This document shows, piece by piece, positions 1 to 64,000 of a stretch of DNA of 64,000 bases. The DNA comes from Planctomycetia bacterium. GTDB taxonomy: Bacteria; Planctomycetota; Planctomycetia; JALXBF01; JBGPMX01. Location of the stretch: the NCBI GenBank assembly GCA_036758585.1, contig DAIOWH010000003.1, positions 6,152 to 70,151 on the forward strand, given 5' to 3'. The notes under the pieces were generated by a model. The model was not told where the DNA came from. It worked only from the letters and a program-made list of their open reading frames with translations, and did not search any database. The stretch's first letter is position 1. The number at the start of each line of letters is the position of its first letter. The position numbers were made by a program, and so were the translations under genes.

Positions 1-47
1 CGCTAGTCGCCACGATTGCGGGGCGTTAGACTGGCGGAGCGTTTTGT

Positions 48-54
48 GGGAGGG
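48..54 (+). promoter_or_regulatory. Shine-Dalgarno-like GGGAGGG 8 nt upstream of TTG start at 63
   Basis: purine-rich GGGAGGG read directly at 48-54; spacing 8 nt to TTG (reported as M by ORF track). Confidence 0.4.
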
Positions 55-62
55 CCAGCCCC

Positions 63-1442
63 TTGCTCCGCATCGGCCGCGAAAGCCAACGCAATTGCCA
101 AGGCGTGACCCGTCGCGAGTTCTTGCAGGCGGGGTCGCTCGGCGCGTTGGGTCTGACTTGGGCCGACCTGTTGCGACTGCGGGCGATCGGCGGCGCCGCC
201 GACTCGCCGGTGCGGTCGGTGGTGCTGGTCTGGCTGTGGGGCGGGCCGAGTCACCTCGACACGTTCGACATGAAGCCCGCCGCGCCCGACGAATATCGCG
301 GCCCGTTCACGCTCACGCGCACCCGTGTCAGCGGCATTCACATCTGCGAGTTGTTGCCACGACTCGCGAAGCTCACCGACAAGTATTCGATCCTGCGTTC
401 GCTGCACTGCGCATCGAACGATCACGGAGTCGCCGGCACGATCGGCCTGACCGGCTCGATCGCCGGATCGATCAACCTGGGCGGCATGACCGCGGTCGGC
501 AGCGCGCGGCCGTGTACCGGTTCGATCGTCTCGCGATTTCGCGCGTCGTCGAACGTGACGACGATGTTGCCGCGTTTCATCGTCGTGGGCGGGCGGTTGC
601 ACCAGGGCAAGAAGCCGATTGCCGGCGAGGGGGGCGGAAAGCTCGGCGCGGTCTACGATCCGTTTCGGCTGGAGTACGACGTCGACCAGGGCGCGAAGGC
701 CCCGGCGATCGCACTGGCCGAGGATGTGCCCGTGGCCCGGCTCGATGATCGCCGCGGACTGCTGCGGTCGCTCGATCAGGCCGACCAGCGCATCGAGGCG
801 CGCCGACCGATCCAATCGCTCGACGGCTTCTACGATCAGGCGTTCTCGCTGCTCATGGCCGGCCCGGCGAAGAAGACATTTGACCTGGCCGGCGAGTCCG
901 ACGCGGTGCGCGATCGTTACGGCCGGTTTCGGTTTGGGCAATCGTGTCTGCTCGCGCGGCGGCTGGTTGAGGCGGCCGTGCCGTTCGTGCAAGTGAACTG
1001 GAGCGCGCACGTCGAGGCCGAAGAGGATGCCGGCGACGGCGGCTGGGACATGCACTATCGTAACTTCGAGGTGCTGCAAGACCGGCATCTGTGGATGCTC
1101 GACCAGACGCTCAGTGCGTTTCTGGAGGATCTCGACGCGCGCGGCCTGCTGGCCAGTACGTTGGTGCTGGCGGTCGGCGAGTTCGGGCGCACGCCGAAGA
1201 TCAATCCGCACGCAGGTCGCGATCATTGGGAGAAGTGCTACTCGGCCGTGATGGCGGGCGGCGGCGTGGTCGGCGGCCGCGTAGTCGGTTCGAGCGACGC
1301 ACTCGGCGAGCACCCGCGCGAACGACCGCTCACACCGGCCGACCTGGCCGCCACGGTGCTCGACCGCTGCGGAGTATCGGTCGCCGGGCTACAGCAGTTT
1401 CAGGTGCAGCCCGAGGGCGAGGTGATTCGGGAGCTGTTTTGA
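63..1442 (+). CDS. DUF1501-family protein (alkaline-phosphatase/sulfatase-like fold) with twin-arginine (Tat) signal
   Basis: 459-aa ORF; N-terminal 'TRREFLQAGSLGALGL' Tat-type signal; 'LWGGPSHLDTFDMKP' and C-terminal 'GRDHW' motifs typical of Planctomycete DUF1501 proteins; TTG start preceded by GGGAGGG; the overlapping minus-strand ORF 3-1313 is low-complexity Arg/Ala-rich. Confidence 0.7.
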   Translation: MLRIGRESQRNCQGVTRREFLQAGSLGALGLTWADLLRLRAIGGAADSPVRSVVLVWLWGGPSHLDTFDMKPAAPDEYRGPFTLTRTRVSGIHICELLPRLAKLTDKYSILRSLHCASNDHGVAGTIGLTGSIAGSINLGGMTAVGSARPCTGSIVSRFRASSNVTTMLPRFIVVGGRLHQGKKPIAGEGGGKLGAVYDPFRLEYDVDQGAKAPAIALAEDVPVARLDDRRGLLRSLDQADQRIEARRPIQSLDGFYDQAFSLLMAGPAKKTFDLAGESDAVRDRYGRFRFGQSCLLARRLVEAAVPFVQVNWSAHVEAEEDAGDGGWDMHYRNFEVLQDRHLWMLDQTLSAFLEDLDARGLLASTLVLAVGEFGRTPKINPHAGRDHWEKCYSAVMAGGGVVGGRVVGSSDALGEHPRERPLTPADLAATVLDRCGVSVAGLQQFQVQPEGEVIRELF

Positions 1443-1470
1443 GCTCAGTTGATCCGCGAAGAGACAACCA

Positions 1471-1493
1471 CGAATCACACGAATCACACGAAT
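1471..1493 (+). repeat. short tandem repeat (CGAATCACA x2 + CGAAT) abutting/overlapping ATG of downstream gene
   Basis: read directly: cgaatcaca cgaatcaca cgaatg. Confidence 0.5.
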
Positions 1494-2475
1494 GAAAAAC
1501 AGGACGCAGGCAAACAGGCGGGAACCACGAGGTCGATCTGCGTGGCACTTGCTTGAGCAACCGCCGGCGATCTTCGCATTCGTGTTATTCGTGCCATTCG
1601 TGGTTGTGGTTTGGTTGGCGTGCGGACAAGACGCCGCGTCAGCCGCGCGTCCCGCCCAAGACTCGACCGTTCAACGCTTGACCACCGACGGCAACCTGAA
1701 ACAGCATCCAGCCTGGTCGCCCGACGGCAAGTTGCTCGTTTGTACGATCTACCTCAAGGGCAAGGTTGGACTGGTTCAGCGGTCGTTGGATGTTGCGGAA
1801 TGGAAACATGTGACGCCGCTCGATGATAATCCGGAATACGAGCCGGTGTGGTCGCCCGACGGCGGGCGTATCGTGTTTGTGCAGGACTCGTTGTCGGGGA
1901 CCGACGGACAGCTTCGCCTCTACGTCATGAACGCGGATGGTTCGGAAGCGAAGCAACTGGTCGCGCCGGCGAACCGACCGAACCAAGACGAGCACCCGGC
2001 GTGGTCGCCCGACGGCAAGACCATCGCATTTACGACAACCCGCGCCGGCAACCAGGAGATATACCTGTGTGACGCCGATGGGTCGAACCTGCGGCGCATC
2101 ACGACGTCGCCCGGCGCCGACTCGCACCCGACCTGGTCGCCCGACGGCAAACAGCTCGCGTTTTGTTCGGTGCGGTTCGGCAACATGGAGATTTGTGCGA
2201 TGGGGGCCGACGGATCGGACGTGCGGCGACTGACCGATCACCCGGCGTTGGACTACGCGCCGAAATGGTCGCCCGACGGGCGTCACATCGCGTTCACAAC
2301 GACTCGCGACGGGGATTACGAGGTGTACTTGGTGCGCCCCGACGGCAGCGGGCTCGTGAACCTGACTCGCCACGCGGGGCTGGACAAGGACCCCGCGTGG
2401 GCGCCCGACGGGCGTTGGGTAACGTTTGTGTCGAATCGCGAGGGTCGATTTGACCTGTATCGAATTGGAATCTGA
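1492..2475 (+). CDS. TolB-like periplasmic beta-propeller protein (PD40 / WD40-like beta-propeller repeats)
   Basis: 327-aa ORF; N-terminal hydrophobic segment 'IFAFVLFVPFVVVVWLACG' then AxA site 'ASA'; at least 7 repeats of 'P(A/T/V)WSPDG(K/R)xIAF..R.G..EIY' (PD40 signature). Confidence 0.7.
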   Translation: MKNRTQANRREPRGRSAWHLLEQPPAIFAFVLFVPFVVVVWLACGQDAASAARPAQDSTVQRLTTDGNLKQHPAWSPDGKLLVCTIYLKGKVGLVQRSLDVAEWKHVTPLDDNPEYEPVWSPDGGRIVFVQDSLSGTDGQLRLYVMNADGSEAKQLVAPANRPNQDEHPAWSPDGKTIAFTTTRAGNQEIYLCDADGSNLRRITTSPGADSHPTWSPDGKQLAFCSVRFGNMEICAMGADGSDVRRLTDHPALDYAPKWSPDGRHIAFTTTRDGDYEVYLVRPDGSGLVNLTRHAGLDKDPAWAPDGRWVTFVSNREGRFDLYRIGI

Positions 2476-2965
2476 GAACAAGTTGTGTCGGGCATTGCCA
2501 GCCCAGTTTTCGCTCGGGGGCGGCACAGGCTTAGCAGCCAGACAAGCCCTCCGAAAGTTTTTTGTTGAATTCCACGGTTGCGGCGGGTAACAAGGAGTAG
2601 TTTTAACGGGTCTCTAGACCCGGACCGAGGGGGCGAGTGGTGGCGCGGGATTTCGGTCTGCTGGCGAGGGGCTTGGCGACCGACGGCCTTCATTCCTGCG
2701 CGATCCACACAGTATTTGGTGTTCGGTCGCATTCCGCCCGAAAGCGATAGCTCACGGGGTCGCCGCTGTCGGCGGGTGTGGCACCCTCATTGGTGGCCGG
2801 TGGTTCCCTTCGGGGCACACATCACCATCTTGCGGGTTAGGCAATCCACGCCGCGGCGCGCACGCAGGGCGTCGTTCCCGCACGACCATCGACAACCACC
2901 CACGCAGAGTTTGGGGAATCATGAGTAGTTTTGTGCGCCTGTACAGGGAGTGCTTGGGGGTGTGT

Positions 2966-3108
2966 TGCGCTCCACACTGAAAGGGGTTTGAATTCGTTTA
3001 ACCCGCAGCCGCAGGCGAGGCACAACCAACGCCAGCCATGCCTCGCCTGCGGCTGCGGGTTAAACGACCGAAGCCGACTTCAGACCCTATTCAGTGTGGA
3101 GCGGTACT
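2966..3108. repeat. nested inverted repeat: perfect 26-bp stem / 16-nt loop hairpin (2997-3064) inside a 14-bp outer inverted repeat (2969-2982 / 3092-3105)
   Basis: TTTAACCCGCAGCCGCAGGCGAGGCA ... TGCCTCGCCTGCGGCTGCGGGTTAAA are exact reverse complements; CGCTCCACACTGAA / TTCAGTGTGGAGCG likewise; lies ~100-240 bp upstream of the giant-gene start. Confidence 0.85.
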
Positions 3109-3193
3109 AAGTCGTCCCGACGCGGCCTGTCGTGCATGGTCGCAAGGCGGGGATGCGTGACCGGGTTCAGTTCGAGGGGAAGAAGACGTCACC

Positions 3194-3198
3194 GAGGT
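3194..3198 (+). promoter_or_regulatory. Shine-Dalgarno GAGGT, 6 nt upstream of ATG 3205
   Basis: accGAGGTaagctcATG; same GAGGT core also precedes the second giant gene. Confidence 0.5.
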
Positions 3199-3204
3199 AA
3201 GCTC

Positions 3205-6200
3205 ATGAAGTGGTTCAGAAGACTGCTGTCGCGGAGCGCGGGACAAGAACACAAACGGTCGAGATCGCGCGGGCACGGCGAAACGAGGATGGCCGAGCGC
3301 CGCAGCGCGAGTCCGGGAACCGGCGGCACGCGCCGGCGGCGCACGGGGTCGAGCGACCACGAAGAGCGGCGTCTGGCGAAGCCGCACAAGTTCGCGCTGG
3401 AGCGACTCGAAGAGCGTGTGCTGCTGTCGAGCGACCCGATCAAGACTGCGGCCCTAGATCGACTGCAGACGGCCACCGTGTTGGACCAAGACACGATGAT
3501 CTGGGACAACCAGCAGTCGGACTTCGTTCCGGACGAATGGTTGGTTCGTTTCCGGCTCGACTCGGGATTGACGCCCGACCAGCAACGAGTGCAGGCCAGC
3601 CAGCGGCTTGCCACGCTGGCGCCGAATGCGACGCTGGGCGACTACCTGAACTCGCCGGGCCTGTTCGCAATCCAATCGCCGTCTTCGAGTCCCTCGGCGA
3701 TGGCCGCCCTGTTGAACAGCGCCGCCGATCTGGCGTACATCGAGCCGAACTTCGTCGGCACGTGGCTCGCGGTCCCGAATGATTCGCTGTTTGGCCAGCA
3801 GTGGGCGATGAACAACACAGGCCAGACGGGCGGTACGGTGGACGCCGACATCGATGCCGTGGAGGCATGGGACCTGACGACCGGTTCGGCGAGCGTCGTA
3901 GTTGCGGTGCTCGACTCGGGCGTTGACCTGACTCATCCCGATCTTGCCGCCAACATCTGGGTGAATCCGGGCGAGGTTGCAGGCAACGGGGTGGACGACG
4001 ACGGCAACGGCCTGATCGACGACATCAACGGCTTTGACTTCTTCAGCAACGACAACGATCCGAGCGACCCGCTGGGGCACGGTACTCACGTGGCCGGCGA
4101 CGTCGGTGCGGTGGGGAACAACGGAGTCGGCGTAGCGGGCGTCAACTGGACGACCGACATCATCGCGGTCAAGGTGGGCAATGCCGCGGGTCCGTCGATC
4201 ACCGCCACGACGGCGGGCATCAACTACATCACGGACCTGCGAACGAACCGTGGCATCAACGTGCGGGTGATGAACGCGAGCCTCAACCTGCCGTTCTCGC
4301 AGGCGCAACTGGATGCGATCAATGCCGCCGATGCCGCCGGCATCTTGTTGGCCGCGGCGGCGGGCAACTCAAACTCGAACATCGACGTCGTGCCCACCTA
4401 CCCCGCGAGCTACTCAGCGCCGAACATTATTTCGGTCGCCGCCACGACGCACAACGACGCGAAGGCGAGTTTCTCCAGCTTCGGCGCCAACTCGGTCGAC
4501 TTGGGCGCGCCGGGCGAGGACATCCTCAGTACGGTGCCAACCAGCGGCGCGCTCGGCGACCCGTCGGGCTTCCGGTCGTTGGATGGAACGTCGTTCGCGT
4601 CGCCGATCGTGGCGGGTGCGGCGGCGCTGGGATTCGCGATCAATCCGACCGCGACGCACACTCAAGTGCGCAGCGCGATGCTGAACACGGTCGACCCGGT
4701 CGCTGGGCTGTCTGGTCTGACCGCGACCGGTGGACGACTGAATCTGTACGCCATGCTTCAGGCGTTGCAGCCGTCGCCGCCGCCGTCGGTCACCGTCCCG
4801 GGCAGCGGCGGAATCTATCCGAACTTCGCCGCTCAGAACGAGCCGCAGGTCGTCGTACATCCGCTCGACGCCAGCTATGTCGTGGCGGCTTACAATGATC
4901 GTTCCGAGACCAACCAAAACGGCGTTTCGTATTCCAATGATTTGGGCAACACCTGGTACCACACCGGCGTGCCGTTGCCCGCGCTCGGTACGCTGGCCGA
5001 TACAACGGGCGATGATCCGAGCGTATCGTTCGACTCGCTGGGCCGGCTGTACTACGCATCGAGCGGACTGGAGCCTGACCCCAACGACCCGCTCGCGTTC
5101 CGGGTCGAGCCGAACCAAATCGACGTCAAGTCGTTCCAGCGATCAAACGGCATCTTCGTGAGCCGCAGTGATGATTCGGGCGCGACGTGGGGTGTGAACA
5201 ACACGACCAGCACCGCGACCGGCAGCAAGCCGGCCGTGGCGGTGTTCACAAACACCTTCAGCGGCTCCGGCGACGTGAACTTCGAGACCGGGCCGTTTTC
5301 GATCACCGACCGCACGCCGACCAGTCCGTTCCGCAATCGGGTTTACGTGGTGTGGACGCGGTATCATTCCACGGGCGGCGGCGACATCATGTTCTCCAGC
5401 TCGGCCGACGGGGGCGTTACCTGGAGCACCCCACCGCTGGTGATCACGCAAGGGGTGGCCGGCGCCGGGGCCGGCACCGCGTCCGTCGGCACGACGAACG
5501 TCAACGGCGCCCGCTTAGCCATCGCGCCCAACGGCGATTTGTTCGTGGCGTACAACGCGGGCGGACAGATCAACGTACACCGGTCGCGCGACGCGGGTCG
5601 CACCTGGACCGCGGCGACCACGCCGTTTGGCGCGGGTGCGGCGGTCGCCACCATCGGCAGCCCGCTGCCGAGCGGGAACTTCCGTACCAATGCGTTTCCG
5701 GACATCGAAGTGGGGCTCGATCCCACTACGTCGCTGGCGAATCTGTACCTCGCCGTCGCCGACGACCCCGATCAGATCGGCACCGGCCAGGAAGGCGGCG
5801 ACGTGTACTTCGTGCGGTCGCTCGACGCGGCCACGGTCGCCGACGCCAGCTTTGCGGCGGGCACGACCTGGGGCGCGCCCGTGAAGCTGAACAGCGACGC
5901 GGCGGGCAAGAACCAGACGATGCCGCAGATGGCCGTCGACGAGGTCGGCAACATTGGCGTCGTCTGGTACGACACGCGCAATGACGCCGGCAACCACGAC
6001 CTCGAAGTGTTCCAGCGATCGAGCACCGACGGCGGCGCGATGTTCGCGGCCGACGCCGTGCTGACGGCCGCCTCGTTCGATCCCGACACCGGCCAGTTCG
6101 TGGCCAACGCCAACTTCGGCGACCGCATCGGCCTGGCCGCGTTCGGGGCGACCGGCTACGCCGTGTGGACCGACTCGTCGGTCGGCGAGCAATCGATCTT

Positions 6201-9200
6201 CTTCCAGACGTTCTCGATCGGCACTCCCCCGGCTGTGACTGGGCCGCAAGTAGTCAACATCATGGTCCCCGGCGAGGACCCGCTTACGCCGGGCACGGTC
6301 TACGACCAGACCAATTTTCAGCAGAACTTCGAGCCGGTGAACGGACTGGCCAGCCCGGTCAGGCACCTGGTGATCCAATTCGACAAGCCGCTCGATCCGG
6401 TGTTTGCCGAAGATCCGCGCAACTACGACTTGCGCGCGACCGGCGGCGACGGACTGTACCACGTGCGCGTGGAACTGGCGCCGGGCAGCACGGGAGTCGG
6501 GCCGCTGCCCGCCATGGCTTTCACATCGCTGAACGTGGCTGACGGCGCGCTCGGAGGTCGCCAAACGCTCACCACCGGCTTTGGCGGCAACAGCGACCTC
6601 AAGTTCATCGCGTCGGATCCGGCGACCGCCAGCGGCAAGATTCGGGTTCGTTATGTCGCAGACGGCCTGGACGCGCCGCTCACCGTGGACGTGTTCGAGA
6701 ACGTTGCCAGCGGCACCACCGACATCACGGTGAACCTGGCCACCGATGAGTTCGGCACGGTGACCAGTACAGCGGGCGACGTCTTTACGCTGCTCAATAA
6801 CTTCGTCGGCGACGGCATTCTGGGCACCACCGACGACCGGCAGTTCAAGGTGACGCCGGTGTACAACCCGGCCACGCCGTTGTTTGGGGCGAACGGGCCG
6901 CTGGTTCCGACCGTCACGCTCTACATCGAAGCCGATTCGACCACCGGGCATCAGGCGCCGCTGAACCCAGGCAACTACCGGCTGGCGCTCGAGACCGAGA
7001 TCCTCGCCGACAACGGTAAAAGGCTGATCCCGCAGAACGACCCGGACGACGACGGATCGGCCGGGGCGATCCTCGACACCAACTTTGCCTTCGTCGATCG
7101 CAACGACGACCTGCTCGACGACACGCCGACGACTCGTGACGCCTATTACTTCAAGGTGGTGGTGCCGCCGCCCGATCCGGTCGACCCGACCACCGCGGGC
7201 CTCGTGTTTGTCGACCTCACCGACACGCAGAGCGACGCCCCCGGCGCGACGCCCACGCCCGGCACCGCCTCGAACCCGTTCGATTCGGTGCAAGAGGCGA
7301 TCACTCGCTCTGTGGCCGGCAGCACCGTTTTTGTGCGGTCGAACACCGCGGACCAGCCGTACGTCATCGACTTGGCCGCAGCCGATCCCGACAATCGGAC
7401 GCTGCGCATCGAGCGGCAGATGCGGGTGGTCTTCGAGCGCGGCGTGATCGTGAAACTGCGCGAGCGCAAGATCGAAGTGGCCGACGGCGGCATCCTGATC
7501 ACCCAGGGCGAGTTCAACGATCCGGTGGTGTTCACGTCGCTGACCGACGACTTCCACGGCGGCGACACCAACGGCGACGGCGAAAACACCCGCCCGCAAG
7601 CGGGCGAGTGGGCTGGCGTCGTTTTTCGCGCGAATAGCGACAGCCTGAACTCGCGCGTCGAGTTCACGCAACTGCGCTATGCGGGCGGGTTCGACGCGCC
7701 GTCCAGCGTGTCCAACCGGCAGCGATTCAGCCCGATCCACCTGGAGGGCGACACGACCGGCACGATCGGCTCGACGCCCACCATCGTCTCGAACCTGATC
7801 GTCGATTCGTCCGAGCCGGCGATTTCGGCCGACCTCGCGTCGCTCAGCGCGACCGGGCCGACCGGCGTGCCGAACAGCGGGCCCGACGTCCGCGCCAACC
7901 AGATCGGCCGCACGTCGATCAACGGCATGTTCATTCGCGTCGGCATCGATCCCAGTACCAACTCGTTGCGCACGCTGAACCGCGAGATGCGGCTCGACGA
8001 CAACACGATCACGCACGTGCTCACAGACAACCTGTTCATTGCAACGGGCGGCGTCACCCTGATGCCGGGCGTCAATCTCGAACTGTTCGGGTCGATGATC
8101 GACGTGCGCGACGGCACGTTCTTCGACGCGCTGGGGACGCCGCAGAGTCCGGTGGTGATCAGTTCGCTCAAGGACGACCGCACCGGCGTCGGCCCCAACC
8201 ACCTGGGCGAGCGTCAGGTCGATCAGAGCAACGACGGCAACAAGAGCCTGCAGTCGCTGGGCGGCGCAGCGTACGAGGAGTGGGGCGGCATCCGCTATAA
8301 CGCGAATACGCGCGGCGACCTGTTGAGCGCCACGATCGCGTTCGGCGGCGGCAGCGTGCCGTTTGCCGGCGAGTCGCGGGCATTCAACATGATCGAGGTG
8401 CTGGGCGCGCCGACCGCGACGCCGTCGCGGCCTACGTTCGTCAACATCCGCAACAGTGAGCTGCACCACGCGTCGGGCGCCGCCGTGTGGGTCGAGACCG
8501 GCGATATCAACCTGACCGGCAACATGATCCACGACACCCGCACCGCCGGGTTCGTTGACTTCCCCAACCACCCCGAACGAGTCGACCGCAACATCGGCGC
8601 CGCCGTCTCGGTCGATCCAAACACGCTCGACACCGACAGCTACGAGCCAGGCAACACCTACGAGGCCCTAGTCGAACCCGAAATCGTCGGCAATTCGTTG
8701 TTCCGCAACGTGATCGACGGCCTTGACATTCGCGGCCAACACACCGGCGCCGCGGCCAACGGCTCGATCCGCTCGGTCAACGACGGCTCGCTCTCAGTCT
8801 TTGGCCTGTGGGACGACGACGACATCACTCACGTGCTGCGCCGCGACATTCAGATCGGGTTTGCCAATCCGATCGATAGGCCGGTGCCCGTCAACCTGGC
8901 GGTCGGCCCTGGCGTAGTCGTCAAACTCGATCGGACGGTCGACATCACGGTGCTGGGCAGTTCGACCGGCCGGACGGCTGGCGTCGCGTCGAGCATGCAC
9001 ATCGTCGGCGCCGGCGCCGACCCCGAGGCGGTTCCGCCGCGCGACCCGAACCCCGTGCTGTTCACGTCGACCACCGACGACCTGGCCGAGGTCAGCGGCT
9101 TCGACATCGGCCCCGACCGGGCGCCCGGCACGCTCGGCGTCGACGACCCGGACATCAGCACCGGCCTGCCCAACGGCGTGATCGACGATCCCGGCGAAAT

Positions 9201-12200
9201 CGGCCGCGGCGACGATCGCCCGTTCACCGTCGGCGACGTGATGGACATCGGAGTCACCGTTGGCCCGACAACCGGCGCCCCCGCCGACTGGAACACCATT
9301 ACGTTCGAATACAACTCAGACGACTTGCCCGACGAGTTCTCGGCCGTCAAGGGCGGATCGATTGTGGATCACGCCGAGTTCCGGTTTGCTACCAACGCGG
9401 TCACGGCCAGCAGCATTCCGCGTCACACTCCGTTCGCCGCCGACTTCGTCGACCCCGAAGGACCGACAGGCCAGGGGGTCGATCAGCTTCTGCAGGAGGT
9501 AAACCCCCAGAACACGACCACCGGCGGCCTGCCGATCGTCGGCAACCTCGGGTTCGTGAACACCGGCGATTTCGCGCTCACGGGCAACAACGTCTCGCAC
9601 CAGACCACGATCCAGGTCGGCGGCCGCAGCTATAACCCGGCCATCACCGTCTCGGGCTGGATTGACGGCAGTGACGCGCGCCCCGCGGGCCACGTCGACG
9701 CCCTCACCGGCGGCCAGCGCGACGTCGATTGGTACATGTTCACGGCCGATCCCGGTTCGACCATCTGGGTCGATCTCGACTACATCGGCGCCTCGGACAC
9801 GCTCGACGCACAACTCACGCTGTTCCGGTTTCAGCGGGTCACCACCACGTGCGAGCCTGAGGTGATCGCGTACGACGACACCGACAACCGGGTCGGCGGT
9901 ACGCCCCAAGACCGCGTGTCGAACGCCGGCACCACGACGCAGTCGCTCGGCCTGCACGATCTCGAGCCGTACTACGGCAATGACCCCACGTTCCGGCGCA
10001 ACGAAGATCCGCTGATCGGCCCGATCACCTTGCCGGCCAGCACGTGCCAGGGCAACCAGTACATGATCGCCGTGTCGCCGATCAACTACGACGCCGACAA
10101 CATGCGCGGCCTGAACGGCACGCCCGATACGCCGCTCAGCATCGTGCCGCTCCGCGACGGCGGCTACGCCGTGAACCTGCCGAACTCGTCGGGCCGGGCC
10201 ACGGGCTTCGACGACGTCTCCGAAGGCGCATCGAGCGGCACGGGCCAGTACACGATCGAGCTGCGCACCTTCACGCGCCAGACCGACACCAACATTCCCT
10301 CAGCGCTGGAAGATCCGACCCAGAGCGACGCGCGCATCGACGCCGCCGCGAACCAGTACCTCGACAGCTCGGTCTCGGTGCTGCGCGGCAACGGCGAAGA
10401 CCCGCCCGGCCTTGGCGAGGGATACCTGCAGAACAGCACCACCGACCTCGGTACGTTCAACCCGGTCACCGGCACATGGACGATCTCGGTCACCGACAGC
10501 TCCGGCCCGCTGTTCGCTCAGCCGCCTGCGACGAGCGTATCGTTCTTCTTCGACGCGCCGGCCAGCACGCCCCTGGTCGGCGACCTCGACGGCGACGGCG
10601 ACGACGACCTGGCCACGTTTAGCCCGTCCGAGGCCAGTTGGACGCTCGACCTCGACGGCGACCGGTTCCTGACCGAAGACCGCAACGGCGACTTCTATCT
10701 CGATTCGGGCGAAGACATCAATCAGAACCTGGTGCTTGACACCGACTCGGGCGAGATCGGCGTGTTCTTCGGCGGCGCCGGCGACCTGGCCGTCGTGGGC
10801 GACTGGAACGGCGACGGCGTCGATAAGCTCGGCGTCTTCGGCGACGAAGACCTGAACAACAACAACGTGCTCGATGACGGCGAAGACACCGACGGCGACG
10901 GCGCGATCGACGTCGGCATGTGGACCGTCGATTACAACGGCAACCGCACGATCGAGCGCGGCGAGCGCGGCATCCTGTTCCGGCCCACGACCGGCACGAC
11001 CGCCGATTGGCGGCCGCTGGTCGGCGATTGGAACGGCGACGGCCGAGACGATCTGGCCGTGTACGACCGGTCGACCGGCAACTTCTTCATCGACCTCGAC
11101 GGCGACCGCACGCTTGATTGCGGAAGGGACGTGAACTGTGCGACACCCGACGTGGGCAACGAGCAGTTTGACTTCGGCGCGGGCCTGACCGCCTCGGCAG
11201 TGCCGATCGTCGGCAACTGGGATCCAGTCGGCCCCGCAGCCCGCGACCGCGACGACGACATCGGCGTGTTCGATCCGACGACGGCCACGCTGCGTCGCGA
11301 TCTGAACGGCGACCGCATCTTGCAAGCGGGCACCGAGCAGACGACGTACTTCGGCGCTCCGAACGCAGCCGACCAGCCAGTGGTCGGCGATTTCGGCGCG
11401 GCTGCGACCCCAGTCTTTGGCGTCTATCGGCCCGGGTCGAATGAGTTTTTCCTCGACACCAATGACAACGGCACGAGCGCCGGCGACACAAACCCAACGG
11501 GCTGGACCGGCATGGCCGCCGGGCAGCTTGGCGTGGTCGGCGATTGGAACGGCGGCGGCGTCACCGACGTCGGCGTGTTCACCCCGCGTGGCACGGTCGG
11601 CCCGTTCCTGGGCGATTGGAATATCGACCTCAACGCCAACGGGACCAACGACGAAGTCACCCTGTCGTTCGACCGGTTCCGCTCGATTCCAACGACGGGC
11701 GATTGGGAAGGCGACGGCGACCTGAATGCGGGCGTGTACCTGCCCTCGAGCGGCACGTGGTACCTCGACATCGACGGCAACGCGCCCGATGTGGCTAAGG
11801 CGAACAGTGCGAACCCAACCGCCACGACGGTGGCGACGACGGCCGCGCCGGGATTCCGCGAAGGTCCGTTTCTGATCGGCGCCGCGGGCAACGTGCCAGT
11901 CGCGCGCGATTGGGACGGCGAGGGCACGACCGATCTGGGCACGTACGATCGCCGCCGCGGGGCGTGGACGCTCGACCTCAATAGCAATCGCCGGCTCGAC
12001 GTCTCGGTCGAGACCAACATCGTGTTCGGCGGCGCGGGCGGCATCCCGATGCCGGCCGATTTCGACGGCGACGGCCGCGCGAACCTGGCCGTCTATCACG
12101 AAGATCTAGTGCTGCCGCCGCCCGAGCCGCGTGTGGGGCGCTGGTACTTCGACCTGAACGACAACTTCCAGGTCGATCCGGGCGAGGACGCCAAGCCGTT

Positions 12201-15200
12201 CGGCCCGCGGTTCGGTCGGCCCGCCGCGGGCGACTTCGACCTCGACTTCCACCTGTTCGGCGCGGCCGGACCGCTGCGCAGCGACGGCACCGATCAGATC
12301 GTGGTGTACGGCAGCGAGGACTACGACGGCGACGGCTCGCGAGACGCCAGCCTCACTGTCGATGGTTTCACCTTCGATGAAGACGTCAACGGCGACGGCG
12401 ACGTAAACGATTTCGTCTGGTACGTCGATCTCAATCAGAACCGCCGGTTCGACAGCCTGACGGAACGCATCGTGCCGAACCTGGTGAACGAGAACACGTC
12501 GAACAACACCGCAGCGACCGCGACGCCGATCGCGACCCGCCAGATCGGCCAAGGCGCGCTCACGGTCACCGACGTCGACTTCTGGGCCGCGTCGGGAGCG
12601 ACCGCCGGACAGCTTGTCTTCGCCTACGTCGACACGCAGCTTTCCACCAGTAGCACCGACTCGCGGCTGAGCGTGGTCGCCAACAACGGAACCACGGTGG
12701 TCGAGGCCGACGACAACGACGGGCCGGGTTCGCGGGCGGTCGTCGCCGGCGCGGTGGTGCCGCAGGCGGGCAAGGTGTTCTACCAGGTGGATGAACCGGT
12801 CGGCGCCGCAATCGGTTCGTATCAGCTCTACAGCACGGTCACGTCCAGTTTGGGGTTCACCGCTGAAGTCGATCCCAACGGCACGTCGGCCACGGCGACC
12901 GCCTTGAGCGGCGACGAGCTGAAGGGAAGCGGAACGGTTGGCGTCGGCGACGTCGACTTCTTCTCGTTCCAGGCGCTGGCCGGCAGCCGCATCGTCGCCA
13001 TCGTCGATGAGAATCCGGACGACGACGCAAGCAACACGACCGTGGCGATCGAGCTGCGCGGTCCCGACGGGACGACCGTGCTGGCGTCCGGGGACAATGC
13101 GGCGGGCGACGCCGAGGCTGCGGGCGCGGTCTTGTCGGTGAGCCAATCGGGCACGTACTTCCTGCGCGTCGCCGAGGTGGCCGGCAGCGCCGACACGGAG
13201 TATCGCTTCGTCGTACTGGTGTACGACGTGAACCAAAACACCGCTCAGTTGCCGTACATCGGCGATTTCGACGGCGACCGAGCGGCCGATCTGGGCACGT
13301 TCCAGCCCAAGGCGACGCTGACCCCAGACCCAACCGGTTCGGCCAACGACCTTGTGACCTTCACGGCGCGCGAGCCGGGCACGGCGGGCAATAACCTGCG
13401 CGTGCAGTACGTCGCGCAGGTGACCGATGGCGCCGCCAGCGTGGCGGTCGCGGGCAACGATATTACGATCACGCTGGCACGAACGGGCGGCGTGAACATG
13501 ACCGCGGCGGCGTTGGTCCAGTTCCTGCTCACCGATTCGTCGGCAGGCGCTCAGGCGGCGCGGCGGCTGGTCGATGTCGCGGTCGCGCGTGGCACGAGCG
13601 GCGGCGACGCGCTCGGCGCGTTCGGCCCGACCAACCTGACCGGCGGCGGCACTCTGCAGTTCGATCGCGACGGCAACCGCACCAACGATCCGGGCGAGAC
13701 GACGACGGCCGCTTCGACCCCCGCCACTCAAGGCGCCGACGCGGCGTTTGGCGTGCCCGGCCGCTGGGAGCACGATGCCGGCGAGTTCCTGGTCGGATCG
13801 AACGTCCAGGACCTGACGCTTTCGGACCTGGACAACGACGGCAACCTCGACCTCATCGCCGTCAGTCGCGACTCGTTTGCGACCACGTCGACGGTCAGCG
13901 CGGCGACGACCGACTTGGCGGGCGTGACAATCCGCTACGGCACCGGGCGCGGCGGGTTCGAGCGGACCGAACAGCGCTGGACCGCGGGCGTGGCGCCGAT
14001 GGCGGTCGCCGTGGCCGACATGAACGGCGACGGGCTGGGCGACATCGTGGTTTTGAACACGCACGATGTGAACCCGACCGACAACTCGGCGGGTAGCATC
14101 AGCGTGCTGCGCAACCAGGGCGCTCGGTCGTTCGTGCGCGACGACCCGAACACGAACCCTGCGGGCCTCCAGGCGTGGCAGACCGGCGGCGTCGCCCCGC
14201 GCGACCTGGTGCTGGGCGACTTTATTGCCATCGACCGCACCACCGGCGCGACCATGCTCGGCCGCGACGGTTTCCCCGACGTCGCCGTGGCCAACTTCGG
14301 CAACCCCGACCCGAACAACCTCGACGCCTGCACCTCGTTGTCGTGCAACGTCGCGGTGATGCCAAACCGGACCGGTTTTACCGGCACGACGCCGGGCGCG
14401 GTCATCACCTTCCCGGCGGGCGGCGGGGCTGTGGCCACGCCCGTGCCGGCCTACACGCGCAACAACCGCCCGACGTCGATTGCCGCCGCCGACCTGAACG
14501 GCGACGGCTATCTCGACCTGGTGACGGCCAACGCCAGCGACATTGCCAACACCAACGGCACGACCGTCACGGTGCGGCTCGGCCAAGAGAACGGCTCGTT
14601 TATCGTCAATGATCTGGACACGAACACGACCTCGACGACGCAGCACTCCAGCCTGAGTCCGTTCGGGCAGGACCCGGCGGGCATCGCGGTGGCGACCGAG
14701 GTTCAGCCGCTGTTTGGGTTCCGCCAGACCGGGGCGGGCAACACCGCCGTGCAGGCGCAGCGGGTCAATCCGGTAAACGCCCAGTCGACGAACATCCCGG
14801 GCGCGACCCAAGACGTCATCGTCCAGGGCTCGGCCCGCATGCCCGATGGGCTGAACAACCAGGCGTTTGTGTTGGCGCAGAATGAGCGTCAGACGATCAC
14901 GCTCGCCTTCGCCACGGGATCGGCCACCTACACGCTGTTCTTCATCAATCAGGTCACCGGCCCGATCGCCGACAATGCGTCGGCGGCGACTGTGCAAGCG
15001 GCGCTCGAGGGGCTTTCGACGATCGGGGCGGGCAACGTGTCGGTAACCGGCCCGAATGGCGGCCCGTACACGGTGGACTTCCAGGGTGCTCTTGCGTCGC
15101 AAGACGTTCCTCAGCTTGTGGCGACGCCGACGGCGCCGCTTACGGTCACGGTCGGCGCGACCCGCGGCGGCAGCGCCGCCACCGACGCCGGCCGCATTTA

Positions 15201-18200
15201 CGTGAGCGGCACGGATACCAGCACGCCGAACACCGACACCGCTTACAGCGACGCCGCCGGCAATGTGATCGCGCATCGGCTCTATGTGTTGGACCAAAAC
15301 ACAGGCCAACTCGTCCACCCAGTCACGGGTGCTGCGGGCCAAGGGCTGGCGTTCTTTGAAGACCCGTCGGAACGGTCGCAGGCCAGCGCCATCGTGGACA
15401 CCACGGCCGTTCCTGGCGGCGCCGGGCAGCCCGGGCCGGGCGGTGCACGGATCCGGATCACCGCTTCGGAGAACATCCCGGGAATTCAAGGCAATGCGAT
15501 GCGCATTGTCTTTTCGATGAATACAGCCAGCACCGAGACGACCGTAACGGCGAATTGCAACGAGCTTCTGACACTCAACGTCGCATTGGGCAGCGACGGA
15601 ACCAACGTCACGGCCACGAACGCCCAAGTACTCGCCGCACTGAACGCGGCGACCTTCGCGGGCGGCCGGCGCCTGTTGTATGCCGAGTTGATCACGGGCG
15701 TGCTGAACGACAACTTCCTTGGCGACTTCGACAGTTCGAACAACGCCACGGCCCCTCCGCCGGTGGACAACGTGGCGTACTATTCGGCCACGCTGTTTCC
15801 GGCGACTCCCGGTCCGCAGCGGTTCCTGCTCGATGATGTGAACAATAGCGCCGTCGTCACGGGTCCCTTCAATGGCACGTTTACGAACCAGCCGTTCTCG
15901 GGCGGCAGCGGCGGCAGCTTCCACGACGCCCAGTTGGACATCCGTGGTTTGGCAATCCATCCGGGCCCCGGTCCGTTGGCCGGCCAGTTGTTTGGGATCA
16001 TGGGCGGTCCGCAGCGTCTTTTCCCCGCCCCGACCGCGCCGTTTGCGCCGGGCGATCCGCGAAACTTCCAGACGGGTCCGGTCAACGACGGCAACGCGGC
16101 GACTCAGGAAGGCAGTGTCACCGGGCAGTTCGGCGTCGGCGGCTCGTTCTATCTCATCGATCGTCAGACCGGCAAGGTAAGCGTCATGGGTTCGAGTTGC
16201 CAGGTGGCCTTTCCCGAAGGCCTGGCGTTCCGGCCCAACGGGACCGGTCTGAATCCGAACCAGGACCTTGCGGCGGCAACGTTGGCGGACCAGCAGCCCA
16301 CGTTGTTCGCGACCGACGCCGAGTTCCTGCCGGGGTTCGCCACGTCAACGCCTCAGAACTCGACCTTGGTGTACTTGCAGTACACGCCGACTGCCGACTT
16401 CCTGACCAATCAATCCACTTACGTCCCATCGGGCACAAACGCAGGGCCGGGGAGCTGGAACGCCCCGACGGTCACGAACGGCGCCGGGCACCTCTGGCAG
16501 CTCGACCTCACGGGCAACCGCGTGGTCACGCCGCCGCAAGAAAACCAGTTCACCTTTGGTCTGCAGCCGGACGTGGTCCCGATCACGGGCAATTGGGACG
16601 CGCCACGGGCGAACGAGGTGCAGCGGGTCACACTGACGGGCGGCAACACCGGCACTCAGAACTTTACGCTGACGTTCAATGGCGAGACCACGACGGACAT
16701 TGCGGACAACGCCAGCGCCGCCACCGTGCAAACGCGACTGCAGGCGCTGATGGGCGTCGTCGGCAACGTATCCGTCGCCGGCCCGGACGGCGGCCCGTAC
16801 GACGTCACGTTCCGCGCCGGGTTTGCCCGCACCAACGTGCCGCAGATGACGGCTTCGGCTGCTGCGCCGCTTGCGGTGGCGGTGACCACCACGACGCAGG
16901 GTGAAGGCGACGAAGAAATCGGCGACTTCAACACGGCCACCGGCGTGTGGGTGCTCGACTTGAACGGCGATCGGGCCGCGCAGGCGAATGAGATGTCTAT
17001 TGTCTATGGCGTCCGCACCGCCCGAGTCACCACCAGCATCGCCGGCGACGACAACGACCTGGTCTTTACCTCCAGGTTGTCCACGCCGGTCGGGCCGAAT
17101 TTCACGGTTCAGTTGGTCGATCCGCTTCTGGCCAATCAGGCGCTGACCATGGCGGTGACCGGTACCAGCCTGGTCATCAACCTGGCTACGAACGCCACGC
17201 CGGTGGTAACCACCACGGCCCAAGACATCATCGACTGCATCATGAACCTGGTGGTGAATGCGTGCAGTTCGTCGGCGGGCGCCGCGGCCGCGCGGGCGTT
17301 GGTCAGCGTGGCGCTTACGGCGGACGATCAAGCGGCCGGCACCGGCAACACAGGCGCCAGCGCGGTCGCCGCGTTTGGGCCGCGAGACTCGCTGCATGTC
17401 CGGCTCGAATCGCCTGTCGTCGGCGATTGGAACGGCGACGGCATCGACAACATCGGAACATTCGATCGCGGGACCGGCACTTGGACAATCGACCTCGACG
17501 GCGATTTCCGAATCGACGCCGGCGAACAGTTCGGCGGCTGGCTGATCGCGACGGGCCTTCAGGCGATCGTGGGCGACTGGGACGCCGATGGCGTGCGCGA
17601 CGACTTTGCAGTCTACGACAGCGTGTCCGGCGCGCTGGCCGTGGACCTGAACGGCAACCGCGTAATCGATCTGCCGGGCGAGCTGTTCGGCGGCCTCACC
17701 GGCCCGAGCGTTAGCGTTTCCAAGTTCTTCGTCGACCTGTTCGCCCAGCCGGGCGCCATACTCGACGGGCCTGGCGGCGTCGCCGTCGACGCCAGCGGCA
17801 ATGTCTATGTCAGCAGCTTCACCACCGACACGGTCGTCCGATTCAACTCGTTCGGTCAAAACCCCACTACGTTTATCACGGCGAACTTGGGCGGCATGGA
17901 CGGACCGGCGGGTTTGGCGCTGCAGGATGTAAACGCGGACGGCACGGAAGACTTGTTCGTGGCCAGCTTCAACACGAACCAGATTTACGTCTACGATGGA
18001 GCTGCCGGGACTTTGCTGTTCAACTCCGCAATCGGTAGCGTCACGGGGCCAGTTGGGGTCGAGGTCGGGCCGGACCGTAACTCCGATGGCCTGGGCGATA
18101 TTTTTGTCTCCGCCAGCGGAACCGATACGGTGCTGATCTTCGATGCGGCTCCCGCCGGTGCGGGCGCTTCGTTGGGCGTCATGGTGACGGCCGCCACAGC

Positions 18201-21200
18201 CGGGCTGGACAATCCTCAGGGGCTGCGTTTCGGTCCGGACGTCAATGGCGACGGCGTTCGCGACTTGTATGTGGCCAGTGGCGACACGGACCAAGTGTTG
18301 GTCTTTAACGGTGCAAACGGGGCCGCGATCAACCAGCCGGCGGGCACGCCGCCGATCTCCAACAGCGTCTTTGTCGCGGCCGGTACGTTGCTCGACCAGC
18401 CGACCTACCTGGAGTTCGGTCCCGACCTGATGCTCTACGTGGCGGGCGGATTGACGAGCAACGTGAACCGTTACGTAGGCGCCACTGGGGCGTACCTCGA
18501 CGAGTTCGTGCCGGCCGCGGGCGACGTGACGCTGTCGAACGCCCAAGGGCTGGCCTTCAGCTCGACCGGCCAGTTGTTCATCAGCAGCTTCGGAAACGAC
18601 CGTGTGCTGCAGGCGGGTCATTTCGTGGCCGGCGCCCTGTTCAAGCCGGGGCTGGTGGCCCCGCAGTTCGTGGTTCCGGCGAGCGGCCTCAACGCGCCGC
18701 AAGGCATCGCTGTCGGTCCGGATTACAATGCCGACGGCGTCAATGATGTCTACGTCGCGAGCGGCGGTATTGCCAACACGATCCAAGTATTCGACGGAAG
18801 CAGCGGCGCACCGCTGGGCGACTGGCTGGGATTGGCGCCGGTTCAGCCCAACTCACTGCCGACGGCCCCCACCGGCATCGTGTTCGGTCCGGCCGGCGTG
18901 GGCGGTCACCTGTTTGTTTCGAGTTCCGGCACCAACCGAGTCAAGCGTTACGACGACGCCAACGGCAACTTCGTCGGCGACTTCACTCCGACCGTGCCGG
19001 GTACACCCGCAGGCTTCACCGCTCCGACCGGTCTGGTGTTCGGCAACGACATCAACGCAGGTGGTGGCCCCGAACTGTTCGTGGCCAGTTCCACAGGCAA
19101 CGCGATCTTTGCCTTTGACGACACAAGCGGCACGCAGTTCGGCGTCGGCCCGTTCGTCGCGGCGGGGTTGGCGGGCCTGTCGAACCCCGGCGGTCTGGCA
19201 ATGGGCCCCGACGTCAGCGGCGACGGTGAGCTGGATCTGTACGTGGCAAACACCGGCGGCAACAACGTGCTCGTGTTCAACGGCATGGACGGTTCGGTGA
19301 TCAATCGCAATGAAGTCATCAACAGCCTATACGTGCCCGCCGGATCGGGCGGCTTGGCGTCGCCGCGCGACCTGAAGTTCGGGCCCGACGGCCGGCTTTA
19401 CGTCACCAGTTTCACGACGAACAACGTACTCGTGTTCAACGGCGTACCGGCCGGAACGGTGACGGATACCGAACCAAACAGTTCGCCGCCTCCCGCCGCC
19501 GTCGCGCAGAACATCGACTCGGCAGGCTGGAACCTCAGGTCGAACGCCAACATCGGCGACGCGGCCGTGGACACGTCCACGACCATTCCGCACGTGACGA
19601 TCAATGGCACGGGCGACGGCACGGTGGACATCTACTCGTTCACGACCCCGGCGGCCGCCACGCGAGTGATTCTCGATATCGACTTCGGATTCGAAGGCGG
19701 CATGGACGCCTTCCTGCGGGTCTACGACAACCTCGGCAACGTGCTGTTCTCGAACGACGACGCGGCCGCCACGACGGATGGTCAGGGTGGCAGTACCGAC
19801 GTAGTCGACTCGTTCCTCGACATCCCCAACATTGGCGCGGCGGGGACCTACTTTGTTGAGGTCAGCAATGAGGGCGGGGTTGGCGGCGGGGCCCCGATCA
19901 ATGCCGGCGAGACGTATCAGTTGCAAGTGTCGATCGTGGGGCACACGGGCGGCGGCGGAACGTCCTTCGAGGACGATTTCGTGTTCACCGGCAGCGGCGG
20001 ACTTGCCGGGCCGACCTACATGACATTCGACACCAGCACGCCAGGCAGCGCGCTGTACGTCAGTTCGCTGACCGGCAACGCGGTGTACCGCTACAACGGG
20101 CCGTACCTGCCCGAATCGACCTTCCTGAGCCAGTTCGTCACCACAGGCAGTGGCGGCTTGAACGTGCCGCGCGGCGTGCTGTTCGGTCCGGACGGAAACC
20201 TCTATGTGGCCAGCGCGTCGGCCGGGCTCGACCAGATTCTGGAATACGATGGCGTGACCGGCGCGTCGGTGGGCGCTTTTGCCACCGGCGGCGGGTTGAA
20301 TGATCCCCGCGAAATGGCCTGGGGGCCTGACGGCAACTTGTACGTTGCCAATAACGGCGGCGACGACGTTATCCAGATCAATTTCCTCACGGGCGCGGTT
20401 AGCCAGTTCGTGGCATCCGGTTCGGCGGGACTTGCCAATCCGTCAGGAATCACGTTTGGCACGGACGGGAATCTGTACGTGACAAGCACAGTGTTCGGAT
20501 TCGGTGGAGATGCCACGAGCTCAATCGTGAAGCGGTACCAAGGGCCGAATGGAGCGATGCCCGGTGGTTCGCTCGGCGATTTTGTCACGAATAACAGTGG
20601 CGGTCTGGACGATCCGCGAGATCTGATCTTCGGAACGGACCTGAACGGAGACAATGTTCCCGAGCTCTTCGTGTCGAGCGACGACAACGACTCGGTTCGA
20701 GTGTACGACGGCACTTCCGGCGCGCCGGTGGACATCGGCCTCGGGGCGGGCCTGTTCGTCTCCAATGCCGCGACACCTTCGGCCGGGCTGGATGCTCCAC
20801 GCGGGCTGCTGTTTGGTGAAGACGGAAACCTGTATGTTTCAAACCAGGACATTGATGAAGTTCGCCGGTTCAGCGGTCTGACCGGCTTGCTACTTGACAT
20901 CTACGCTAGTGGCAGCTTGCTGGACAGTCCGCAAGGCCTGACATTCGGCCTCGATGGCAACCTCTACGTCGCGGGCGGCAACCCGTTCGGCGGCGGCAGC
21001 ACCAACGACGTGAAGCGGTTCGCACCGTACCCGGTGAGTTCGGGGAGTCTCGGGGTAACGAGCAGCATTGTTCTGCGCGGCAACTTCGACGGAAACGCGG
21101 GCGACGAGATCGCGCTGTTTTCTCAGGCGGCCGGTTCGTTCAGCGTCGACCTGGACGACTCGATGCGCGGCAGCGGAACCATTATCGGCGGCGGCGAGAC

Positions 21201-24200
21201 GATCACAGGCTGGCCGGCCGGCGCCACGGTTCAGCCGATTGTGGGCGACTGGGATCCGGCCGGGATCAGGCCGCCCGACGGCATCGACGACCTGGGCACC
21301 TACGACACCGAGACGGACCCGGCCGATGCAGACAGTCGTACGTTCCACCTCGACCTGAACGGCAACGAGCAAGACGACGACGGCACGATCAACTTCACGA
21401 CGACGTTGCCAACTCGCGGGCCCACGCTGCCGGTGGTCGGTCATTGGGATCCGGCTGTCTTCGGCACCCAGATCGGCGTGGCAGGGTTTTCCAGCCGCGC
21501 GACGTGGTCTCAAACGAACTTTGCGTCGGGCACGGCCGTGGCCACCCTGGGCTTCCAATCGGTGACCGGTCTCGACTTTGCCGACTTCGGCCCGACCGGT
21601 CGCTCGGGCAGCGGCACGCTGTACGGCACCGCCACGCGCAACGAGAACGTGCCCGGCCTCGCCGCGGCACAGCGCTCGCAGGGCATGATCGTCATCCACC
21701 CGCAGGTGTTGGCCGACCCGCGCGGCAACGTCCCGACCGCGGCAAACGCCGGGTTCGTCGGATTCTTCAAGACCGGCCCGTTCTCAGCGTCGATCTTCGA
21801 GGCCAACTCGGTCGCCGTCACCACGTGCTCCACACCCGCGCCGGCCGGCTTGGGCGCGGTGCAGTGCCCGATCAATCCCGATTCATACAACACGATCGTG
21901 TTCGGTCGGCCCAGCGTCTACGACCTCGACGCCGACTCGCGGCCCGACGTAGTCACCGCCAACGCCGGCACGCAGCAAGGCGCGGCCGCCACCGGCGACA
22001 ACGTCTCGGTGCTGTTCAATACCACGAATATCGCCGGCCAGGGTACGCTCGCGCCGACGCCCAACGCGACCGTCGACACCGCCACGGGCGTCACCTTCCG
22101 CGCGCCCGAACGGTTCGCAACCACCGTGCTCGATCCGACCACCGGTCTGCCGGTGCGCGGCATCGACCCGCACGACCTGAGCCTGGTCGACACCGGCGGC
22201 CCGCGATCGCTGATCAATGACGTCGACGGCGACGGCGTTTTTGACGCGGCCAGCGACGCGAGCGTGCCGATCCGCGACATCACCACGGTCAACCGATTCC
22301 TCGGCGACGTCAGCACGCTGGTGAACCAGAATCCCACGTCGCTGCTGGCCGAGGCGCTCGATGCGCCGAGCACGACGTGTACGGGGGCCGGGCCGACCAA
22401 CTTCGCCACCGGGGCCGTGGCCGGCGCCTGGGGAATCGACAACACGTTCGGCCAGGGATTCGGCGAATGGAAGTGCAGCAATGGCCGATCGCTGACGCTC
22501 GGCCACACGCCGCTCCAGAGCTTCTACTACGGCGGCAACGAGACGTCGGTCGGCGGCGGCAGCTACAGCGCCAGCACCGAAGGCGTGCTGTACACTCGCG
22601 ACGTCGTGCTGCCGGTCGTCGGACCGGGCCAGCAGATCGTGCTCAACTTCAACAGCTTCCTGTCGATGGAGGCGGGCGGCGAGATCGCCGAGGTGTTCGC
22701 CGTGGACGCGACCACGCTGGCCCCGATCACCAACAACCCGAACAACTCGGCCGGCCAGCAGGCGGTGTCACAGTTTGTGGCCCGCGCCGCCGATGGCACG
22801 CTGAACGCCAACAGCGGCGCGTTCGTCGCCGAGAGCTTCGACATATCGCGGTTCCAACAGATGAACGTGCGGTTCGCGTTCCGGTTCCGCGCCAACGCCG
22901 CCGTCGAACTGGAAGGCTGGTACGTCGACGACCTGGTGGTGACGCCCAGCCAGTTCCTGCCGCACAGCGCCTCGCCGTTCCCAGTGGGCCGCGAGCGCGA
23001 CCAGGCGGGCCCGGTCGCCATCGTCGCCGGCCACATGAACGACGACAACAACGACGGCGTGCTTGGCCAGGTGTTCGATCGCGACGGCCGCATCGTCCGC
23101 AACGACTCGATCGACTTCCTGACGGCCAACAGCGAAGACGGTTACACGCTGCCCGAAGCGGTCCGGCCTCAAGGGCGGTTGCAGATCAAGAATTCAACGT
23201 TCTTGCACTCGTCGGCCTCGGCGCTGGAACTCGGACCTACCACGGCGGTCGTCTGCAGCGGCGGTGCGCCGCCGAACAACAACCCGCCGTGCAGCCAGCC
23301 GACGCCCGACGGAATGCGCCTGTTGCCGGTCGCCACCGACCTGGCGCCCGGCGTCGAGGTGCTGAACAACGTGTTCATCGCCAACACCACCGGCGTGCGC
23401 CTGCAGGGCAATCTGTCGGCGACGAACACCGCGCAGTTCCCGCCCGCTACGTCGATACCGAAACCGTTTGCACACATCGTCAACAACAGCTTCTCGCGCA
23501 ATGGGACCGGCATCAACGTTTCCGACGGCGGCGGCCCGACGATTCGCAACAACTCGATCGCCTACACCTCGGGCACCGGTTTGGCGGTCGACGTCGCGTC
23601 GCAGAACACAACGATCGTCAGCTTCAACCTGTTCCATCTGAACGGCACCAACGCCACGGCCGGCTTGAACAACAACAACGCCGTGCTGGGCGACCCGCGG
23701 TACGTGAACCCGGGCGAAGACGTGAACCGCAACGGCGTGCTCGACCCCGGCGAAGACGCCGACGGCGACATGGTGCTCGACGTGGGCGACCTGCGCATCC
23801 AGGTCGGGTCCAAGGCGATCGACGCCGCGCTGTCGAACGACGACGACCGGCTCGAGGCCGCACGCAACGCCAGCAATCGCAACTCGCTGGTCGGCGGCAA
23901 CCGCGTCTTCCCCACGCCGCTGGCCAATCCGGAACGGCTGCGCCCCGAGGTGCTGTTCGGCGCCGAGCGCGTCATCACCAACGATCCGCAGCCCGGCGAC
24001 TTCGTGACGCTCGACCACGACGGGTTCGAGCGGGTCGACGACCCGAACACCACCAACGTCGGCGTCGGCACCGATCCGTTCTTCGATATCGGCGGCTACG
24101 ACCTGCGCGACCTGGTGCGCCCGCTCATCGAAAGCTTCGCCATCAGCGTGGCCAGCGACACCGGCGAACAAAACGAATCGCAGCCGTTCGTGAGCCGGCA

Positions 24201-27200
24201 AAACCAGCCCACGTTCCACGGCCTCCTGACCGACAACTCCAACGACGTCGACGGCCTGCGCGTCGAACTCGAGATAGACGGCGACGGCCTGTTCGACGAC
24301 GGCTCGGCCTTCACCAGCATCGTGCGCGACGCCGACGGCAATCCGGTGTTCCTCGCCGGCACCAGCCTGATACTGGCCGAGTTCTTCATCTCGCCCAACA
24401 CTCCGCTGGCCGATACGTCGAGCCAACTGGTCGAGGTGCGCGTGCGCGACCGCAGCGACAACGTGTCGTTCGTGCGCCGCAACTCGTTCGGCGTCGACAC
24501 GGTGACGCCTCAGGCCAACCGCGCCACGCTGCCCAGCCCGCAACAAGTGTTGATCGAACTGACCGAACCGGTGCGTCTGACCCCCGACGGACTGGTTGCC
24601 TACTATCAACTCGAGGGCAACCCAGGCTCGAACCCCATTCTGACCGCGCGCGACCTGTCGCTGTTCCTGAACCACGCGACGGCGTCGGGCACGGTCTTCA
24701 CGATCGAAGATTCCAACGTCACCGGCCAGACCCCGATCGGATGCTCGACTCTGGGCGTGAGCACCGAGTGCTCGTCGTCGAGCGCGCTGTTCCGCGGGCC
24801 GTCCGACAACTCGGCCGAGATCGAGCCGTTCCTGGTGACCGAGATGCCGACGCCGAACGCCGACCTGCTCTACCGGGCCAAGGCGCCTGGCGCGGCCGGC
24901 AACGCAATCTCGATCGAGTACCGCAATTCCGTGTTGGGCAACGCGGTGCTCGATGCGTCGGACGTCGTCATCACGGGTACGGCGGTGGTCGTGAATCTGG
25001 CCACCGACGGCGCAGGCAACGTGCTGGCGGCGAACACGGCCGCGGCGGTCCGCGACGCGATCAACGCCAGCGCGGCGGTCACCGGCGGATCGGCCTTCCT
25101 CGAGCGGGTCGTGCTGCCCACCACGAGCGACGGAACAGGCGTGGTCAGCGTGATGGGTCCGCAGTTCCTGGCCGGCTCGCGCCCGATCATTCAGGCGCCC
25201 GACAACCTCGACCAGACGCTCGACCTGTTCCCCAATGCGAGCCTGCGCACCGCGCTGCCGCTCGACGACGACGATCTGTTCTTCGTGTCCAAACTGCCCG
25301 GCCGGGCCGGCAACGGAATCCTGATCGAGTACTTCAATCCGGGCGCCAGCAACCCCACCGAGTCGGTGTCGGTCACACGCAGGCGGGCCAACCTGACGAC
25401 CAACCTGCCCGGCGCGAACAACGACCTGCGTTTCACCGCCACGGCGACAAACGACGGGGCCATCGGCAACAACATCCGCATCCGCTACGTGGTCCAGGGC
25501 GCCAACACACCGCTGTCGGTCGCTGTCAGCGGCACTGACATCACCGTCAACGCGCAGACCGACGGCTTGGGCAATGCGATCAGCACGGCCTCCCAGGTGC
25601 GCAATCTCATCCTGACCAACGGCTCGGCCGGCGCCGTCGCGGCGCGAGCTCTTGTGGGCGTTGCCCTGCCCACCGGCAACAACGGCACCGGCGTCATCAG
25701 CCCACTCGACTTCACCAACTTGTCGAACGGCACCGACACGATCCGCGTCACGCTGGCGACCGACGCCAACACCAACTCGCTCACGCTCGCGTCCACCGTG
25801 AAATCTCTGATCGAAGCCGCTACGGTCGCACCGAACAATGCCAACGATCTCGTGAGCGTCTCGTTCGCCGAGACCGGTGGCACTGACCTGGTCCACGACC
25901 TCGTTCCGCAGCGACTGGCGGGCGGCGCGGGCGAGTTCTCGATCATGATGCTCGTGAACCCGCGCGACCACGGCAACGATCCGGCCTACGGCGACCCGCT
26001 GGTGCGCCCGCTGCTGTCGAAGCACACGCTGGGCATCCAAGACGGCGGCTGGGAACTGTTCCTGGAAGACGACCTCGACAACCCCGGCAACGAGATCGCC
26101 GCGTTCCGCGTGTACCCGGTCGGCGGCAACACGACGGCCAGCTTCACCAGCGACTTCGAGGGCACCGACAACGATCTGGTGTTCACTTCGCTGGCCAAGG
26201 ACGCGACGGCCAACGACATTTCGGTGCAGTTGCTGGCGCCGGCCGCCGGCACGGCGGCGAACACCGCGCCGACGGTCAACGTGGTGCGAACACAGGCGTC
26301 TCTGACCACGGCGCTGGCCGAGGGCGAGAACGACCTGGTCTTCCAGGCCCAAATGGCCTCGCGGCCCGGCGGCACCGGCAACGCCATCCGGATCGCCTAC
26401 GTCGTCAGCGGACGCAACACGCCGCTCAGCGTGACCGTGCCGCGTGCTAGCGTCTCGGGCGTCGGCACGGTCGTCGGCCAAGACATCATCGTGAACGTCG
26501 CGACCGACGCGGCCGGTCTGCCGATCAGCACGGCCGCCGAGATCGAAAACTTCATTGAGACGGACGTGTCCCAGGGCGCTCAGGACGCCCGGGCGCTCGT
26601 GACGGTCAATCCGGCCCCCGGCAGCGACGGTACCGGCTTTGTGCGGGCGTTCCCGTTGACCAACCTCGCCGGCGGGCGCGACGAGATCCGCATCACGCTC
26701 GGCACCGACGCATCGGGCGCCATCGGCAGTTCGGCGAACGCCGTGCGCACGTTGGTCAACATGGACACGACGGCCAACACGCTCGTCGGCGTCACTCAAG
26801 CGGCCGGCAGCGCGACGGGCATCGGCCTGATCACCACGCCGATCGCGGCCCAGTTCCTCACGGGCGGCTCGAACACCCAGACGGTGCGCAGTACCGGCCG
26901 GTTGCCGATCCGCACCGGCGAGTGGCGGCACCTGACGTTCACCTACAATCCGGGCACTCAACTGTTCCGCGTCTTCGTCGACGGCCAGCTCGAACTCGAG
27001 GCCGCAACGCCCGACGAGGGCGGGTCGCAGGGCATGGCCATCTCGAACACTACGCCTTCGGTGCGCATCGGCCAGCTCGACGGGCCGTTCCCAACGTTCG
27101 ACGGCCTGATGGACGAGCTGTCGCTCTGGCGACGCGATCTGGCTCAGGAAGAGATTAACCGGTTCCGCAACCGTGAACTGCCGGTCAGCGTCGAACTGCT

Positions 27201-30200
27201 CGCGGCCGGCGGCACCAGCGACCCCAACGGCGACAACGACCTGTTCAACGACGGCAACGAAGTGGTGATCCCGATCACTTCGTTCAACGTCAACAACAGC
27301 TACTGGACCGACGCCAACCTCAACAACATCATCGACGGCAACGAAATCAAGCACCTGGTGACGCTGACCGTCGCCGACCCGCGCACACCGAACCCGCCGG
27401 TGCCGATCACGCCCGGCGAGCTGGCGACCGATCGCTACCAACTGCGGCTGCTGAGCAACGCGGCCAACACCGACCAGGCCGGCAACATCCTGGACGCGGC
27501 CACCTTTGTCCTGGCGGTTGACCACAACGACAAGCCGGAATTCGCCGAGGAGTTTGGCGAGATCGTACACCGCTTCGATCCGAGCCTGACGATCACGCCG
27601 GGCGACGAGGACTGGTACAAGTTCACCGCGGCGGTGGACGGCACGGTCAGCCTGCGGCTGACGCTGAGCGACCCGCGCGGCAACGGCGTGCTCGATTGCG
27701 GCGCCGACCTGGTGTGCGGCACCGGCGACGCGGGCGACGAGGACCTGGACAACGATGGATCGCTCGATCCGGGCGAAGACCTGCCCGACGGAGTGCTGCG
27801 CGAAGACGAGACGCTGCGGCTGCAGATTTACGATTCGTCCCTGCCGACTCCGACACTGCTCGGCGAGGGCACGGTGAACGCCCTGACGTTCGAGGTGCGA
27901 CTCGACGACTTCACCACCGACGACGGACCCGGCACGGCGAACGGCCGCGAGTTCTTCATCCGCGTCTGCGGTCTGCCCACGGCGGCTGAGACGGCGACGG
28001 GCAGTCCGTTCACACCGGCGGGTTACCCCAACGGCTGCAGCGACGTATCAGGAAACGACTACAACCTCGACCTGATCGTGCACGACCGGTTCGAGCGATT
28101 GAACAGCGCGCACGAGCTTTATGCGTCGCGGCCGACGGTCAACGCGCCGCTGATGATCGTCGATTACACGTCGGCGTTGGCGCCGCCTCTGGGCAGCGCG
28201 ACCAACCGCACTGGCCCGGTCACTACGCTGACCCCGCTGGGCGACATCGACTTCGACGACTCCGGACGGCTCTACGCCGGCACGATCAACGGCGGCAACT
28301 CGATCGTCCGCCTGCACCCCGACTTCGGCTCGGTCATTCAAACGATCACGCTGTCGCCGGCGACCGGGTTCACGTTCCCCGCGCCCGGCACCGCGTCGGT
28401 GACGGCGATTGAGTTCCAGCCGGGCACGGGCGCCGTGTTCGCCGCGCTGATGTTCGGCGGCGCTGGTTCAACGTTGGCGACCGTCGATCTCTCCACCGGA
28501 CAGGTTACGCCGGTCGGCGGCGCGTTCGGCAACACAGGTGTCGGCGCTATCGGCGGCCTGGCGTTCGACCCCGCCGACCCGACGGGCGGCACGCTGCTGG
28601 CCGTCACCGAGTCGGGTGCGTCGAGCGGCCTCTTGGTAACGCTCGACCTGACGACCGGTCTGGCCACCTCGATCAACACCACGGGCTTCACCGACGTGTC
28701 GGGCCTCGAGTTCCACCCGCTCACGGGCAAGCTGTACGCGACGTTGGGCCCGAACGAGAGCACCACCGGCGCCGGCCGACCGGGCGACCTGGTGATCATC
28801 GACCCGGTGACGCCGACCTGCGGCCTCGGCACGACCGCGGTCGTCGGCGTGGTCGGCTGCGGCGGCCTGGGCACGAACGTCGCGCTCAACGGCGTGTCGT
28901 TCCGGCCGCGCGGCAACGATACGCCGATCTCGACGACCGGCCTGCCGACCAATACGACCGAAGAACTGGTTCACGTCGTGGACGCGCCGAGCAACACGCG
29001 CAACCTGACGCTGCCGCTGCACAACCCGCTCGAGACGGGCGTGCAAGACGATGAAGACTGGTACACGTTCACGGTCCGCGCCGACAACGGCCAGATCACG
29101 GTGCGCATCGACCTGCGCGACCGCAACGGCGACGGTTCACTTGGCCTCGACGAGCGGCTCGGCCTCGAGCTGTACACGCCGCTCGACCTGGTCACGCCGG
29201 TTCAGGTCGGCATCGTGTCGAACACGTTCAGCGTGGTGGCGGCCGACGTGGCGGCTGGGCGCGGCGATGTGTTCCTGGCCCGCGTCTTCGGCAACCCGGG
29301 CTTCAACGAATACGATCTGGAAATCTTCAACGACGACCGGCTCGAACCAGTGGTCACGCCCGAGGAGCTGTTCGCGACGTCGACGAATCCGGCCAAGCCG
29401 TTCACCGTGGGCGACGTCACCAGCGGCCCGCAGTTGGTTACGGTCGACACGGCGACCGCGCTGGCAACCGCGGTCGGCCAGACGCTCGCGGCTGGCAGTC
29501 CGACCACGATCGAGGCGATCGATTTCGATGTGGTCGGGAACCTGTATGGCGTGCGCAAGGTCGATGCACCGGACACGCCGGCCGGAACGGACCCCGATAC
29601 CGACGTCGACGATACGCAACTGGTCTTTATCAACCCGTCCGACGGCAGTGTCACGGGCATCGGCTTCGCGATCGATAAGATAATCACCGCGATCGAGTTC
29701 CACCCGGTCACGGGCGAGTTGTTCGGTACGGCGGTGCCGGCGGCCACGCCGAGCAACTCGGAACTGGTGCAAATCGACCAGACCACCGGCGCGGTGACGG
29801 TCATCGGTATGGGGACGACGGTCGGACCGTTGGGCGGCCTGGCGATCCATCCCGACGGCACTTTCTATGCGATCACGTCGGGCGGCGGCGTGCTGGTGCG
29901 ACTCAACACGACCACCGGCGTGGCGACGGTTATCAATCCGACGGGCTTCACCGACGTGTCGGAGCTGGAGTTCGATCCGACGAACACGTTCATGTACGGC
30001 GCGTTGGGGGATCTCGAGAACACGTCGGCGCCGGGGCTGCCCGGCGACCTGGTGCAAATCGATCCGTTCGACGCCAGCAACCCCGTCGTTGTGGGCCCCA
30101 CCGGGTTCGGCGACCTGGGCGCGCTGTCGTTCCGGCCGCGGCGGTTCGGCAACGACACGACCGAGACGGCCACGAGCCTGGGCGACCTGGTGAACGTACA

Positions 30201-33200
30201 CGAGCCGAACCTGACGATCACGCGCGACGGCCTGCAGGGCGCCGCGCCGACGCGGGCCGACCAGGACTTCTACGCGTTCCGCACCACGGTGACGGGCAAG
30301 GTCTTCATCGACGTGCGGCTGCACGACCGCGACAACGACGGCGTGCTCGATCCCGACGAGAAGCCGTCGCTGCAACTGCTCGACGCGGCGGGCGCCACCG
30401 TGTTGGCCACGGGAGTGTACGACTCGACGCTCGACGACGACGGCAACGGCGTGGCCGGCCGTGCGTTCTTCGACCACGTCAGCACAGGCGGGAACAACGA
30501 CCTGCGGTTCCTGGCCGCGGCGACCGGACCGGCGGGCAACAACGTCACCATCGCGATCATCGCCCCCGGCGCGGCCAACCAGCCGCTCACGATCAATGTC
30601 GTGGGCAGCGCGATTACCGTTCAACTCGCGACCAACGCCTCGTCGGTCGTGACGACCACCGCTCAAGGGTTGATCACGGCCATCCAAAACGACGGGGCAG
30701 CCAGCAGCCTGGTGACCGTCCAGGGAACCGGCGATTTCGGCGCCGGCGGCGGTACCGTCACAGCGCTGCCGACGACGAACCTGATGGGCGGCGACACCGA
30801 CGACGGGTTCAGCGTCTACATCACCGAGGTCCCGAACGACCCGGACGCGGGTTACCGCGTGCAACAGGGCGAACGGTTCCGGATCCGTATCGGCAACGAT
30901 GAGGTGCAGACGCTCACGCTGACGGGCGGCGGCGCGACGGACACGTTCACGCTCACGTTCAACGCGGCGACCACGCCGACGCCGTTGGCGCGAACAGCCA
31001 CGGCGGCCCAGGTGCAGACGGCGCTCGAGGCCCTGGCGACCGTCGGCGGCGGCAATGTCACGGTCACCGGTCCGGCGGGCGGGCCGTACAACGTGGCGTT
31101 CCAACAGGCCCGCGGCAATGCGAACCAGCCATTGGTCACCGGCGCGGGCACCGGCGGACTGACCGTCGCGCCGACGGCCGCAGTCGAAGGCGGCAGCGCC
31201 CATGCGGTCTACGACCTGGACATCCAGAACGAAGACCGCTTCGAGTTCAATAACTCGGCCGATCCGAGCGGCAACGCGGGCTTCACACGGCCTCAAGGTC
31301 CAAACACTGTCGGGGCCAACGATGCCACGACAGGACCGACGGTGCCGGCGTTCACCTTCGGCGCGGGCACCACGCAGCCCGATGTGTTCATGCTCGGCGA
31401 TCACGTGATCGTCATGAACGACTTGAACCTGCCGGTGCGCACCAATCGCTCACCCGACGGCACGATCACGGCGTTCAACGACAACGACTTCTACCGGTTC
31501 ACTGCCGCCCGAACGGGAGTACTGCACCTACGCGTCGACCTCAACGACCTCGACGGCAACGGTACGCTCGACTCGGACGAGACGCTGTCGGTGGAGCTAT
31601 TCCGCGGCGCAGTCCTGCAGGCGGTCGCGACCGTGACCGACAGCGTGATGACCGACGGCGACGGCTTCGGCCTGTTCGTCAATGACGTCGTGGCCAGCTT
31701 GGGCGAAGTGTTTACGTTGCGTGTGTTTGGCCAAGGGCCGCTGGCGAACATTCGCGGGTTCACCGATTACGGGCTGACGCTGGGCAACCAAATCGCCATC
31801 ACTGACGACCGGTTCGACCAACCGATTTCGGCCGCGCCGGGCGATCCGCTGGGCCGCAACGATTCCAGCCTGCCCGCGGTCCGCACCGACCTCGGCGTCA
31901 TCTCGCGGTTCGACGACGACACGCTGTCGATCAGCTTCAACGACAACAACGCCAACATCAACAGCCCGCTCAGTCCGGCTGATGGCGACTGGTACCGGTT
32001 CACTGCCAACGCCACTGGCTTCCTCGACATCGGTCTCACCCTGCGCGATCTCGACAACGACACGGTTGCCAGCGCCAACGAGTTGCTCGACTACAGCCTG
32101 TACAGCGACGCCGGCGCATTCATCGGCCAGGCTTCCACGACGGTCGGCGGCCCGCTGCTGCTGTTCGGGTTCAACGAGGTCCAGCGGGTTGCTTTGAGCG
32201 GCGGCATTGGCACAGACACGTTCAATCTGACGTACACCGACGGATCTGGCCCCGAGACGACCACAGACCTTGCGCGAAACGCGACGGCGGCCAACGTCCA
32301 GGCCGCGCTCGAGGCGCTGGCCGGCATCGCGCCGGGCGACGTGTCGGTCAGCGGCGCGGACGGCGGCCCGTATACGATCACGTTCCAGGGCAATCTCGAG
32401 AAGACCGACATCGCACAACTGACGGCCGGCAGCACCGGTTCGCTCAGCGTCGCCGTCACCACCGTTACCGACGGCGGCCGAAACCTGAGCGTCACGGCGA
32501 GCGACACGTTCCTGCTGCAGGTCACAGGCACGAGCCAGCTCAACGTCAACAACTACCGGCTGGAGATTCTGAACCACGACGTGTTTGAGCGTGCGTCGTC
32601 GTCGTTCCCCGACGGCTCAGGCTCGCCCGAGCCGTATCCCGACGACCTGAACAACCGCAACGATTCGGTCGCGTCGGCCACAGATATCGGCACGATCGTA
32701 CACCGGTTCGTCGCCGACTACACGTTGTCCGACCTGACGATCGTGCCGACCGCGCTGGCCAGCCCGTTCTCGGCCACGTCGGGGCCGGCCGACACCGACT
32801 TTTTCTTGATTCAGCCGATGGCCCGCGGATCGCTGACGATGCGGATGGATCTGGACGACCCGGACGGCGACGGCACGCTGGACCCATTGGAGAATCTGCA
32901 GCTTGCGATCATGGCGCGTGGGGTCACCTGCCCGACCAGCGCCGGATTCACCGCACTGGCCACGGCCGCGTCGGTGACGGGCGCCCCGTTCAGTACGGCG
33001 ATCACGGACTTCGCCGTCAACGAGGACGAGTGTCTGTTGGTGCGCGTACGTGCGCCGCAGTTCGGAGCGCCGTTCTCGGCCAACGGCTACCGACTCCAGT
33101 TCACCAACCACGACGCCTTCGAACAGACGGCGAGTGCATTCCCAGTCGGCGATGGCATCTTCCCCGACGATCCCGACCGGCGCAACGACAACCTGCTGCA

Positions 33201-36200
33201 ACTCACCGACCTGGGCAATGCCGGCGGCGTGCCGTTCGACCTGACCATCGCCCCGCCCACGCCGTTCTTCACGGGCGCCGCCACGACGCCGAACATCCTG
33301 GTGACCAGCGAAGTCACGACGGGCGATAGCGAACTCTTTGAGTTCACGTCGGTCGGGACCCTGCGGCAGCAAGTGGCGCTGCCCTACGGGCCGGTAGGCG
33401 CCTACCCGGCCGGCGAGTTTGCGCGTGACGTCGAAGTCGACGCAGCGGGCAACATTCAGATCTACAACGGCACGTTCGGACCGTTCCTGACCACCGTCGA
33501 CCAGTCGTTCACCACGTTCCAGCATCAGGCTGAGGTGGGCTGGAGCACGGTCAATCGGCTGGGTTACGGCCATCTGGCGGCGTTCGGGCAATACATGTTC
33601 GCCAGCGACATGGTGACCGCAGGCGCCGGATCGCCCAATGGCGTCATTCGGTTCGACCTGGCGACCGGAGCGGCACAGCGGTTCGCGTCCGGAACCAGCT
33701 ACGGCGTCGTGGCGGCCGGGTACGACGGGCTGATCTACGCCTCGATCGGCACATCGCCGACCAGCCGCATCGACGTCTTCAACCCGACGACGCTCGCGCT
33801 CGTCCGATCGATTACGCCGGCGAGCACGGTAGACGTGGTCGGCATGGGCGTCACGTCGACCGGCGAACTGTACGTCGCCGACCTCGCCGCCCAGGTCGTG
33901 CGGTTTGACGGCACGGGCGCCGAGTTGGGCCGGCTCGACGTCTCTGCGCTGGTCACGAACCTCACGGACCTCGACCTGGCCGAGAATGGTCGCATCGTAC
34001 TCGGTTCCACTACGGGCGACGTCGTGCTGACCAGCACCGCGTTGTCGTTCCCGAGCCGGTTCAACATCGGTTCGGCGACTCCCGTGTACGTCGGGTTCAA
34101 CACGCCCAGCACGGCGACGCAGCCGGGCGACGTCGATTTCTTCCAGGTTCAGGCGGTCGGCACCGGTACGATCGACTTCCAGATCGATCTGCGTGACCCC
34201 GACCGCAACGGCATGTTCGACATCGCCTCCGAGGCGCTTGAGCTGGCCGTGGTCGACGCCAACGATCCGTTCGGTGCGCCGCTGGCGACTGGTACGCAGA
34301 TCACCGGCACCGCTTCGTTCCTGATCGACGACTTCGCCGTCACCCAGAACGACATCGTTGTGCTGCGTGTGCAGGGCGTCACGGGAAGCGAGGAAAACGC
34401 GTATCGGCTCAAGGTGATCGGCGACGACCGCTATGAACCGAACCCCAGCCTGTTCCCGGTCGACGACGACGGCTTCGCGGGCAACGACGCGAACGACGGC
34501 CCGTTCCCCGACGACCCCGACGGCCGCAACGATTGCACGGCGATCACGGGGCCGCGGACCAGTTGCGCGACCGACCTGGGCACGATCGTGAGCGCCATCG
34601 AAACCGGTCTGAACATTTCGGACCTGCCCAACGGCAACGCCGACGTGGATTGGTTCCGGGTCACGGCCGGCGCCCGAGGCCAACTGAACGTGTCGCTCGG
34701 ACTGGTCGACCAGAACGGCAACGGCATACTGGACACCGCCACGAGCGTACCGGCCGGCGACGAGCTGTTGGACTTCAAGGTGTACGATGCGAACGGCACC
34801 GAGCTGACGACGACCCGCACGATAAACGGGTTCGTTGTGAGCATCTCGGGGGCGACGCCGTTGTCGATTGTCGCGGCGCCGCAGACGTTCCTGATCGAGG
34901 TGTTCGGTCCCACCGTGCCGACGCCCGCTCTGACGGCGGTCAACGACTACACGCTGAGCGTTTCGGTGGACGACGTCTTTGAGGTATCGAGCAGCCTGTT
35001 CCCGCCCGGCGGCGCGTTCCCAGACGACCCGGATGGTCGCAACGACCTCGGCGCCGATTTCGCGCCATGCGACGCGGTCGCGGGCACGGGCGCGGGCCAA
35101 GTGTCTTGTATCACCGACCTGGGCCTTATTGCGCACCTGCGCAGCGCGGACTACACCGGGTCCGACCTGACGATCGCACCGTCCGGCTCTGTGGCGTCGT
35201 TTGTGCCCGACACCGACATCTTCCAAATCACGCCGACCGCGACCGGCACGATCACGGTGCGGCTGACCCAGGACGACCTCAACAACAACGGACTACTCGA
35301 CGCCAGCGAGATGCTGACGCTGGACATCGTCGACCTGGTGAATCCGCTGGGCGCTCCGTTCGCCACGGCGAACCCGTCGCCGTTCAACCCGTTCGTGCTC
35401 GAGATACTCGATCAGCCTGCCATCGAGGGCGTGGCGATCGGACTCCGTGTACGTGGCATCACCGGCGCGCTCGAAACCAACTCCTACTCGCTTGATATTC
35501 GCAACGACGATCGCTTCGAGTTGGCCACGTCGATCGCCCCGGTGGGCGACGGCGTGATGCCGGACGACCCCGACGGGCGCAACGACAACGCGGTCGCCGC
35601 CGAAATCACCGACCTGGGCAAGTCGATTCGCGCGGTCCAGTCGGGTCTGACGATTACGCACTCGCCTGGCGACGAGGACTGGTTCAGCTACACGATGCCG
35701 ACGAACGCAAGCCTGCACGCCTTCCTGACGCTCATCGATGTCAACAACGACGGCGTCCTCAATGCCAGGGAATCGCTTGATATCGAAGTGTACGACGCAA
35801 CCGGAACCACACGGATCGATAGCTGTGCGCCGGCGGCCTGCACACCTGCGGGCTTCATGGTCGACGCCGGCTACATCGCGCTGCCGGAAGACACGCAGGT
35901 GCTCGTGCGCGTGGTGGGCGGCTTCGCGGGGTTCGGCAATCCGATCTCCGACGCGTATACGCTGACGCTCGTCGCCGACGACCGCTTCGACCTGCCGACC
36001 TATCCCGGCCCGGTGCCGCCCAACGATCCGAACGGGCGCAACGACAGCGACGCCGCCGGGTCTGTTACCGATTTCGGCGAGGTCGTACACACCGTCGAGG
36101 ATCTGCTGACGCTGCCGCTCGGCGACCAGGACTGGTTCAAGATTCAGGCCGCGGTGGACGGGTCGATCAGCGTGCGCATTCGGCTCGACGACGTGGACGG

Positions 36201-39200
36201 CAATAACGCGTTGGACACGACCGAGGTGCTGCGGCTGGAGTTGTACGAGGACAACGGCGGCGCGGCCGGCGCCCTGTTGGCCGTCGGCGCGCTCGACGCC
36301 GCGACCCGCCAGGTCTCGATCAACGGGTTCCCGGCGTCGGCGGGCGACACGTTCTTCGCGCACGTGACTGAGGAACTGAATCTGCCGTCGGTGACATTTG
36401 CGGCCTCGTCGGTGCCGTTCGTCGACGTGGTGGTGATCGTCGACGAATCGGGCAGCATGGCCGGCGAGCATGCGTTCCTGCAGACGTTCATTCCCGATCT
36501 GGAACTTGGCCTGACCGCCGCGGGCGTGGGTGCCGGGGCCGGACCCAACCGCTACGGCCTCTTGGGCTATGGCGGCGGCGCTCCCAGCGGGATCGTCCCG
36601 GTGGGTGCGGGTGGAGCGCTGTTTGGCACCGATGCCGAGTTTGCCGCCGCCGCAGCCACGCTGGTCACAGTCGCAGGGCTGGCCGACGGATACCCGGCGA
36701 TCGACCAGGCGCTAAAGAGTTATATCTTGCGGCCGACCGCCAAGAAGCTGTTCTTCCTGGTGACGGATACGAACCGTGAAGGGGCCAACCCGGCGTTCAC
36801 ATTCGCCGGCATACTCGCGTCGCTCACGACTGCGGGCGTCACGCTGGACGGCATCTTGAATGTCAACATTGAAGACGCCACGGGCAACGTGGCCCTCGCT
36901 CTGGCCTTCGACACCACGGTCTACATTGCGGACGGCTTGGGCGGGTTCACCAGCAGCACCGGCGGCGTGACGACGTGCCCCGGCCCGTTCGGCACGTGCC
37001 AACAGATTGTTAATCAGTATGTGGATCTGAGCTTTTCCACCGGCGGGACGATAGGCGACCTCAACCAACTTCGCGCAGGTGGGTTGACGGCGACGTCGTT
37101 CAGCAACGCTCTCGTCAGTGCTATTGTGACGAGCGTATCGACGGGCGGCATCAGTACGATCGTCAACGGATCCAACGATGCACCGCTCGACCAGGTGGCG
37201 CCGTCGGTGGACATCAACCCGACCGACACACAGAACGTCGTGGCCGTCGCCGAGAGCGTGAACAACGCCACGAACAACGAGGCGGTGGACGCGTTCACCT
37301 CGCTGAATGCCGGCGTGGTCTACACTCGACAACGGTTCGACTCGACAACCGACTTGGACAACCTGGGCGCCGGCCGACGCTACAGCCCCTCGGTGGCGTT
37401 CGACGGCAACGGGATCGTGTACGTGGCCTATGCGTTTGACGACCGTGCCGTCACAACTCCGGTCCGCCGCGTGGCTCTGTTCCGCAGCACCGACGGCGGC
37501 TTGAACTTCGGCGCTCCGGTGCTGTTCACCCCCACGGCAGGTACGTCGATCGAAGGCGTCACGCTCGCCACCGGTGTGGACGCCAGTCTCGCCACTCAGC
37601 AGGACGTATACGTTGCTTGGACCGAACTGGACGCGACGGGTACGCCGGCGCGCATCCGTGTTGCCGGCTCGCAGTCGTCGAACGCGGGCGGCGCCATGAC
37701 GCTGAGCTTCACGACCCAGAATGTATCGTCGTTCGGTCAACCGCGCCAGCCCGACCTGGTGGTCGACGGCGCCGGGCGGCTGCTTGCAACCTGGGTCGAC
37801 CACGCGGCGAACCCCGACGTCATCCGAGTGGCCGTGGATACGGACGGCCTCGGCGGCATCGCCAACTTCTCTCCGACGTTGGCGGCCACCGTGGTGACGA
37901 CCAACCACGTCGGCGTCCGTCATCCAATTCCGGCACAGCCCGAGCGCGGCGTGTCGGCAGGCCCCTCGATCGACATCGATCGATCGACCGGACCCAACGC
38001 GGGACGGGTTTACATCGCGTACACCGAGCGAGGACTGGCCGACGCCTCGGACCCGACCAACTACAACGACCTCGACACGTTCCTGCAGTTCAGCGATGAC
38101 GCCGCGCTCGCCGCAGCGTCGTGGAGTCAGCGGCGTCGGATCAACGTGCGAAACTCGGCCAGCCAGTTCAACGTGGCCATCGACGTCGATCCGACGAACG
38201 GCCAGGTGCTGGCCAGTTGGTACGACGCGCGCGGGGGGGGCGGCAACACCACGATCTTCCCGTTCGTAGCGCAAAGCGTCGACGGCGGCGTCACGTTCCG
38301 GCGCGAGTCGGCCGTGGCGCAGAACGCCTCGGATCAGAGCGGCGCGACCGCCGAACCGGCCCAGGATTTCGGCGACCGGCTCGGCATCGCGGCGTTTGGC
38401 GGCGTCGTTCAGTTGGTCTGGGCCGACAACAGCACGGTGGCCGCGGATCTCGAAATGCTCAGCACCCGCGTGCAACTCGTGCGCGGCGAGAACGCCTACC
38501 GCATCGAGGTGTTCAGCAACGACGCCGAGGAGGCGGACGGGTTCGACAGGCTGTTCGACCAGGGCCAAGACGCTGCGGGCGAGGTTCGCGAGTCGGCGAA
38601 CATGCTTGCATCGACCGGCGGACTCGCCGCCGGAGCGGCCGGCCGCCTGTTGAGGATCGATCCCGACGACGCAACGGTGCGCGACCAGACGCCGCCCGTC
38701 AGCGTGGTCCTCGACGCCGTGGGCGACGTCGATTTCAGTGCGAACGGCCAACTCGTCGGCGGCACCAGCTTCGTCGACGTGGCGAACCCCGGCAGCGGGC
38801 TTGTGCTGATCGATTCCGGCACGGGCGGCGTCTACCGCAACTTCACCTTGGTCGGAGCTGGACTGCCCACGGTATTCTCGATTACCGCCGTCGAGTTTGC
38901 GCCGAGCGGCCTGTTGTTCCTGGCGATCGACTTCGATCCGGCCGTGGATGGTTCCTCATCGCGACTCGGCACGACCTCACTTGCGGCTTGCACAGCCACT
39001 CAGTGCACGGTCAATGTGCTGGGCATCACCAACGTGGGTGAGATCGGCGGCCTGGCGTTCAACCCCGTGTCCGGCGAGTTGCTCGGCGTTACCAGCACAG
39101 CGGTTAGCGGCGGCAGCCTGGTGCGACTGAGCACAATCGACGGCCAGGCCACGCTGCAGGGAGTGACGGGTTACAGCGATGTCACCGGCTTGGAGTTCTC

Positions 39201-42200
39201 GCCCGACGGCCTGACGCTCTACGGCGTGCTCGGCGCCGCCGAGCCTGCCGCAGCGCCGGGCGCTGCGGGCGACTTGGTGGTGATCGACGCGTTCACAGGC
39301 CAGGGCATCGCCGTAGTGGGCAACATCAGCGCGCCCACCGGCCTGACCGGCGTCACGTTCCGCCCGGCGCTAAACGACAACCCAACGGCCTCCACATCGC
39401 TGGGCAGGGCGCTCGAGATCGCTCGCAGCCCGTCCGTCCCGACGCAATCGCTGACGCTCACGCGCGGCGAAGACGACTGGTTCCGAGTTCAAGCGGTCGC
39501 CGACGGCGGCTTGACCGTGCGAGTCGATTTGCGCGATGCGGTGAACGCCGGCAACCTCGATCCGGGTGAACGGGTCGCGGTCGAACTCTACGACGCCGAC
39601 GGCGCGACTCTGCTGGCCACGGGCCTGATCGACGACCTCCGGAGCGCGGTCGACGGCACTGGGTTCGGCGTCGACCTGCGGCACTACCCGAACGATCCCA
39701 CAACGCCTCCTGTACAGGCCGGCGAGTTTTACCTGGTGCGCGTCTTCAGCAGCAGCTTCGACGCCAACGCCGACGGCGTGGACAACGACGCCGACGGCCT
39801 GACCGACGAGGGAGACGAGTTTGTTCCGGGTTCCAACGAGTACGACATCACGGTCCAAAGTGAAGACCGGTTCGACCAGGTGCTGTCGCCGTCTCAGTTG
39901 ATCGCGTCAGAGAGCGCCGGCGCGGCCGAGCTGTTCGTGTTGGACGCCGCCACAGCCGCGGCCACACTCGCGTCGGCCCTCGCGCCCAATAGCGCGCCCG
40001 ACAGCCTGGCGTTCCATCCGAGCGGCCTGCTCTATGCCGAGCGGACCAATGGTGCGCTGCACGAACTGATGGTCATCAATCCAGAATCGGGCGTGCAGAC
40101 AACCATCGACGGCGCCATTCCCGACGCGGCCGACGTCAACATCGCCGCCGGCGCGACGATCACGGCGCTGGCTGTACATCCCAGAACCTTCCAGTTGTTC
40201 GGCGCGGTCGTCAACCCAGGCACTCCCGCGACTTCAACGCTCGTTACGATCGACCCCAACAACGGGCGAGTCACACCGGTCAACCCGATTCCCACGCTCA
40301 CGGGAGTGGGCGCCATCGGCGGACTGGCGTTCGATGCAACGGGCACGATCTTGTACGGCGTGAGCACGATCTTCGGCGGCATCTTGGTTACGCTGGACAC
40401 GACGACCGGCGTGGCCACGACCATCGGATCGAACGGCCTCGGCGTGCAAGACTTCTCCGGCCTGACGTTTGACTCGACGGCCGGCGCGACCGGTACGCTG
40501 TACGGTGTCGTATCCGCCTCGGATCCTGCGCTGCCGGGTCGGTTGGTGACCTTTGACGTAGCGACTGGCGCGGCGACATTGGTCGGCAACACCGGCCTTG
40601 CGGTGACTGGCGTCGCAGCCCGTCCGGCGCGATTCAGCAACGACATTCGGCAACTGGCCACGCCACTCGGTCCGATCAACAGCCGTAGCGAGGCCGTCTT
40701 GTCGCTGCACGAAGGCGATGAGGATTGGTACAGCTTTTCGATGGCCGTCGCCGGCCGGCTCGAAGTCCGGCTCGATCTGGACGACTTCAACCGCAACTCC
40801 ACGTTCGACGCGGCCGAGCAACTGAAGTTCGAGGTGATTGACGCGGTCTCGGGCGCCGTGCTGGCGTCGAGTGCGATCGCGGGCCGCATCGACGCCACGC
40901 TCGACGACGACCTGAACTCCGTGCCGTTCCCGACCGACGCGGGCGACGATGGGTTCAGCATCGTGGTCGACACGCTGCGGTTTGAGGCCGACCGGCTGCT
41001 CATGGTCCGCGTGTTCGGGCCGGCGAATGAAGTGAACCTCTACGACCTGAACATCAGCGTCGCGTTGCCCGACTCGCGCGGCCCGCGCGTGACTACGGTC
41101 ACACCGGTGCACACGTCGTTCGTAGCGGCGTCGCCGACTCAGCTCGTGATCGATCTGAACGAGAATCTCGACGCCGTGCTGGCCGCGACCGCGGCAAGCT
41201 ACCGCCTGATTCGGTCGGGCGGCGACGGCGTCATCCCCGGCGGCCCGGCGGCCGACGTCGACGTGGCCGGTACGTTCGGCGCCATCGCGTACACGCCCGG
41301 CACACAGGCAACACGAACGATCAACCAGGCTGCGGCGAACGACGCGCTTGACTACACTGCGCGAGCGGCGGGCACCGACGGGAACCGCATTCGCATCCAG
41401 TATCGCACCCCGGCCCCGAATCGGCCGACCGAGACCGTGACGGTCGACGCGACCACCAACTTCCCGTTCATCAACATCATCGTCGACCTGGCCACCAACG
41501 CGGGCGGCACCAGCACCAGCAGCGCCGCGGCCGTCCGCCAGGCGATCCAAACTACTCCGGCCGCCTCGGCCCTGATCGACGTCCAGTTCACCGTGGGCAA
41601 CAACGGCACGGGGACGGTCACGGCGCTCGGGTTGACCGCGCTGCAAGGCGGCGCCGCGTCGCGCGTCGCCATCCCGATCACCGGCGGGCTGCCCGACGAC
41701 CTCTACCAGTTCTCGATCAACTCGACCAGCGGCGTGCGCGACGAACTCGGCAACGCCCTCGACGGCGAGAACCCCGGCTCACTGCCCGACGCCGACCCGA
41801 CAACCGGCCTGCCGTCGGGCGATGCGTTCGTGGGCGGCGACTTTGTCAGCCTGTTCACGATCGATACCGTGCAGCCTACGATCATCGACGTGGTCGATGT
41901 CATGCCCGACCCCGGCACGGCGGCGGTAAGCACCATCGACGTCGAGCTGTCTGAGGTCGTCGACCTGGCGACGTTCGACTTTGGCGATGTTTCGCTGACT
42001 CGCGACGGCGGCTCGGTCGCGCTCGACAACACCGTCACCGTGGCTCGCGTGGGAACGACGCTGTTCTACCGCATCAGCGGGCTCGACAGCTTCACCGCGC
42101 CCGACGGCGCCTATGTGCTGTGCGTCGACGCCACGATGATCCAGGACCTCGCGGGCAACGCCGGCGTGAACCCGGCGCTGCCGGCCGACCGGTGCGACGA

Positions 42201-45200
42201 CTTCACCACCGCCGTGCCGCCGCGCGTGGTCGATGTGGTGGACGTCACTCCCGACCCACGCAACACGGCGGTCGCCACGATCGATGTGGTGTTGTCGGAG
42301 GTCGTCACCGGCTTCGGCCGTGAGCACCTCATGCTGACTCGCGACTCGGCCCCCGTCGCCCTGGACAACACCGTCACTGTCGCCCAGGTGGGTGCCACGA
42401 CCACGTATCGCATCAGCGGCCTCGACAGCTTTACGGATGAGGCGGGCACGTTCGACTACGTGCTCACAGTCGACGCCACTGGTTTCATGGACCTGAACGG
42501 CAACGTCGGCCTGGTCGCGGGCGGCGGGTCCGACACGTGGCGGTTCGATGACGAAGCGCCGGCCACACCGTCCACGCCCGACCTCACGGCGGCTACGGAC
42601 TCGGGAGTCTCGAACTCAGACAATATCACCAACTTCAGTCGGCCGACGTTCACGGGCACTGCTGAGGCGAACAGCACGGTGCGAGTCTTCGCGGACAACG
42701 GCGCAGGCCCCGTGGAGTTGGGCCTCACCACCGCCGACGGCATGGGCGTGTGGACCTTCCCGGTGCCGTCGGTCACCCCGTTCGCTCCGGCGGGCGGTGG
42801 GCTGCCCGACGACGTCTACGACATCACCGCCACGGCGACCGACGCCACGGGCAACGCCAGCGGCCAGTCCGCCGCGCTGCAGGTGACGATCGACACCCAG
42901 ATTGCCACGCCGTCGGTACCGAACCTGGTGGACGCCAGCGACACTGGTACATCGAACACGGACAACATCACCAACGACAACACGCCAACGTTCGATGGCA
43001 CAGCCGAGGCCGGCGCCACGGTGACCCTGACGTCGAGCGTTGCGGGTGTACTGGGCACGACGAACGGCGGCGTGTGGATGTTCACGGCCGGCATCCTGGC
43101 CGACGGAACACACAACATTACAGCCCAGGCGACCGACCTGGCCGGCAACACCAGCTTGGTCACGGCCGTGCTCGCCGTCACGATCGACACGGTGGCGCCG
43201 CCGGTCCCCTCCACGCCCGACCTGACTGACGCATCAGACAGCGGGTCGTCTGTCGTGGACAACATCACGAACGATCGGACGCCGGCGCTGAACGGCACCG
43301 CGCAAGCGGGCATCGAAGTGCGAGTGTTGGAAGGCGCCACCCTCCTGGGGAGCGGCATCGCCAACCTGTTGGGAGTCTGGACAATCACAACCAGTTCGCT
43401 CTCGGCGACTGCAGCAGGGGTGCAGCACAACATCACCGCCCGCACGCGCGATGTGGCAGGCAACGAGAGCGCGGCGTCGCCGGCCCTGACAGTAACGATC
43501 GACGACGACGCCGTCGCGCCGGTCTTCACCGCGATCGCGGACGACACCGGCAGGGACGCGAACGATCGGATCACCCGCGACCAGAACCTGCTCCTAAGCG
43601 GCACCGCCGAGCCAGGCGCTACAGTCGCAGTCACCCGCGTCGCCGTGGGTCCGGCTGGGACTGCCGTCGCCGACAGTATGGGCCAGTGGACGTTGGACCT
43701 GACGGCCACCACCTTGCCGGCGGGCGTGCACGATTTCACTGCGACTCAGACCGACGTGGCCGGCAACCCGAGCGCGACATCGGCTACGTTCCAAGTGACC
43801 ATCGACCGCACGGCGCCGCCAACCCCCAACACGCCCAATCTGGTGGACGCCAGTGACACGGGCAGTTCGAGCACCGACAACTACACCAACGCTACGACGC
43901 CGACGTTCGACGGCGGCATCGGTTCGGTTGAGGCGGGTGCGACGGTCGACGTGTTCATCGACGGCAACCAGGTCGCGACGACGATCGCCAACGGATCGGG
44001 TGTTTGGACGGCGACGGTCGCCACTCCGGTCAGTGCGGGGCCGCATTCGGTGCGGGTGCGGGCTACCGACGCGGCAGGCAACGCCAGTTCGTTCAGCAAT
44101 GTCCTGTCGATCCTGATCGATACGACCGCTCCGGGGGCGCCGACCACTCCTGATCTCACCGCGGCCAGCGATTCCGGTCGGCTTGCCGTGGACGACATCA
44201 CGAACGACACGACGCCGACGGTGGTGGGCACGGCCGAAGCCGGTTCGAGCGTCGAAGTGTTTGTCGACAACGTGTTCCGCGGCGCGGCGTTGGCGAACGG
44301 GTCCGGCGTTTGGAGCTTCACGATCACGCCCGCGCTTGTACCGGACGGCGACTATGACATCACGGCTCGGGGGCGCGACCTGGCCGGCAACGTCGGGCCG
44401 TTCAGCTCGGCCCTGACGATCACGATTGACACGGCCAATCCGGGCGCTCCGGCGACCCCGGACCTGACCGCTGGGACCGACACCGGCGCCGCAAGCGACG
44501 ATAACGTAACGGCCAACAACCGGCCGACGTTCAGAGGCCTCGACCTTGCGGTGGAAGCCGACGCGATCGTTGAGTTGTTCTCGGGCGCGACTTCGTTGGG
44601 CGCCACGACAGCCAGCGGAACCGGAGCGTGGACCCTGACCTCCACGGTTACGCTGGCCGACGGCCTGCACGCGATTAGGGCCACGGCCACCGATACGGCG
44701 GGCAACACGAGCGACGTGAGTGTGCCCGACCTCGTCATCCGGATCGACACGGCGAGGCCGGCGGCGCCGGTGAATCTCAACCTGGCGTCCGCTAGCGACA
44801 GCGGCCGCTCCTCGACCGACGACGTGACGAACGTCACGATGCCGACCATCGACGGGCCCGCAGGCTCGGTAGAACCTCTGGCCACCGTGCGAGTGTTCGC
44901 GGACGGCGTAGCGATGGGCTCGACCATTGCGGATGCGACAGGTGCGTGGAGTCTCGCGATCGGCACGGCACTGACCAACGGTGTGCGTGCGATCACCGCC
45001 GCAGCCGTCGATGCGGCGGGCAACGTGAGTGATCTGAGTACGGCGATCAACCTCACGATCGACACGACGGCCCCGTCGGCCCCGTCGGTCGCTGACCTTG
45101 CCGCCGCGAGTGATTCGGGCAGTTCGAGCACCGACAATGTGACCAACGATACGACTCCGACGTTCAGCGGCTCGGCCGAAGCAAACGCTACGGTGCAGGT

Positions 45201-48200
45201 ATTCGTTGACTCGACTCTGGTCGGCACGACGCTCGCCAGCGCCGCTGGCGTGTGGACGTTCACAACAGGCGCGTTGGCAGGCGGGTCGCGCGTGGTCTCG
45301 GTGCGGGCCGAAGACGCCGCGGGCAATCCGAGCGGACCGAGCGGGGACCTGACGGTCGTCATCGACATTATCGCTCCGACCGCGCCGTCGCGGCCTGGGC
45401 TGAATGCACCGAGCGATACGGGCACGGCCGGCGACGACATCACCAGCGACAACACACCCACGCTGACCGGCACGGCCGAACCCGGCGCCACGGTACGGCT
45501 CTTTGTGGGCGGCATCTTGGCGGGATCGGTGCAAGCAGACTCGCTGGGTGCGTGGAGCGTGACGATCTCGACCCCGCTGGTCGACGGCGTCCATGCGTTC
45601 ACGGCCACGGCCACCGACGCGGCCGGCAACACCGGCCCGGCGAGCGTGGCGCGCGACGTGACAATCGACACGGCGCCGCCGTCGCAGCCGGACCAGCCGG
45701 ATTTGGCCGCCGCCAGCGACACCGGCCGGTCGATGACCGACAACATCACCAACGACACGACGCCGACGCTCGGCGGCACGGCGCAGGGCGCCTTCGTGGA
45801 AGTGCTGGTCGACGGCAACCTGATCGGCGTGGCGATCGTCGGCGCGCTGGGTCAGTGGACGCTGACGCCCACGACTGCCCTGGCGACCGGTCAGCGAGTG
45901 ATCGTCGCTCGCGGCGGAGACGCCGCGGGGAACATCAGCGCACCTAGCGTGGCTCTTTCGATCACCATCGACACGGCCGCTCCGGCCGTTCCGACCACGC
46001 CCGACCTGAACGCGTTGAGCGATTCGGGACTGGCGAACGACGACGACGTGACGCGCGTGGCGACGCCGACGTTCGACGGCACAGCCGAAAACGGCGCAAC
46101 CGTCGAACTGTTCGTCGACGGTGTTTCCGCCGGCACCACGCAGGCGGGCCTGGGCGGCTCATGGAGCTTTACGGCGCCGGTCGCTCTGAGCGACGGCGTA
46201 CACGCGGTGACCGCGCGGGCGATCGACGCCGCGGGCAACGAGAGTGTTCAGACGGCGGCGTTGTCTGTCACGGTGGACACGGTCGCGCCGTCGGCCCCGA
46301 CGGGGCTCAACCTGGACGATGCGAGCGACACGGGGAGCTCCAACATCGACGAGATCACGAACAATACGACGCCCAGCTTGTCGGGTTCGGCGCTGGCCGA
46401 CAGCGTTGTCGAAGTCTTTGCCAACGGGGCCACCTTGGGCACGACCACGGCGACCGCCGGCGGTTCGTGGACGCTCCAAGTCGCCTCGGCGCTTGGCGAA
46501 GGGAATCAGTTGATCAGGGCGACGGCGACCGACCTGGCCGGCAACACCAGCAATCTCAGCGCGACGCTCGCCATCGTGATCGACACGACGCCGCCTGGCC
46601 AGCCGGGTGCGCCCGACCTCGTAGCGGCCACCGATACGGGTGCGTCGAGCAGCGACAACATCACAAGAGACAGCACGCCGTCGTTCGCGGGCGACGCCGA
46701 GGCGGGTTCTACGGTCCGAGTGTTGCGAGCGACGGCCGGTGGTCCGGTGGAAGTGGCTCGCACTACGGCGAACAGTCCGTGGAACGTGACCCTGGCGACG
46801 CCGCTCGTGGACGGCCTATACAGCATCACCGCGACGGCGACCGATGTGGCGGGCAACGAGAGCGTCGAGAGCAATCCGTTGGCGGTGACGATTGATACGG
46901 CCAGCCCGGCGGCTCCTTCGACGCCGAGTCTCGATTCGGCCAGCGACACCGGCCGGTTGAACAACGACCGAGTTACGAACGACCTTACGCCGACGTTGAC
47001 CGGGACATCGGAAGCCAACGCCACGGTGGAGTTGTTCCGCATGGATGCGACGGGGAACGTGTCGCTCGGCACAACGGTGGCGAGCGACACCGGGGCTTGG
47101 AGCTTCACGCCAACGACGAACCAACCGACCGGCGCCGACGTCAAGTTCGTGGCCCGGGCCACCGATCTGGCGGGCAACGTCGGCGGCCTGAGTTCGGCGT
47201 TGACGATAACCATTGACACAACGCCGCCTGCTACGGCGCCGAGCGTCGCTACGCTCAACCCCGCCAGCAACTCGGGCGACCCGGCGGACAACATCACGAA
47301 CTTCCGCATGCCCCAGTTTACCGGCACCGCATCGGACGGCACGACCATAGAGATCGGTTCCGATCGCGATGGCGTAATCTGCCGTGCCATCGTCGCCAGC
47401 GGAGTGTGGACCTGCACTCCGTCGACGCCGCTGAGCGACGGCGTTCACAACATCCGGGTGAGTGCCAGCGACGACGCCGGCAACCCGAGTGCTCCGTCGC
47501 CGGCCGTGGCGATCACGATCGATTCGACGCCGCCAACGGTCATCGCGCTCGACCCGCCGATCGGCGGCGTCACCGGCGGCGGAACACTGACGGAAATCAC
47601 GGTGTTCTTTAGCGAGGCGCTCAGCCGGACGACGGCCACGAACGTAGCCAACTACAAGCTTGTCGGCGCCGACGGCGGCACAGTGGCCGTCACGCCGGTC
47701 TTTGACGAGAGCAATCCGATGGTGGTCCGCCTCTGCCGCAACGCGACCTGCGACCTGCCGTTCGCGCCCGACACCTACACGCTGACCGTCATCGGTGCGA
47801 CGTCGGTAACTGATCGCGCCGGCAACAAGCTGGCTGGAGGCAACGACTTCACGGCCCGGTTTACTCACAGCGCCTCGCCCGAACAGCCGCGGCCGATTGA
47901 CACGCTCATTCGGGCCCGCGGCGACAAGCGGACGACGACCAGTCTGTATGTTGCGTTCAGCCAGCAAATGAACGCCGCTCAGGCCGCCACGGCCGGCAAT
48001 TACGAGGTCCGGAGCTCCGGCAAGGACAAGACCCTCGGCACTCCCGACGACAAGTTCGAGCAGTTCATTGCCGACTACTTCCCGGCCGACGGTGTTCAAC
48101 CGGCACACGTAGTGTTGAATTTTGCACCAGGGTTCAAGAACGGGCAGGCGGTTCAATTGACCATCAAGTCGTTTGAAACCGAGGACGGCGATCTGCTGGA

Positions 48201-48621: not shown

Positions 48622-48861
48622 TCGGCAATATGTTGTAAGAATGCAACGCGCCGCTAGGTTGGGTGGGATGTACCAGCACGGCGGGTGGGCGGTGGCCTGC
48701 GAGGCGGCGTGTCGGCCGTTGGACTACAGCCTGAGAATGGAACTGTCGAAGTTCCAGCATGTCTCCGGGGGGAGGCTCTCCACGCCTGACGTTTTGCGGG
48801 CGGCCTTGATCGCCCGTGTTCTGCTTCCGCCGGTTACGGACAGGGGCGTTTTTTGGGAATC

Positions 48862-48866
48862 GAGGT
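48862..48866 (+). promoter_or_regulatory. Shine-Dalgarno GAGGT 8 nt upstream of ATG 48874
   Basis: tcGAGGTccaacaaATG. Confidence 0.5.
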
Positions 48867-48873
48867 CCAACAA

Positions 48874-51800
48874 ATGACGAGACCAGGGTCCGTGAACCGG
48901 CCTCCTCACTTGAAGGCGAAACGGCGGACACCGCGCAAGAGTTCCGGCCAAGGCATGTCTTTGGAACGGCTGGAAGAGCGCGTACTGTTGGCGTTGGATA
49001 TTCCGGAAGGCGCCCACCCCATTTTCGCGCCAGGTACTCCCCAGGAGTACATGGCGCAGCATCCTGATCACTTCCGAGAGAACGGGCTGCCTGGCGGGGC
49101 GCTCGGATTCACATTCAACGACGTGGACCGCTGGTCTCAGACGGCCACCGACGGCGCCGGGCTGAACCAGGGCGACCCCACAACGCTGACATGGGGCATC
49201 ATTGCCGACGGAACACTGATCAACACCGGCGCGACGAGCAACCTGATTGCTCGCATGGGCACCATTTACGGCAGCGTGGCGGGGCCGGTCAACGCCCAGC
49301 CGTGGTTCACGGTCTTCCAACAAGTCTTCGATAACCTGCAAGCGAACTCAGGTATCGACTATGTCTACCACGCGGCCGACGATGGCGTTCAGATGACGAA
49401 CGCCAATCGCGGCATCTTGGGAGTGCGCCCCGACATTCGAATCGGCGGTGCGAATATTGACGGGAACTCTGGCACGCTTGCCTATGCCTTTTTGCCGAAC
49501 TTTGGCGACATCGTCATCGACACCAACGACAACTTCTTCAACGACACCGGCGGCAACTCGCTGGGTTTTCGCAATGTGCTGGCTCACGAAGAGGGGCATG
49601 GCGTCGGACTCGGTCACTCTTGTCCGGTCGATCTGACGAAGCTCATGGAGCCGACCGTCACGTTCGCGTTTGACGGCCCGCAACATGACGACCTGTTGGG
49701 GATAAACCGCGGCTACGGCGATCGCCTGGAACCGAACGACAACACACTTTTTGCGACGGACCTGGGCGTGCTCAACGGGACGACTGCTTCCCTGAGCAAC
49801 GTCACCATCGACGACGATTCGGACCTCGATCTGTTTCGCTTCAGCGCCACAGGCCCCACCACGACAACCGTCACCGTTAACCCGTTTGGGTTCACCTACC
49901 CGTCGGGGCCCGAGATCGCGACCAGCACCTGTGGGGCGAACAATCCGAACTTCGACTCACTGAATCAGAGTGACCTGAGTCTGGAGATACTCGACAGCAC
50001 CGGCGCGATCATCGCCAACGCCAACGCCAACGGTCTGGGCGTGGGCGAGAACCTGGCGAACGTGACGTTGCCGGCGGCCGGCGACTATTTCGTGCGACTG
50101 CGTGGGGCCCAGAATGCCGCTCAGTTCTACACGCTCAGCGTGAACGTGGCCCAGTCGGCTACGGGCGGCGGCAAGAGCGGCAGCACCGTGCAACTGACGT
50201 CGGTGACGGCCGATGACGTGTTGAACACGCCGCGCGACACGTTCGGATTTGTGCTGCGCCGCAGCGAGATCGACGCGCTGGGAGGGCAGCCGGCCCTCGA
50301 TATCCGCGACCCCGTGTTGTTGCCCGACCCGGTGAACGACATCAAGGCGTTTACCGTGTTCTTCGACGGCGCACTCGACCCAATCAGCGCCGAAGATGAG
50401 GCGAACTACGACCTGCGCAGCACCGGCAATCCGGTGACCGCGTCCGATGATGGGCTGTTCGATACCACCGACGACTTCCAGTACCACGTCACTCCGCGCT
50501 ACATCACGACGCTCGACAACCCTGAAGACCTCGACACCAACCCCGACCCGGCCGTCGTGCTTGAAGTCCAGCTTCCGGCGGGACTGACCGAGTTCCCGTC
50601 CGGGCGGTTCCGTCTGACGGTGCGCGGCGGCGACCCGGTGCTGGGCGCCAACAACCTGCCGATTAACTCACAGGACGCGGGACCCGATGAAGTGTTGTAT
50701 TTCAAGACGGTTCATCGCCCCACGGCGCAGCCGCCCGACGGAGTGACCGCGAACGTCTATGTCGACGTGACCAACACGACGGCGCCGTTCCTTGGCACAA
50801 GCGCCGATCCGTTCAATGACATCCAGACCGGATTGAACGCAGCGGCGCCCGGCCAGACGGTGTTGGTGCGGTCGAACCTCGCCAGGGTCCCCTACGTTCA
50901 GGACGATCTGGCAAACGACGGCGTGCAGGATTTCGACCGCAATATCACAGTGCCTGCCAATGTTCGGCTGGTGTTCCAGCAGGGCGCGATCGTAAAGCTG
51001 CGCGATGCGATCATCGACGTGTCGGGTGCGAATGCGCAACTCGACGCGATTGGCACGTTCGACAACCCGGTCGTGTTCACCTCCTTTGCCGATACGCTGC
51101 CCGACACCGGCGCTCAGACCGGCGCGCCGAAGGCTGAAGACTGGGGCGGAATCGTTTTCCGCGCCGGCTCGGATAGCGCCGGGTCGCGGATAGAGTTTGC
51201 CGAGATACGCTACACGGGCGGCGAGGTCGGCAGCGTGCGCTATGGCGCGGTGCACGGCCTGACTTCCCAGCCGACGGTCACGAACACCATCATCACCAGT
51301 GCGGGGCAGGCCGCGTTCAGTTTCGACTTGTTGAGCTTTACCGGCACGGGTCCATCGCTCGCCGGCAACTTCCTGGAACGCAACACCATCAACGGCGTGC
51401 TCGTGGTGATCCCGCAGGGGACCACGGTGTCGAACGTGCCTGGCCAAGCCGTCATGTTCGATGACCCGATCGACCACGTCTTCACCCAAAGCCTGACGAT
51501 TCCCGGCGGGGCCAGCGTAACGACCAGCAATACGAACCTGAAACTGTCCAAGGCCGTCATCGATCTGCGCGGCGCGGCCGCAGCAGGAACGCCGTCATCG
51601 CTTACGGCCATCAACACCCACTTCACGTCGATTCAAGACGACACGACCGGTCGGACCGCCGACGAAGTGGGCAACCTGCAGACCGACGCCACCGGCAACG
51701 GCAGCGTGCTGGCGCCGCAGCCTGGCGACTGGGGCGGCATCGACGCAACCACCGACGATCCGACGCTGCCCCTCGGTCCGTCGCTGACCATTCTGAGCGA

Positions 51801-54800
51801 TGTGGACAACGCTGGCGCGCTGGCGGGCCAGATTCAGCCTGATCCGGCGCTCTCGCGTGTGGCCTTCGGCGCGGGCACGTTCCTGCGCGGCGGGTTTCCC
51901 CAGATCATCCGCGGGAACATCGACTACGGCGAGACCTTCGCCAACGATGGCAACTTGGCAGACTCGCACGGCAACACGATCAACATTCAGGGCACGACCA
52001 TCGCGTCCAGTTTGTCGGCGGGGCTGTTCCTGACCAACGCGGGCGGCGTGTTTCAGGACAACGATTTCCTGAGCAACAGCGACGCCGCAATCTCGATCGA
52101 CACCACCTCGTTCCACATCCTGCGCGACCCGGTGTTCCGGCGCAACATCACGCAGGGAAACCAACTCAACGCGCTGGCGATCCGGTCTGGGACCTTCGGC
52201 GGTGGTGCGGACCGCCTCTACGAGTTCAACGATCCGGACATCGTACACGTCGGCAGGGGCAACCTCGCGATCAGCGACGGTTCGGGGCTCGCCGTGCTCA
52301 CACTCCATCCGGGAGTCGCCTTCAAGGCTCAGTCGGGCGCGGGGCTGACGGTGACAGGCGCCGACTATCGCACCGCGTTCAACAATGTCGGCAACGGAGC
52401 GCTGGTGCTGGACGGCGACCCTGACGGTGCGCCGTTCCCCGGCAAGCTGGTGGGGCGATTCACCACGTCGTTTGCCGGCCTGAACAACGACTTGTCGTTC
52501 ACCGCGCGGGAACCGCTGCCGCGCGGGAACTTCACGATTCGGTTTGTGGCCACCGGTGCGTTGAGCGCCTCGGTGGTTCCAGGAGCGGGCATCGGGGGCG
52601 CCGATCGCATTGACATCACCATCGCAGCCGGTACGACCACTGCGAAACATGTGCGCGACGTGGTACTTCGTACGCCGCGCGTAGCGGCCGTGCTCGACGT
52701 CGCGCTCGCGGCCGATTCCGACGGCACCGGCCTGGTTGCCGCCCTCGCCGAGACCGCGCTGCCGTTGACTCCAGACGAATCGCCGCGCCCGATCCAGTTG
52801 ACCACGATCGCCGACGATTCGATCGGGCCTTCGGTGTTTCGGTTCGGCCAGGATGGCCGGCCGGGCCGAGCCGGCGTCGATGACGACGGCGATGGCTTGA
52901 CCGACGAGGGCGATGAGCTTGGGACCGCGGCCAGCGACGACGAGGCCGTTCCGCAAACCGACGCGCAGGGCAATGGAAGCAGCACGCCCACGGCAGCCGA
53001 CTTCTGGACCGGCCTCAATTACAGCTACTTCTCCAATGATCTCGTGCCCGAACGAGACATCAACGGCAACGGTGCGCTCGACCCTTGGGAAGACCTGAAC
53101 TCGAACGGCGTGTTCGATCAGCTTGAAGAAACGCTCGACTGGCGCACGAACAATACGGCTGGACTGGACATCGGCGAGGACCACGACCAGGACGGCGTGC
53201 TGGAACGCATCGTAGGCAACGTCGCCAACTTCATCGAAGTTCGGTTTGCAACCAACGGCATCCTGCACGAAGGACCACGACACAGCGCCACACTGGCCGA
53301 CTCGCACGATGGCGAACTCGGCGCCACAGGCGTCAACGAGAGCATCGCCACCGCGACCCCGCTGGGCAACATCGGCGGACGCGACGGCAATGATCAGGTG
53401 CCGTCGTTCCGGACCCCGAACCGCGCGCTGCGGGCGACCGGCAACATTGCCTCCGGCGCCGATGTGGACTTCTGGTCGTTTACGGCCAACCCCGGCAGTA
53501 CGATCACCATCGACATCGACCACACCACGACCCGTTGGGCCGGCGACAATCACCTCGACCCGATCGTCTCGCTGTTCTACGTAAAGCGCGACGATCCGGG
53601 CGCGGGCAAGTTGATTCTCTGGGCCGTCGCCAACAATAACGACTCCGCGGTGGACACGGTTCTGGATCCCCTCGAGCAAGACGACACCGATCCCGCCCTG
53701 ATCAACATCAACGTCCCGGGTATCGCGGCGGTCGACGACACCTACTACGCGGCCGTCACCGCGTTCAACAACCTGCCCGATTTCTTGTTCGCGCTGCCGC
53801 TCAGCGGCCCGGACATGCAACTCGCCAACTACGCCTGCACTGCGCGGCCGGACGGCGGGTTCGACGTCGTGGTACTTGACTTCGACGCGATTCGTTCGGA
53901 CGACACGTTCGACGAGAATAATGCGGTCGCCACGAACTGCCCGGGCCTGACCGGGCCTAACACAGGAGGGGGCGACAACGTCGGACAGTATTCGCTGCTC
54001 ATCCGTGAAACGCAGCGCGACATCGTCTATCCGAGCGGCTCGTTCGAGGTTACCAACAGCCAGTTTCGCAACATCACGGGCGACGCCGTTCGTATCGCCA
54101 CTCCGGCCGACCCGACCATGCGCGATCGGATCGCGCCAGCCGTTCACACCGGTGGTAACACGGCGCTGCCGACCAACGGCACCGGACCGACGCTGCTTGC
54201 CACCGGGGCTCGCATTGAGAACAACGAGTTCGCCAACATCGGCGACGACGGCGTGGAGCTGATCGGCGATCCGGGCGCCGGCCGCTCCATCCGGCACGAC
54301 TGGGTGTTGAACAACACGTTCTTCAACACCGGTACGGGCCTCGACCTGCGCAGCCGACTGGGCGCGACCGTGCTCAACAACATTTTCGCCGACGTGACCG
54401 GCACCGCGATCGCCAGCGACGGCACTTCGGCAGTGGGGTTGGGTGCAGGCACCGACAGCCTGGTCGTGTCGAACAACTTGTACCACTCGAACGGCGCGAA
54501 TGGCTTGTTGGGCACTGTGTTCTTCCCGAATCTGCAATCGCCTGCGAGTGATCCGCTGTTCTTCGATCCGACCGGCTTGTTCCCCGACCTGCGCATCACC
54601 GATAATTCGGCGGCGGTGGACAGCAGCCTGAGCGATCTCGAAGACCGCCTGGGCAACGTGCGTTTGTGGATGGGGGTGGACCCAAGTTCGCCAGTACCCG
54701 TTGGCGGCCTGAGGCCGGAGTCGCTGCTGGTCCCCGAACGTGTGGGACGCGACACCGCGTTGGACCGCAACCAGATTGAGCGCATCGATCTACCCGAGCT

Positions 54801-57800
54801 TTCGAACCCGAATCTCGGCTTGGGTGAGGATCCGTTCTTCGATATTGGCGCCAACGAGGCGACGGATTTCCTGCCGCCGCAGGTAATCCGATTGGGCCTC
54901 GCGCCGCAAAGCGACACCGGCGAAATCAACGAAGTCGAACCGCTGCGCACGCGGCAGTCGCGGCCAACCTTCCGCGGACTCGTGGTTGATTTCACCGAGA
55001 CTGTGGGACGGCCGGAGCTGGACGAGGTAGCCGGCCTGCAGGTGGACATTGACGTGGATGGCGATGGCTACGACGACGGCGCCGCGACGACCAGCCTGTT
55101 CTTCGACCCCGAAACCGGTTTTCCGGTGTTCTATAACGTCCGCAACAACGGGCTGGTCGTGGTGCGCGAAGTCAGTCTGCTGCCGACGGGCGCCGAGTTT
55201 CGACGCGTCGGCGTGTTCGAGGTTCAGTCAACGCTTGATATTGTTGACTCGGCCGACCTGACCATTCGCGCGCGTGTGCTCGACAAGGCCGGACGGTCAT
55301 CGGCCGACCGACCGTTGCGCATCGCGGTCGATACCGTGCGACCGGGGGTTCAGACCGTCACGTCGAGCCTCAGTTCGTCGGACCTGGTCATGGAGTTCGA
55401 CGAGCAGGTGCTGCTGGCCGGCAATAACCTTCAGGAGAACCTACAGCTCGAGGTGACGACCGGCGCGGCGGTCACGGCGGCGCCCGACCTGGCCAACGCG
55501 GCCCTTGTAGGCAACAGCGGCGGCGCGGCGGGCGACCTGTTCGGCACACAGCACACAGTGAATGACTTCGTCATCGCGCCGCTTCCAGTGGCCGGGTCCG
55601 ATGGTGCAGCCTTCTTCCGTGGCCCCTTCAACAATACAACGGGCGCCGATCGGCCCGTCATCACCGTCAACGAAACATCGGGCGCGAACCTGGACCTCGC
55701 ACCGGGGCGACTCTTCGAATTCCCTGGCCCAAACAACGACCTGTTGATTACCGGGCGCGGCGCGCTGCCCGACGACACGGTGGTGTCGGTCGAGTTCCGC
55801 CACGTCGCGCTGCCGAATCAGCCGCTGGGCGTGAGCGTCGTTCGCACCCAGGCGTCGTTGCCCACCGCGCTGGCCGGCGTGGACAACGACATCGTGTTCA
55901 CGGCGCACCCGACGAACTTCCCCGGCTCGGCGGGCAACGCACTGCGCATCGAGTATCGGGTCGCCGGCCTGAACACACCGCTCACCGTGGCGGTGAGCGG
56001 CGCCGCCATCACGGTGAACGTCGCGACCAACGCGACCGGCCAACCGACTAGCACGGCGGCCCAAGTGCGCGACGCGGTCAACGCAAGCGGGGCGGCCAGC
56101 ACGCGCGTATCCGCCGCACTGGCGTCGGGCAACAGCGGCACCGGCGTGGTCGCCGCCCTGCCCACCACGAGCCTCAGCGGTGGACGAGACGCCATTGGGG
56201 TTACGCTCGACACGGACGGAGCAGGCGCCGTCGATAGCACGACGAGCGGGCCGAACGCCGCCACGACTGTCCGCGACGCCATCAACGCCGCGGCCGGCAC
56301 ATTGGTAACCGCCTCGCTGACGCCGACCGACACGGGCGCCGCCAACACCGGCGCCGGCGCCGTCGCCGCGCACGCCGCCGCACCAATGAACACGGGCGAG
56401 TTCACCATATCGCTCTGGACGTTCATCCGCGACCACGGCGCCGGTCCGGGCGTGAGCAACGTCGATTTCCTGTCGCCCACGCGCCGCCCGCTGGCGACGA
56501 AACGCGACGCGACAACAGGCCAGGGTTGGTCGCTGGTGCTCGAGAACATCCCCACCGACTCGCCGGAGCAATTTCTGGTGTTCGAAGTGTACGACGCCGC
56601 CGGCGCACGTACGCACCGCATTCAATCGACCAGCGCCGTGCCGTCGAACCAGTGGGCGCATGTCGCCCTGTCGTATAACCCGGTCACCGCTGAGTGGCGG
56701 TTCCATCTGCTGCAATCCGCCTCCACCGTAATGGACCCGGACGGCGACGGCGCGGGCAACGACCGCCTGCACTTCGTGGCTGCTCAACCGGGGGCGATCG
56801 GCAACAGCGTATCGATCGACTACACGTTGGGGGCGGCCGAGCAAGTGTTCGTCACCGGCAGTGCGGTCACGGTGCAGCTCGTGGCCGGCACGACGACCGC
56901 AAACCGTGTGTTGCAGATGGTCGCCGCCGACCCAAACGCCTCGCAACTATTTGTCGGGCGTTTGGCGCCCGGCAGCAACGGAACCGCAGCGATAAGCCGG
57001 GCCGTGGCGACACGGTCGCTGACGGGCGGTCAAGGCCCTGCGGTGGTCACATCCGGCGAGACGCGGGCCGAGGTCACGATTGGGGCGGCGGCGTCCGCCG
57101 TCCGGTTCCAGGCGGTTCAAGCGGGCGCGGGCGGCAACGCGATTCGGGTTCAGTACACTGCGGGCGGCACGGCCCAAGTTTCCGTTGCCGGCAGCGACGT
57201 CACCGTGCAGGTGACGGGAACCACGACCGCGGCCCAAGTCGTGCAGTTGATCAACGCACACACTCAAGCCTCGCAACTGCTCCTTGCCCGGTTGCCTGAT
57301 GGATCGATCGGCGGCGGGCTAGTCGGCGCGGTTGGGTTCACGTCGCTCACCGGCGGCGTGTTCCCGCTCTCGGCGGCGACCACGGGCGACCTGCTGATCG
57401 GCGCCGAGGCGGTCCCGGCGGCGTCGGCCACGTTCGACGGGTTCATCGACGAAGTACAGATATGGAACCGCGACGTGTCGCTGGACGAAATCAGCCAGCT
57501 TCCGAGCGCGGAGCTTCCGCGAGCCATCGCGGTGCGCAACGTAACCGGAAGCAATCAGGACCTGCCGATCGTCGCCGTTTCGCTGACGACAGTGGCTGGC
57601 CGCACTCAGGTGACCGCGACCGTCGACGGCGATCCGACGACCGCCGGCGTTCAAGTCCTGCCGCGCGGCAATGTGTACGAGCTGGAAGTATTCGCCCAGC
57701 CGACGCTGACCGACGTGGCGGGCAACCGCATCAACGGTCGAGTCATTGCGTTCGGTGTGGGCGAGGACGTCTTCGACCTGAACACGTCGCAGTTCAACGC

Positions 57801-60800
57801 GCCCCCCGAGTTCCCGCTCGACCCGAACGGCCGCAATGACGCGCCGACCACGAACGTGTTTACCGATCTTGGCACAACCGCCCACCGCGCCGTTGTACTC
57901 GACTTCTCACAAAGCGATCTGACGGTCACTCCAGTCTCGGCGGCCCCGGCGCTGCCGGCTGACGAAGATTGGTTCCGCGTAGATGTGTTGGCTGCCGGCG
58001 AGTTCACGGCGGGCCTCACGGCTCGCGACCCCAACAACGACGGCGTGCTGAACGCCGACGAAGGAATAGTGGTCGAGGTGTTTCGAGCGGCCGACACAAC
58101 GACTCCGGTCGCCGCGGCCACACCCAGCCAAGTCGCCACGGCGACTCGGACTTCCGCGGTCTCCGTTTCGGCCCGCGAGCTGCTCTTCTTGCGAGTGCGC
58201 ACCGACGACGGCGACGACTTCAATCGTTATGAGCTGGAGTTGATCGTCAACGATTTGTTTGACGCGGCGGCCGGCTTCACGCTGCCGCCGGCCACAGGAC
58301 CGTTGCCGATCGACCTGGCGGGCCGGAACGATGACGCTCAAGCAATCATGGCGGCTACGCTGATCACAGCGTCGCTCGCCCCAGGCAATTCGGGGGCGGG
58401 CTTCGTGGCGCCGCTCGACTTCCCGCTGGCCGGCGGAGTCGATACGCCCGCCACACAGGCGACTCTCACCACCAGCGTGGCCGGTAACGACAACGACCTC
58501 GTGTTCACCGCAGTACCAGTGGGCGCCGCCGGCAATGGGATTCGCGTGCGGTATGTGAACGCCGGCGTCAATCAGCCGCTGGGCGTGACAATCGATGTAG
58601 CGAACCGCATCATCACGGTTAATCTGGCGACGAACGGCGCTGGCACAGTAACGACGACCGCCAATGACATTCTGCAACTGTTGCAGGTGCGAGCGACCGA
58701 CCTGGGCGGCGTCGCCGATCGCTCGCTCAGCGACTTCGTGGGCGGATCGGACCTCACCATCGCGGTCGACCCGGTGAGCGGCGCGCCCGACGTCGACTTT
58801 TATCGCATGACAAGCACGGCGGTGGGCACGCTGTCGCTGTTCATGAACGTGCGCGACCCGAACGGCGACGGCCAACTCGACGACGGCCTGGCCAGCGGCC
58901 GCGATGAACGCATCGACCTGGCGATCGTCAGTCCCGCCGATCCGTTGGGTGCGGCGCTGGCGACGGCGACGCAGTCGGTCCTGTCGCCGTTCCTGTTCGA
59001 GATTGTGAATCAGTCGGTGAGCACGGTCGGCCAGGAGTTCTGGGTCCGTGTGCGCGGCACGAGCGCTGAGTCGGCCAACGCCTACGACCTCCGAATGGTG
59101 AACGATGATCGGTTCGAGTTGGCCGCGTCTGTGGCGCCGGTCGGCGACGGCATTTTGCCGGACGATCCGGACGGTCGCAACGACGTGGTCGCCGCAGCCA
59201 CCGACTTGGGCACGGTTTTCACATTCGCCGAAGACGACCTAACGATCACGTTGGGCGACGGCGTGGTTCGCGATACCGACTTCTTCCTCTACACTGCGCC
59301 CGACGACCTGGTGTTCAACGTGTTTGCGGACGTAGCCGACATCAACCGCAACGGCGCGCTCGACGCCGCCGAGACGCTTGGCCTCGAAGTGCTCGACCCC
59401 ACGGGCACGACCGTACTGGCCACCGGGTCGGTGTTCGGAACGTTCCCCGGCAGTGTGATTGTCGATTCGGGGTTTGTTCAGCTTGCGTCGGGCCAGTCGG
59501 TGCTGATCCGCGTGTTCGGTTCGGCCGGTGTCGCCAACAGCTACGATCTGCGGGCCTTGGCCGACGACCGGTTCGATCATCCGTTCCGGTCGGGCACGGT
59601 CGCGAAACCAGGCGGCGTCGATCCGGCCGGTCGCAACGACTCGTCGGACGACGCCAGCGGCGCTGGGGCCGATGATGTACGGCGCACCGATTTGGGTACG
59701 GTCGTTCACCTGACCGAGAACTTCCTGCGTGTTTCCGACGAAGACAGCCACAATTTCCTGTTCACCGCACCGACGCCGGCGGCGGGTCTCGACGGCCAGA
59801 CGCTCACGATCGACGACGGACTGAACCCGCCGACTATCTTTGAGTTCGACAACAATGGCAGCACGGCGCTGGGCCAGGTGGGAGTGAACTTTGCCGCGTT
59901 GACGACGGCCGATGAGCTGGCCGCAGCGATCCGCAGCGTCATCAACGGGATCGGTGCGGCCCTGAACGCAACGGCGTCGGGCAGCGGCTCGCAGGTCGCC
60001 GTGTCGAGCGCGATCCGCGTCGTGAGTGGTGCGTTCCCGATCGCCGCGGCGCACGACGGCGATTGGTTCCGCGTGACGGCCGCCGTATCGGGTGCGCTCG
60101 GCATCCACGTAGACCTGATCGACGCCGATCGCAACAACCAGATCGACGCCGTCGAAATCCTCGGACTCGAACTGTACGAACTGGACCCAATGACCAACCG
60201 GGCGGGCGATCGGCTCGCGGTTGGCGTGCTCGACGTGGTGAGCCGTCAGGTTCGTATTGACGGCTACCCTGCGATGGACGGCGAATCGTTCCTGGTGCGC
60301 GTCCGTGAGGGTGTGAACTTGCCCGTCGCCGCCGTGTCTGGCGGGGCGACGGTGACGTGCAATCTACAGCCGTTGGGGCCGCCAGCGCCGGCCCCCGTTG
60401 GGCAACCAAACGACGACCTTTCGAGTGGGCCGTTCAACCTTGGCTTCACGTTCGAGTTCTTCGGCAACAACTTTACGCAGTTCTTCGTGAACAATAACGG
60501 CAATATCACGTTCACCGCGCCGCTGTTCTCATTTACGGCAACGGGCTTTCCGAACCCCTTTGGTATTGCGATGGTGGCCCCGTTCTGGGCGGACGTCGAC
60601 ACCCGCGGTGCGGGTTCCGGCCTGACGCGACTGCAACAAGGCACCAACCCATCGACCGGGCGACCGTTCATCCAGGTGGACTGGCCCGATGTCGGATACT
60701 TCAGCAGCAACGTTGACAAGCTGAACGACTTCTCACTGTACATCGAAGATGATCCGTTGGGCGACCTCATCTGCTTCGACTATCGCGATATGGAATGGAC

Positions 60801-63800
60801 AACGGGCGATGTGTCGGGCGGCACCAATGGGTTTGGAGGTACGGGCGCCGCTATTGGTTTCGATGCGGGCGATGGAGTGAACTTCATCAGTTTGGGCCGA
60901 CCCAACGATGCGACCGGAGTGGCGGCGTTTGCGAACCGGACTGAGGTTTTCGTGCTTGGGCCAGGCGGTGTGCCGGGAGCGCCGCCGAGTCCGCCGCCGC
61001 CGGGAACGGTCAACGCGTCGAATGACGGCGGCAACGACCAGGTTTCGCCTGCCGCCGCGATCAATCCGCTGGACACCCGGGACGTCGCGTCTGTCGTTCA
61101 AAGTGTGGACAACAACACCGGTGCATCGGTGGTGGATGTCCTCGCGTCGAACGACGGCGGCCTGACGTTCACACGCACGCGGTTTACATCTACGTTTGAC
61201 GCGCTCGGATCGGGTCGTCGTTCGAGTCCCGACGCGGTGTTCGACGCCAACGGGAACCTGTACGTCGCGTACGCATTCGATAATGGAACGACGCGTCGAG
61301 TCGTGGTGACACGCAGCACCGACCAGGGCCTGACGTTCAGCGCGCCTGCGTTGCTTACTCCACTAGGGGCCGGGGCTGTTCCCGAGACAGTCTCGGTCGC
61401 GACTGGCCGCGACGTCGTGAACCCGAACCAGCAAAACGTATTCGTCGCTTGGAGTGAAGTAGGCGGCGGTACGGGACTCGGCCAGCGCATCGCTGTAGCC
61501 GGCGCGGCGGCATCGACCCCGGGTGGCACGATCAACCCGTTCAGTTTCACGGTCACCAAGGACGCATCGTCCAATGCAGCGACCGGTCAACAACCGCGCA
61601 CGCCCGACATCGGCGTGGACCGCGCCGGACGGGTCTTCGCCACGTGGACCGACTACGGGTCGAGCCCCAACCCGATTCGTCTCGCACGGGACGATAATTT
61701 CTTTGGAACCGGTCTGGCGGGGTTTGGTTCGGCCAGCGTGGTGACCACGAACCACGTCGGGTTCCGGCGATCGGTCCCAGCGCAGCCGCAGCGCGGAGTC
61801 AGTGCCAGTCCGTCGATTGCCATCGATCGCAGCGATGCGGCCGATCCCGACTTCGGCCGGAATTCCGGGCGAATCTACGTCGCGTACACCGAAACCGGTC
61901 TGGACGGCGTCGGGGACCTGGACACGTTCCTGCGCTTCTCGGACGATGCCGGCGCCTCTTGGAGCCGCCCACAGCGGATCAACTCGCAGAACCGGGCGAG
62001 CCAGTTCAATCCTGCGATCACCGTCGATTCGACCACGGGACATGTTTTTGCCGTCTGGCAGGACACACGTCGCGATGTGGCGAACACCCTCGCCGAGCCG
62101 TTCATCGCACAGAGCATCGACGGCGGGCTGAACTTCCAACTCGACGTGGCACTCGCCACCGCGCCGTCTAGTCAGGCGGGGAATGCCGAACCGATCGAAG
62201 ATTTCGGCGATCGGATGGGCATTGCCGCGGCCAGTCATGTCGTGTTCGCCGCATGGGCCGACAACACGGCTCAGGCTACGGATTTGGAAACACTCACGAA
62301 CCGGCTGGTGCAGGTGGGCGGGCGCAATTTCTACAACCTGACGGTCGACAACTCCGATCGGCGTGAGTTGCAGACGGTGGACCGTGAGTTCGACGCGACA
62401 CTGAACTCGGGGAACCTCTTTGCATCCACCGACGGCGTCGCCGGCATCGGAGTCGCCGGGCCGCTCGCCACATTGGACGAGTTCACCGGCGCGGGGACCG
62501 TGCAGACTGAGATCGATACGCTGCCGGCGTTCGTTCAGCGCGTCGCTGGGGCGATTGGCGATATCGACTTCAGCCCAACCGGCGAATTGGTGGGCGGAAC
62601 GGCCTTCGTCAGTTCCGCACAGCCTGGCGAGACGCTAGTGTTCGTCGATCCGGACACCGGCCTCGTGTACAACCAGGCGACTATCACCGGAGTGGGACTG
62701 CCGCAGAGTTTCTCGGTCACCGCGCTCGAGTTCCAACCGGGCAGCGGCACGCTGTTCGTCGCCTTGGACTTTGATCCGGGGACCAAGGGATCGCCGTCGC
62801 AGTTGGGTACGATCAACGTCGCCGGTTGCGGCGTGGGAACTTGCACGGTCAACTTGCTGGGCCAGACGAACGTCGGCGAGATAGGCGGGCTGGCGTTCAA
62901 TCCGGTCAGCGGCGAGCTCTACGGCGTCACGTCGACCAGCGTCGGTGGCGGCGACTTTGTCGTGCTCAGCACAACGACCGGTGCGGCCATCTCGACGGTG
63001 CCGTCGGGCCGCCGCGACTACACCGGACTCGAATTCTCGCTCGATGGACTCGCGCTCTACGGCGTGCTGGGGCCGGATGAAACCATCGGCGCCCCCGGTG
63101 ACCTGGTGTCTATCGATCCGTTCACCGGCCAAGCCGGCACGATTGGCGCAACAAGTCTGATCGATCCGCGCACGGCCGGCCCATTGCCAAACGCGATCAG
63201 CGGCATCAGCTTCCGACCGCGGCGCAACGAGCGGCCGCAAGCGGGCACGGGCGGCGGCCGCTTGGCTCAGGTCACGGAAGCCGACATGACGCTGCTCGAA
63301 GGCGAAGAGGATTGGTATCGCATTCAGATGCCGGTCGCGGGCGGGTTGACCGTACGGCTGGACCTGCCCGACTCCGTACCAACCGATCGAAACTCGGACG
63401 GCCGAGACAACGACGGCGATACGCTAGTCGACGAGGGCGACGAGTTCGTGTTTGGCTTCCTCGACGCTCAAGAACAACTTGGACTCGAACTGTACGACAG
63501 CACCGGCGCAGTCCTGCTGGCCACGGGCGTGGTCGACGACCTGGCCGCGGTCGACGGCAGCGGATTCGGCGTGTTCATCGACCACCAATCCGTCACGCCG
63601 GTGGCAGGCGCCGTAGACCCATTCCTTTTGGTTCGAGTGTTCGGCGCCGCCGGATCGTTCAACGAATACGACCTGGTCGTAAGGAACAACGACCGATTCG
63701 ACCAGGCTTTGGTCCCGTCGGCCCTGTTTGGGTCGGACGCGGCCGGCCAGCTTGTGACGGTTAATGGCAGCACCGGGCTGACCACCGCCGTCGGGCCACT

Positions 63801-64000
63801 CGCGCCAGTGCCGACCGACATCGAATTCCATCCGCGCGATGTACTGTTCGGCGAAAGTCGGGCGGCGGCAGGCAGCTTCAACAATCTGCTCCGAGTTGAT
63901 CCCGCCACGGGCACTACGACGGTGGTGTGTGCGGCCGCGCCGTGCGACAACACGGTGTTCGCCATTACGGCGCTGGAGTTCGATGCGACGGTCGGTTCGC
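48874..64000 (+). CDS. second giant multidomain protein (5' partial in window: >=5,042 codons, no stop before window end) with N-terminal metzincin zinc-metalloprotease head
   Basis: frame-1 reading from ATG 48874 remains open to position 64000 (verified at the motif sites and window end; absent from ORF track because no stop in window); alternative start ATG 48955 (MSLERLEERVLL...); domain vocabulary parallels gene 1. Confidence 0.85.
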   Translation, partial: MTRPGSVNRPPHLKAKRRTPRKSSGQGMSLERLEERVLLALDIPEGAHPIFAPGTPQEYMAQHPDHFRENGLPGGALGFTFNDVDRWSQTATDGAGLNQGDPTTLTWGIIADGTLINTGATSNLIARMGTIYGSVAGPVNAQPWFTVFQQVFDNLQANSGIDYVYHAADDGVQMTNANRGILGVRPDIRIGGANIDGNSGTLAYAFLPNFGDIVIDTNDNFFNDTGGNSLGFRNVLAHEEGHGVGLGHSCPVDLTKLMEPTVTFAFDGPQHDDLLGINRGYGDRLEPNDNTLFATDLGVLNGTTASLSNVTIDDDSDLDLFRFSATGPTTTTVTVNPFGFTYPSGPEIATSTCGANNPNFDSLNQSDLSLEILDSTGAIIANANANGLGVGENLANVTLPAAGDYFVRLRGAQNAAQFYTLSVNVAQSATGGGKSGSTVQLTSVTADDVLNTPRDTFGFVLRRSEIDALGGQPALDIRDPVLLPDPVNDIKAFTVFFDGALDPISAEDEANYDLRSTGNPVTASDDGLFDTTDDFQYHVTPRYITTLDNPEDLDTNPDPAVVLEVQLPAGLTEFPSGRFRLTVRGGDPVLGANNLPINSQDAGPDEVLYFKTVHRPTAQPPDGVTANVYVDVTNTTAPFLGTSADPFNDIQTGLNAAAPGQTVLVRSNLARVPYVQDDLANDGVQDFDRNITVPANVRLVFQQGAIVKLRDAIIDVSGANAQLDAIGTFDNPVVFTSFADTLPDTGAQTGAPKAEDWGGIVFRAGSDSAGSRIEFAEIRYTGGEVGSVRYGAVHGLTSQPTVTNTIITSAGQAAFSFDLLSFTGTGPSLAGNFLERNTINGVLVVIPQGTTVSNVPGQAVMFDDPIDHVFTQSLTIPGGASVTTSNTNLKLSKAVIDLRGAAAAGTPSSLTAINTHFTSIQDDTTGRTADEVGNLQTDATGNGSVLAPQPGDWGGIDATTDDPTLPLGPSLTILSDVDNAGALAGQIQPDPALSRVAFGAGTFLRGGFPQIIRGNIDYGETFANDGNLADSHGNTINIQGTTIASSLSAGLFLTNAGGVFQDNDFLSNSDAAISIDTTSFHILRDPVFRRNITQGNQLNALAIRSGTFGGGADRLYEFNDPDIVHVGRGNLAISDGSGLAVLTLHPGVAFKAQSGAGLTVTGADYRTAFNNVGNGALVLDGDPDGAPFPGKLVGRFTTSFAGLNNDLSFTAREPLPRGNFTIRFVATGALSASVVPGAGIGGADRIDITIAAGTTTAKHVRDVVLRTPRVAAVLDVALAADSDGTGLVAALAETALPLTPDESPRPIQLTTIADDSIGPSVFRFGQDGRPGRAGVDDDGDGLTDEGDELGTAASDDEAVPQTDAQGNGSSTPTAADFWTGLNYSYFSNDLVPERDINGNGALDPWEDLNSNGVFDQLEETLDWRTNNTAGLDIGEDHDQDGVLERIVGNVANFIEVRFATNGILHEGPRHSATLADSHDGELGATGVNESIATATPLGNIGGRDGNDQVPSFRTPNRALRATGNIASGADVDFWSFTANPGSTITIDIDHTTTRWAGDNHLDPIVSLFYVKRDDPGAGKLILWAVANNNDSAVDTVLDPLEQDDTDPALININVPGIAAVDDTYYAAVTAFNNLPDFLFALPLSGPDMQLANYACTARPDGGFDVVVLDFDAIRSDDTFDENNAVATNCPGLTGPNTGGGDNVGQYSLLIRETQRDIVYPSGSFEVTNSQFRNITGDAVRIATPADPTMRDRIAPAVHTGGNTALPTNGTGPTLLATGARIENNEFANIGDDGVELIGDPGAGRSIRHDWVLNNTFFNTGTGLDLRSRLGATVLNNIFADVTGTAIASDGTSAVGLGAGTDSLVVSNNLYHSNGANGLLGTVFFPNLQSPASDPLFFDPTGLFPDLRITDNSAAVDSSLSDLEDRLGNVRLWMGVDPSSPVPVGGLRPESLLVPERVGRDTALDRNQIERIDLPELSNPNLGLGEDPFFDIGANEATDFLPPQVIRLGLAPQSDTGEINEVEPLRTRQSRPTFRGLVVDFTETVGRPELDEVAGLQVDIDVDGDGYDDGAATTSLFFDPETGFPVFYNVRNNGLVVVREVSLLPTGAEFRRVGVFEVQSTLDIVDSADLTIRARVLDKAGRSSADRPLRIAVDTVRPGVQTVTSSLSSSDLVMEFDEQVLLAGNNLQENLQLEVTTGAAVTAAPDLANAALVGNSGGAAGDLFGTQHTVNDFVIAPLPVAGSDGAAFFRGPFNNTTGADRPVITVNETSGANLDLAPGRLFEFPGPNNDLLITGRGALPDDTVVSVEFRHVALPNQPLGVSVVRTQASLPTALAGVDNDIVFTAHPTNFPGSAGNALRIEYRVAGLNTPLTVAVSGAAITVNVATNATGQPTSTAAQVRDAVNASGAASTRVSAALASGNSGTGVVAALPTTSLSGGRDAIGVTLDTDGAGAVDSTTSGPNAATTVRDAINAAAGTLVTASLTPTDTGAANTGAGAVAAHAAAPMNTGEFTISLWTFIRDHGAGPGVSNVDFLSPTRRPLATKRDATTGQGWSLVLENIPTDSPEQFLVFEVYDAAGARTHRIQSTSAVPSNQWAHVALSYNPVTAEWRFHLLQSASTVMDPDGDGAGNDRLHFVAAQPGAIGNSVSIDYTLGAAEQVFVTGSAVTVQLVAGTTTANRVLQMVAADPNASQLFVGRLAPGSNGTAAISRAVATRSLTGGQGPAVVTSGETRAEVTIGAAASAVRFQAVQAGAGGNAIRVQYTAGGTAQVSVAGSDVTVQVTGTTTAAQVVQLINAHTQASQLLLARLPDGSIGGGLVGAVGFTSLTGGVFPLSAATTGDLLIGAEAVPAASATFDGFIDEVQIWNRDVSLDEISQLPSAELPRAIAVRNVTGSNQDLPIVAVSLTTVAGRTQVTATVDGDPTTAGVQVLPRGNVYELEVFAQPTLTDVAGNRINGRVIAFGVGEDVFDLNTSQFNAPPEFPLDPNGRNDAPTTNVFTDLGTTAHRAVVLDFSQSDLTVTPVSAAPALPADEDWFRVDVLAAGEFTAGLTARDPNNDGVLNADEGIVVEVFRAADTTTPVAAATPSQVATATRTSAVSVSARELLFLRVRTDDGDDFNRYELELIVNDLFDAAAGFTLPPATGPLPIDLAGRNDDAQAIMAATLITASLAPGNSGAGFVAPLDFPLAGGVDTPATQATLTTSVAGNDNDLVFTAVPVGAAGNGIRVRYVNAGVNQPLGVTIDVANRIITVNLATNGAGTVTTTANDILQLLQVRATDLGGVADRSLSDFVGGSDLTIAVDPVSGAPDVDFYRMTSTAVGTLSLFMNVRDPNGDGQLDDGLASGRDERIDLAIVSPADPLGAALATATQSVLSPFLFEIVNQSVSTVGQEFWVRVRGTSAESANAYDLRMVNDDRFELAASVAPVGDGILPDDPDGRNDVVAAATDLGTVFTFAEDDLTITLGDGVVRDTDFFLYTAPDDLVFNVFADVADINRNGALDAAETLGLEVLDPTGTTVLATGSVFGTFPGSVIVDSGFVQLASGQSVLIRVFGSAGVANSYDLRALADDRFDHPFRSGTVAKPGGVDPAGRNDSSDDASGAGADDVRRTDLGTVVHLTENFLRVSDEDSHNFLFTAPTPAAGLDGQTLTIDDGLNPPTIFEFDNNGSTALGQVGVNFAALTTADELAAAIRSVINGIGAALNATASGSGSQVAVSSAIRVVSGAFPIAAAHDGDWFRVTAAVSGALGIHVDLIDADRNNQIDAVEILGLELYELDPMTNRAGDRLAVGVLDVVSRQVRIDGYPAMDGESFLVRVREGVNLPVAAVSGGATVTCNLQPLGPPAPAPVGQPNDDLSSGPFNLGFTFEFFGNNFTQFFVNNNGNITFTAPLFSFTATGFPNPFGIAMVAPFWADVDTRGAGSGLTRLQQGTNPSTGRPFIQVDWPDVGYFSSNVDKLNDFSLYIEDDPLGDLICFDYRDMEWTTGDVSGGTNGFGGTGAAIGFDAGDGVNFISLGRPNDATGVAAFANRTEVFVLGPGGVPGAPPSPPPPGTVNASNDGGNDQVSPAAAINPLDTRDVASVVQSVDNNTGASVVDVLASNDGGLTFTRTRFTSTFDALGSGRRSSPDAVFDANGNLYVAYAFDNGTTRRVVVTRSTDQGLTFSAPALLTPLGAGAVPETVSVATGRDVVNPNQQNVFVAWSEVGGGTGLGQRIAVAGAAASTPGGTINPFSFTVTKDASSNAATGQQPRTPDIGVDRAGRVFATWTDYGSSPNPIRLARDDNFFGTGLAGFGSASVVTTNHVGFRRSVPAQPQRGVSASPSIAIDRSDAADPDFGRNSGRIYVAYTETGLDGVGDLDTFLRFSDDAGASWSRPQRINSQNRASQFNPAITVDSTTGHVFAVWQDTRRDVANTLAEPFIAQSIDGGLNFQLDVALATAPSSQAGNAEPIEDFGDRMGIAAASHVVFAAWADNTAQATDLETLTNRLVQVGGRNFYNLTVDNSDRRELQTVDREFDATLNSGNLFASTDGVAGIGVAGPLATLDEFTGAGTVQTEIDTLPAFVQRVAGAIGDIDFSPTGELVGGTAFVSSAQPGETLVFVDPDTGLVYNQATITGVGLPQSFSVTALEFQPGSGTLFVALDFDPGTKGSPSQLGTINVAGCGVGTCTVNLLGQTNVGEIGGLAFNPVSGELYGVTSTSVGGGDFVVLSTTTGAAISTVPSGRRDYTGLEFSLDGLALYGVLGPDETIGAPGDLVSIDPFTGQAGTIGATSLIDPRTAGPLPNAISGISFRPRRNERPQAGTGGGRLAQVTEADMTLLEGEEDWYRIQMPVAGGLTVRLDLPDSVPTDRNSDGRDNDGDTLVDEGDEFVFGFLDAQEQLGLELYDSTGAVLLATGVVDDLAAVDGSGFGVFIDHQSVTPVAGAVDPFLLVRVFGAAGSFNEYDLVVRNNDRFDQALVPSALFGSDAAGQLVTVNGSTGLTTAVGPLAPVPTDIEFHPRDVLFGESRAAAGSFNNLLRVDPATGTTTVVCAAAPCDNTVFAITALEFDATVGS
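48958..48996 (+). other. N-terminal 'LERLEERVLLALD' motif after basic leader
   Basis: MTRPGSVNRPPHLKAKRRTPRKSSGQGMSLERLEERVLLALD. Confidence 0.6.
49000..49700 (+). other. metzincin (matrixin-like, M10-type) zinc metalloprotease catalytic domain
   Basis: HEEGHGVGLGH = HExxHxxGxxH (codons 49585-49617) followed by Met-turn 'TKLMEPT'; no PRCG cysteine-switch seen. Confidence 0.75.
49720..50150 (+). other. PPC-like domain immediately after the metalloprotease
   Basis: 'RLEPNDNTLFATDLGVLNGTTASLSNVTIDDDSDLDLFRFSATGPTTTTVTV.....YFVRLRGAQNAAQFYTLSVNV' matches EPND..A..l / D.D.(Y/F).F PPC pattern. Confidence 0.55.
50740..52450 (+). other. parallel beta-helix region I (homolog of gene-1 7200-9480)
   Basis: 'VVFTSFADTLPDTGAQTGAPKAEDWGGIVFRAGSDSAGSRIEFAEIRYTGG' parallels gene-1 motif. 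Confidence 0.45.
52873..52920 (+). other. thrombospondin-type-3-like Ca-binding motif
   Basis: GVDDDGDGLTDEGDEL; same DGLTDEGDE core at gene-1 39760-39825 and at 63385-63450. Confidence 0.4.
53950..54700 (+). other. parallel beta-helix module II (homolog of gene-1 23160-23900)
   Basis: NNEFANIGDDGVEL, NNTFFNTGTGLDL, NNIFADVTGTAIA, SNNLYHSNGANGL ... DPLFFDP....ITDNSAAVDSS. Confidence 0.5.
55860..56350 (+). repeat. module A copies in gene 2
   Basis: 'DNDIVFTAHPTNFPGSAGNALRIEYRVAGLNTPLTVAVSGAAITVNVATNATGQPTSTAAQVRDAVNASGAAS....GNSGTGVVAALPTTSLSGG'. Confidence 0.55.
57340..57540 (+). other. LamG-like (Laminin_G_3) domain C-terminal portion
   Basis: 'FDGFIDEVQIWNRDVSLDEISQL'. Confidence 0.5.
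60400..60960 (+). other. NIDO-like domain
   Basis: 'FNLGFTFEFFGNNFTQFFVNNNGNITF.....GIAMVAPFWADVDTRG.....FIQVDWPDVGYF......FSLYIEDDPLGDLICFDYRDMEWTTGD' (APFWADVD codons 60577-60600). Confidence 0.6.
61000..62300 (+). other. BNR/Asp-box beta-propeller
   Basis: LASNDGGLTFTRT, TRSTDQGLTFSAP, RFSDDAGASWSRP, AQSIDGGLNFQLD; 'TNHVGFRRSVPAQPQRGVSASPSIAIDRS'. Confidence 0.65.
62400..63240 (+). other. unassigned beta-propeller-like module (gene-2 copy; another begins ~63710)
   Basis: '...DIDFSPTGELVGG...LVFVDPDTGLVY....SVTALEFQPGSGTLFVALD....EIGGLAFNPVSGELYGVTS....LEFSLDGLALYGVLG....GDLVSIDPFTGQAG....ISFRPRRNE'. Confidence 0.4.

Follow-up and report, generated by a model that had tools for sequence, protein, structure and literature searches.

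The window analysed here, a stretch of 64,000 nucleotides of planctomycete DNA, encodes two giant proteins in which a unit of ~260 amino acids (aa) recurs, and it raises the question of what this unit is and whether it forms a functional pair with the PPC-like domain behind it. Gene 1 (3094..48621, + strand) is a single open reading frame (ORF) of 15,175 aa, counted from position 3094 (the true start codon may differ). Near its N-terminus the protein carries the motif 'LERLEERVLLS' (aa 102), and its head is a Peptidase_S8 domain. Behind this head come BNR_2, FG-GAP, NHL, beta-helix, and Laminin_G_3 domains, a PPC-like array, four propellers of the DUF4394/DUF6923 type, a VWA-like region, and, as the tail, Big_13. 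The giant ORF of gene 2 (48874..64000, + strand) adjoins gene 1 and runs off the window end. Its frame is open from 48790 (>5,070 aa); counted from 48874, the probable ATG, it spans >5,040 aa. The protein has the motif 'LERLEERVLLA', a head of the Peptidase_M10 type, beta-helix and Laminin_G_3 domains, PPC-like copies, NIDO, and two of the propeller units. The domain types suggest that both proteins are extracellular, either secreted or on the surface.

The window has a GC content of 62-68% and holds long spurious ORFs in other frames, features that would fit a repeat arising as an artefact, either because a frame stayed open by chance in GC-rich DNA or because low-complexity sequence imitates a domain that does not exist. 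This reading is refuted by the 45.5-kb open frame of gene 1, which does not arise by chance and carries Pfam domains over its whole length. Related proteins from two metagenomes that are independent of each other, thousands of related protein clusters, and a confident AlphaFold2 (AF2) model leave it with a practically negligible probability.

Six copies of the unit were found, four in gene 1 and two in gene 2, the last of which is cut by the window end. With unit 1 as BLASTP query against both proteins, the other copies were recovered at E-values of 1.5e-36, 7e-36, 1.8e-26, and 1.5e-38, and the cut unit 6 at 2.6e-05. Five copies were used to build an HMM, and iterating it over both proteins gave exactly six matches, at coordinates within ~50 nt of those originally predicted. 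All copies lie on the + strand. Unit 1 is located at 28117..28911 (gene 1 aa ~8342-8606; HMM match aa 8353-8611, nt 28150-28926) and unit 2 at 29365..30141 (aa ~8758-9016; HMM match aa 8781-9023, nt 29434-30162). Further downstream, the HMM places unit 3 at 38647..39384 (aa 11852-12097) and unit 4 at 39931..40650 (aa 12280-12519). In gene 2, unit 5 occupies 62464..63237 (aa 4559-4816; BLASTP and HMM), and unit 6 starts at 63751 and reaches the window end at 64000 (aa 4988-5070; HMM), covering ~89 of 248 profile positions. The units are 33-55% identical in pairwise comparison, with 55% identity between unit 3 of gene 1 and unit 5 of gene 2. They appear always to be embedded as a tandem pair, [propeller-PPC]x2, in the two neighbouring proteins. 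A larger segment, gene 2 aa 4074-5051, aligns over 1,045 columns with gene 1 aa 11357-12343 (45.6% identity), and the recurrence probably stems from segmental duplication of the double block, inside gene 1 as well as from one gene to the other. The predicted unit ending '(S/T)FRPR..ND' holds in part: exact '(S/T)FRPR' is present in three of the five complete units, while the other two read TFRPAL and AARPAR. Invariant at this position is R-P, followed by ND or NE.

The unit had been described as a repeat of unassigned type. It does differ, as claimed, from the NHL, FG-GAP, PD40, and BNR repeats, whose HMMs gave no match to the five units at E<=1; NHL, FG-GAP, and BNR occur elsewhere in gene 1, and PD40 in the gene upstream of it. 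The claim of novelty, however, is largely refuted by matches to an existing beta-propeller family, Pfam DUF4394 (PF14339) and DUF6923 (PF21959). When the fragment with units 1 and 2 was scanned, the best match fell in unit 2: DUF6923 reaches 39 bits (cutoff 27) and DUF4394 36 bits (cutoff 29.6), both above the Pfam gathering scores. The unit 3/4 stretch exceeds that of DUF4394 with 30.4 bits. Unit 1 alone (22.9 and 19.3 bits) and the unit 5/6 stretch (18 bits) remain below the cutoffs, as do three of the five units when scanned singly. At E<=1, DUF4394 matches all five units and DUF6923 three of them. Alignment of the five-unit profile with 36 stand-alone PF21959 and/or PF14339 proteins in hhalign gave a probability of 99.8% (E 4.7e-29) and was collinear, with query columns 1-248 against template 43-252. 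An exhaustive search returned 4,880 related protein clusters at E<=1e-3, and its best multi-repeat matches carry DUF4394 at up to 136 bits. Judged by these profile comparisons, the unit belongs to the DUF4394/DUF6923 superfamily. It shares with the family its length (230-234 profile positions) and the blade motif GLAF / G-LYG / L-x-ID / TG-x-T-VG, of which five blades were counted. The window copies are divergent and are internal modules of giant proteins, whereas family members stand alone with sorting tails. At the position where the window units end in 'RPxR..ND' and pass into the fused PPC-like domain, the stand-alone proteins read 'GLAFxPEP' and continue into PEP-CTERM.

Tachylectin-2 is a five-bladed propeller with an extracellular sugar-binding role. 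Lectins of this type (PF14517) are near the unit in size (about 235-250 aa), and some relatives of the unit match PF14517, but of the five window units only one matched this HMM, at E 0.31. The best PDB sequence match, 5c2m (a 250-aa 'Predicted protein', E 7e-4), weakly shares the blade motif 'F-P-G-LYGV'. A literature search on DUF4394 or DUF6923 found no paper or experiment. A repeat that seemed unclassified can be assigned, as a set of divergent copies, to two Pfam families that are catalogued but uncharacterised.

The predicted propeller nature of the unit is supported by structure modelling. An AF2 model based on a 72-sequence alignment reached a pLDDT of 83.1 and a pTM of 0.85, with 16 strands in four groups of four. 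The model also contains extra N-terminal strands (residues 11-14 and 22-26), single bridge residues (31 and 34), and a C-terminal strand (270-272), and its closing-blade region has a lower pLDDT of about 50-60. Five motif repeats were counted both in the unit consensus and in the stand-alone consensus. Strand pattern and motif counts together suggest a five-bladed propeller with four full blades and a closing blade contributed by both termini. In unit 1, this closing blade would consist of the N-terminal 'ELYAS', 'LMIVD', and 'ALAPPLG' and the C-terminal 'GVSFRPR'. Foldseek matched the model to beta-propellers at a probability of 1.0. The top matches, YWTD (LDL-receptor class B) and WD40 propellers such as LRP6 and WDR5, have the general fold with four-stranded blades in common with the unit. 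They possess six or seven blades, however, and with TM scores of only 0.4-0.52 and a sequence identity of 12-17% they show no family relationship. The unit is therefore a real beta-propeller domain of a catalogued family and not a new fold.

The unit could in principle be an enzyme domain, such as a hydrolase, lactonase, or PhoX-type phosphatase with a propeller of five or six blades, instead of a binding module. The profile weakly matched PhoX (E 0.04) and the hypothetical protein 2p4o (E 0.095), and related proteins gave weak SGL and SSL_N Pfam matches. These lean in this direction, but all of them are far under significance or gathering scores and cover only one or two blades. The invariant columns of the unit are almost all glycine or hydrophobic and offer no candidate catalytic set. 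Three invariant aspartates (D5, D182, and D218) show no suggestive arrangement, and two of them are part of the repeated 'xID' strand motif. Moreover, most of the family consists of small anchored proteins that bear sorting tails, so that an enzymatic role is very improbable. The same predominance of glycine and hydrophobic residues means that no binding site can be named in the unit.

In most of the related sequences retrieved, the DUF4394/DUF6923 propeller makes up a protein of its own, equipped with a signal peptide and either a PEP-CTERM or a T9SS tail. Complete relatives of this kind are 260-285 aa long and combine a signal peptide with a PEP-CTERM tail, while others have a T9SS tail. In stand-alone relatives encoded on long contigs, the signal peptide and the PEP-CTERM tail are accompanied by five 'IDxxTGxxTxVG' motifs. 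A check for the cassette as a protein of its own, as originally proposed, showed the propeller alone in many secreted proteins, whereas propeller plus PPC was found only in relatives of the giant proteins or in fragments of these. Two relatives have protease heads, as do gene 1 (S8) and gene 2 (M10): P0200 combines M10, PPC, and the unit, and P0069 combines M4, DUF6923, and LamG. DUF4394/DUF6923 thus recur with secreted proteases (S8, M10, and M4) and with surface-sorting signals. This company points to a target-binding role, and the context suggests that the propellers bind a ligand on behalf of a secreted protease. As ligand-binding modules, for glycan or protein, they would keep the protease, whether secreted or at the surface, attached to its target. 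The observations add context for two families with thousands of clusters; their wider value is modest.

The domain paired with the propeller belongs to a larger set. A local HMM gave 24 PPC-like matches in the two giant proteins, mostly adjoining other modules or each other, and this HMM overlaps Pfam PPC regions in P0177 and P0200. One copy precedes unit 1 (27526..28077, + strand, gene 1 aa 8145-8328; 88 bits) and ends in '...YNLDLIVHDRFE'. The copies behind the units, all on the + strand, are located at 28912..29328 (aa 8607-8745, with DEDWY) after unit 1, 30142..30561 (aa 9017-9156; local HMM) after unit 2, 39373..39858 (aa 12094-12255, followed by 'SEDRFD') after unit 3, 40639..41058 (aa 12516-12655; local HMM) after unit 4, and 63226..63684 (gene 2 aa 4813-4965, followed by 'NNDRFD') after unit 5. 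The nearest known system is the PPC/collagen-binding domain of clostridial collagenases (PF04151; 1nqj, 4hpk, and 5iku), a beta-sandwich of ~120-140 aa placed, like the PPC-like copies, after protease or other modules. Both start with 'ND...A..LG', contain the strand 'D-x-D-W-Y/F', and finish on the strand 'N-x-Y-x-L-x-V'. In profile searches against the PDB, the collagenase chains 5iku (E 0.0067), 4hpk, and 1nqj (both E about 0.9) were matched. PF04151 itself matches 8 of 23 aligned copies at E<=1, with 8e-07 as the best value. The propeller-adjacent copies reach only about 13 bits (13.3 for the first one) against a gathering score of 25.9, which the protein's best copy just exceeds with 26.1 bits. 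A further difference is the chain of 24 copies in place of a single or double domain at the C-terminus.

All five complete units are followed by a PPC-like domain after a gap of 0-4 residues, with the D/E-x-D-W/F-Y/F signature present, as predicted. The original prediction took this for a functional cassette. Spelled out, this would be an obligate two-domain unit that is selected as a whole and has a specific rigid interface, for example a composite ligand site or one for Ca2+-controlled presentation of the propeller. The block does recur outside the window. Two relatives from independent metagenomes have, with U for the propeller unit, the arrangements PPC-U-PPC-U-PPC followed by a PPC array and finally U-PPC-U (L001, 63% identity) and U-PPC-U-PPC (L002), the latter retaining the double cassette at 39% identity. 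Both the adjacency and the junction 'G(I/L)(S/T)(F/V)RPxR(F)xN(D/E)' are present in L001, L002, P0068, P0001, and P0175, and the strongly conserved 'RPxR(F)xND' leaves room for a specific rigid interface. A cassette in this strict sense is nevertheless unlikely. Most of the 24 PPC-like matches lack a propeller, and 18 other full copies adjoin other modules or each other. The post-propeller copies are 27-47% identical among themselves and 21-40% identical to other copies, and form no separate clade or subgroup. A PPC-like match was found in only 7 of 213 retrieved relatives, and in two smaller relatives the order is reversed, with PPC before the propeller. When unit and PPC were modelled as one piece, AF2 model 1 predicted seven beta strands in residues 305-398, but the pLDDT was only 60-70 in the PPC part and <50 across the junction (residues 258-303), yielding no confident interface. 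As judged from these alignments, the pairing is real and conserved in the two metagenomic relatives, but it is not specific.

The linker motif leads to the same picture. A 'DDRFE'-type linker follows the PPC-like domain in three of the five cases, those in which the next module is a propeller. One example is 'NDDRLE' (29329..29346, + strand, gene 1 aa 8746-8751), which separates the final strand of the PPC-like domain from the opening strand of unit 2. The linker is missing after the copies at gene 1 aa 9020-9156 and 12516-12655. Rather than being a cassette linker, it is a general junction: DDRFE and GRND motifs occur at PPC-PPC as well as PPC-propeller junctions, and the 'R-ND' start, as 'GRND', also precedes PPC copies in tandem arrays. 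The usual PPC-PPC joint reads 'DDRFE - about 20 aa - PDDPDGRND'. We consider the best explanation, with a probability of about 0.7, to be that DUF4394/DUF6923 propellers are set in the PPC chain of giant protease-headed proteins, where they would have a ligand-binding role. The backbone of the propeller-bearing part would be a chain of beta-sandwiches resembling PPC/collagen-binding domains, which may act as rigid spacers. Since the N-terminal strands are predicted to pair with the C-terminal strand and close the propeller, its two ends should meet, and it could thus fit in place of the ~20-aa linker as a side excursion of the type 'DDRFE - propeller - RPxR..ND'. The apparently fixed PPC pairing would then arise because the propeller sits at the PPC-PPC linker position, which amounts to a building plan with propellers hung on a chain of PPC-like spacers.

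The PPC-like domains have a peculiarity of their own. The best PDB match of their profile is to the EF loops of lanmodulin (E 1.5e-4). A strict 12-residue EF-hand loop pattern, D-x-[DN]-x-[DN]-G-x-[ILVFM]-[DNSTG]-x-x-[ED], occurs 12 times in the two proteins together, against 0.055 expected from shuffles. Strict matches on the + strand include DRNGDGSLGLDE in the PPC-like domain after unit 1 (nt 29119-29154, gene 1 aa 8676) and DRDNDGVLDPDE in that after unit 2 (nt 30325-30360, aa 9078). Because an EF-hand-type loop is present in many of the PPC-like domains, those that carry it are probably stiffened by Ca2+. It is a long shot that a small, probably planctomycete, clade of giant protease-headed proteins has propellers rigidly fused via 'RPxR(F)xND' to an EF-loop PPC-like domain, and that the two domains work jointly as a ligand-binding cassette under metal control (by Ca2+ or possibly a lanthanide). 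If true, this would be an adhesion or targeting module of a new kind and would give a first lead on the function of two large DUF families. Such a loop insertion is not known from canonical PPC domains, and the EF-hand-bearing variant may be a more unusual element than the propeller. Some of the loops resemble those of lanmodulin in having proline at position 2.

A unit of about 260 aa recurs in both giant genes of the window, where the original prediction had placed it. Unit 1 (gene 1 aa 8349-8612), used as a BLASTP query, retrieved copies in both proteins with E-values of 1.5e-36, 7e-36, 1.8e-26, and 1.5e-38, along with the last copy, which is cut by the end of the window. An iterated HMM built from five copies gave exactly six matches across both proteins, all on the forward strand: units 1 to 4 in gene 1 (nt 28150-28926, 29434-30162, 38647-39384, and 39931-40650) and units 5 and 6 in gene 2 (nt 62464-63237, and 63751 to the window end). 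The copies share pairwise identities of 33-55%.

The suspected propeller fold of the unit is borne out by structure prediction. Specifically, AlphaFold2 modelled unit 1 with short flanks, from an alignment of 72 sequences comprising paralogues and database relatives, with a mean pLDDT of 83.1 and a pTM of 0.85. The predicted strands form four groups of four, with strand A of the type 'xGLxF', B 'G-LYA/GV', C 'LVxID', and D 'G-x-AT-x-VG'. Additional strands are located N-terminally ('ELYAS' and 'LMIVD', with single bridge residues in 'ALAPPLG') and C-terminally ('GVSFRPR', a single strand), and the unit consensus holds five 'L-x-x-ID-x-x-TG-x-x-T-x-VG' motifs. The strand assignment and the five motifs suggest a five-bladed propeller, in which three strands from the N-terminus and one from the C-terminus would make up the closing blade. 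Foldseek searches against the PDB returned beta-propellers only, at a probability of 1.0. The targets, such as LRP6, WDR5, and TolB, have six or seven blades and gave TM-scores of 0.4-0.52; therefore, no close solved relative is apparent.

The unit had been described as distinct from the NHL, FG-GAP, PD40, and BNR repeats elsewhere in the same protein, and profile comparisons place it in an existing Pfam propeller family. The fragment containing units 1 and 2 matches DUF6923 with 39 bits (cutoff 27) and DUF4394 with 36 bits (cutoff 29.6), where unit 2 matches best, and the stretch of units 3 and 4 matches DUF4394 at 30.4 bits. When the units are scanned singly at E ≤ 1, DUF4394 is found in five of five and DUF6923 in three of five, while unit 1 alone falls under the Pfam gathering scores. 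The unit profile, used in a word-indexed search, yielded 67 proteins, nearly all of 260-450 aa and already annotated with PF21959 and/or PF14339. PEP-CTERM (PF07589) or T9SS (PF18962) tails are present in several of them, and several bear a Planctomycetota or Gemmatales label. Four of the short relatives (P0018, P0021, P0027, and P0010; 260-285 aa), located on long contigs or in a 7.5-Mb genome, have the propeller between a signal peptide and a PEP-CTERM-like tail. The consensus of the stand-alone relatives has five blade motifs, as in the unit, and hhalign aligned columns 1-248 of the window profile collinearly with 36 of them (probability 99.8%, E 4.7e-29).

Among 1.84 billion representatives, searched exhaustively with HMMER, 4,880 clusters match at E ≤ 1e-3; the number falls to 938 at E ≤ 1e-10 and to 79 at E ≤ 1e-30. 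The top five multi-repeat matches were scanned, and DUF6923 was present in all five (up to 97 bits) and DUF4394 in four (up to 136 bits). Literature searches on DUF4394, DUF6923, PF14339, PF21959, and IPR025507 found no paper in the collection covered, an NCBIfam scan of the cassette (propeller unit plus the following PPC-like domain) gave nothing meaningful, and a profile search of genome contigs with the cassette alignment produced 54 pattern matches, none of which was confirmed. The unit is a new, divergent member of a catalogued, uncharacterised propeller family, set in an unusual giant-protein architecture.

Gene 1 (3094..48621, forward strand) is a single ORF of 15,175 aa in a window with a G+C content of 62-68%. 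Pfam scans of 1,000-aa pieces identified an N-terminal Peptidase_S8 domain, followed by BNR_2, FG-GAP, NHL, PPC, beta-helix, and Laminin_G_3 domains as well as long Pfam-free stretches. The C-terminal part of about 2,100 aa (42094-48618, forward strand) is a dense run of Big_13/Big_6 Ig-like domains, with at least 16 Big_13 stretches (478 and 523 bits). In these scans, 6094-9093 and 30094-42093 showed no Pfam match at E ≤ 0.01; much of 31396-36438 is a divergent PPC-like array detected only by a local HMM. Gene 2, on the same strand, is open from 48790 (more than 5,070 aa), with a probable ATG at 48874 (more than 5,040 aa), and runs to the window end. It begins with Peptidase_M10, followed by PPC, beta-helix, Laminin_G_3, and NIDO domains. 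Both proteins open with a basic stretch and then 'LERLEERVLL(S/A)' (gene 1 aa 102, nt 3397; gene 2 nt 48961), which may resemble a motif widespread at the N-termini of large secreted proteins of planctomycetes. Genes for a DUF1501 protein and a PD40 propeller protein are located upstream.

All five complete units are followed, after 0-4 residues, by a PPC-like domain with a D/E-x-D-W/F-Y/F strand, as predicted. The '(S/T)FRPR' ending assigned to the unit is exact in only three of the five, whereas R-P with a subsequent ND or NE is invariant. Likewise, the 'DDRFE'-type motif expected after each post-propeller PPC is present after the three copies that lead into another propeller and absent after the rest. 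The local HMM detected 24 PPC-like matches across the two proteins, one of them partial. PF04151 is found at E ≤ 1 in eight of 23 aligned copies (best 8e-07), and the propeller-adjoining copies reach just about 13 bits. Identity is 27-47% among the post-propeller copies and 21-40% between these and the other copies; the identity matrix, searched for a distinct propeller-associated PPC subfamily, contains no separate subgroup.

The propeller-PPC pairing is an evolutionarily stable block. Gene 2 aa 4074-5051 and gene 1 aa 11357-12343 are 45.6% identical over 1,045 columns, a match that runs from a BNR-like region through one propeller and its PPC into the beginning of the following propeller. 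In the metagenomic relative L001 (contig Ga0247727_10000473, 63% identity), a single ORF filling the 13.5-kb locus encodes PPC-propeller-PPC-propeller-PPC, a PPC array, and propeller-PPC-propeller. A second metagenomic relative, L002 (FWPU01008433.1, 39% identity), has propeller-PPC-propeller-PPC, and the database protein P0068 (5,619 aa) mirrors gene 2. All three keep the junction 'G(I/L)(S/T)(F/V)RPxR(F)xN(D/E)', which is compatible with the less likely reading that the propeller and its PPC form a true functional pair. The recurrence and conservation of the originally predicted fixed pairing therefore stand, but the association with PPC is not specific to the propeller. A PPC-like match of any kind occurs in only 7 of 213 retrieved relatives, with the pairing absent outside a small group, and two smaller relatives (P0177 and the M10-headed P0200) have the reverse order, with PPC before the propeller.

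The junction motifs bear on the same question. In 13 of 23 copies, 'DDRFE' comes immediately after the final PPC strand ('N-x-Y-x-L-x-V'), irrespective of whether a PPC-like domain or a propeller is next, and all six propellers have a related motif in front of them. At PPC-PPC junctions, a stretch of about 20 residues separates 'DDRFE' from 'PDDPDGRND', which opens the next PPC; its counterpart at the propeller exit is 'RPxR(F)xND'. 'PDDPDGRND', the acidic motif just ahead of PPC-like domains in the tandem arrays, is located on the forward strand at 33169, 34513, 35026, 35566, and 36025 in gene 1 and at 57820, 58312, 59164, and 59620 in gene 2. If the closing blade is built from both termini, as the strand assignment suggests, the chain should enter and leave the propeller at neighbouring points. 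On the simplest view, the PPC-like domains are strung together, and the propeller would take the place of the inter-PPC linker of about 20 aa as a side excursion, which would explain the fixed pairing without a propeller-specific partnership. An AlphaFold2 model of unit plus PPC, from an alignment of five paralogues only, has an overall pLDDT of 68, falling below 50 across the junction (residues 258-303), a confidence too low to support or discount an interface there.

The PPC-like profile reaches the collagen-binding domains of clostridial collagenases in the PDB, but matches the lanmodulin EF-hand loops best (6mi5, E 1.5e-4), because most PPC-like copies carry an inserted canonical EF-hand-type loop. 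Two such loops, DRNGDGSLGLDE and DRDNDGVLDPDE, lie between and after units 1 and 2 (29119-29154 and 30325-30360). Ten more are located at gene 1 aa 6876, 8217, 9485, 9922, 10728, and 10882 and gene 2 aa 1423, 1435, 3080, and 3517, again mostly within PPC-like domains. The 12 strict 12-residue loops compare with 0.055 expected from shuffling. Two of the window loops, DPDGDGTLDPLE and DPNNDGVLNADE, resemble lanmodulin in having Pro at position 2. The PPC domain with an EF-hand insert may represent an undescribed variant, and the 'PDDPDGRND'/'DDRFE' pair may form a Ca2+-binding interdomain junction.

An enzymatic role of the unit was rejected in view of the lack of conserved catalytic residues. 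Its invariant columns are mostly Gly and hydrophobic, the three invariant Asp residues suggest no catalytic set, and similarity to PhoX or SGL is insignificant. Relatives combine the propeller with extracellular partners, including HYDIN/ASH Ig-like, TSP3, FlgD_ig, Laminin_G_3, and PPC domains and sorting tails. P0069 (3,574 aa) contains thermolysin M4, DUF6923, and Laminin_G_3, and P0200 (932 aa) contains M10, PPC, and propeller, which suggests that a protease with a DUF4394/DUF6923 propeller is a recurrent architecture also outside the window. Signal peptides, PEP-CTERM/T9SS tails, Ig- and lectin-like partners, and S8/M10/M4 heads thus point to an extracellular binding module. In the giant proteins, which would be exported, the propellers would have a glycan or a protein as ligand and would tether the protease to its target, and the PPC-like domains with putatively metal-binding EF-type loops would form a Ca2+-stiffened stalk.

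The region preceding unit 3 (about 36439-38500, gene 1 aa 11116-11800) opens with a VWA-type 'DESGS' MIDAS-like motif, and a stretch of about 450 aa with 'S-x-D-G-G-x-x-F' repeats of a BNR/Asp-box-like type comes next. This BNR-like part has a paralogous counterpart in gene 2 (about 61000-62400), within the 45.6% match of the two genes, and these pieces showed no Pfam match in the 1,000-aa scans. Just upstream of gene 1, a long hairpin (2968-3103) overlaps the first possible start codon. An Rfam search returned no real family, just sub-threshold miRNA look-alikes. The core of the hairpin is a perfect 29-bp stem (2994-3022/3039-3067) with a 16-nt loop, and an outer 29-bp stem (2968-2996/3075-3103) is 86% complementary; gene 1 probably starts at an ATG further downstream.

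Follow-up and report, generated by a model that had tools for sequence, protein, structure and literature searches.

Two tandem paralogous giant genes with predicted serine- and zinc-protease heads in a planctomycete

We analysed a stretch of planctomycete DNA of 64,000 nucleotides (hereafter, the window) and found two consecutive open reading frames, gene 1 and gene 2, predicted to encode giant paralogous proteins that begin with unrelated proteases: a subtilase in gene 1 and a matrixin-like zinc endopeptidase in gene 2. Considering all the evidence, gene 2 is a real gene and probably codes for a giant secreted or cell-surface protein in which a protease head is carried on a binding and spacer body. 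The two genes and the sequence between them are placed as follows (coordinates are positions in the window):

3094-48621, forward strand: gene 1, the upstream paralogous giant, an ORF of 15,175 aa
48622-48873, forward strand: intergenic spacer of 252 bp, between the gene 1 stop and the gene 2 ATG
48862-48866, forward strand: Shine-Dalgarno-like GAGGT, 7 nt upstream of the gene 2 ATG (direct reading)
48874-64000, forward strand: gene 2, coding sequence of a giant predicted exported protein of more than 5,042 aa, 5'-complete and 3'-truncated by the window

On translation, frame 1 runs from ATG 48874 through 5,042 codons without a stop, up to the window edge. Given this base composition, stops occur at a frequency of 0.024 per codon; thus, a frame of this length would be open by chance with a probability of about 1e-53. 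The GC3 of gene 2 in frame 1 lies between 0.74 and 0.83 in 10/10 segments of 1.5 kb, and this uniformity indicates a single unbroken coding frame. Pfam domain matches along the length of the gene and the collinear homology to gene 1 further support the coding sequence. The original prediction had proposed a frame open for more than 15.1 kb from this ATG, with a Shine-Dalgarno GAGGT before it, and both elements were recovered; the in-frame stop within 48874-64000 that it had named as decisive against the gene is not present. It had also described gene 2 as missed by the ORF track: the gene is indeed absent from that list, merely because ORFs running past the window end are not listed. Gene 2 (at least 15.1 kb) and gene 1 (45.5 kb) both exceed the 5 kb of coding sequence that defines a giant gene sensu Reva & Tummler, as cited in PMC5177795.

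In frame 1, three stops separate the end of gene 1 (stop at 48619-48621) from ATG 48874, and thus the two genes are distinct, although both use this frame. A single gene with a read-through stop was ruled out on the basis of these three stops and of the Shine-Dalgarno sequence, ATG and leader that gene 2 has of its own. The spacer contains one weak terminator-like hairpin (48795-48818), not beyond what shuffled sequences give, and no sigma-70-like promoter was found in its 252 bp; an Rfam search of the whole 64-kb window gave no match. The window sequence has a GC content of 65%, and a DUF1501 gene neighbours the locus. Searching for the 3' end of gene 2 with its last 500 aa, we obtained no match among genome contigs and metagenome contigs.

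The head of gene 2 contains the following elements:

49156-49728, forward strand: matrixin-like Peptidase_M10 zinc endopeptidase domain, about aa 95-285 (Pfam, alignment A1, PDB profiles, AF2/Foldseek)
49585-49617, forward strand: zinc-binding motif HEEGHGVGLGH (HExxHxxGxxH), aa 238-248 (direct reading)
49642-49653, forward strand: Met-turn LMEP, within the family-invariant KLMEP (aa 256-260, alignment A1)
49804-50226, forward strand: PPC beta-sandwich (pre-peptidase C-terminal / collagen-binding-type), aa 311-451, which completes the head cassette

The metzincin signature lies exactly where the original prediction had placed it, the Met-turn it described follows downstream, and the HMM search it suggested for the head gave a Peptidase_M10 (PF00413) match of 38.3 bits, above the Pfam cut-off of 24, the alignment covering only positions 64-159 of the 159 of the profile. 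In alignment A1 the H, E, H, G and H of the zinc motif are invariant among 33 family members. This motif is the sole HExxH of gene 2 within the window, and gene 1 contains none. The third zinc His is directly followed by Ser (GLGHS), where relatives have HS or HV; a Ser in this position is the marker of the matrixin subfamily among metzincins. Comparing the head profile to the PDB, the matches were stromelysin-3, karilysin, and collagenases and other MMPs (E from 3.5e-9 to 1e-4). The AF2 model of the head has a pLDDT of 85-97 across most of the catalytic core, and Foldseek aligned it to karilysin 2xs3 with an E of 1.1e-4 and a target-normalised TM of 0.63. Predicted model and PDB profile matches both point to an MMP-type catalytic-domain fold. 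Judged from sequence and modelled structure, the head of gene 2 is a true matrixin-like metzincin domain with the catalytic residues all intact, and protease activity is predicted.

The cysteine switch (PRCGxPD) is a feature of animal MMP zymogens. This propeptide is absent from gene 2, which has no Cys before aa 250 and carries IFAPGTP where many relatives carry CFAPGTP, with Cys; no other latency element was identified there. The PPC domain of the head scored 23.2 bits in Pfam, just under the cut-off of 25.9, and is supported by a Foldseek match (E 6e-7) with the collagen-binding domain of ColH/ColG and by our in-house PPC-like HMM (E 5e-22).

The combination of M10 and PPC is common in other bacteria. 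At least 2,084 cluster representatives matched it at E<=1e-3, and at least 1,167 at E<=1e-30, all aligning to gene 2 aa ~70-430 only; the lengths among the best 150 representatives range from 443 to 3,665 aa. The best 120 matches in a 5.8-billion-protein index are 370-790 aa long and are named matrixin family metalloprotease. The identity of the head to hundreds of bacterial matrixin-family proteases is 45-54%, and a metagenome scan with gene 2 aa 1-600 returned solely stand-alone matrixins, at 39-41% identity. As these comparisons indicate, the M10+PPC head is a widespread cassette, usually a stand-alone secreted protease of 430-800 aa, and is sometimes fused N-terminally to multi-domain bodies (up to 3,665 aa among the best 150).

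Both genes carry, before the protease, a leader of the same type:

48874-48993, forward strand: N-terminal leader of gene 2, a basic stretch followed by LERLEERVLLA (aa 30-40)
3397-3429, forward strand: gene 1 leader, LERLEERVLLS

The basic stretch of gene 2 has 8 K/R among its first 29 aa, and a hydrophobic signal peptide is absent from this N-terminus. Planctomycete cell-surface proteins with an N-terminal export motif were reportedly described by Studholme in 2004. Gene 2 aa 28-40 (MSLERLEERVLLA) and their gene 1 equivalent (FALERLEERVLLS) both fit RRLxxExLExRxLLA, the consensus for cell-surface export in planctomycetes and a marker of surface proteins (PMC8567305). Our assignment was made by direct matching to this published consensus and not by the Pfam model PF07595 (Planc_extracel), which matched neither N-terminus even at E<=10; that short model derives from Rhodopirellula sequences, and the HMM for the export motif has been rebuilt for another genus (PMC8567305). 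A leader of the same kind is present in 27/253 relatives, and leader-bearing relatives of the head are annotated as Planctomycetota. Leader, DUF1501 neighbour and annotated relatives together make a planctomycete origin of the locus likely. Gene 1 and gene 2 both start with a predicted planctomycete-specific cell-surface export leader, ExLExRxLLA, which files them in the described class of planctomycete surface proteins (PMC8567305).

Past the head, the body of gene 2 is composed of the following modules and blocks:

50689-51741, forward strand: first extended collinear block of the body (gene 2 aa 606-956 vs gene 1 aa 1349-1733, 33% identity)
52471-52770, forward strand: module A copy 1, aa 1200-1299
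54025-54507, forward strand: right-handed beta-helix region, aa 1718-1878 (Pfam Beta_helix, 46 bits)
55870-56187, forward strand: module A copy 2, aa 2333-2438
56350-56703, forward strand: Laminin_G_3 (concanavalin-A-like lectin), aa 2493-2610 (Pfam, 39 bits)
56746-57360, forward strand: module A copies 3 and 4, aa 2625-2720 and 2736-2829
57943-58341, forward strand: PPC-like module, aa 3024-3156 (in-house HMM)
58477-58785, forward strand: module A copy 5, aa 3202-3304
58771-60399, forward strand: three more PPC-like modules, aa 3300-3440, 3461-3592 and 3722-3842 (in-house HMM)
60478-60894, forward strand: NIDO (nidogen-like), aa 3869-4007 (Pfam, 68.9 bits)
61009-63999, forward strand: block with the highest conservation between the two genes (gene 2 aa 4046-5042 vs gene 1 aa 11357-12343)

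Module A is an alpha/beta module of 105 aa, with five copies in gene 2 within the window; it matched no Pfam family and gave no clear fold match in the PDB. The best-conserved block (46% identity by BLASTP, 52% in alignment A2) contains a BNR/sialidase-like propeller, another propeller-like region and, at aa 4805-4964, a PPC-like module, which brings the PPC-like modules of the body to five, apart from the PPC of the head. Most of the module list originally proposed for gene 2 was found again (PPC, beta-helix, module A, LamG, NIDO and propellers); the exception was the Ig type, for which no Pfam domain was found within the window, while its BNR is present in Pfam only as sub-threshold BNR/BNR_2 matches (BNR_2 at aa 4332-4397). 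The body is acidic and low in both Lys and Cys (D+E 11.8% vs K+R 5.4% and 10 Cys in 5,042 aa in gene 2), and gene 2 has no transmembrane-like segment within the window.

Gene 1 has the same general layout, and two of its regions are relevant here:

3892-4695, forward strand: Peptidase_S8 of gene 1 (PF00082, 155.6 bits vs cut-off 21.8)
about 42500-47400, forward strand: gene 1 tail, with 16 Big_13 and 13 Big_6 Ig-like repeats

The likely start of gene 1 is ATG 3205 (15,138 aa), preceded by the same GAGGT as gene 2. The S8 triad D274/H329/S500 is intact and in subtilase order (DSG at 274, HGTH at 329, GTSFASP at 498), and only two marginal hydrophobic stretches occur in the protein. BLASTP of gene 1 against gene 2, a pair for which a dot-plot alignment had been suggested, gave collinear blocks at 25-46% identity, and alignment A2 gave 52% over the last 1,000 aa. 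The heads have only the leader in common, and the two proteins become collinear again from gene 2 aa 485 and gene 1 aa 1080 onward. According to these alignments, the bodies of the two genes are collinear paralogues. Should this collinearity persist past the window edge, gene 2 would be expected to extend by about 2,800 aa, with a Big_13/Big_6 Ig-like tail, to a total of roughly 7,500-8,000 aa. The claim that the module order of gene 2 mirrors gene 1 holds for the largely collinear blocks and fails for the NIDO, which has no counterpart at the matching gene 1 position. An M10 head on gene 2, an S8 head on gene 1 and collinear bodies therefore make the locus a pair of tandem paralogous giants with unrelated protease heads, in agreement with the serine and zinc pairing of the original prediction.

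Relatives of the body are far rarer than those of the head. Gene 2 aa 481-1300 had a single match, of 47 bits, in the 5.8-billion-protein index, and the profile of the blocks conserved between gene 1 and gene 2 had six matches, of at most 59 bits and all to generic BNR_2. The conserved-block alignment found no match among species-representative genomes, nor did a PDB sequence search with gene 2 aa 431-5042. In these searches the gene 2 body has essentially no relatives beyond this locus; with almost no detectable homologues, the binding function proposed for it therefore derives from generic domain types only. The search of the 5.8-billion-protein index recovered neither of the giants and no orthologue. 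The upstream genes are present on an NCBI contig of 107,716 bp, with exact DUF1501, PD40 and FtsH proteins. Exact look-ups of the small upstream genes retrieved short-read contigs of 6.8 kb and 2.7 kb, both stopping near the gene 1 start: giants of this sort go missing from short-read assemblies and protein databases, and this is seen again here.

Several known systems resemble the locus in part. Both genes share with the planctomycete leader class a basic stretch and then ExLExRxLL(A/S), close to the N-terminus. That class takes in most of the longest planctomycete proteins, of 4,016-10,566 aa in T. immobilis, where 8/10 of the longest belong to it; N-terminal serine-protease (trypsin) domains occur in some of its members (PMC8567305). 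In contrast with the T. immobilis giants, the heads are here M10 and S8, gene 1 is longer (15,175 aa) and the bodies have no detectable homologues elsewhere. With bacterial matrixin-family (MEROPS M10) secreted proteases, gene 2 shares the HExxHxxGxxH plus Ser, the Met-turn, the MMP-like fold and the PPC after the catalytic domain; karilysin of Tannerella forsythia is the structurally characterised relative. Unlike stand-alone matrixins, gene 2 runs more than 4,500 residues further, and the cysteine switch is absent.

The giants of Omnitrophota (Archaeovorins and Dockerin-type), a PVC-superphylum lineage, are also giant ORFs with N-terminal peptidases, of S8 or C39 type and near the export signal, and they have been proposed to take part in the attack on external polymers or cells (bioRxiv 10.1101/2023.11.21.568195). 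However, they have many transmembrane segments and SecA-like and glycosyl-transferase/hydrolase domains, none of which was found here; M10 heads are not reported for them, whereas the locus described here has one, together with 65% GC and a planctomycete leader. Membership in the Archaeovorin or Dockerin type was rejected, as there are no SecA-like or glycosyl-transferase/hydrolase Pfam domains and no multiple transmembrane segments. Fibrillar and RTX adhesins and MARTX toxins are similar in their very long, acidic, repeat-rich extracellular character. MARTX toxins embed a protease domain; here, instead, both the export signal and the protease are N-terminal, the protease forming the tip. The complete gene 1 has no RTX or HemolysinCabind repeats and no T1SS-type C-terminus, and membership among the RTX/T1SS fibrillar adhesins was rejected on the lack of any RTX or HemolysinCabind match. 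Giant1-5 of Apilactobacillus kunkeei are consecutive paralogous genes for very large extracellular proteins in one locus (PMC12863079); they belong to a different phylum (Firmicutes) and measure 3,000-8,000 aa.

We found no description of an S8/M10 pairing, coherently with the original claim that it was undescribed. Not recognised in the original prediction were the export leader of both genes, the wide spread of the M10+PPC cassette and the scarcity of relatives of the body. Nevertheless, that claim overstated the novelty, because leader-bearing giants, protease-headed ones among them, S8/C39-headed giants, tandem giant genes and M10+PPC multi-domain proteins were already known: the pairing is an incremental variation within a known class, not a new principle or category.

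A scenario consistent with these observations is the tandem duplication of a giant surface-protein gene, after which the N-terminal enzyme cassette would have been replaced (head swap). Both proteins would be exported by the leader-dependent route. The binding-type domains (PPC, LamG, NIDO, BNR and beta-helix), the acidic, Cys-poor composition and the lack of transmembrane-like segments in gene 2 count toward an extracellular scaffold, and the body may form an extended binding and spacer structure holding the protease at or beyond the cell surface, where it would be directed to polymers, for instance those of particles, biofilm matrix or other cells. Carried on similar scaffolds, the Zn and Ser heads could equip the cell with two endopeptidase specificities that complement each other.

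In hundreds of relatives the M10+PPC unit is complete as a stand-alone secreted protease, with nothing to self-process. Furthermore, no recurring linker or cleavage-site motif was seen between the modules, and the PPC, from its ColH/ColG matches, is a substrate-binding or accessory domain of proteases that act on external substrates. These points argue against heads acting in cis, namely giant polyproteins cut into smaller functional pieces by their own or the neighbour's protease, which we regard as unlikely. S8 subtilases normally autoprocess their propeptide, and the ~150 aa between leader and S8 domain in gene 1 are compatible with such self-cutting. The intact catalytic residues of both heads also fit processing in cis, as does its proposal for the N-terminal S8/C39 domains of Omnitrophota giants (bioRxiv 10.1101/2023.11.21.568195).

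Another reading of gene 2, as a copy of gene 1 that is decaying or has lost its function but is still open within the window, appears very improbable. It is a diverged tandem paralogue (25-52% identity) read only up to the window edge, and no close orthologues were found in public data, but its 5,042 stop-free codons (~1e-53 by chance), its strong and uniform GC3, its intact catalytic motif and family-invariant residues, and its own Shine-Dalgarno sequence, start and export leader all speak against decay. Still harder to credit is an assembly chimera at the head-body junction, in which a stand-alone matrixin gene would have been fused with internal giant-gene sequence via PPC modules that resemble each other: same-organism short-read assemblies do break here (the 6.8-kb and 2.7-kb contigs end near the gene 1 start) and the PPC of the head is similar in protein sequence to the PPC-like modules of the body, but frame, GC3 and codon signal are unbroken across the junction, collinearity with gene 1 begins immediately past the head, gene 1 independently shows the head-plus-body layout, and the repeat survey of the window, on which a repeat-driven chimera was rejected, found no tandem arrays, no repeat copy at 50.0-50.5 kb and no long near-identical DNA repeats (copies share 83% identity at most, across stretches shorter than 100 nt).

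Beyond the reading of gene 2 as a giant surface protein with a protease head, we consider quite unlikely, yet worth stating, that the two giants are a cooperating pair: co-expressed proteins forming a lineage-specific stalk platform with exchangeable tips, two extracellular fibres of great length presenting Ser and Zn endopeptidases, one protease possibly activating the other. Such a pair would attack proteinaceous surfaces (prey cells, particles or host matrix) and, by analogy, would be a planctomycete counterpart of the predation-associated Omnitrophota giant proteins; in that case module A and other orphan modules of the body would represent novel domains with a structural or binding role.

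If expressed, the locus would be a clean natural experiment in modular evolution, with two paralogous megadalton-scale scaffolds differing chiefly in their N-terminal secreted-protease cassette. Whether N-terminal proteases of this kind cut external substrates or the giant that carries them is a question raised, and unsettled, for the Omnitrophota giants, and the gene pair offers a concrete test case for it. Expression of the two genes would also support the view of planctomycete giant surface proteins as enzyme-display platforms, beyond a role as adhesins or spacers.

Gene 2, the giant CDS with a zinc-protease head, translated without a stop from ATG 48874 to base 64000 (5,042 codons of frame 1), as the original prediction of a second giant gene open to the window edge had stated. 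At the window base composition, stops occur at a frequency of 0.024 per codon, so that a frame this long would stay open by chance with a probability of ~1e-53. The GC3 was 0.74-0.83 in all 1.5-kb windows of frame 1, and thus gene 2 is one continuous coding frame. A GAGGT lies 7 nt 5' of its ATG. The 252-bp spacer from gene 1, the upstream giant, holds three in-frame stops and, as gene 2 also has its own start and leader, these are two genes. The gene was also said to have been missed by the ORF track: it is indeed unlisted, but solely because the ORF runs off the window.

3094-48621, + strand: gene 1, ORF of 15,175 aa, same frame as gene 2
49585-49617, + strand: HEEGHGVGLGH zinc motif of gene 2 (direct reading)
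49642-49653, + strand: LMEP Met-turn of gene 2 (direct reading)

The predicted position of the metzincin signature, with LMEP downstream, was exact. The motif is the single HExxH of gene 2, and none occurs across the full ORF of gene 1. The metzincin assignment was confirmed by the Pfam Peptidase_M10 model, which scored 38.3 bits on the gene 2 head versus a cut-off of 24. In a 33-member alignment of head relatives (A1), the zinc-site H, E, H, G, H and the Met-turn KLMEP are invariant, and all are kept in gene 2. A Ser, a matrixin feature at this position, directly follows the third zinc His. Searched against PDB, the A1 profile retrieved MMPs, among them stromelysin-3 and karilysin (E 3.5e-9 and weaker). 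The AlphaFold model of the head (mean pLDDT 75, core 85-97) resembles the karilysin catalytic domain (Foldseek, E 1e-4, TM 0.63), and its following beta-sandwich matches the collagen-binding (PPC) domains of ColH/ColG (E 6e-7). Gene 2 has no cysteine switch, since no Cys occurs before aa 250. Just N-terminal of the catalytic domain, the Cys of a CFAPGTP motif is conserved in most M10+PPC relatives of A1 with a classical hydrophobic signal peptide and is missing from most ExLExR-leader relatives; gene 2 reads IFAPGTP (aa 48-56). This Cys could be a cysteine-switch-like latency element, lost or replaced in leader-type proteins.

We then consider how widespread the head is. Searching aa 1-480 against 5.8 billion proteins returned 485 matches (best 49-51% identity) and no self-match to gene 2. 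The 120 matches listed were 370-790 aa long, and the named ones were mostly matrixin family metalloproteases from Planctomycetota, Acidobacteriota, and others. An exhaustive HMMER search with aa 60-1259 on 1.84 billion cluster representatives found 2,084 at E<=1e-3, of which 1,167 reached E<=1e-30. In every one of the top 150 of the 2,084 (443-3,665 aa), the best-scoring stretch was confined to aa ~70-430; in the largest of these (P0171), long Ig-like arrays come after the M10+PPC head. The head is thus a widespread secreted-protease cassette, complete in itself, that is now and then joined to a long body; of such fusions, that of gene 2 is the longest encountered in this analysis.

Gene 2 opens with a basic segment, with 8 K/R among 29 aa, and then reads LERLEERVLLA; gene 1 carries FALERLEERVLLS ~65 aa past its likely start, ATG 3205. 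On direct comparison both fit RRLxxExLExRxLLA, a planctomycete-specific cell-surface export signal (Studholme et al. 2004, as excerpted in PMC8567305), and the Pfam HMM for the export motif matched neither leader. A like leader occurs in 27/253 M10-head relatives. Taken together with a neighbouring DUF1501 gene and a GC of 65%, the leader makes it likely that the DNA comes from Planctomycetota. In T. immobilis, the equivalent motif is found in 52 proteins (20/52 detected by proteomics), including 8 of the 10 longest (4,016-10,566 aa) and two with N-terminal trypsin domains (PMC8567305).

The tandem paralogy with serine and zinc heads was borne out: gene 1 has a Peptidase_S8 domain (Pfam, 155.6 bits) with an intact D/H/S triad, and BLASTP recovered collinear blocks.

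Gene 2 aa 606-956 versus gene 1 aa 1349-1733: 33% identity
Gene 2 aa 1713-3074 versus gene 1 aa 6685-8215: 27-28% identity
Gene 2 aa 3275-3632 versus gene 1 aa 10674-11019: 42% identity
Gene 2 aa 4046-5023 versus gene 1 aa 11357-12343: 46% identity, 694 bits

The last block reaches 52% identity in a dedicated alignment (A2). The heads have the leader alone in common and collinearity picks up again at gene 2 aa 485 versus gene 1 aa 1080, from which we infer a clean head swap. The claim that the module order mirrors gene 1 holds for these blocks, but not for NIDO, for which nothing equivalent was detected at the corresponding place in gene 1. Gene 1 is further enlarged by big FG-GAP and NHL blocks and by a tail that comprises 16 Big_13 and 13 Big_6 repeats. 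The tail copies are only 60-79% identical at the DNA level; the array is therefore old and diverged rather than recently expanded. No sorting or anchor motif was recognisable in the last 200 aa of gene 1.

42500-47400, + strand: Big_13 (979 bits) and Big_6 (290 bits) Ig-like array, gene 1 C-terminal region
Gene 2 aa 1718-1878, + strand: Beta_helix (Pfam)
Gene 2 aa 2493-2610, + strand: Laminin_G_3 (Pfam)
Gene 2 aa 3869-4007 (window 60478-60894), + strand: NIDO, nidogen-like (Pfam, 68.9 bits)
Gene 2, + strand: BNR (Pfam, sub-threshold)
52471-52770, 55870-56187, 56746-57360, 58477-58785, + strand: module A, gene 2 (in-house HMM)
13330-13650, 25405-25734, + strand: module A, gene 1 examples (in-house HMM)

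Recurrent modules were defined by iterated in-house HMMs. Module A (105 aa) occurs five times in full in gene 2 and nine times or more in gene 1. Its AF2 model (pLDDT 86.6, pTM 0.81) is alpha/beta, with a single helix and six strands. It has no assigned Pfam family, weak Pfam hints (Phage_sheath_domII, Flagellin_IN, E about 0.01), and no Foldseek match in PDB (best E 2.4), and may be an undescribed domain family. A 137-aa PPC-like module is part of the head, recurs five times further inside gene 2, and has about 15 copies in gene 1. Protein, genome-contig, and PDB searches found nearly no body relatives beyond this locus. Both giants are acidic (D+E about 11.7% versus K+R about 5%), with Lys 0.4-0.5%, Cys 0.2-0.3%, and T+A+G >30%; the 5,042 aa of gene 2 contain no transmembrane-like segment. 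The Lys scarcity exceeds the obvious effect of Arg/Lys codon bias at the window GC of 65%, and might protect against Lys-specific proteases.

A repeat-driven chimera at the head-body junction is unlikely, since neither long near-identical repeats nor tandem arrays occur in the window, and no repetitive sequence at the junction. In short-read assemblies of this organism, contigs stop close to where gene 1 starts (around window 3242), which explains why both giants are missing from databases. A nested near-perfect 136-nt palindrome (2968-3103; inner arms 29 nt, 100% complementary; outer arms 29 nt, 86%) lies ~100 nt 5' of the likely gene 1 start, and the short-read contigs end ~140 nt 3' of it. 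Its RNA folds at -104 kcal/mol (z = -13 versus shuffles); it occurs once in the window, matched no Rfam family, and has no equivalent 5' of gene 2. Upstream, positions 63-2475 encode a DUF1501 protein (293 bits) and a PD40/TolB-like beta-propeller protein with five blades, with FtsH farther upstream on a related contig (L001). An NCBI contig of 107,716 bp carries identical copies of these proteins and probably spans the entire window together with the rest of gene 2.

Every single ingredient of the locus is already described: giant genes abound in planctomycetes (PMC5177795, PMC12673574), the export leader is carried by their longest surface proteins, with protease heads on some of the leader-bearing proteins (PMC8567305), S8-headed giants occur in Omnitrophota (bioRxiv 10.1101/2023.11.21.568195), tandem giant extracellular genes occur in A. 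kunkeei (PMC12863079), and M10+PPC heads like that of gene 2 are common on multi-domain proteins in sequence space. The pairing had been put forward as one not seen described before; searches of open-access literature turned up neither an M10-headed protein >5,000 aa nor an S8/M10 paralogous pair.

Gene 2 thus joins a leader of the exported type and an N-terminal cassette of intact Zn endopeptidase and PPC to a long acidic multi-domain body, which is built of binding-type modules and lacks transmembrane-like segments; its paralogue bears an S8 head. The body probably acts as a scaffold, presenting and targeting the protease outside the cell, and the pair, which probably arose by tandem duplication and cassette replacement, would provide two endopeptidase specificities. 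As the main rival explanation, the heads could self-process polyprotein giants, as was proposed for the S8/C39 domains of the Omnitrophota giants in the same preprint; however, the M10+PPC cassette is stand-alone elsewhere, which argues for external substrates.

Follow-up and report, generated by a model that had tools for sequence, protein, structure and literature searches.

The zinc-binding consensus HEEGHGVGLGH, encoded near the start of a giant open reading frame (ORF) in a Planctomycetia genome, raises two questions: does it mark a genuine matrixin-like protease and, if so, what would such an enzyme be doing at the head of a protein thousands of residues long? We addressed these questions in the window, the whole 64,000-nucleotide stretch of DNA that was analysed, and by comparison with related loci, profiles and solved structures. 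The reading that we favour, with a probability of roughly 0.7, is that the head of this ORF is a secreted and active zinc endopeptidase, tethered to the rest of a giant extracellular protein, with both its activity and its metal predicted from the sequence.

The zinc motif and its giant open reading frame

The consensus lies at 49585-49617 on the forward strand (frame 1 translation ...RNVLAHEEGHGVGLGHSCPVDLTKLMEPTVTF...), where it can be matched position by position to HELGHSLGLSH of MMP-1 and displays the exact H-E-x-x-H-x-x-G-x-x-H spacing claimed for it in the initial annotation. Counting from the ATG at 48874, the key residues are H238, E239, H242, G245 and H248, the last followed directly by a serine (H248-S249), and M258 within the Met-turn L257-M258-E259-P260 (49642-49653, forward strand), which aligns with LMYP of MMP-1. 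A Met-turn had been proposed within an interval ending at 49640, just short of the start of LMEP at 49642; the pairing of KLMEP (49639-49653) with ALMYP of MMP-1 upholds the proposal, and among relatives (alignment A1) the proline is invariant, with conservation of the L, M and E at 90% or more. The zinc motif is kept in 80 of 80 related genomic loci and the catalytic residues are near invariant in alignment A1, a degree of conservation which argues for retained catalysis. In the head family at large the serine after the third histidine is not conserved, V, T and N being common in its place.

The full HExxHxxGxxH pattern occurs only once when the window is scanned in all six frames, and the shorter HExxH three times. 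A chance origin is ruled out by the expected number of extended motifs (3.5e-5, given the composition of the two giant ORFs, which total 20,217 residues with 0.8% His), by the failure to recover it in any of 2,000 residue shuffles and by a significant Pfam match described below. The PVC-metallopeptidase of polymorphic toxins, which has the differing signature HExxHxxQ-E, was also rejected. There is no further metzincin site in the metalloprotease-headed ORF, which has only the one HExxH in frame; a second metzincin site is present in the same ORF in four relatives (loci L001, L005, L017 and L024).

The site had been placed in a giant protein and this much is right, since the ORF runs from the ATG at 48874 to the window end at 64000, spanning 5,042 codons without a stop and still open (that is, >5,042 aa); the protein concerned is not, however, the 15,175-aa ORF (3094-48621) but the next one. 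The start codon has GAGG 8 nt upstream and the head occupies residues 84-427. The N-terminus (48874-48996, forward strand) comprises a basic stretch, MTRPGSVNRPPHLKAKRRTPRKSSGQG, and then LERLEERVLLA (48961-48993), with no hydrophobic signal-peptide core. The same basic stretch together with [FL]ExLExRxLL[AST] is found in the nearest Planctomycetota relatives, 200-220 residues ahead of HExxH. The LExLExRxLL region had no match in a Pfam search, and literature searches with literal strings or keywords found nothing on the motif. Because there is no recognisable signal peptide, export is assumed from the relatives and from this motif; it probably proceeds by way of the basic segment plus LExLExRxLL, which takes the place of a signal peptide in this lineage.

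Beyond the head, the body of the ORF (50155-64000, forward strand) contributes at least 4,615 further residues and is open at the window end. It contains beta-helix regions, Laminin_G_3, NIDO and a BNR/sialidase-like region, together with about six copies of an unannotated repeat of about 100 aa, and it matches the long relatives only weakly (24-33% identity, in one beta-helix-like module). The neighbouring 15,175-aa ORF (3094-48621, forward strand) shares the N-terminal motif, there in the form FALERLEERVLLS, and has paralogous body modules behind a Peptidase_S8 head (residues 267-534), such that the two adjacent giants carry heads of different catalytic class (subtilase and matrixin). A paralogous neighbour with an S8 protease in the same place suggests that a protease head is part of the design of these giants. 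A scan of the 252-bp gap between them for promoters and terminators returned nothing above background.

The matrixin-PPC cassette and its possible roles

The initial annotation also described a PPC-like domain directly behind the catalytic one, and the structural comparison agrees. A PPC or collagen-binding-type beta-sandwich occupies 49726-50154 (forward strand; residues 285-427) and opens with EPNDNTLFATDLG, which begins at about 49729. The best Foldseek matches of this part of the model are the collagen-binding domains (CBDs) of ColH (3jqw) and ColG (1nqd/2o8o) and the PPC domain of the Bacillus anthracis collagenase (5sv5), with TM values of 0.72-0.78 and E-values of 1e-7 to 2e-5. The Pfam PPC model (PF04151) scores 23.1 bits in the window, just under its gathering score of 25.9; several relatives are annotated with PF04151, and two of them reach 61 bits (L017) and 45 bits (L018). 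The domain shares its fold and an N-terminal E-x-N-D motif with the clostridial collagenase CBD/PPC modules (PF04151; PDB 3jqw, 1nqd, 5sv5), but it adjoins an M10-type rather than an M9 catalytic domain, to which it has a predicted disulfide. A phmmer search of both giants found no copies of this domain besides the one in the head.

The cassette formed by these two domains is widespread. The head family numbers 2,060 clusters and is already named 'matrixin family metalloprotease' by NCBI; only the setting seen here is unusual. The window head belongs to this family of uncharacterised proteins (matrixin, PPC and tail), whose members in Planctomycetota, Verrucomicrobiota and Acidobacteriota share with it the two-domain cassette (35-57% identity), the FAPGTP pro-segment, the signature HE.GHG.G..H..CP....TKLMEP and a pair of cysteines. 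Most of those proteins are 400-900 aa long, begin with a signal peptide of the classical kind and have a cysteine before FAPGTP, whereas the window copy has none of these and begins instead with the LExLExRxLL-type N-terminus. NCBIfam yielded no family for either head or body, giving only a weak T9SS-tail-like match (17 bits). Identity to the best genomic relative is no more than 49%, and an exact search with a neighbouring gene led to just two short metagenome contigs, the longer in the 5-10 kb class; the one retrieved measures 2,752 bp and comes from SRR5747427. With few exceptions, the 150 best representatives have the head at the N-terminus, followed by a very variable tail of up to 3,665 aa; at >4,600 aa, the tail in the window is longer than any of these. 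Four related loci (L001, L018, L024 and L034) have run-off ORFs of >3,500 aa. The head phylogeny, which is star-like and poorly resolved, suggests no more than that long forms are interspersed with short ones.

Relatives carry signal peptides plus C-terminal PEP-CTERM, T9SS or RTX tails, and hundreds of short proteins, some 400-900 aa long, combine the same head with only a sorting tail. As these are typical secreted proteins, the head looks like a working exo-protease unit rather than something specific to giants. Taken alone, the site is unremarkable within a large environmental family, and its value lies in the context: a compact matrixin-PPC cassette, usually a secreted enzyme of 400-900 aa, also heads proteins thousands of residues long.

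In the mechanism that we propose, His238, His242 and His248 would hold the catalytic zinc, Glu239 would serve as the general base that polarises water, G245 would lie at the turn and Met258 of the LMEP turn would pack beneath the metal. The PPC beta-sandwich would be a substrate- or matrix-binding module. Placed at the head of an exported protein of >5,042 aa, this otherwise widespread secreted protease unit would then cut external proteins (for example those of matrix, particles or prey surfaces) that are bound by the body, with the beta-helix, lectin-like, NIDO and sialidase-like modules doing the binding.

We consider it unlikely, but worth weighing, that the head is instead a self-processing or releasing peptidase which cuts its own giant precursor, or the 15,175-aa neighbour, after export. 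Both tandem giants open with a protease head and the two are of different classes, an arrangement that would be sensible if any protease suffices. PPC domains (PF04151) are often removed during the maturation of secreted proteases, which also counts in favour of processing. There is a precedent in giant Omnitrophota proteins with N-terminal S8 or C39 peptidase domains, for which autocatalytic cleavage has been proposed (West-Roberts et al. 2023, bioRxiv 10.1101/2023.11.21.568195). The same head is, however, found on the hundreds of short proteins which have nothing to process, the PPC domain is similar to modules for collagen binding, whose targets are external substrates, and cleavage sites are not identifiable from sequence. 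The likeness to the Omnitrophota giants extends to an N-terminal protease on a PVC-superphylum protein of >5,000 aa, and the upstream giant has just such an S8 head, but the catalytic class of the present head is metzincin; the literature searched did not yield any account of giant proteins headed by a matrixin. The locus offers a handle on whether the protease domains of giant proteins cut external substrates or the giant itself.

Family and fold of the catalytic domain

The tethered-endopeptidase reading presupposes a matrixin-like (M10-type) catalytic domain, which we place at 49123-49722 (forward strand; approximately residues 84-283) on the basis of Pfam, PDB and AF2/Foldseek comparisons. 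The Pfam Matrixin model (PF00413) gave matches of 38.2 and 40.7 bits, well over its gathering score of 24. Only profile positions 64-159 are covered, for which reason the domain is taken to be divergent in its N-terminal half. Searching against the metzincin families, a check suggested at the outset, put matrixin far ahead: no other family scored above 13 bits, the value for M66, and the Reprolysin models reached 12 bits. The top phmmer matches in the PDB are MMPs and karilysin only (9e-8), as are those of a profile built from the head family (3e-12), whose alignment with MMP chains runs from about residue 30 through to the end; among solved structures, MMP-1, MMP-11, MMP-2 and karilysin are the best relatives.

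Structure prediction, the other check that had been suggested, leads to the same family. The AlphaFold (AF2) model of the head has a pLDDT of 82 and a pTM of 0.80, with values mostly >85 in the catalytic domain, and Foldseek matches the catalytic part to MMP-7, MMP-3 and matrilysin (probability 1.0; target-normalised TM 0.64-0.69, with 0.65-0.69 for MMP-7 and MMP-3). The strands and helices of the MMP catalytic fold (a five-stranded sheet and three helices) are matched in the model, in which helix 199-216 bears H211, E212 and H215 and is followed by a turn at G218 and then by H221 (numbered here from the methionine at 48955). This predicted secondary structure fits the canonical geometry of the zinc site. 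We conclude that the motif is the active-site zinc motif of a genuine matrixin-like metzincin domain, which is predicted to bind the metal.

In common with the catalytic domains of MMPs (MEROPS M10A, PF00413; MMP-1, MMP-7, MMP-11), the window head has the zinc motif in its HExxHxxGxxHS form, a Met-turn six to eight residues beyond the serine after the third histidine, a DD..GI...YG helix C and the five-stranded, three-helix fold. It differs in being only about 20% identical to them, in having an extra helix and longer loops in its N-terminal half, in lacking both the PRCGxPD cysteine switch and a hemopexin domain, and in continuing into a PPC domain and a body of >4,600 aa. It also lacks the residues that hold the structural zinc in MMPs: in the HMMER alignment His168, Asp170, His183 and His196 (MMP-1 numbering) are replaced by Ile, Ile, Tyr and Val, and the family consensus likewise lacks them. 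D175, G176 and D198 of MMP-1, from one calcium site, align with a D, G and D that are invariant in the family. The domain is a pared-down bacterial form of matrixin that keeps the MMP fold and, probably, one calcium site, and the family may serve studies of metzincin evolution as a minimal MMP scaffold without the structural zinc.

A close parallel of known structure is the bacterial MMP karilysin of Tannerella forsythia (PDB 2xs3, 2xs4, 4r3v), which is among the top profile matches (3e-11). It too is a secreted matrixin-type domain without a cysteine switch, and has a C-terminal non-catalytic domain after the catalytic one. Karilysin nonetheless keeps the MMP structural zinc, has an Asp-switch in a short propeptide and is a 472-residue T9SS cargo rather than the head of a giant protein.

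The absence of the structural-zinc ligands and of the cysteine switch might indicate that the domain is some other metzincin (serralysin M10B, snapalysin M7 or reprolysin M12B) which resembles MMPs only in the shared core. The restriction of the Pfam match to the C-terminal 60% of the matrixin model would be in keeping with this, as would one relative auto-labelled 'serralysin' by JGI and two relatives with RTX repeats. We nevertheless regard such an assignment as quite doubtful, given the 40.7 bits for Matrixin against at most 13 for the M66 and Reprolysin models, and the alignment of the family profile to MMP chains with no serralysin among its 60 best PDB matches. Other marks of serralysins are missing as well, the third histidine being followed by Ser, as in MMPs, and not by the serralysin Pro, and the first 509 residues containing no match to the Peptidase_M10_C beta-roll or to HemolysinCabind. 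Finally, a catalytically dead, protease-derived binding module or a decaying pseudogene is highly improbable, for although a Glu follows the catalytic Glu where the family consensus is His, and a signal peptide is absent, the signature residues H, E, H, G, H, M and P are all intact, the nearest relatives vary at that same position of the motif, with A, V, L, I and T occurring there, and the ORF is open for >15 kb.

Pro-segment, cysteines and latency

It had been noted that no PRCG cysteine switch precedes the site, and the observation can be extended, as the ORF contains neither PRCG nor any cysteine upstream of the zinc motif; its first cysteine is two residues past the third histidine. The pro-segment motif I-F-A-P-G-T-P (49021-49041, forward strand; residues 50-56 from the ATG at 48874) is conserved in relatives and falls in a region of low AF2 model confidence. 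In the N-terminal segment of relatives a conserved cysteine forms part of C-[FWY]-A-P-G-T-P, a motif distinct from PRCGxPD, but the window protein is without this preceding cysteine that most of them have. C[FWY]AP[GD]T is present in 41 related loci, and the cysteine before FAPGTP is missing in all eight loci of the LExRxLL type and in six others. The family may hold an alternative cysteine-switch motif of interest for studies of latency.

These features can be drawn together in a broader proposal, which we offer tentatively, that giants of the Planctomycetota type are built on a common plan: a non-classical export tag (basic stretch plus LExLExRxLL), an interchangeable protease 'warhead' and a long binding stalk that is rapidly reshuffled, with loss of the cysteine-switch candidate and a new control of latency. 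The warheads may include the subtilase of the 15,175-aa protein, the matrixin-PPC cassette of the present one (>5,042 aa) and, in relatives, a matrixin with a second, reprolysin-like domain. With the candidate switch CFAPGTP lost in this lineage, latency would perhaps be imposed through the His at position -3 of the motif or through tethering. If the proposal is true, the giants would form a class of their own, proteolytic machines that are tethered outside the cell and have a role in the degradation of particles, matrix or prey.

Two further cysteines point to a link between the two domains of the head. Cys250 (49621-49623, forward strand) and Cys353 (49930-49932, forward strand), the latter within the PPC domain, co-occur in relatives: both are present in 71 and neither in 13, with no discordant complete ORF, the only exceptions (L067 and L079) being ORFs cut by a contig end. 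From this pattern we infer that Cys250 and Cys353 probably form a disulfide which joins the PPC and catalytic domains.

The zinc site and its open reading frame

The zinc-binding motif HEEGHGVGLGH is encoded at 49585-49617 on the forward strand in frame 1 (surrounding translation FRNVLAHEEGHGVGLGHSCPVDLTKLMEPTVTFAFDGPQHDDLLGINRGYGDRLEPNDNTLFATDLG), and a Met-turn, LMEP, at 49642-49653 (+). Both the exact H-E-x-x-H-x-x-G-x-x-H spacing and the Met-turn, as described in the initial annotation, can be read directly from this translation. HExxHxxGxxH is unique within the six-frame translation of the window. The chance expectation for the extended motif is 3.5e-5 (20,217 coding residues, His 0.8%) and it was absent from all 2,000 residue shuffles and, on this basis, we conclude that the site is real and not a chance occurrence.

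The motif belongs to the second of two giant ORFs. The first, ORF1 (15,175 aa; 3094-48621, +), is followed by three in-frame stops (its own at 48619-48621 and two more), and a 252-bp gap separates the giants. ORF2, still open at base 64000, spans at least 5,042 aa. Its putative start is placed at ATG 48874 (+), based on a GAGG 8 nt upstream and on the same beginning in the closest relatives, in which a basic stretch of 25-40 residues is followed by [FL]ExLExRxLL[AST], about 200-220 residues ahead of HExxH. Numbered from this ATG, the key residues of the ORF2 head are H238, E239, H242, G245, H248, S249, C250 and M258. ORF2 contains no hydrophobic signal-peptide core.

Distribution of the head and its proposed role

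A word-indexed search returned 45 relatives (35-57% identity, each 424 aa or shorter), which NCBI names 'matrixin family metalloprotease' and many of which combine PF00413 and PF04151 with a PEP-CTERM, T9SS or RTX tail. When 1.84 billion cluster representatives were searched exhaustively with HMMER, 2,060 clusters matched at E <= 1e-3 and 1,192 at the stricter E <= 1e-30; the top representative is 53% identical to the ORF2 head. Nearly all of the matches listed aligned over the full 380-residue cassette (catalytic plus PPC domain), which almost always began within the first 150 residues, and 54 of the 150 best representatives were at least 1,000 aa long (maximum 3,665 aa among these 150). GTDB genomes yielded 176 relatives, in Planctomycetota, Verrucomicrobiota, Acidobacteriota, Phycisphaerae and other phyla.

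At most of the 80 genomic loci fetched for relatives (numbered with the prefix L), the ORF extends 190-900 residues beyond the motif. This rises to 2,000-2,300 residues at L002, L017 and L037, and to more than 3,500, past the end of the fetched DNA, at L001, L018, L024 and L034. The bodies of the long relatives are barely related to that of ORF2, and long and short forms are interleaved in an approximate NJ tree built from the heads. Together with the broad distribution, these sequence comparisons indicate that the cassette serves widely as a secreted protease unit and that very different C-terminal extensions have become attached to it. Four loci, which belong to the closest long relatives, carry a second HExxHxxGxxH (pattern HE[IL]GH.LG.[GE]H) some 740-870 residues beyond the matrixin head, on its downstream side (L001, ~13112; L005, ~13199; L017, ~12803; L024, ~2911). 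In the two that were scanned, L001 and L017, this site is reprolysin-like, with weak Reprolysin_3/4/5 Pfam matches and a further PPC domain; ORF2 has no second metzincin site. Separately, several Holophagae and Acidobacteriota loci (L010, L015, L031, L033 and L061) have, roughly 1 kb upstream of the matrixin-PPC gene, a gene for a distinct HExxHxxGxxH protein (HELGHNFGSRHTHCY...).

The best-supported reading of the sequence and the model is that an active zinc endopeptidase with a PPC domain forms the head of a giant extracellular protein. The three His ligands would hold the metal above the Met-turn, and Glu239 would act as the general base; the PPC module, probably disulfide-linked to the catalytic domain, is probably substrate-binding, and both domains would be presented at the N-terminus of a very long protein of many domains. 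Action on external substrates is suggested above all by hundreds of short proteins that bear the same cassette as their head and have nothing besides it but a signal and a sorting tail. The leading alternative, in which the head self-processes the giant, seems to us rather unlikely; autoprocessing has been proposed as the role of the N-terminal S8 and C39 peptidases described on Omnitrophota giants (bioRxiv 10.1101/2023.11.21.568195). No account of giant proteins with a matrixin head was found in the literature searched, and the ORF2 architecture is noteworthy, not unprecedented.

Family, fold and cysteines of the head

Sequence profiles and the predicted fold both support the proposal that a matrixin-like site is followed by a PPC-like domain, so that the original observation is confirmed and its interpretation supported. 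Pfam Matrixin (PF00413, gathering score 24) reached 40.7 bits when the domain was searched alone and 38.2 bits within the first 509 residues, versus 12-13 bits for the runner-up metzincin models (M66 and Reprolysin models). A phmmer search of all PDB sequences returned MMP catalytic domains only (top match MMP-1, 9e-8), with an alignment spanning the S-loop to helix C. A profile of 32 relatives lengthened this, reaching roughly residue 30 in the MMP catalytic domain, and matched MMP-11, MMP-2 and karilysin at 3e-12 to 5e-11, with no serralysin among its best 60 PDB matches; misclassification of the head within the metzincins is improbable.

An AlphaFold2 model of residues 28-438, using the alignment of the 32 relatives (mean pLDDT 82, pTM 0.80), predicts an MMP-like catalytic fold in which a helix (199-216, model numbering) bears H-E-x-x-H and is followed by a Gly turn, the third His and another helix. 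In a Foldseek search of the PDB, the catalytic part matched MMP-7, MMP-3 and matrilysin (target-normalised TM 0.64-0.69, ~20% identity), and the next domain matched the ColH and ColG collagen-binding domains and the PPC domain of a B. anthracis collagenase (TM 0.72-0.78). HExxHxxGxxH is kept in 80/80 fetched loci, and a stricter pattern with an [LI][LM][EN][PA] Met-turn recovers all except L010, L061 and L072; that the domain is dead is very improbable indeed.

The head nevertheless departs from true MMPs. The MMP-1 structural-zinc ligands H168, D170, H183 and H196 align with Ile, Ile, Tyr and Val in ORF2, and the family consensus likewise lacks them. In contrast, the MMP-1 calcium-site residues D175, G176 and D198 align with D169, G170 and D189 (family-alignment numbering), whose invariance across the family suggests that one MMP calcium site is probably kept. 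The PRCG cysteine switch is absent, as had been noted, and there is no Cys whatever upstream of the zinc motif.

Two Cys residues, one lying two positions past the third His (HxC) and the other in a PPC loop, occur together in 71 relatives and are jointly missing from 13. Only L067 and L079 are discordant, both being cut by the contig end before the PPC Cys, and no complete ORF is. From this joint presence and absence we infer a probable inter-domain disulfide, C250-C353 in ORF2, where the first 1,600 residues contain no other Cys. A segment near the N-terminus, [FWY]-A-P-G-T-P, sits 175-205 residues ahead of HExxH and is directly preceded by a Cys in 41 loci, namely those that have classical signal peptides (e.g. 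L010, L012, L014, L025 and L034), adding an odd, third Cys to the disulfide pair. The context of this Cys is unlike a lipobox. We hypothesise that CFAPGTP is a candidate cysteine switch, unlike PRCGxPD, with mirolysin Cys23 as a precedent for a cysteine-switch Cys (PMC8259862). The ORF2 segment, GAHPIFAPGTP (IFAPGTP at 49021-49041, +), lacks the Cys, as do 8/8 loci of the LExRxLL type and six other loci; those without it often carry a His three residues ahead of the aromatic residue. The AlphaFold2 model is of low confidence across this pro-segment. If such a switch exists, the ORF2 lineage has lost it.

The tandem giants and their N-termini

The N-terminus of ORF1 comprises a basic stretch and FALERLEERVLLS, with the same motif, LERLEERVLL, as ORF2 (48961-48993 in ORF2, approximately 3385-3420 in ORF1; both +). 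In Planctomycetota relatives [FL]ExLExRxLL[AST], after 25-40 Arg/Lys-rich residues, takes the place of a hydrophobic signal peptide (motif at L002, L003, L004, L005, L006, L007, L009, L013, L017 and L018), while Verrucomicrobiota and Acidobacteriota relatives have ordinary signal peptides. This N-terminus, possibly an export tag particular to the lineage, has no Pfam or NCBIfam model, and a literal-string search found no literature on the motif.

ORF1 has Peptidase_S8 as its head (residues 267-534, 152.9 bits). The body behind it contains BNR-like, FG-GAP, Laminin_G_3 and NHL regions and then, near the C-terminus, 16 Big_13 Ig-like domains; no C-terminal anchor is recognisable. ORF2 residues 4019-4996 are 45% identical to ORF1 residues 11357-12343 over 1,045 residues, and many other body stretches are 25-42% identical. 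Both giants contain an unannotated repeat of ~100 aa (…GNALRIEYRVAG…ITVNVATNA.G..TSTAAQVRDAVNAS…GTG.V), with 13 copies in ORF1 (+), spread from residue 1164 to residue 12853, and copies at residues 1202-1296, 2335-2437, 2626-2719, 2743-2828 and 3146-3300 of ORF2 (+, from ATG 48874). It matches no Pfam family (top match DUF6456, 16 bits, below threshold). The common body modules and the S8 and matrixin heads indicate, at the level of sequence, that the window encodes a tandem pair of paralogous giant proteins whose protease heads differ in catalytic class.

The ORF2 body has beta-helix, Laminin_G_3, NIDO and BNR/sialidase-like regions, the nidogen-like NIDO domain lying at ~60480-60895 (+, 68 bits). 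The combination of NIDO, Laminin_G_3, matrixin and BNR/sialidase-like domains in one bacterial protein recalls the animal extracellular matrix. Two further genes lie upstream of the giants (63-1442 and 1492-2475, +). The product of one begins with a twin-arginine-like sequence (RREFLQAGSLGALGL) and may be a DUF1501-type protein; the other, of which verbatim copies were found only on short Logan contigs of run SRR5747427, encodes a PD40/TolB-like beta-propeller protein.

Follow-up and report, generated by a model that had tools for sequence, protein, structure and literature searches.

The locus examined here raises the question of whether a giant planctomycete gene carries a domain of the nidogen (NIDO) type and, if so, what such a domain may do in this position. 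The DNA under study is a stretch of 64,000 nucleotides from a Planctomycetia bacterium (the window). A sequence-only reading had pointed to a NIDO-like segment in the second of two giant genes (gene 2, nucleotides 60400-60960), and had regarded NIDO as a mainly metazoan domain with few bacterial representatives.

Identity and extent of the NIDO module

Read in frame +1, nucleotides 60382-60980 encode the peptide '...FTFEFFGNNFTQFFVNNNGNITF...MVAPFWADVD...FIQVDWPDVGYF...FSLYIEDDPLGDLICFDYRDMEW...' with zero stop codons, and the remaining two frames of this segment are interrupted by stops. Every peptide block that the sequence-only reading had quoted is found in this translation. With the Pfam profile of the NIDO family (PF06119), the isolated segment scored 75 bits (E 9.7e-21; gathering cut-off 25), and the same region scored 67.2 bits (cut-off 25) within a long fragment of gene 2. 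The HMMER comparison on which the proposed assignment depended thus confirmed it: this segment is a genuine NIDO-family domain of the bacterial type. NCBIfam contains no family for either the NIDO domain or gene 2.

The Pfam match covers profile positions 2-157 of 186. The remaining C-terminal strands, which are present in an alignment of the bacterial family and in an AF2 model, have diverged too far for this profile to match them. The limits of the module (Table 1) were set by the bacterial family alignment, by the Pro-rich linkers and by the structure model, and they agree with the coordinates proposed from the sequence.

Table 1. Features of gene 2 and of the corresponding slot in gene 1 (positions in the window)
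Feature	Position	Strand	Basis or remark
Gene 1 vWA-fold module, MIDAS motif DESGS, in the slot matching the gene 2 NIDO	36388..37164	+	
Gene 2, ATG at 48874, >5,040 codons, runs off the window end	48874..64000	+	Continuous open frame
HEEGHGVGLGH, zinc-binding motif (HExxHxxGxxH, intact) in the Peptidase_M10-like domain	49585..49617	+	
PPC-like module directly upstream of NIDO	60055..60324	+	Paralogous to gene 1 nt 36124-36387, 47% identity
Pro-rich linker PLGPPAPAPVGQP, upstream of the NIDO module	60370..60408	+	Reading frame
NIDO module of gene 2, ~183 aa, NDD motif to last predicted strand	60409..60957	+	PF06119, bacterial alignment, AF2 model
Pfam NIDO match (approximate limits)	60478..60894	+	Pfam search
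NNNGN turn, strands 2/3	60490..60504	+	Invariant in both A1 and A4; equivalent in vertebrate nidogens: T-N-G
APFWADVDTR core motif	60577..60606	+	A-P-F-x-A-D-x-D-T common to vertebrate nidogen
MEWTTGDVSGG, start of the conserved Gly-rich loop	60790..60822	+	W139, G142, S145 and G147 invariant
Pro-rich linker GAPPSPPPPG, downstream of the NIDO module	60976..61005	+	Reading frame
BNR/sialidase-like propeller plus subsequent modules, downstream of NIDO	61009..63942	+	Paralogous to gene 1 block

To describe the conserved residues we used an alignment of 35 sequences (A1: the window and 34 bacterial NIDO proteins) and an independent sample of 44 relatives (A4). In A1 the window sequence aligns end to end with the bacterial proteins, and 22 positions are invariant. 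The family-invariant elements NDD, NNNGN, DVDTR, GY, W139, G142, S145, G147 and G150 are all present in the window, and most of the residues that are invariant in A1 are invariant again in A4. The Gly-rich loop that begins with MEWTTGDVSGG is specific to the bacterial family. An AF2 model of the module (pLDDT 87.6, pTM 0.87) has 12 strands spread over residues 4-192 and predicts a compact all-beta domain with the conserved residues on loops. The lowest-confidence block of this model (residues 141-150, mean pLDDT 60) lies within the Gly-rich loop. At the level of the model, the pLDDT of 87.6 and the Pro-rich linkers on both sides indicate that NIDO is a discrete folded module. Neither the single domain nor the family profile retrieved a related solved structure from PDB sequences, and a Foldseek comparison of the model with the PDB gave nothing meaningful (best E 0.4, TM < 0.25).

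Distribution among bacteria

The notion that NIDO has few bacterial representatives did not survive this analysis. We found at least 550 NIDO loci in GTDB species genomes from many phyla, with Planctomycetota, Bacteroidota, Proteobacteria, Cloacimonadota, Ignavibacteria, Cyanobacteria and Actinobacteria among those listed. With a limit of E<=1e-30, an exhaustive HMMER search recovered 3,161 clusters (50% identity), and database entries for the relatives already bear labels such as 'Nidogen-like' or 'nidogen-like domain-containing protein'. The window NIDO is therefore one more protein in a Pfam family with thousands of bacterial members, and a routine addition to an already known family. In the literature libraries searched, queries for bacterial NIDO domains returned animal papers only and none on bacterial NIDO. 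The practical corollary is a corrective one: a NIDO domain in a bacterial genome should not be counted as an animal-type rarity.

Pfam NIDO was detected in 44/44 sampled relatives, with small PEP-CTERM proteins at one end of the size range and giant proteins at the other. Their partner domains include autotransporter, TPS, SLH, PKD, cadherin-like, HYR, RHS and CarboxypepD_reg domains, and some relatives pair NIDO with a GDSL lipase. The best tblastn match in GTDB representatives, among the matches listed, has 60% identity.

The closest relatives outside Planctomycetota are small PEP-CTERM or VPLPA-CTERM proteins of ~270 aa that consist of a signal peptide, NIDO and a sorting tag. They are 44-54% identical to the window sequence, can be aligned over the whole module and have all invariants in common with it. 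Gene 2 does not have this stand-alone architecture of signal peptide, single NIDO and PEP-CTERM tag: its NIDO module lies ~3,840 residues into the giant protein, and behind it come a Pro-rich linker and >1,000 further residues instead of a sorting tag. Since the domain is internal to a protein of >5,040 aa, gene 2 shares with these small proteins the domain family, not the stand-alone architecture.

The closest relatives overall, among the matches listed, are Planctomycetaceae MAG loci (L002, L004, L005, L006 and L007) and a Phycisphaerae locus (L003), with 57-70% identity across the domain. In a neighbor-joining (NJ) tree their NIDO domains form one clade with that of the window. As in gene 2, the Planctomycetaceae loci carry NIDO embedded in long open frames (>1,192 to >4,204 aa; >3,000-4,200 aa at the closest loci); at L003 it is paired with an M36 metalloprotease. 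The flanks of these loci are not collinear with gene 2, and what matches there is limited to shuffled pieces of the beta-helix and BNR types (~28-30%). Hence, these loci are mosaic relatives rather than orthologues of gene 2.

Relation to animal NIDO

The nidogen query for the comparison with animal proteins was validated (207 bits against Pfam NIDO; 77-98% identity to database Nidogen-1 proteins). Comparison of A1 with an alignment of vertebrate nidogens (A2) by hhalign gave a probability of 96.9% and an E value of 2e-10 over 154 aligned columns, and BLASTP against human NID1 found 33% identity across 83 aa (E 6e-5). The animal domains of nidogen-1/2, MUC4, alpha-tectorin and SNED1 (PF06119, SMART SM00539) belong to the same family, and the window sequence scores threefold above its HMM threshold. 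The core APFWADVDTR aligns with APFLADLDTT of nidogen-1. As the sequence-only reading had noted, the block order is that of NIDO: the N-G turn, the A-P-F-x-A-D-x-D-T core, V-x-x-Y, K/N-T-F-Q and the later blocks occur in the same order in both. NNNGN, R75 and the Gly-rich W-x-TGD-x-SGG loop are invariant in the bacterial sequences and absent from nidogens. From these sequence comparisons we conclude that homology between the window NIDO and that of vertebrate nidogens is real but distant.

Like its animal counterparts, the window domain would be an extracellular module of a multidomain matrix or surface protein. Animal NIDO domains occur together with EGF, AMOP, vWD and G2F domains. The partners in the window, which are a metzincin, PPC-like modules and a BNR propeller, are unlike those of animal NIDO proteins. 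According to a preprint, the NIDO domain of TECTA mediates collagen binding (10.1101/2024.01.04.574255).

One explanation for a metazoan-type domain in a bacterium would be recent acquisition from an animal, or animal contamination. The base composition of the module could be taken as a sign of foreign origin, since its G+C content of 0.576 is lower than that of every other 549-nt stretch in gene 2 (0.649 +/- 0.024) and its GC3 lies at the 5th percentile. This low G+C content is partly accounted for by a composition rich in Asn, Phe and Thr. Moreover, the window domain is 20-27% identical to vertebrate nidogens, as opposed to 44-70% to bacterial relatives; the NJ tree places it among planctomycete NIDO domains with vertebrate nidogens as a distant outgroup; and the reading frame continues unbroken into bacterial-type domains on each side of the module. 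The phylogeny of bacterial versus metazoan sequences suggested by the sequence-only reading is hereby available in crude form: the grouping with planctomycete NIDO stands, while the metazoan side of this tree consists of vertebrate nidogens as that distant outgroup. Together, the occurrence of the family in so many bacterial species genomes and the clustering among planctomycetes effectively refute an animal source, which we consider extremely improbable.

Two giant genes with different domains in the same slot

Gene 2 encodes, in this order, an M10-like metzincin, a beta-helix, Laminin_G_3, PPC-like repeats, NIDO and a BNR/sialidase-like propeller. The N-terminal metzincin matches Pfam Peptidase_M10 with an E value of 1.2e-8. 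From this domain content we infer a mosaic secreted or surface protein, that is, a giant protease-adhesin. The other domains of gene 2, and relatives equipped with signal peptides, PEP-CTERM, autotransporter, TPS or SLH elements, suggest that the NIDO module probably lies outside the cell.

The sequence-only reading had reported no NIDO counterpart in gene 1, and this was borne out: phmmer with the segment as query revealed no second copy in any of the six frames of the window, and Pfam scans over the full 15,175 residues of gene 1 gave no NIDO match. Nevertheless, the two genes are paralogous around the NIDO module. The PPC-like and BNR blocks are collinear between them and flank a slot; the downstream block of gene 2 is 45.6% identical to nucleotides 37162-40122 of gene 1 over 1,045 columns. 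In gene 1 this slot is filled by a vWA (integrin I-type) module with an invariant MIDAS motif, the nearest relatives of which are, as for NIDO, small PEP-CTERM proteins. vWA domains with MIDAS are classic metal-dependent adhesion domains. We can eliminate the possibility that the gene 1 slot contains a degenerate NIDO: its occupant has an alpha/beta Rossmann-like fold as opposed to the all-beta NIDO, and the two share zero sequence similarity.

The shared slot and the shared kinship with small PEP-CTERM proteins suggest a common role of NIDO and vWA as exchangeable surface binding cassettes. What slot sharing shows is interchangeability, from which equal function does not follow. The exchange is a clean example of how giant planctomycete surface proteins are assembled from cassettes that are also found as small PEP-CTERM proteins.

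Proposed function

We propose that NIDO serves the giant protein as an exchangeable extracellular cassette that binds a ligand or matrix, and assign this reading a probability of roughly 60%. As such a binding unit, the module would help to anchor the giant protease-adhesin on, or direct it to, a polymeric substrate or the matrix of its own cell. Conservation and predicted secondary structure point to a likely binding site composed of the invariant polar loop residues NDD, NNNGN, DVDTR and W-x-TGD-x-SGG, and this putative site may hold a bound Ca2+.

The same residues could also be read as those of a catalyst. If bacterial NIDO were an enzyme or a cofactor-binding domain, the invariant Asn, Asp, Thr, Arg, Ser, Tyr and Trp residues would form its active site, and this would explain why polar residues (NNNGN, DVDTR, Y106, W139 and S145) are so unusually strictly invariant across phyla. 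Twenty-two invariant positions at ~45% overall identity exceed what a simple adhesion module usually needs, some relatives combine NIDO with hydrolases (GDSL lipase, M36), and the absence of several invariant residues from vertebrate nidogens is compatible with loss of the site in animals. However, searches of Pfam, NCBIfam and the PDB produced zero matches to catalytic families, the relatives are mostly single-domain surface-anchored proteins or adhesin-like mosaics, and it is an adhesion-type vWA domain that fills the equivalent slot of gene 1. On balance we regard an enzymatic role as improbable.

Slightly less improbable, though still unlikely, is that NIDO serves as a structural beta-sandwich spacer, perhaps stabilized by Ca2+, that provides length or rigidity without engaging a specific ligand. 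Giant surface proteins are rich in such modules (gene 1 contains 16 Big_13 and 12 Big_6 repeats), no ligand is known for NIDO, and Asp/Asn-rich loops often bind structural calcium. Spacers are usually repeated, however, whereas NIDO occurs only once in the two giant genes, which together comprise >20,000 residues. The stand-alone proteins with NIDO and PEP-CTERM contain little else, so that the domain itself must carry their function, and invariance of residues on exposed loops would be unexpected in a spacer.

The binding-cassette reading can be extended to the family as a whole, albeit speculatively. Bacterial NIDO may be an ancient extracellular module under strong constraint, with a specific, unrecognized activity conferred by its invariant loops NNNGN, DVDTR and W-x-TGD-x-SGG (Ca2+-dependent glycan or matrix binding, or catalysis), which would serve both as stand-alone exosortase cargo and as a cassette that can be swapped with vWA in the giant protease-adhesins of planctomycetes, and which would be the prokaryotic source of the NIDO domain in animal extracellular matrix; we rate this broader scenario as doubtful. 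The bacterial family is large, highly conserved and widespread, and its structure and ligand might shed light on animal NIDO as well, which is itself poorly understood.

As a separate observation, a PD40 protein is encoded in the neighborhood; a DUF1501 gene, the style of the giant genes and the nearest relatives all point to a planctomycete as the probable source of this DNA.

Identity and Predicted Fold of the NIDO Module

All peptide blocks that the sequence-only reading had quoted for a NIDO-like domain in gene 2 (FTFEFFGNNFTQFFVNNNGNITF, MVAPFWADVD, FIQVDWPDVGYF, and FSLYIEDDPLGDLICFDYRDMEW) are indeed found in frame +1 from nt 60382 without a stop codon, and translation of the remaining two frames is interrupted by stops. 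This frame is part of the single unbroken open frame of gene 2 (MTRPGSVN...), which exits the window at its end and therefore comprises more than 5,040 codons. The encoded protein combines, in this order, a Peptidase_M10-like domain with an intact metzincin motif, a beta-helix, Laminin_G_3, PPC-like repeats, NIDO, and a BNR/sialidase-like propeller (features listed below). The window has a G+C content of 66%.

The Pfam test proposed along with the NIDO call upholds it: PF06119 matches the isolated segment with 75 bits (E 9.7e-21; gathering cut-off, 25 bits) from nt ~60478 to 60894, covering profile positions 2–157 of 186, and is the sole significant Pfam family over that stretch of gene 2. As an animal reference we used the N-terminal region of human nidogen-1. 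In validation, this query covers the entire Pfam NIDO model with 207 bits and finds database Nidogen-1 (77–98% identity) and nidogen-2 (44% identity). In BLASTP the segment from gene 2 aligns with it over 83 residues (33% identity, E 6e-5), spanning the N-G turn and the APFxADxDT core. A profile–profile comparison between 35 bacterial sequences and seven vertebrate nidogen sequences aligned every block in the same order over 154 columns (probability 96.9%, E 2e-10). The gene 2 segment is a discrete, folded module of the NIDO family.

When aligned with 34 bacterial relatives, the module is homologous to them from its NDD motif to about residue 192 (numbered from nt 60382) and has 22 invariant positions, among them G-Y of VGYF and the motifs listed in the table. 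With this alignment as input, AlphaFold2 predicts a compact all-beta module of 12 strands (pLDDT 87.6, pTM 0.87), in which the majority of the invariant polar residues map to inter-strand loops. Sequence searches of the PDB returned no related solved structure, and neither did a Foldseek search with the model (best E 0.4).

The module is also the 549-nt stretch of gene 2 with the lowest G+C content (0.576; mean 0.649, sd 0.024), and this may reflect its acquisition as a cassette. Since its GC3 (0.727 vs 0.799 in gene 2) lies only at the 5th percentile, an Asn/Phe/Thr-rich composition accounts for part of this low value.

Features of the window (nt)
Feature	Position	Remarks
DUF1501 protein gene	63-1442	upstream; E 4.5e-87
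PD40/TolB-like beta-propeller gene	1492-2475	upstream
Gene 1	3094-48621	single open frame, 15,175 codons
LERLEERVLL(S/A), gene 1	3397-3426	
PPC-like module, gene 1	36124-36387	47% identity to gene 2 copy
Slot module, gene 1	36388-37164	259 aa, begins VDVVVIVDESGSMAGEH
Downstream paralogous block, gene 1	37162-40122	45.6% identity to gene 2 copy, 1,045 columns
Gene 2	from ATG 48874	still open at 64000
LERLEERVLL(S/A), gene 2	48961-48990	
HEEGHGVGLGH	49585-49617	metzincin motif of N-terminal Peptidase_M10-like domain
PPC-like module, gene 2	60055-60324	
Pro-rich linker PLGPPAPAPVGQP	60370-60408	upstream of NIDO
NIDO module	60409 to ~60957	~183 aa
NNNGN	60490-60504	invariant
APFWADVDTR	60577-60606	DVDTR invariant
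MEWTTGDVSGG	60790-60822	W139/G142/S145/G147 invariant
Pro-rich linker GAPPSPPPPG	60976-61005	downstream of NIDO
Downstream paralogous block, gene 2	61009-63942	

Exchange with a vWA Domain

Genes 1 and 2 have collinear paralogous blocks in common. The slot between a PPC-like module and the downstream block is occupied by NIDO in gene 2 and by an unrelated module in gene 1. The claim that gene 1 lacks a NIDO counterpart stands, as sequence search and Pfam scans of this gene found none. The gene 1 slot module has no Pfam match at E ≤ 1 and 37 database relatives (35–46% identity), almost all PEP-CTERM or VPDSG-CTERM proteins of 285–310 aa, a few of which are annotated as VWA. The motif D-E-S-G-S is invariant across their alignment, and the family profile matches the vWA adhesin SpaC (E 8e-4) and integrin I domains. 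Structure prediction gave a confident model (pLDDT 88.4), which matched 245 PDB chains at E ≤ 1e-3, and almost all of the matches listed are vWA or integrin I-type domains (probability 1.00). These matches and the invariant D-E-S-G-S indicate that a MIDAS-type adhesion domain and NIDO share one slot. Both modules have their nearest relatives among small PEP-CTERM proteins with a single domain. The NIDO module is exchangeable as a cassette.

The PPC-like modules (D.DW/FYR...N.YDL...NDDRF) are repeated at window positions ~57,600-60,324 (gene 2 aa ~2,930-3,816) and in gene 1 (aa ~9,460-11,100). They are paralogous within and between the giant genes (27–47% identity), and their match to Pfam PPC is weak.

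Distribution and Relatives

The sequence-only reading had considered bacterial NIDO domains to be few. This expectation was not borne out: when each GTDB species was represented by a single genome, scanning yielded at least 550 confirmed loci. HMMER, run exhaustively against 1.84 billion cluster representatives, gave 15,869 proteins at E ≤ 1e-3, 6,282 at ≤ 1e-10, and 3,161 at ≤ 1e-30; only the last count can be read as NIDO because the profile also included signal-peptide and PEP-CTERM columns. The best 80 of the species loci come from Planctomycetaceae, Phycisphaerae, many Bacteroidota, Cloacimonadota, Ignavibacteria, Burkholderiales, Accumulibacter, Sphingomonadales, Cyanobium, and Jatrophihabitans. 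A word-indexed protein search with the segment gave 903 clusters at E ≤ 1e-3, of which the top 120 (41–58% identity) all carry a precomputed PF06119 annotation and are mostly proteins of 220–330 aa, frequently with a PEP-CTERM tag (PF07589), under names such as "Nidogen-like/PEP-CTERM motif", "nidogen-like domain-containing protein", or "VPLPA-CTERM sorting domain-containing protein". PEP-CTERM proteins are exosortase cargo and are tied to exopolysaccharide-producing bacteria; the system was reportedly described by Haft and colleagues.

Pfam NIDO matched 44 of 44 proteins sampled from the best 150 HMMER representatives. Their partner domains are surface and secretion modules (CarboxypepD_reg, HYR, He_PIG, autotransporter, PKD, PEP-CTERM, cadherin-like, GEVED, RHS, TPS, SLH, and LVIVD), and bacteria use NIDO in surface and secreted architectures. 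Giant NIDO proteins of 4,253, 4,410, 4,724, and 6,174 aa are already present in databases. The first of these (P0168) shows 15 separate matches to the bacterial NIDO profile, which would constitute a tandem array; the window holds a single copy.

The closest copies (57–70% identity) occur in Planctomycetaceae and Phycisphaerae MAGs (loci L002–L006) and in a MAG labelled Gammaproteobacteria (L007); identity falls to 44–53% for other bacterial copies and 20–27% for vertebrate nidogens. In the bacterial-versus-metazoan phylogeny that the sequence-only reading had proposed, a crude neighbor-joining tree without support values and with three animal sequences only, the module lies in a planctomycete clade with nidogens as a distant outgroup; a recent animal origin is effectively refuted. 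Except in L003, NIDO resides in these loci within locus-spanning open frames (>1,192 to >4,204 aa) with flanks that are not collinear with gene 2; matches there are confined to beta-helix and BNR-type segments in shuffled order (~28–30%). L003:760-6453, from a Phycisphaerae MAG, encodes a complete protein of 1,898 aa with FTP propeptide, Peptidase_M36 (fungalysin), SdrD_B, NIDO, SpaA-like, and CHRD domains, a second case of NIDO joined to a secreted metalloprotease. The giant frame of L007 (CAYODZ010000083.1, "uncultured Gammaproteobacteria"; >4,204 aa) has a BNR-type block in common with gene 2, and its NIDO adjoins that of the Planctomycetaceae MAG L002 in the tree. This placement could reflect mis-binning or horizontal transfer. 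Together with the DUF1501 gene upstream of gene 1, the relatives of the NIDO module point to a probable planctomycete origin for the window.

Possible Function

In the most likely reading, the module binds a ligand or matrix and would thereby target or tether the giant metzincin-adhesin, probably acting through the invariant loop residues and possibly with Ca2+. This reading is consistent with a vWA domain in the same slot of gene 1, with the pairing to secreted proteases (M10-like in gene 2, M36 in L003), and with the collagen-binding role stated for the NIDO domain of TECTA (10.1101/2024.01.04.574255). A less likely rival reading is a catalytic site, suggested by the unusually strict invariance of these residues. 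A mere structural spacer is disfavored, since NIDO is single-copy in the window and also exists as stand-alone proteins. Gene 2 NIDO belongs to a known, abundantly annotated, and experimentally unstudied domain family. What is mildly notable is the cassette exchange between NIDO and vWA in the giant genes, and the absence of any bacterial NIDO structure from the PDB or study from the literature searched.

Other Features of the Giant Genes

Gene 1 encodes an N-terminal Peptidase_S8 subtilase, BNR_2, FG-GAP, NHL, InhA-like MAM, Laminin_G_3, beta-helix, 16 Big_13, and 12 Big_6 stretches; long regions such as aa ~7,600-11,600 have next to no Pfam coverage. With S8 at the start of gene 1 and the M10-like domain at that of gene 2, both giant genes begin with a protease domain. 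Both proteins also have in common the N-terminal motif LERLEERVLL(S/A), which no family model matched. It follows a long basic, Arg-rich leader in each and may represent a shared export or processing signal.
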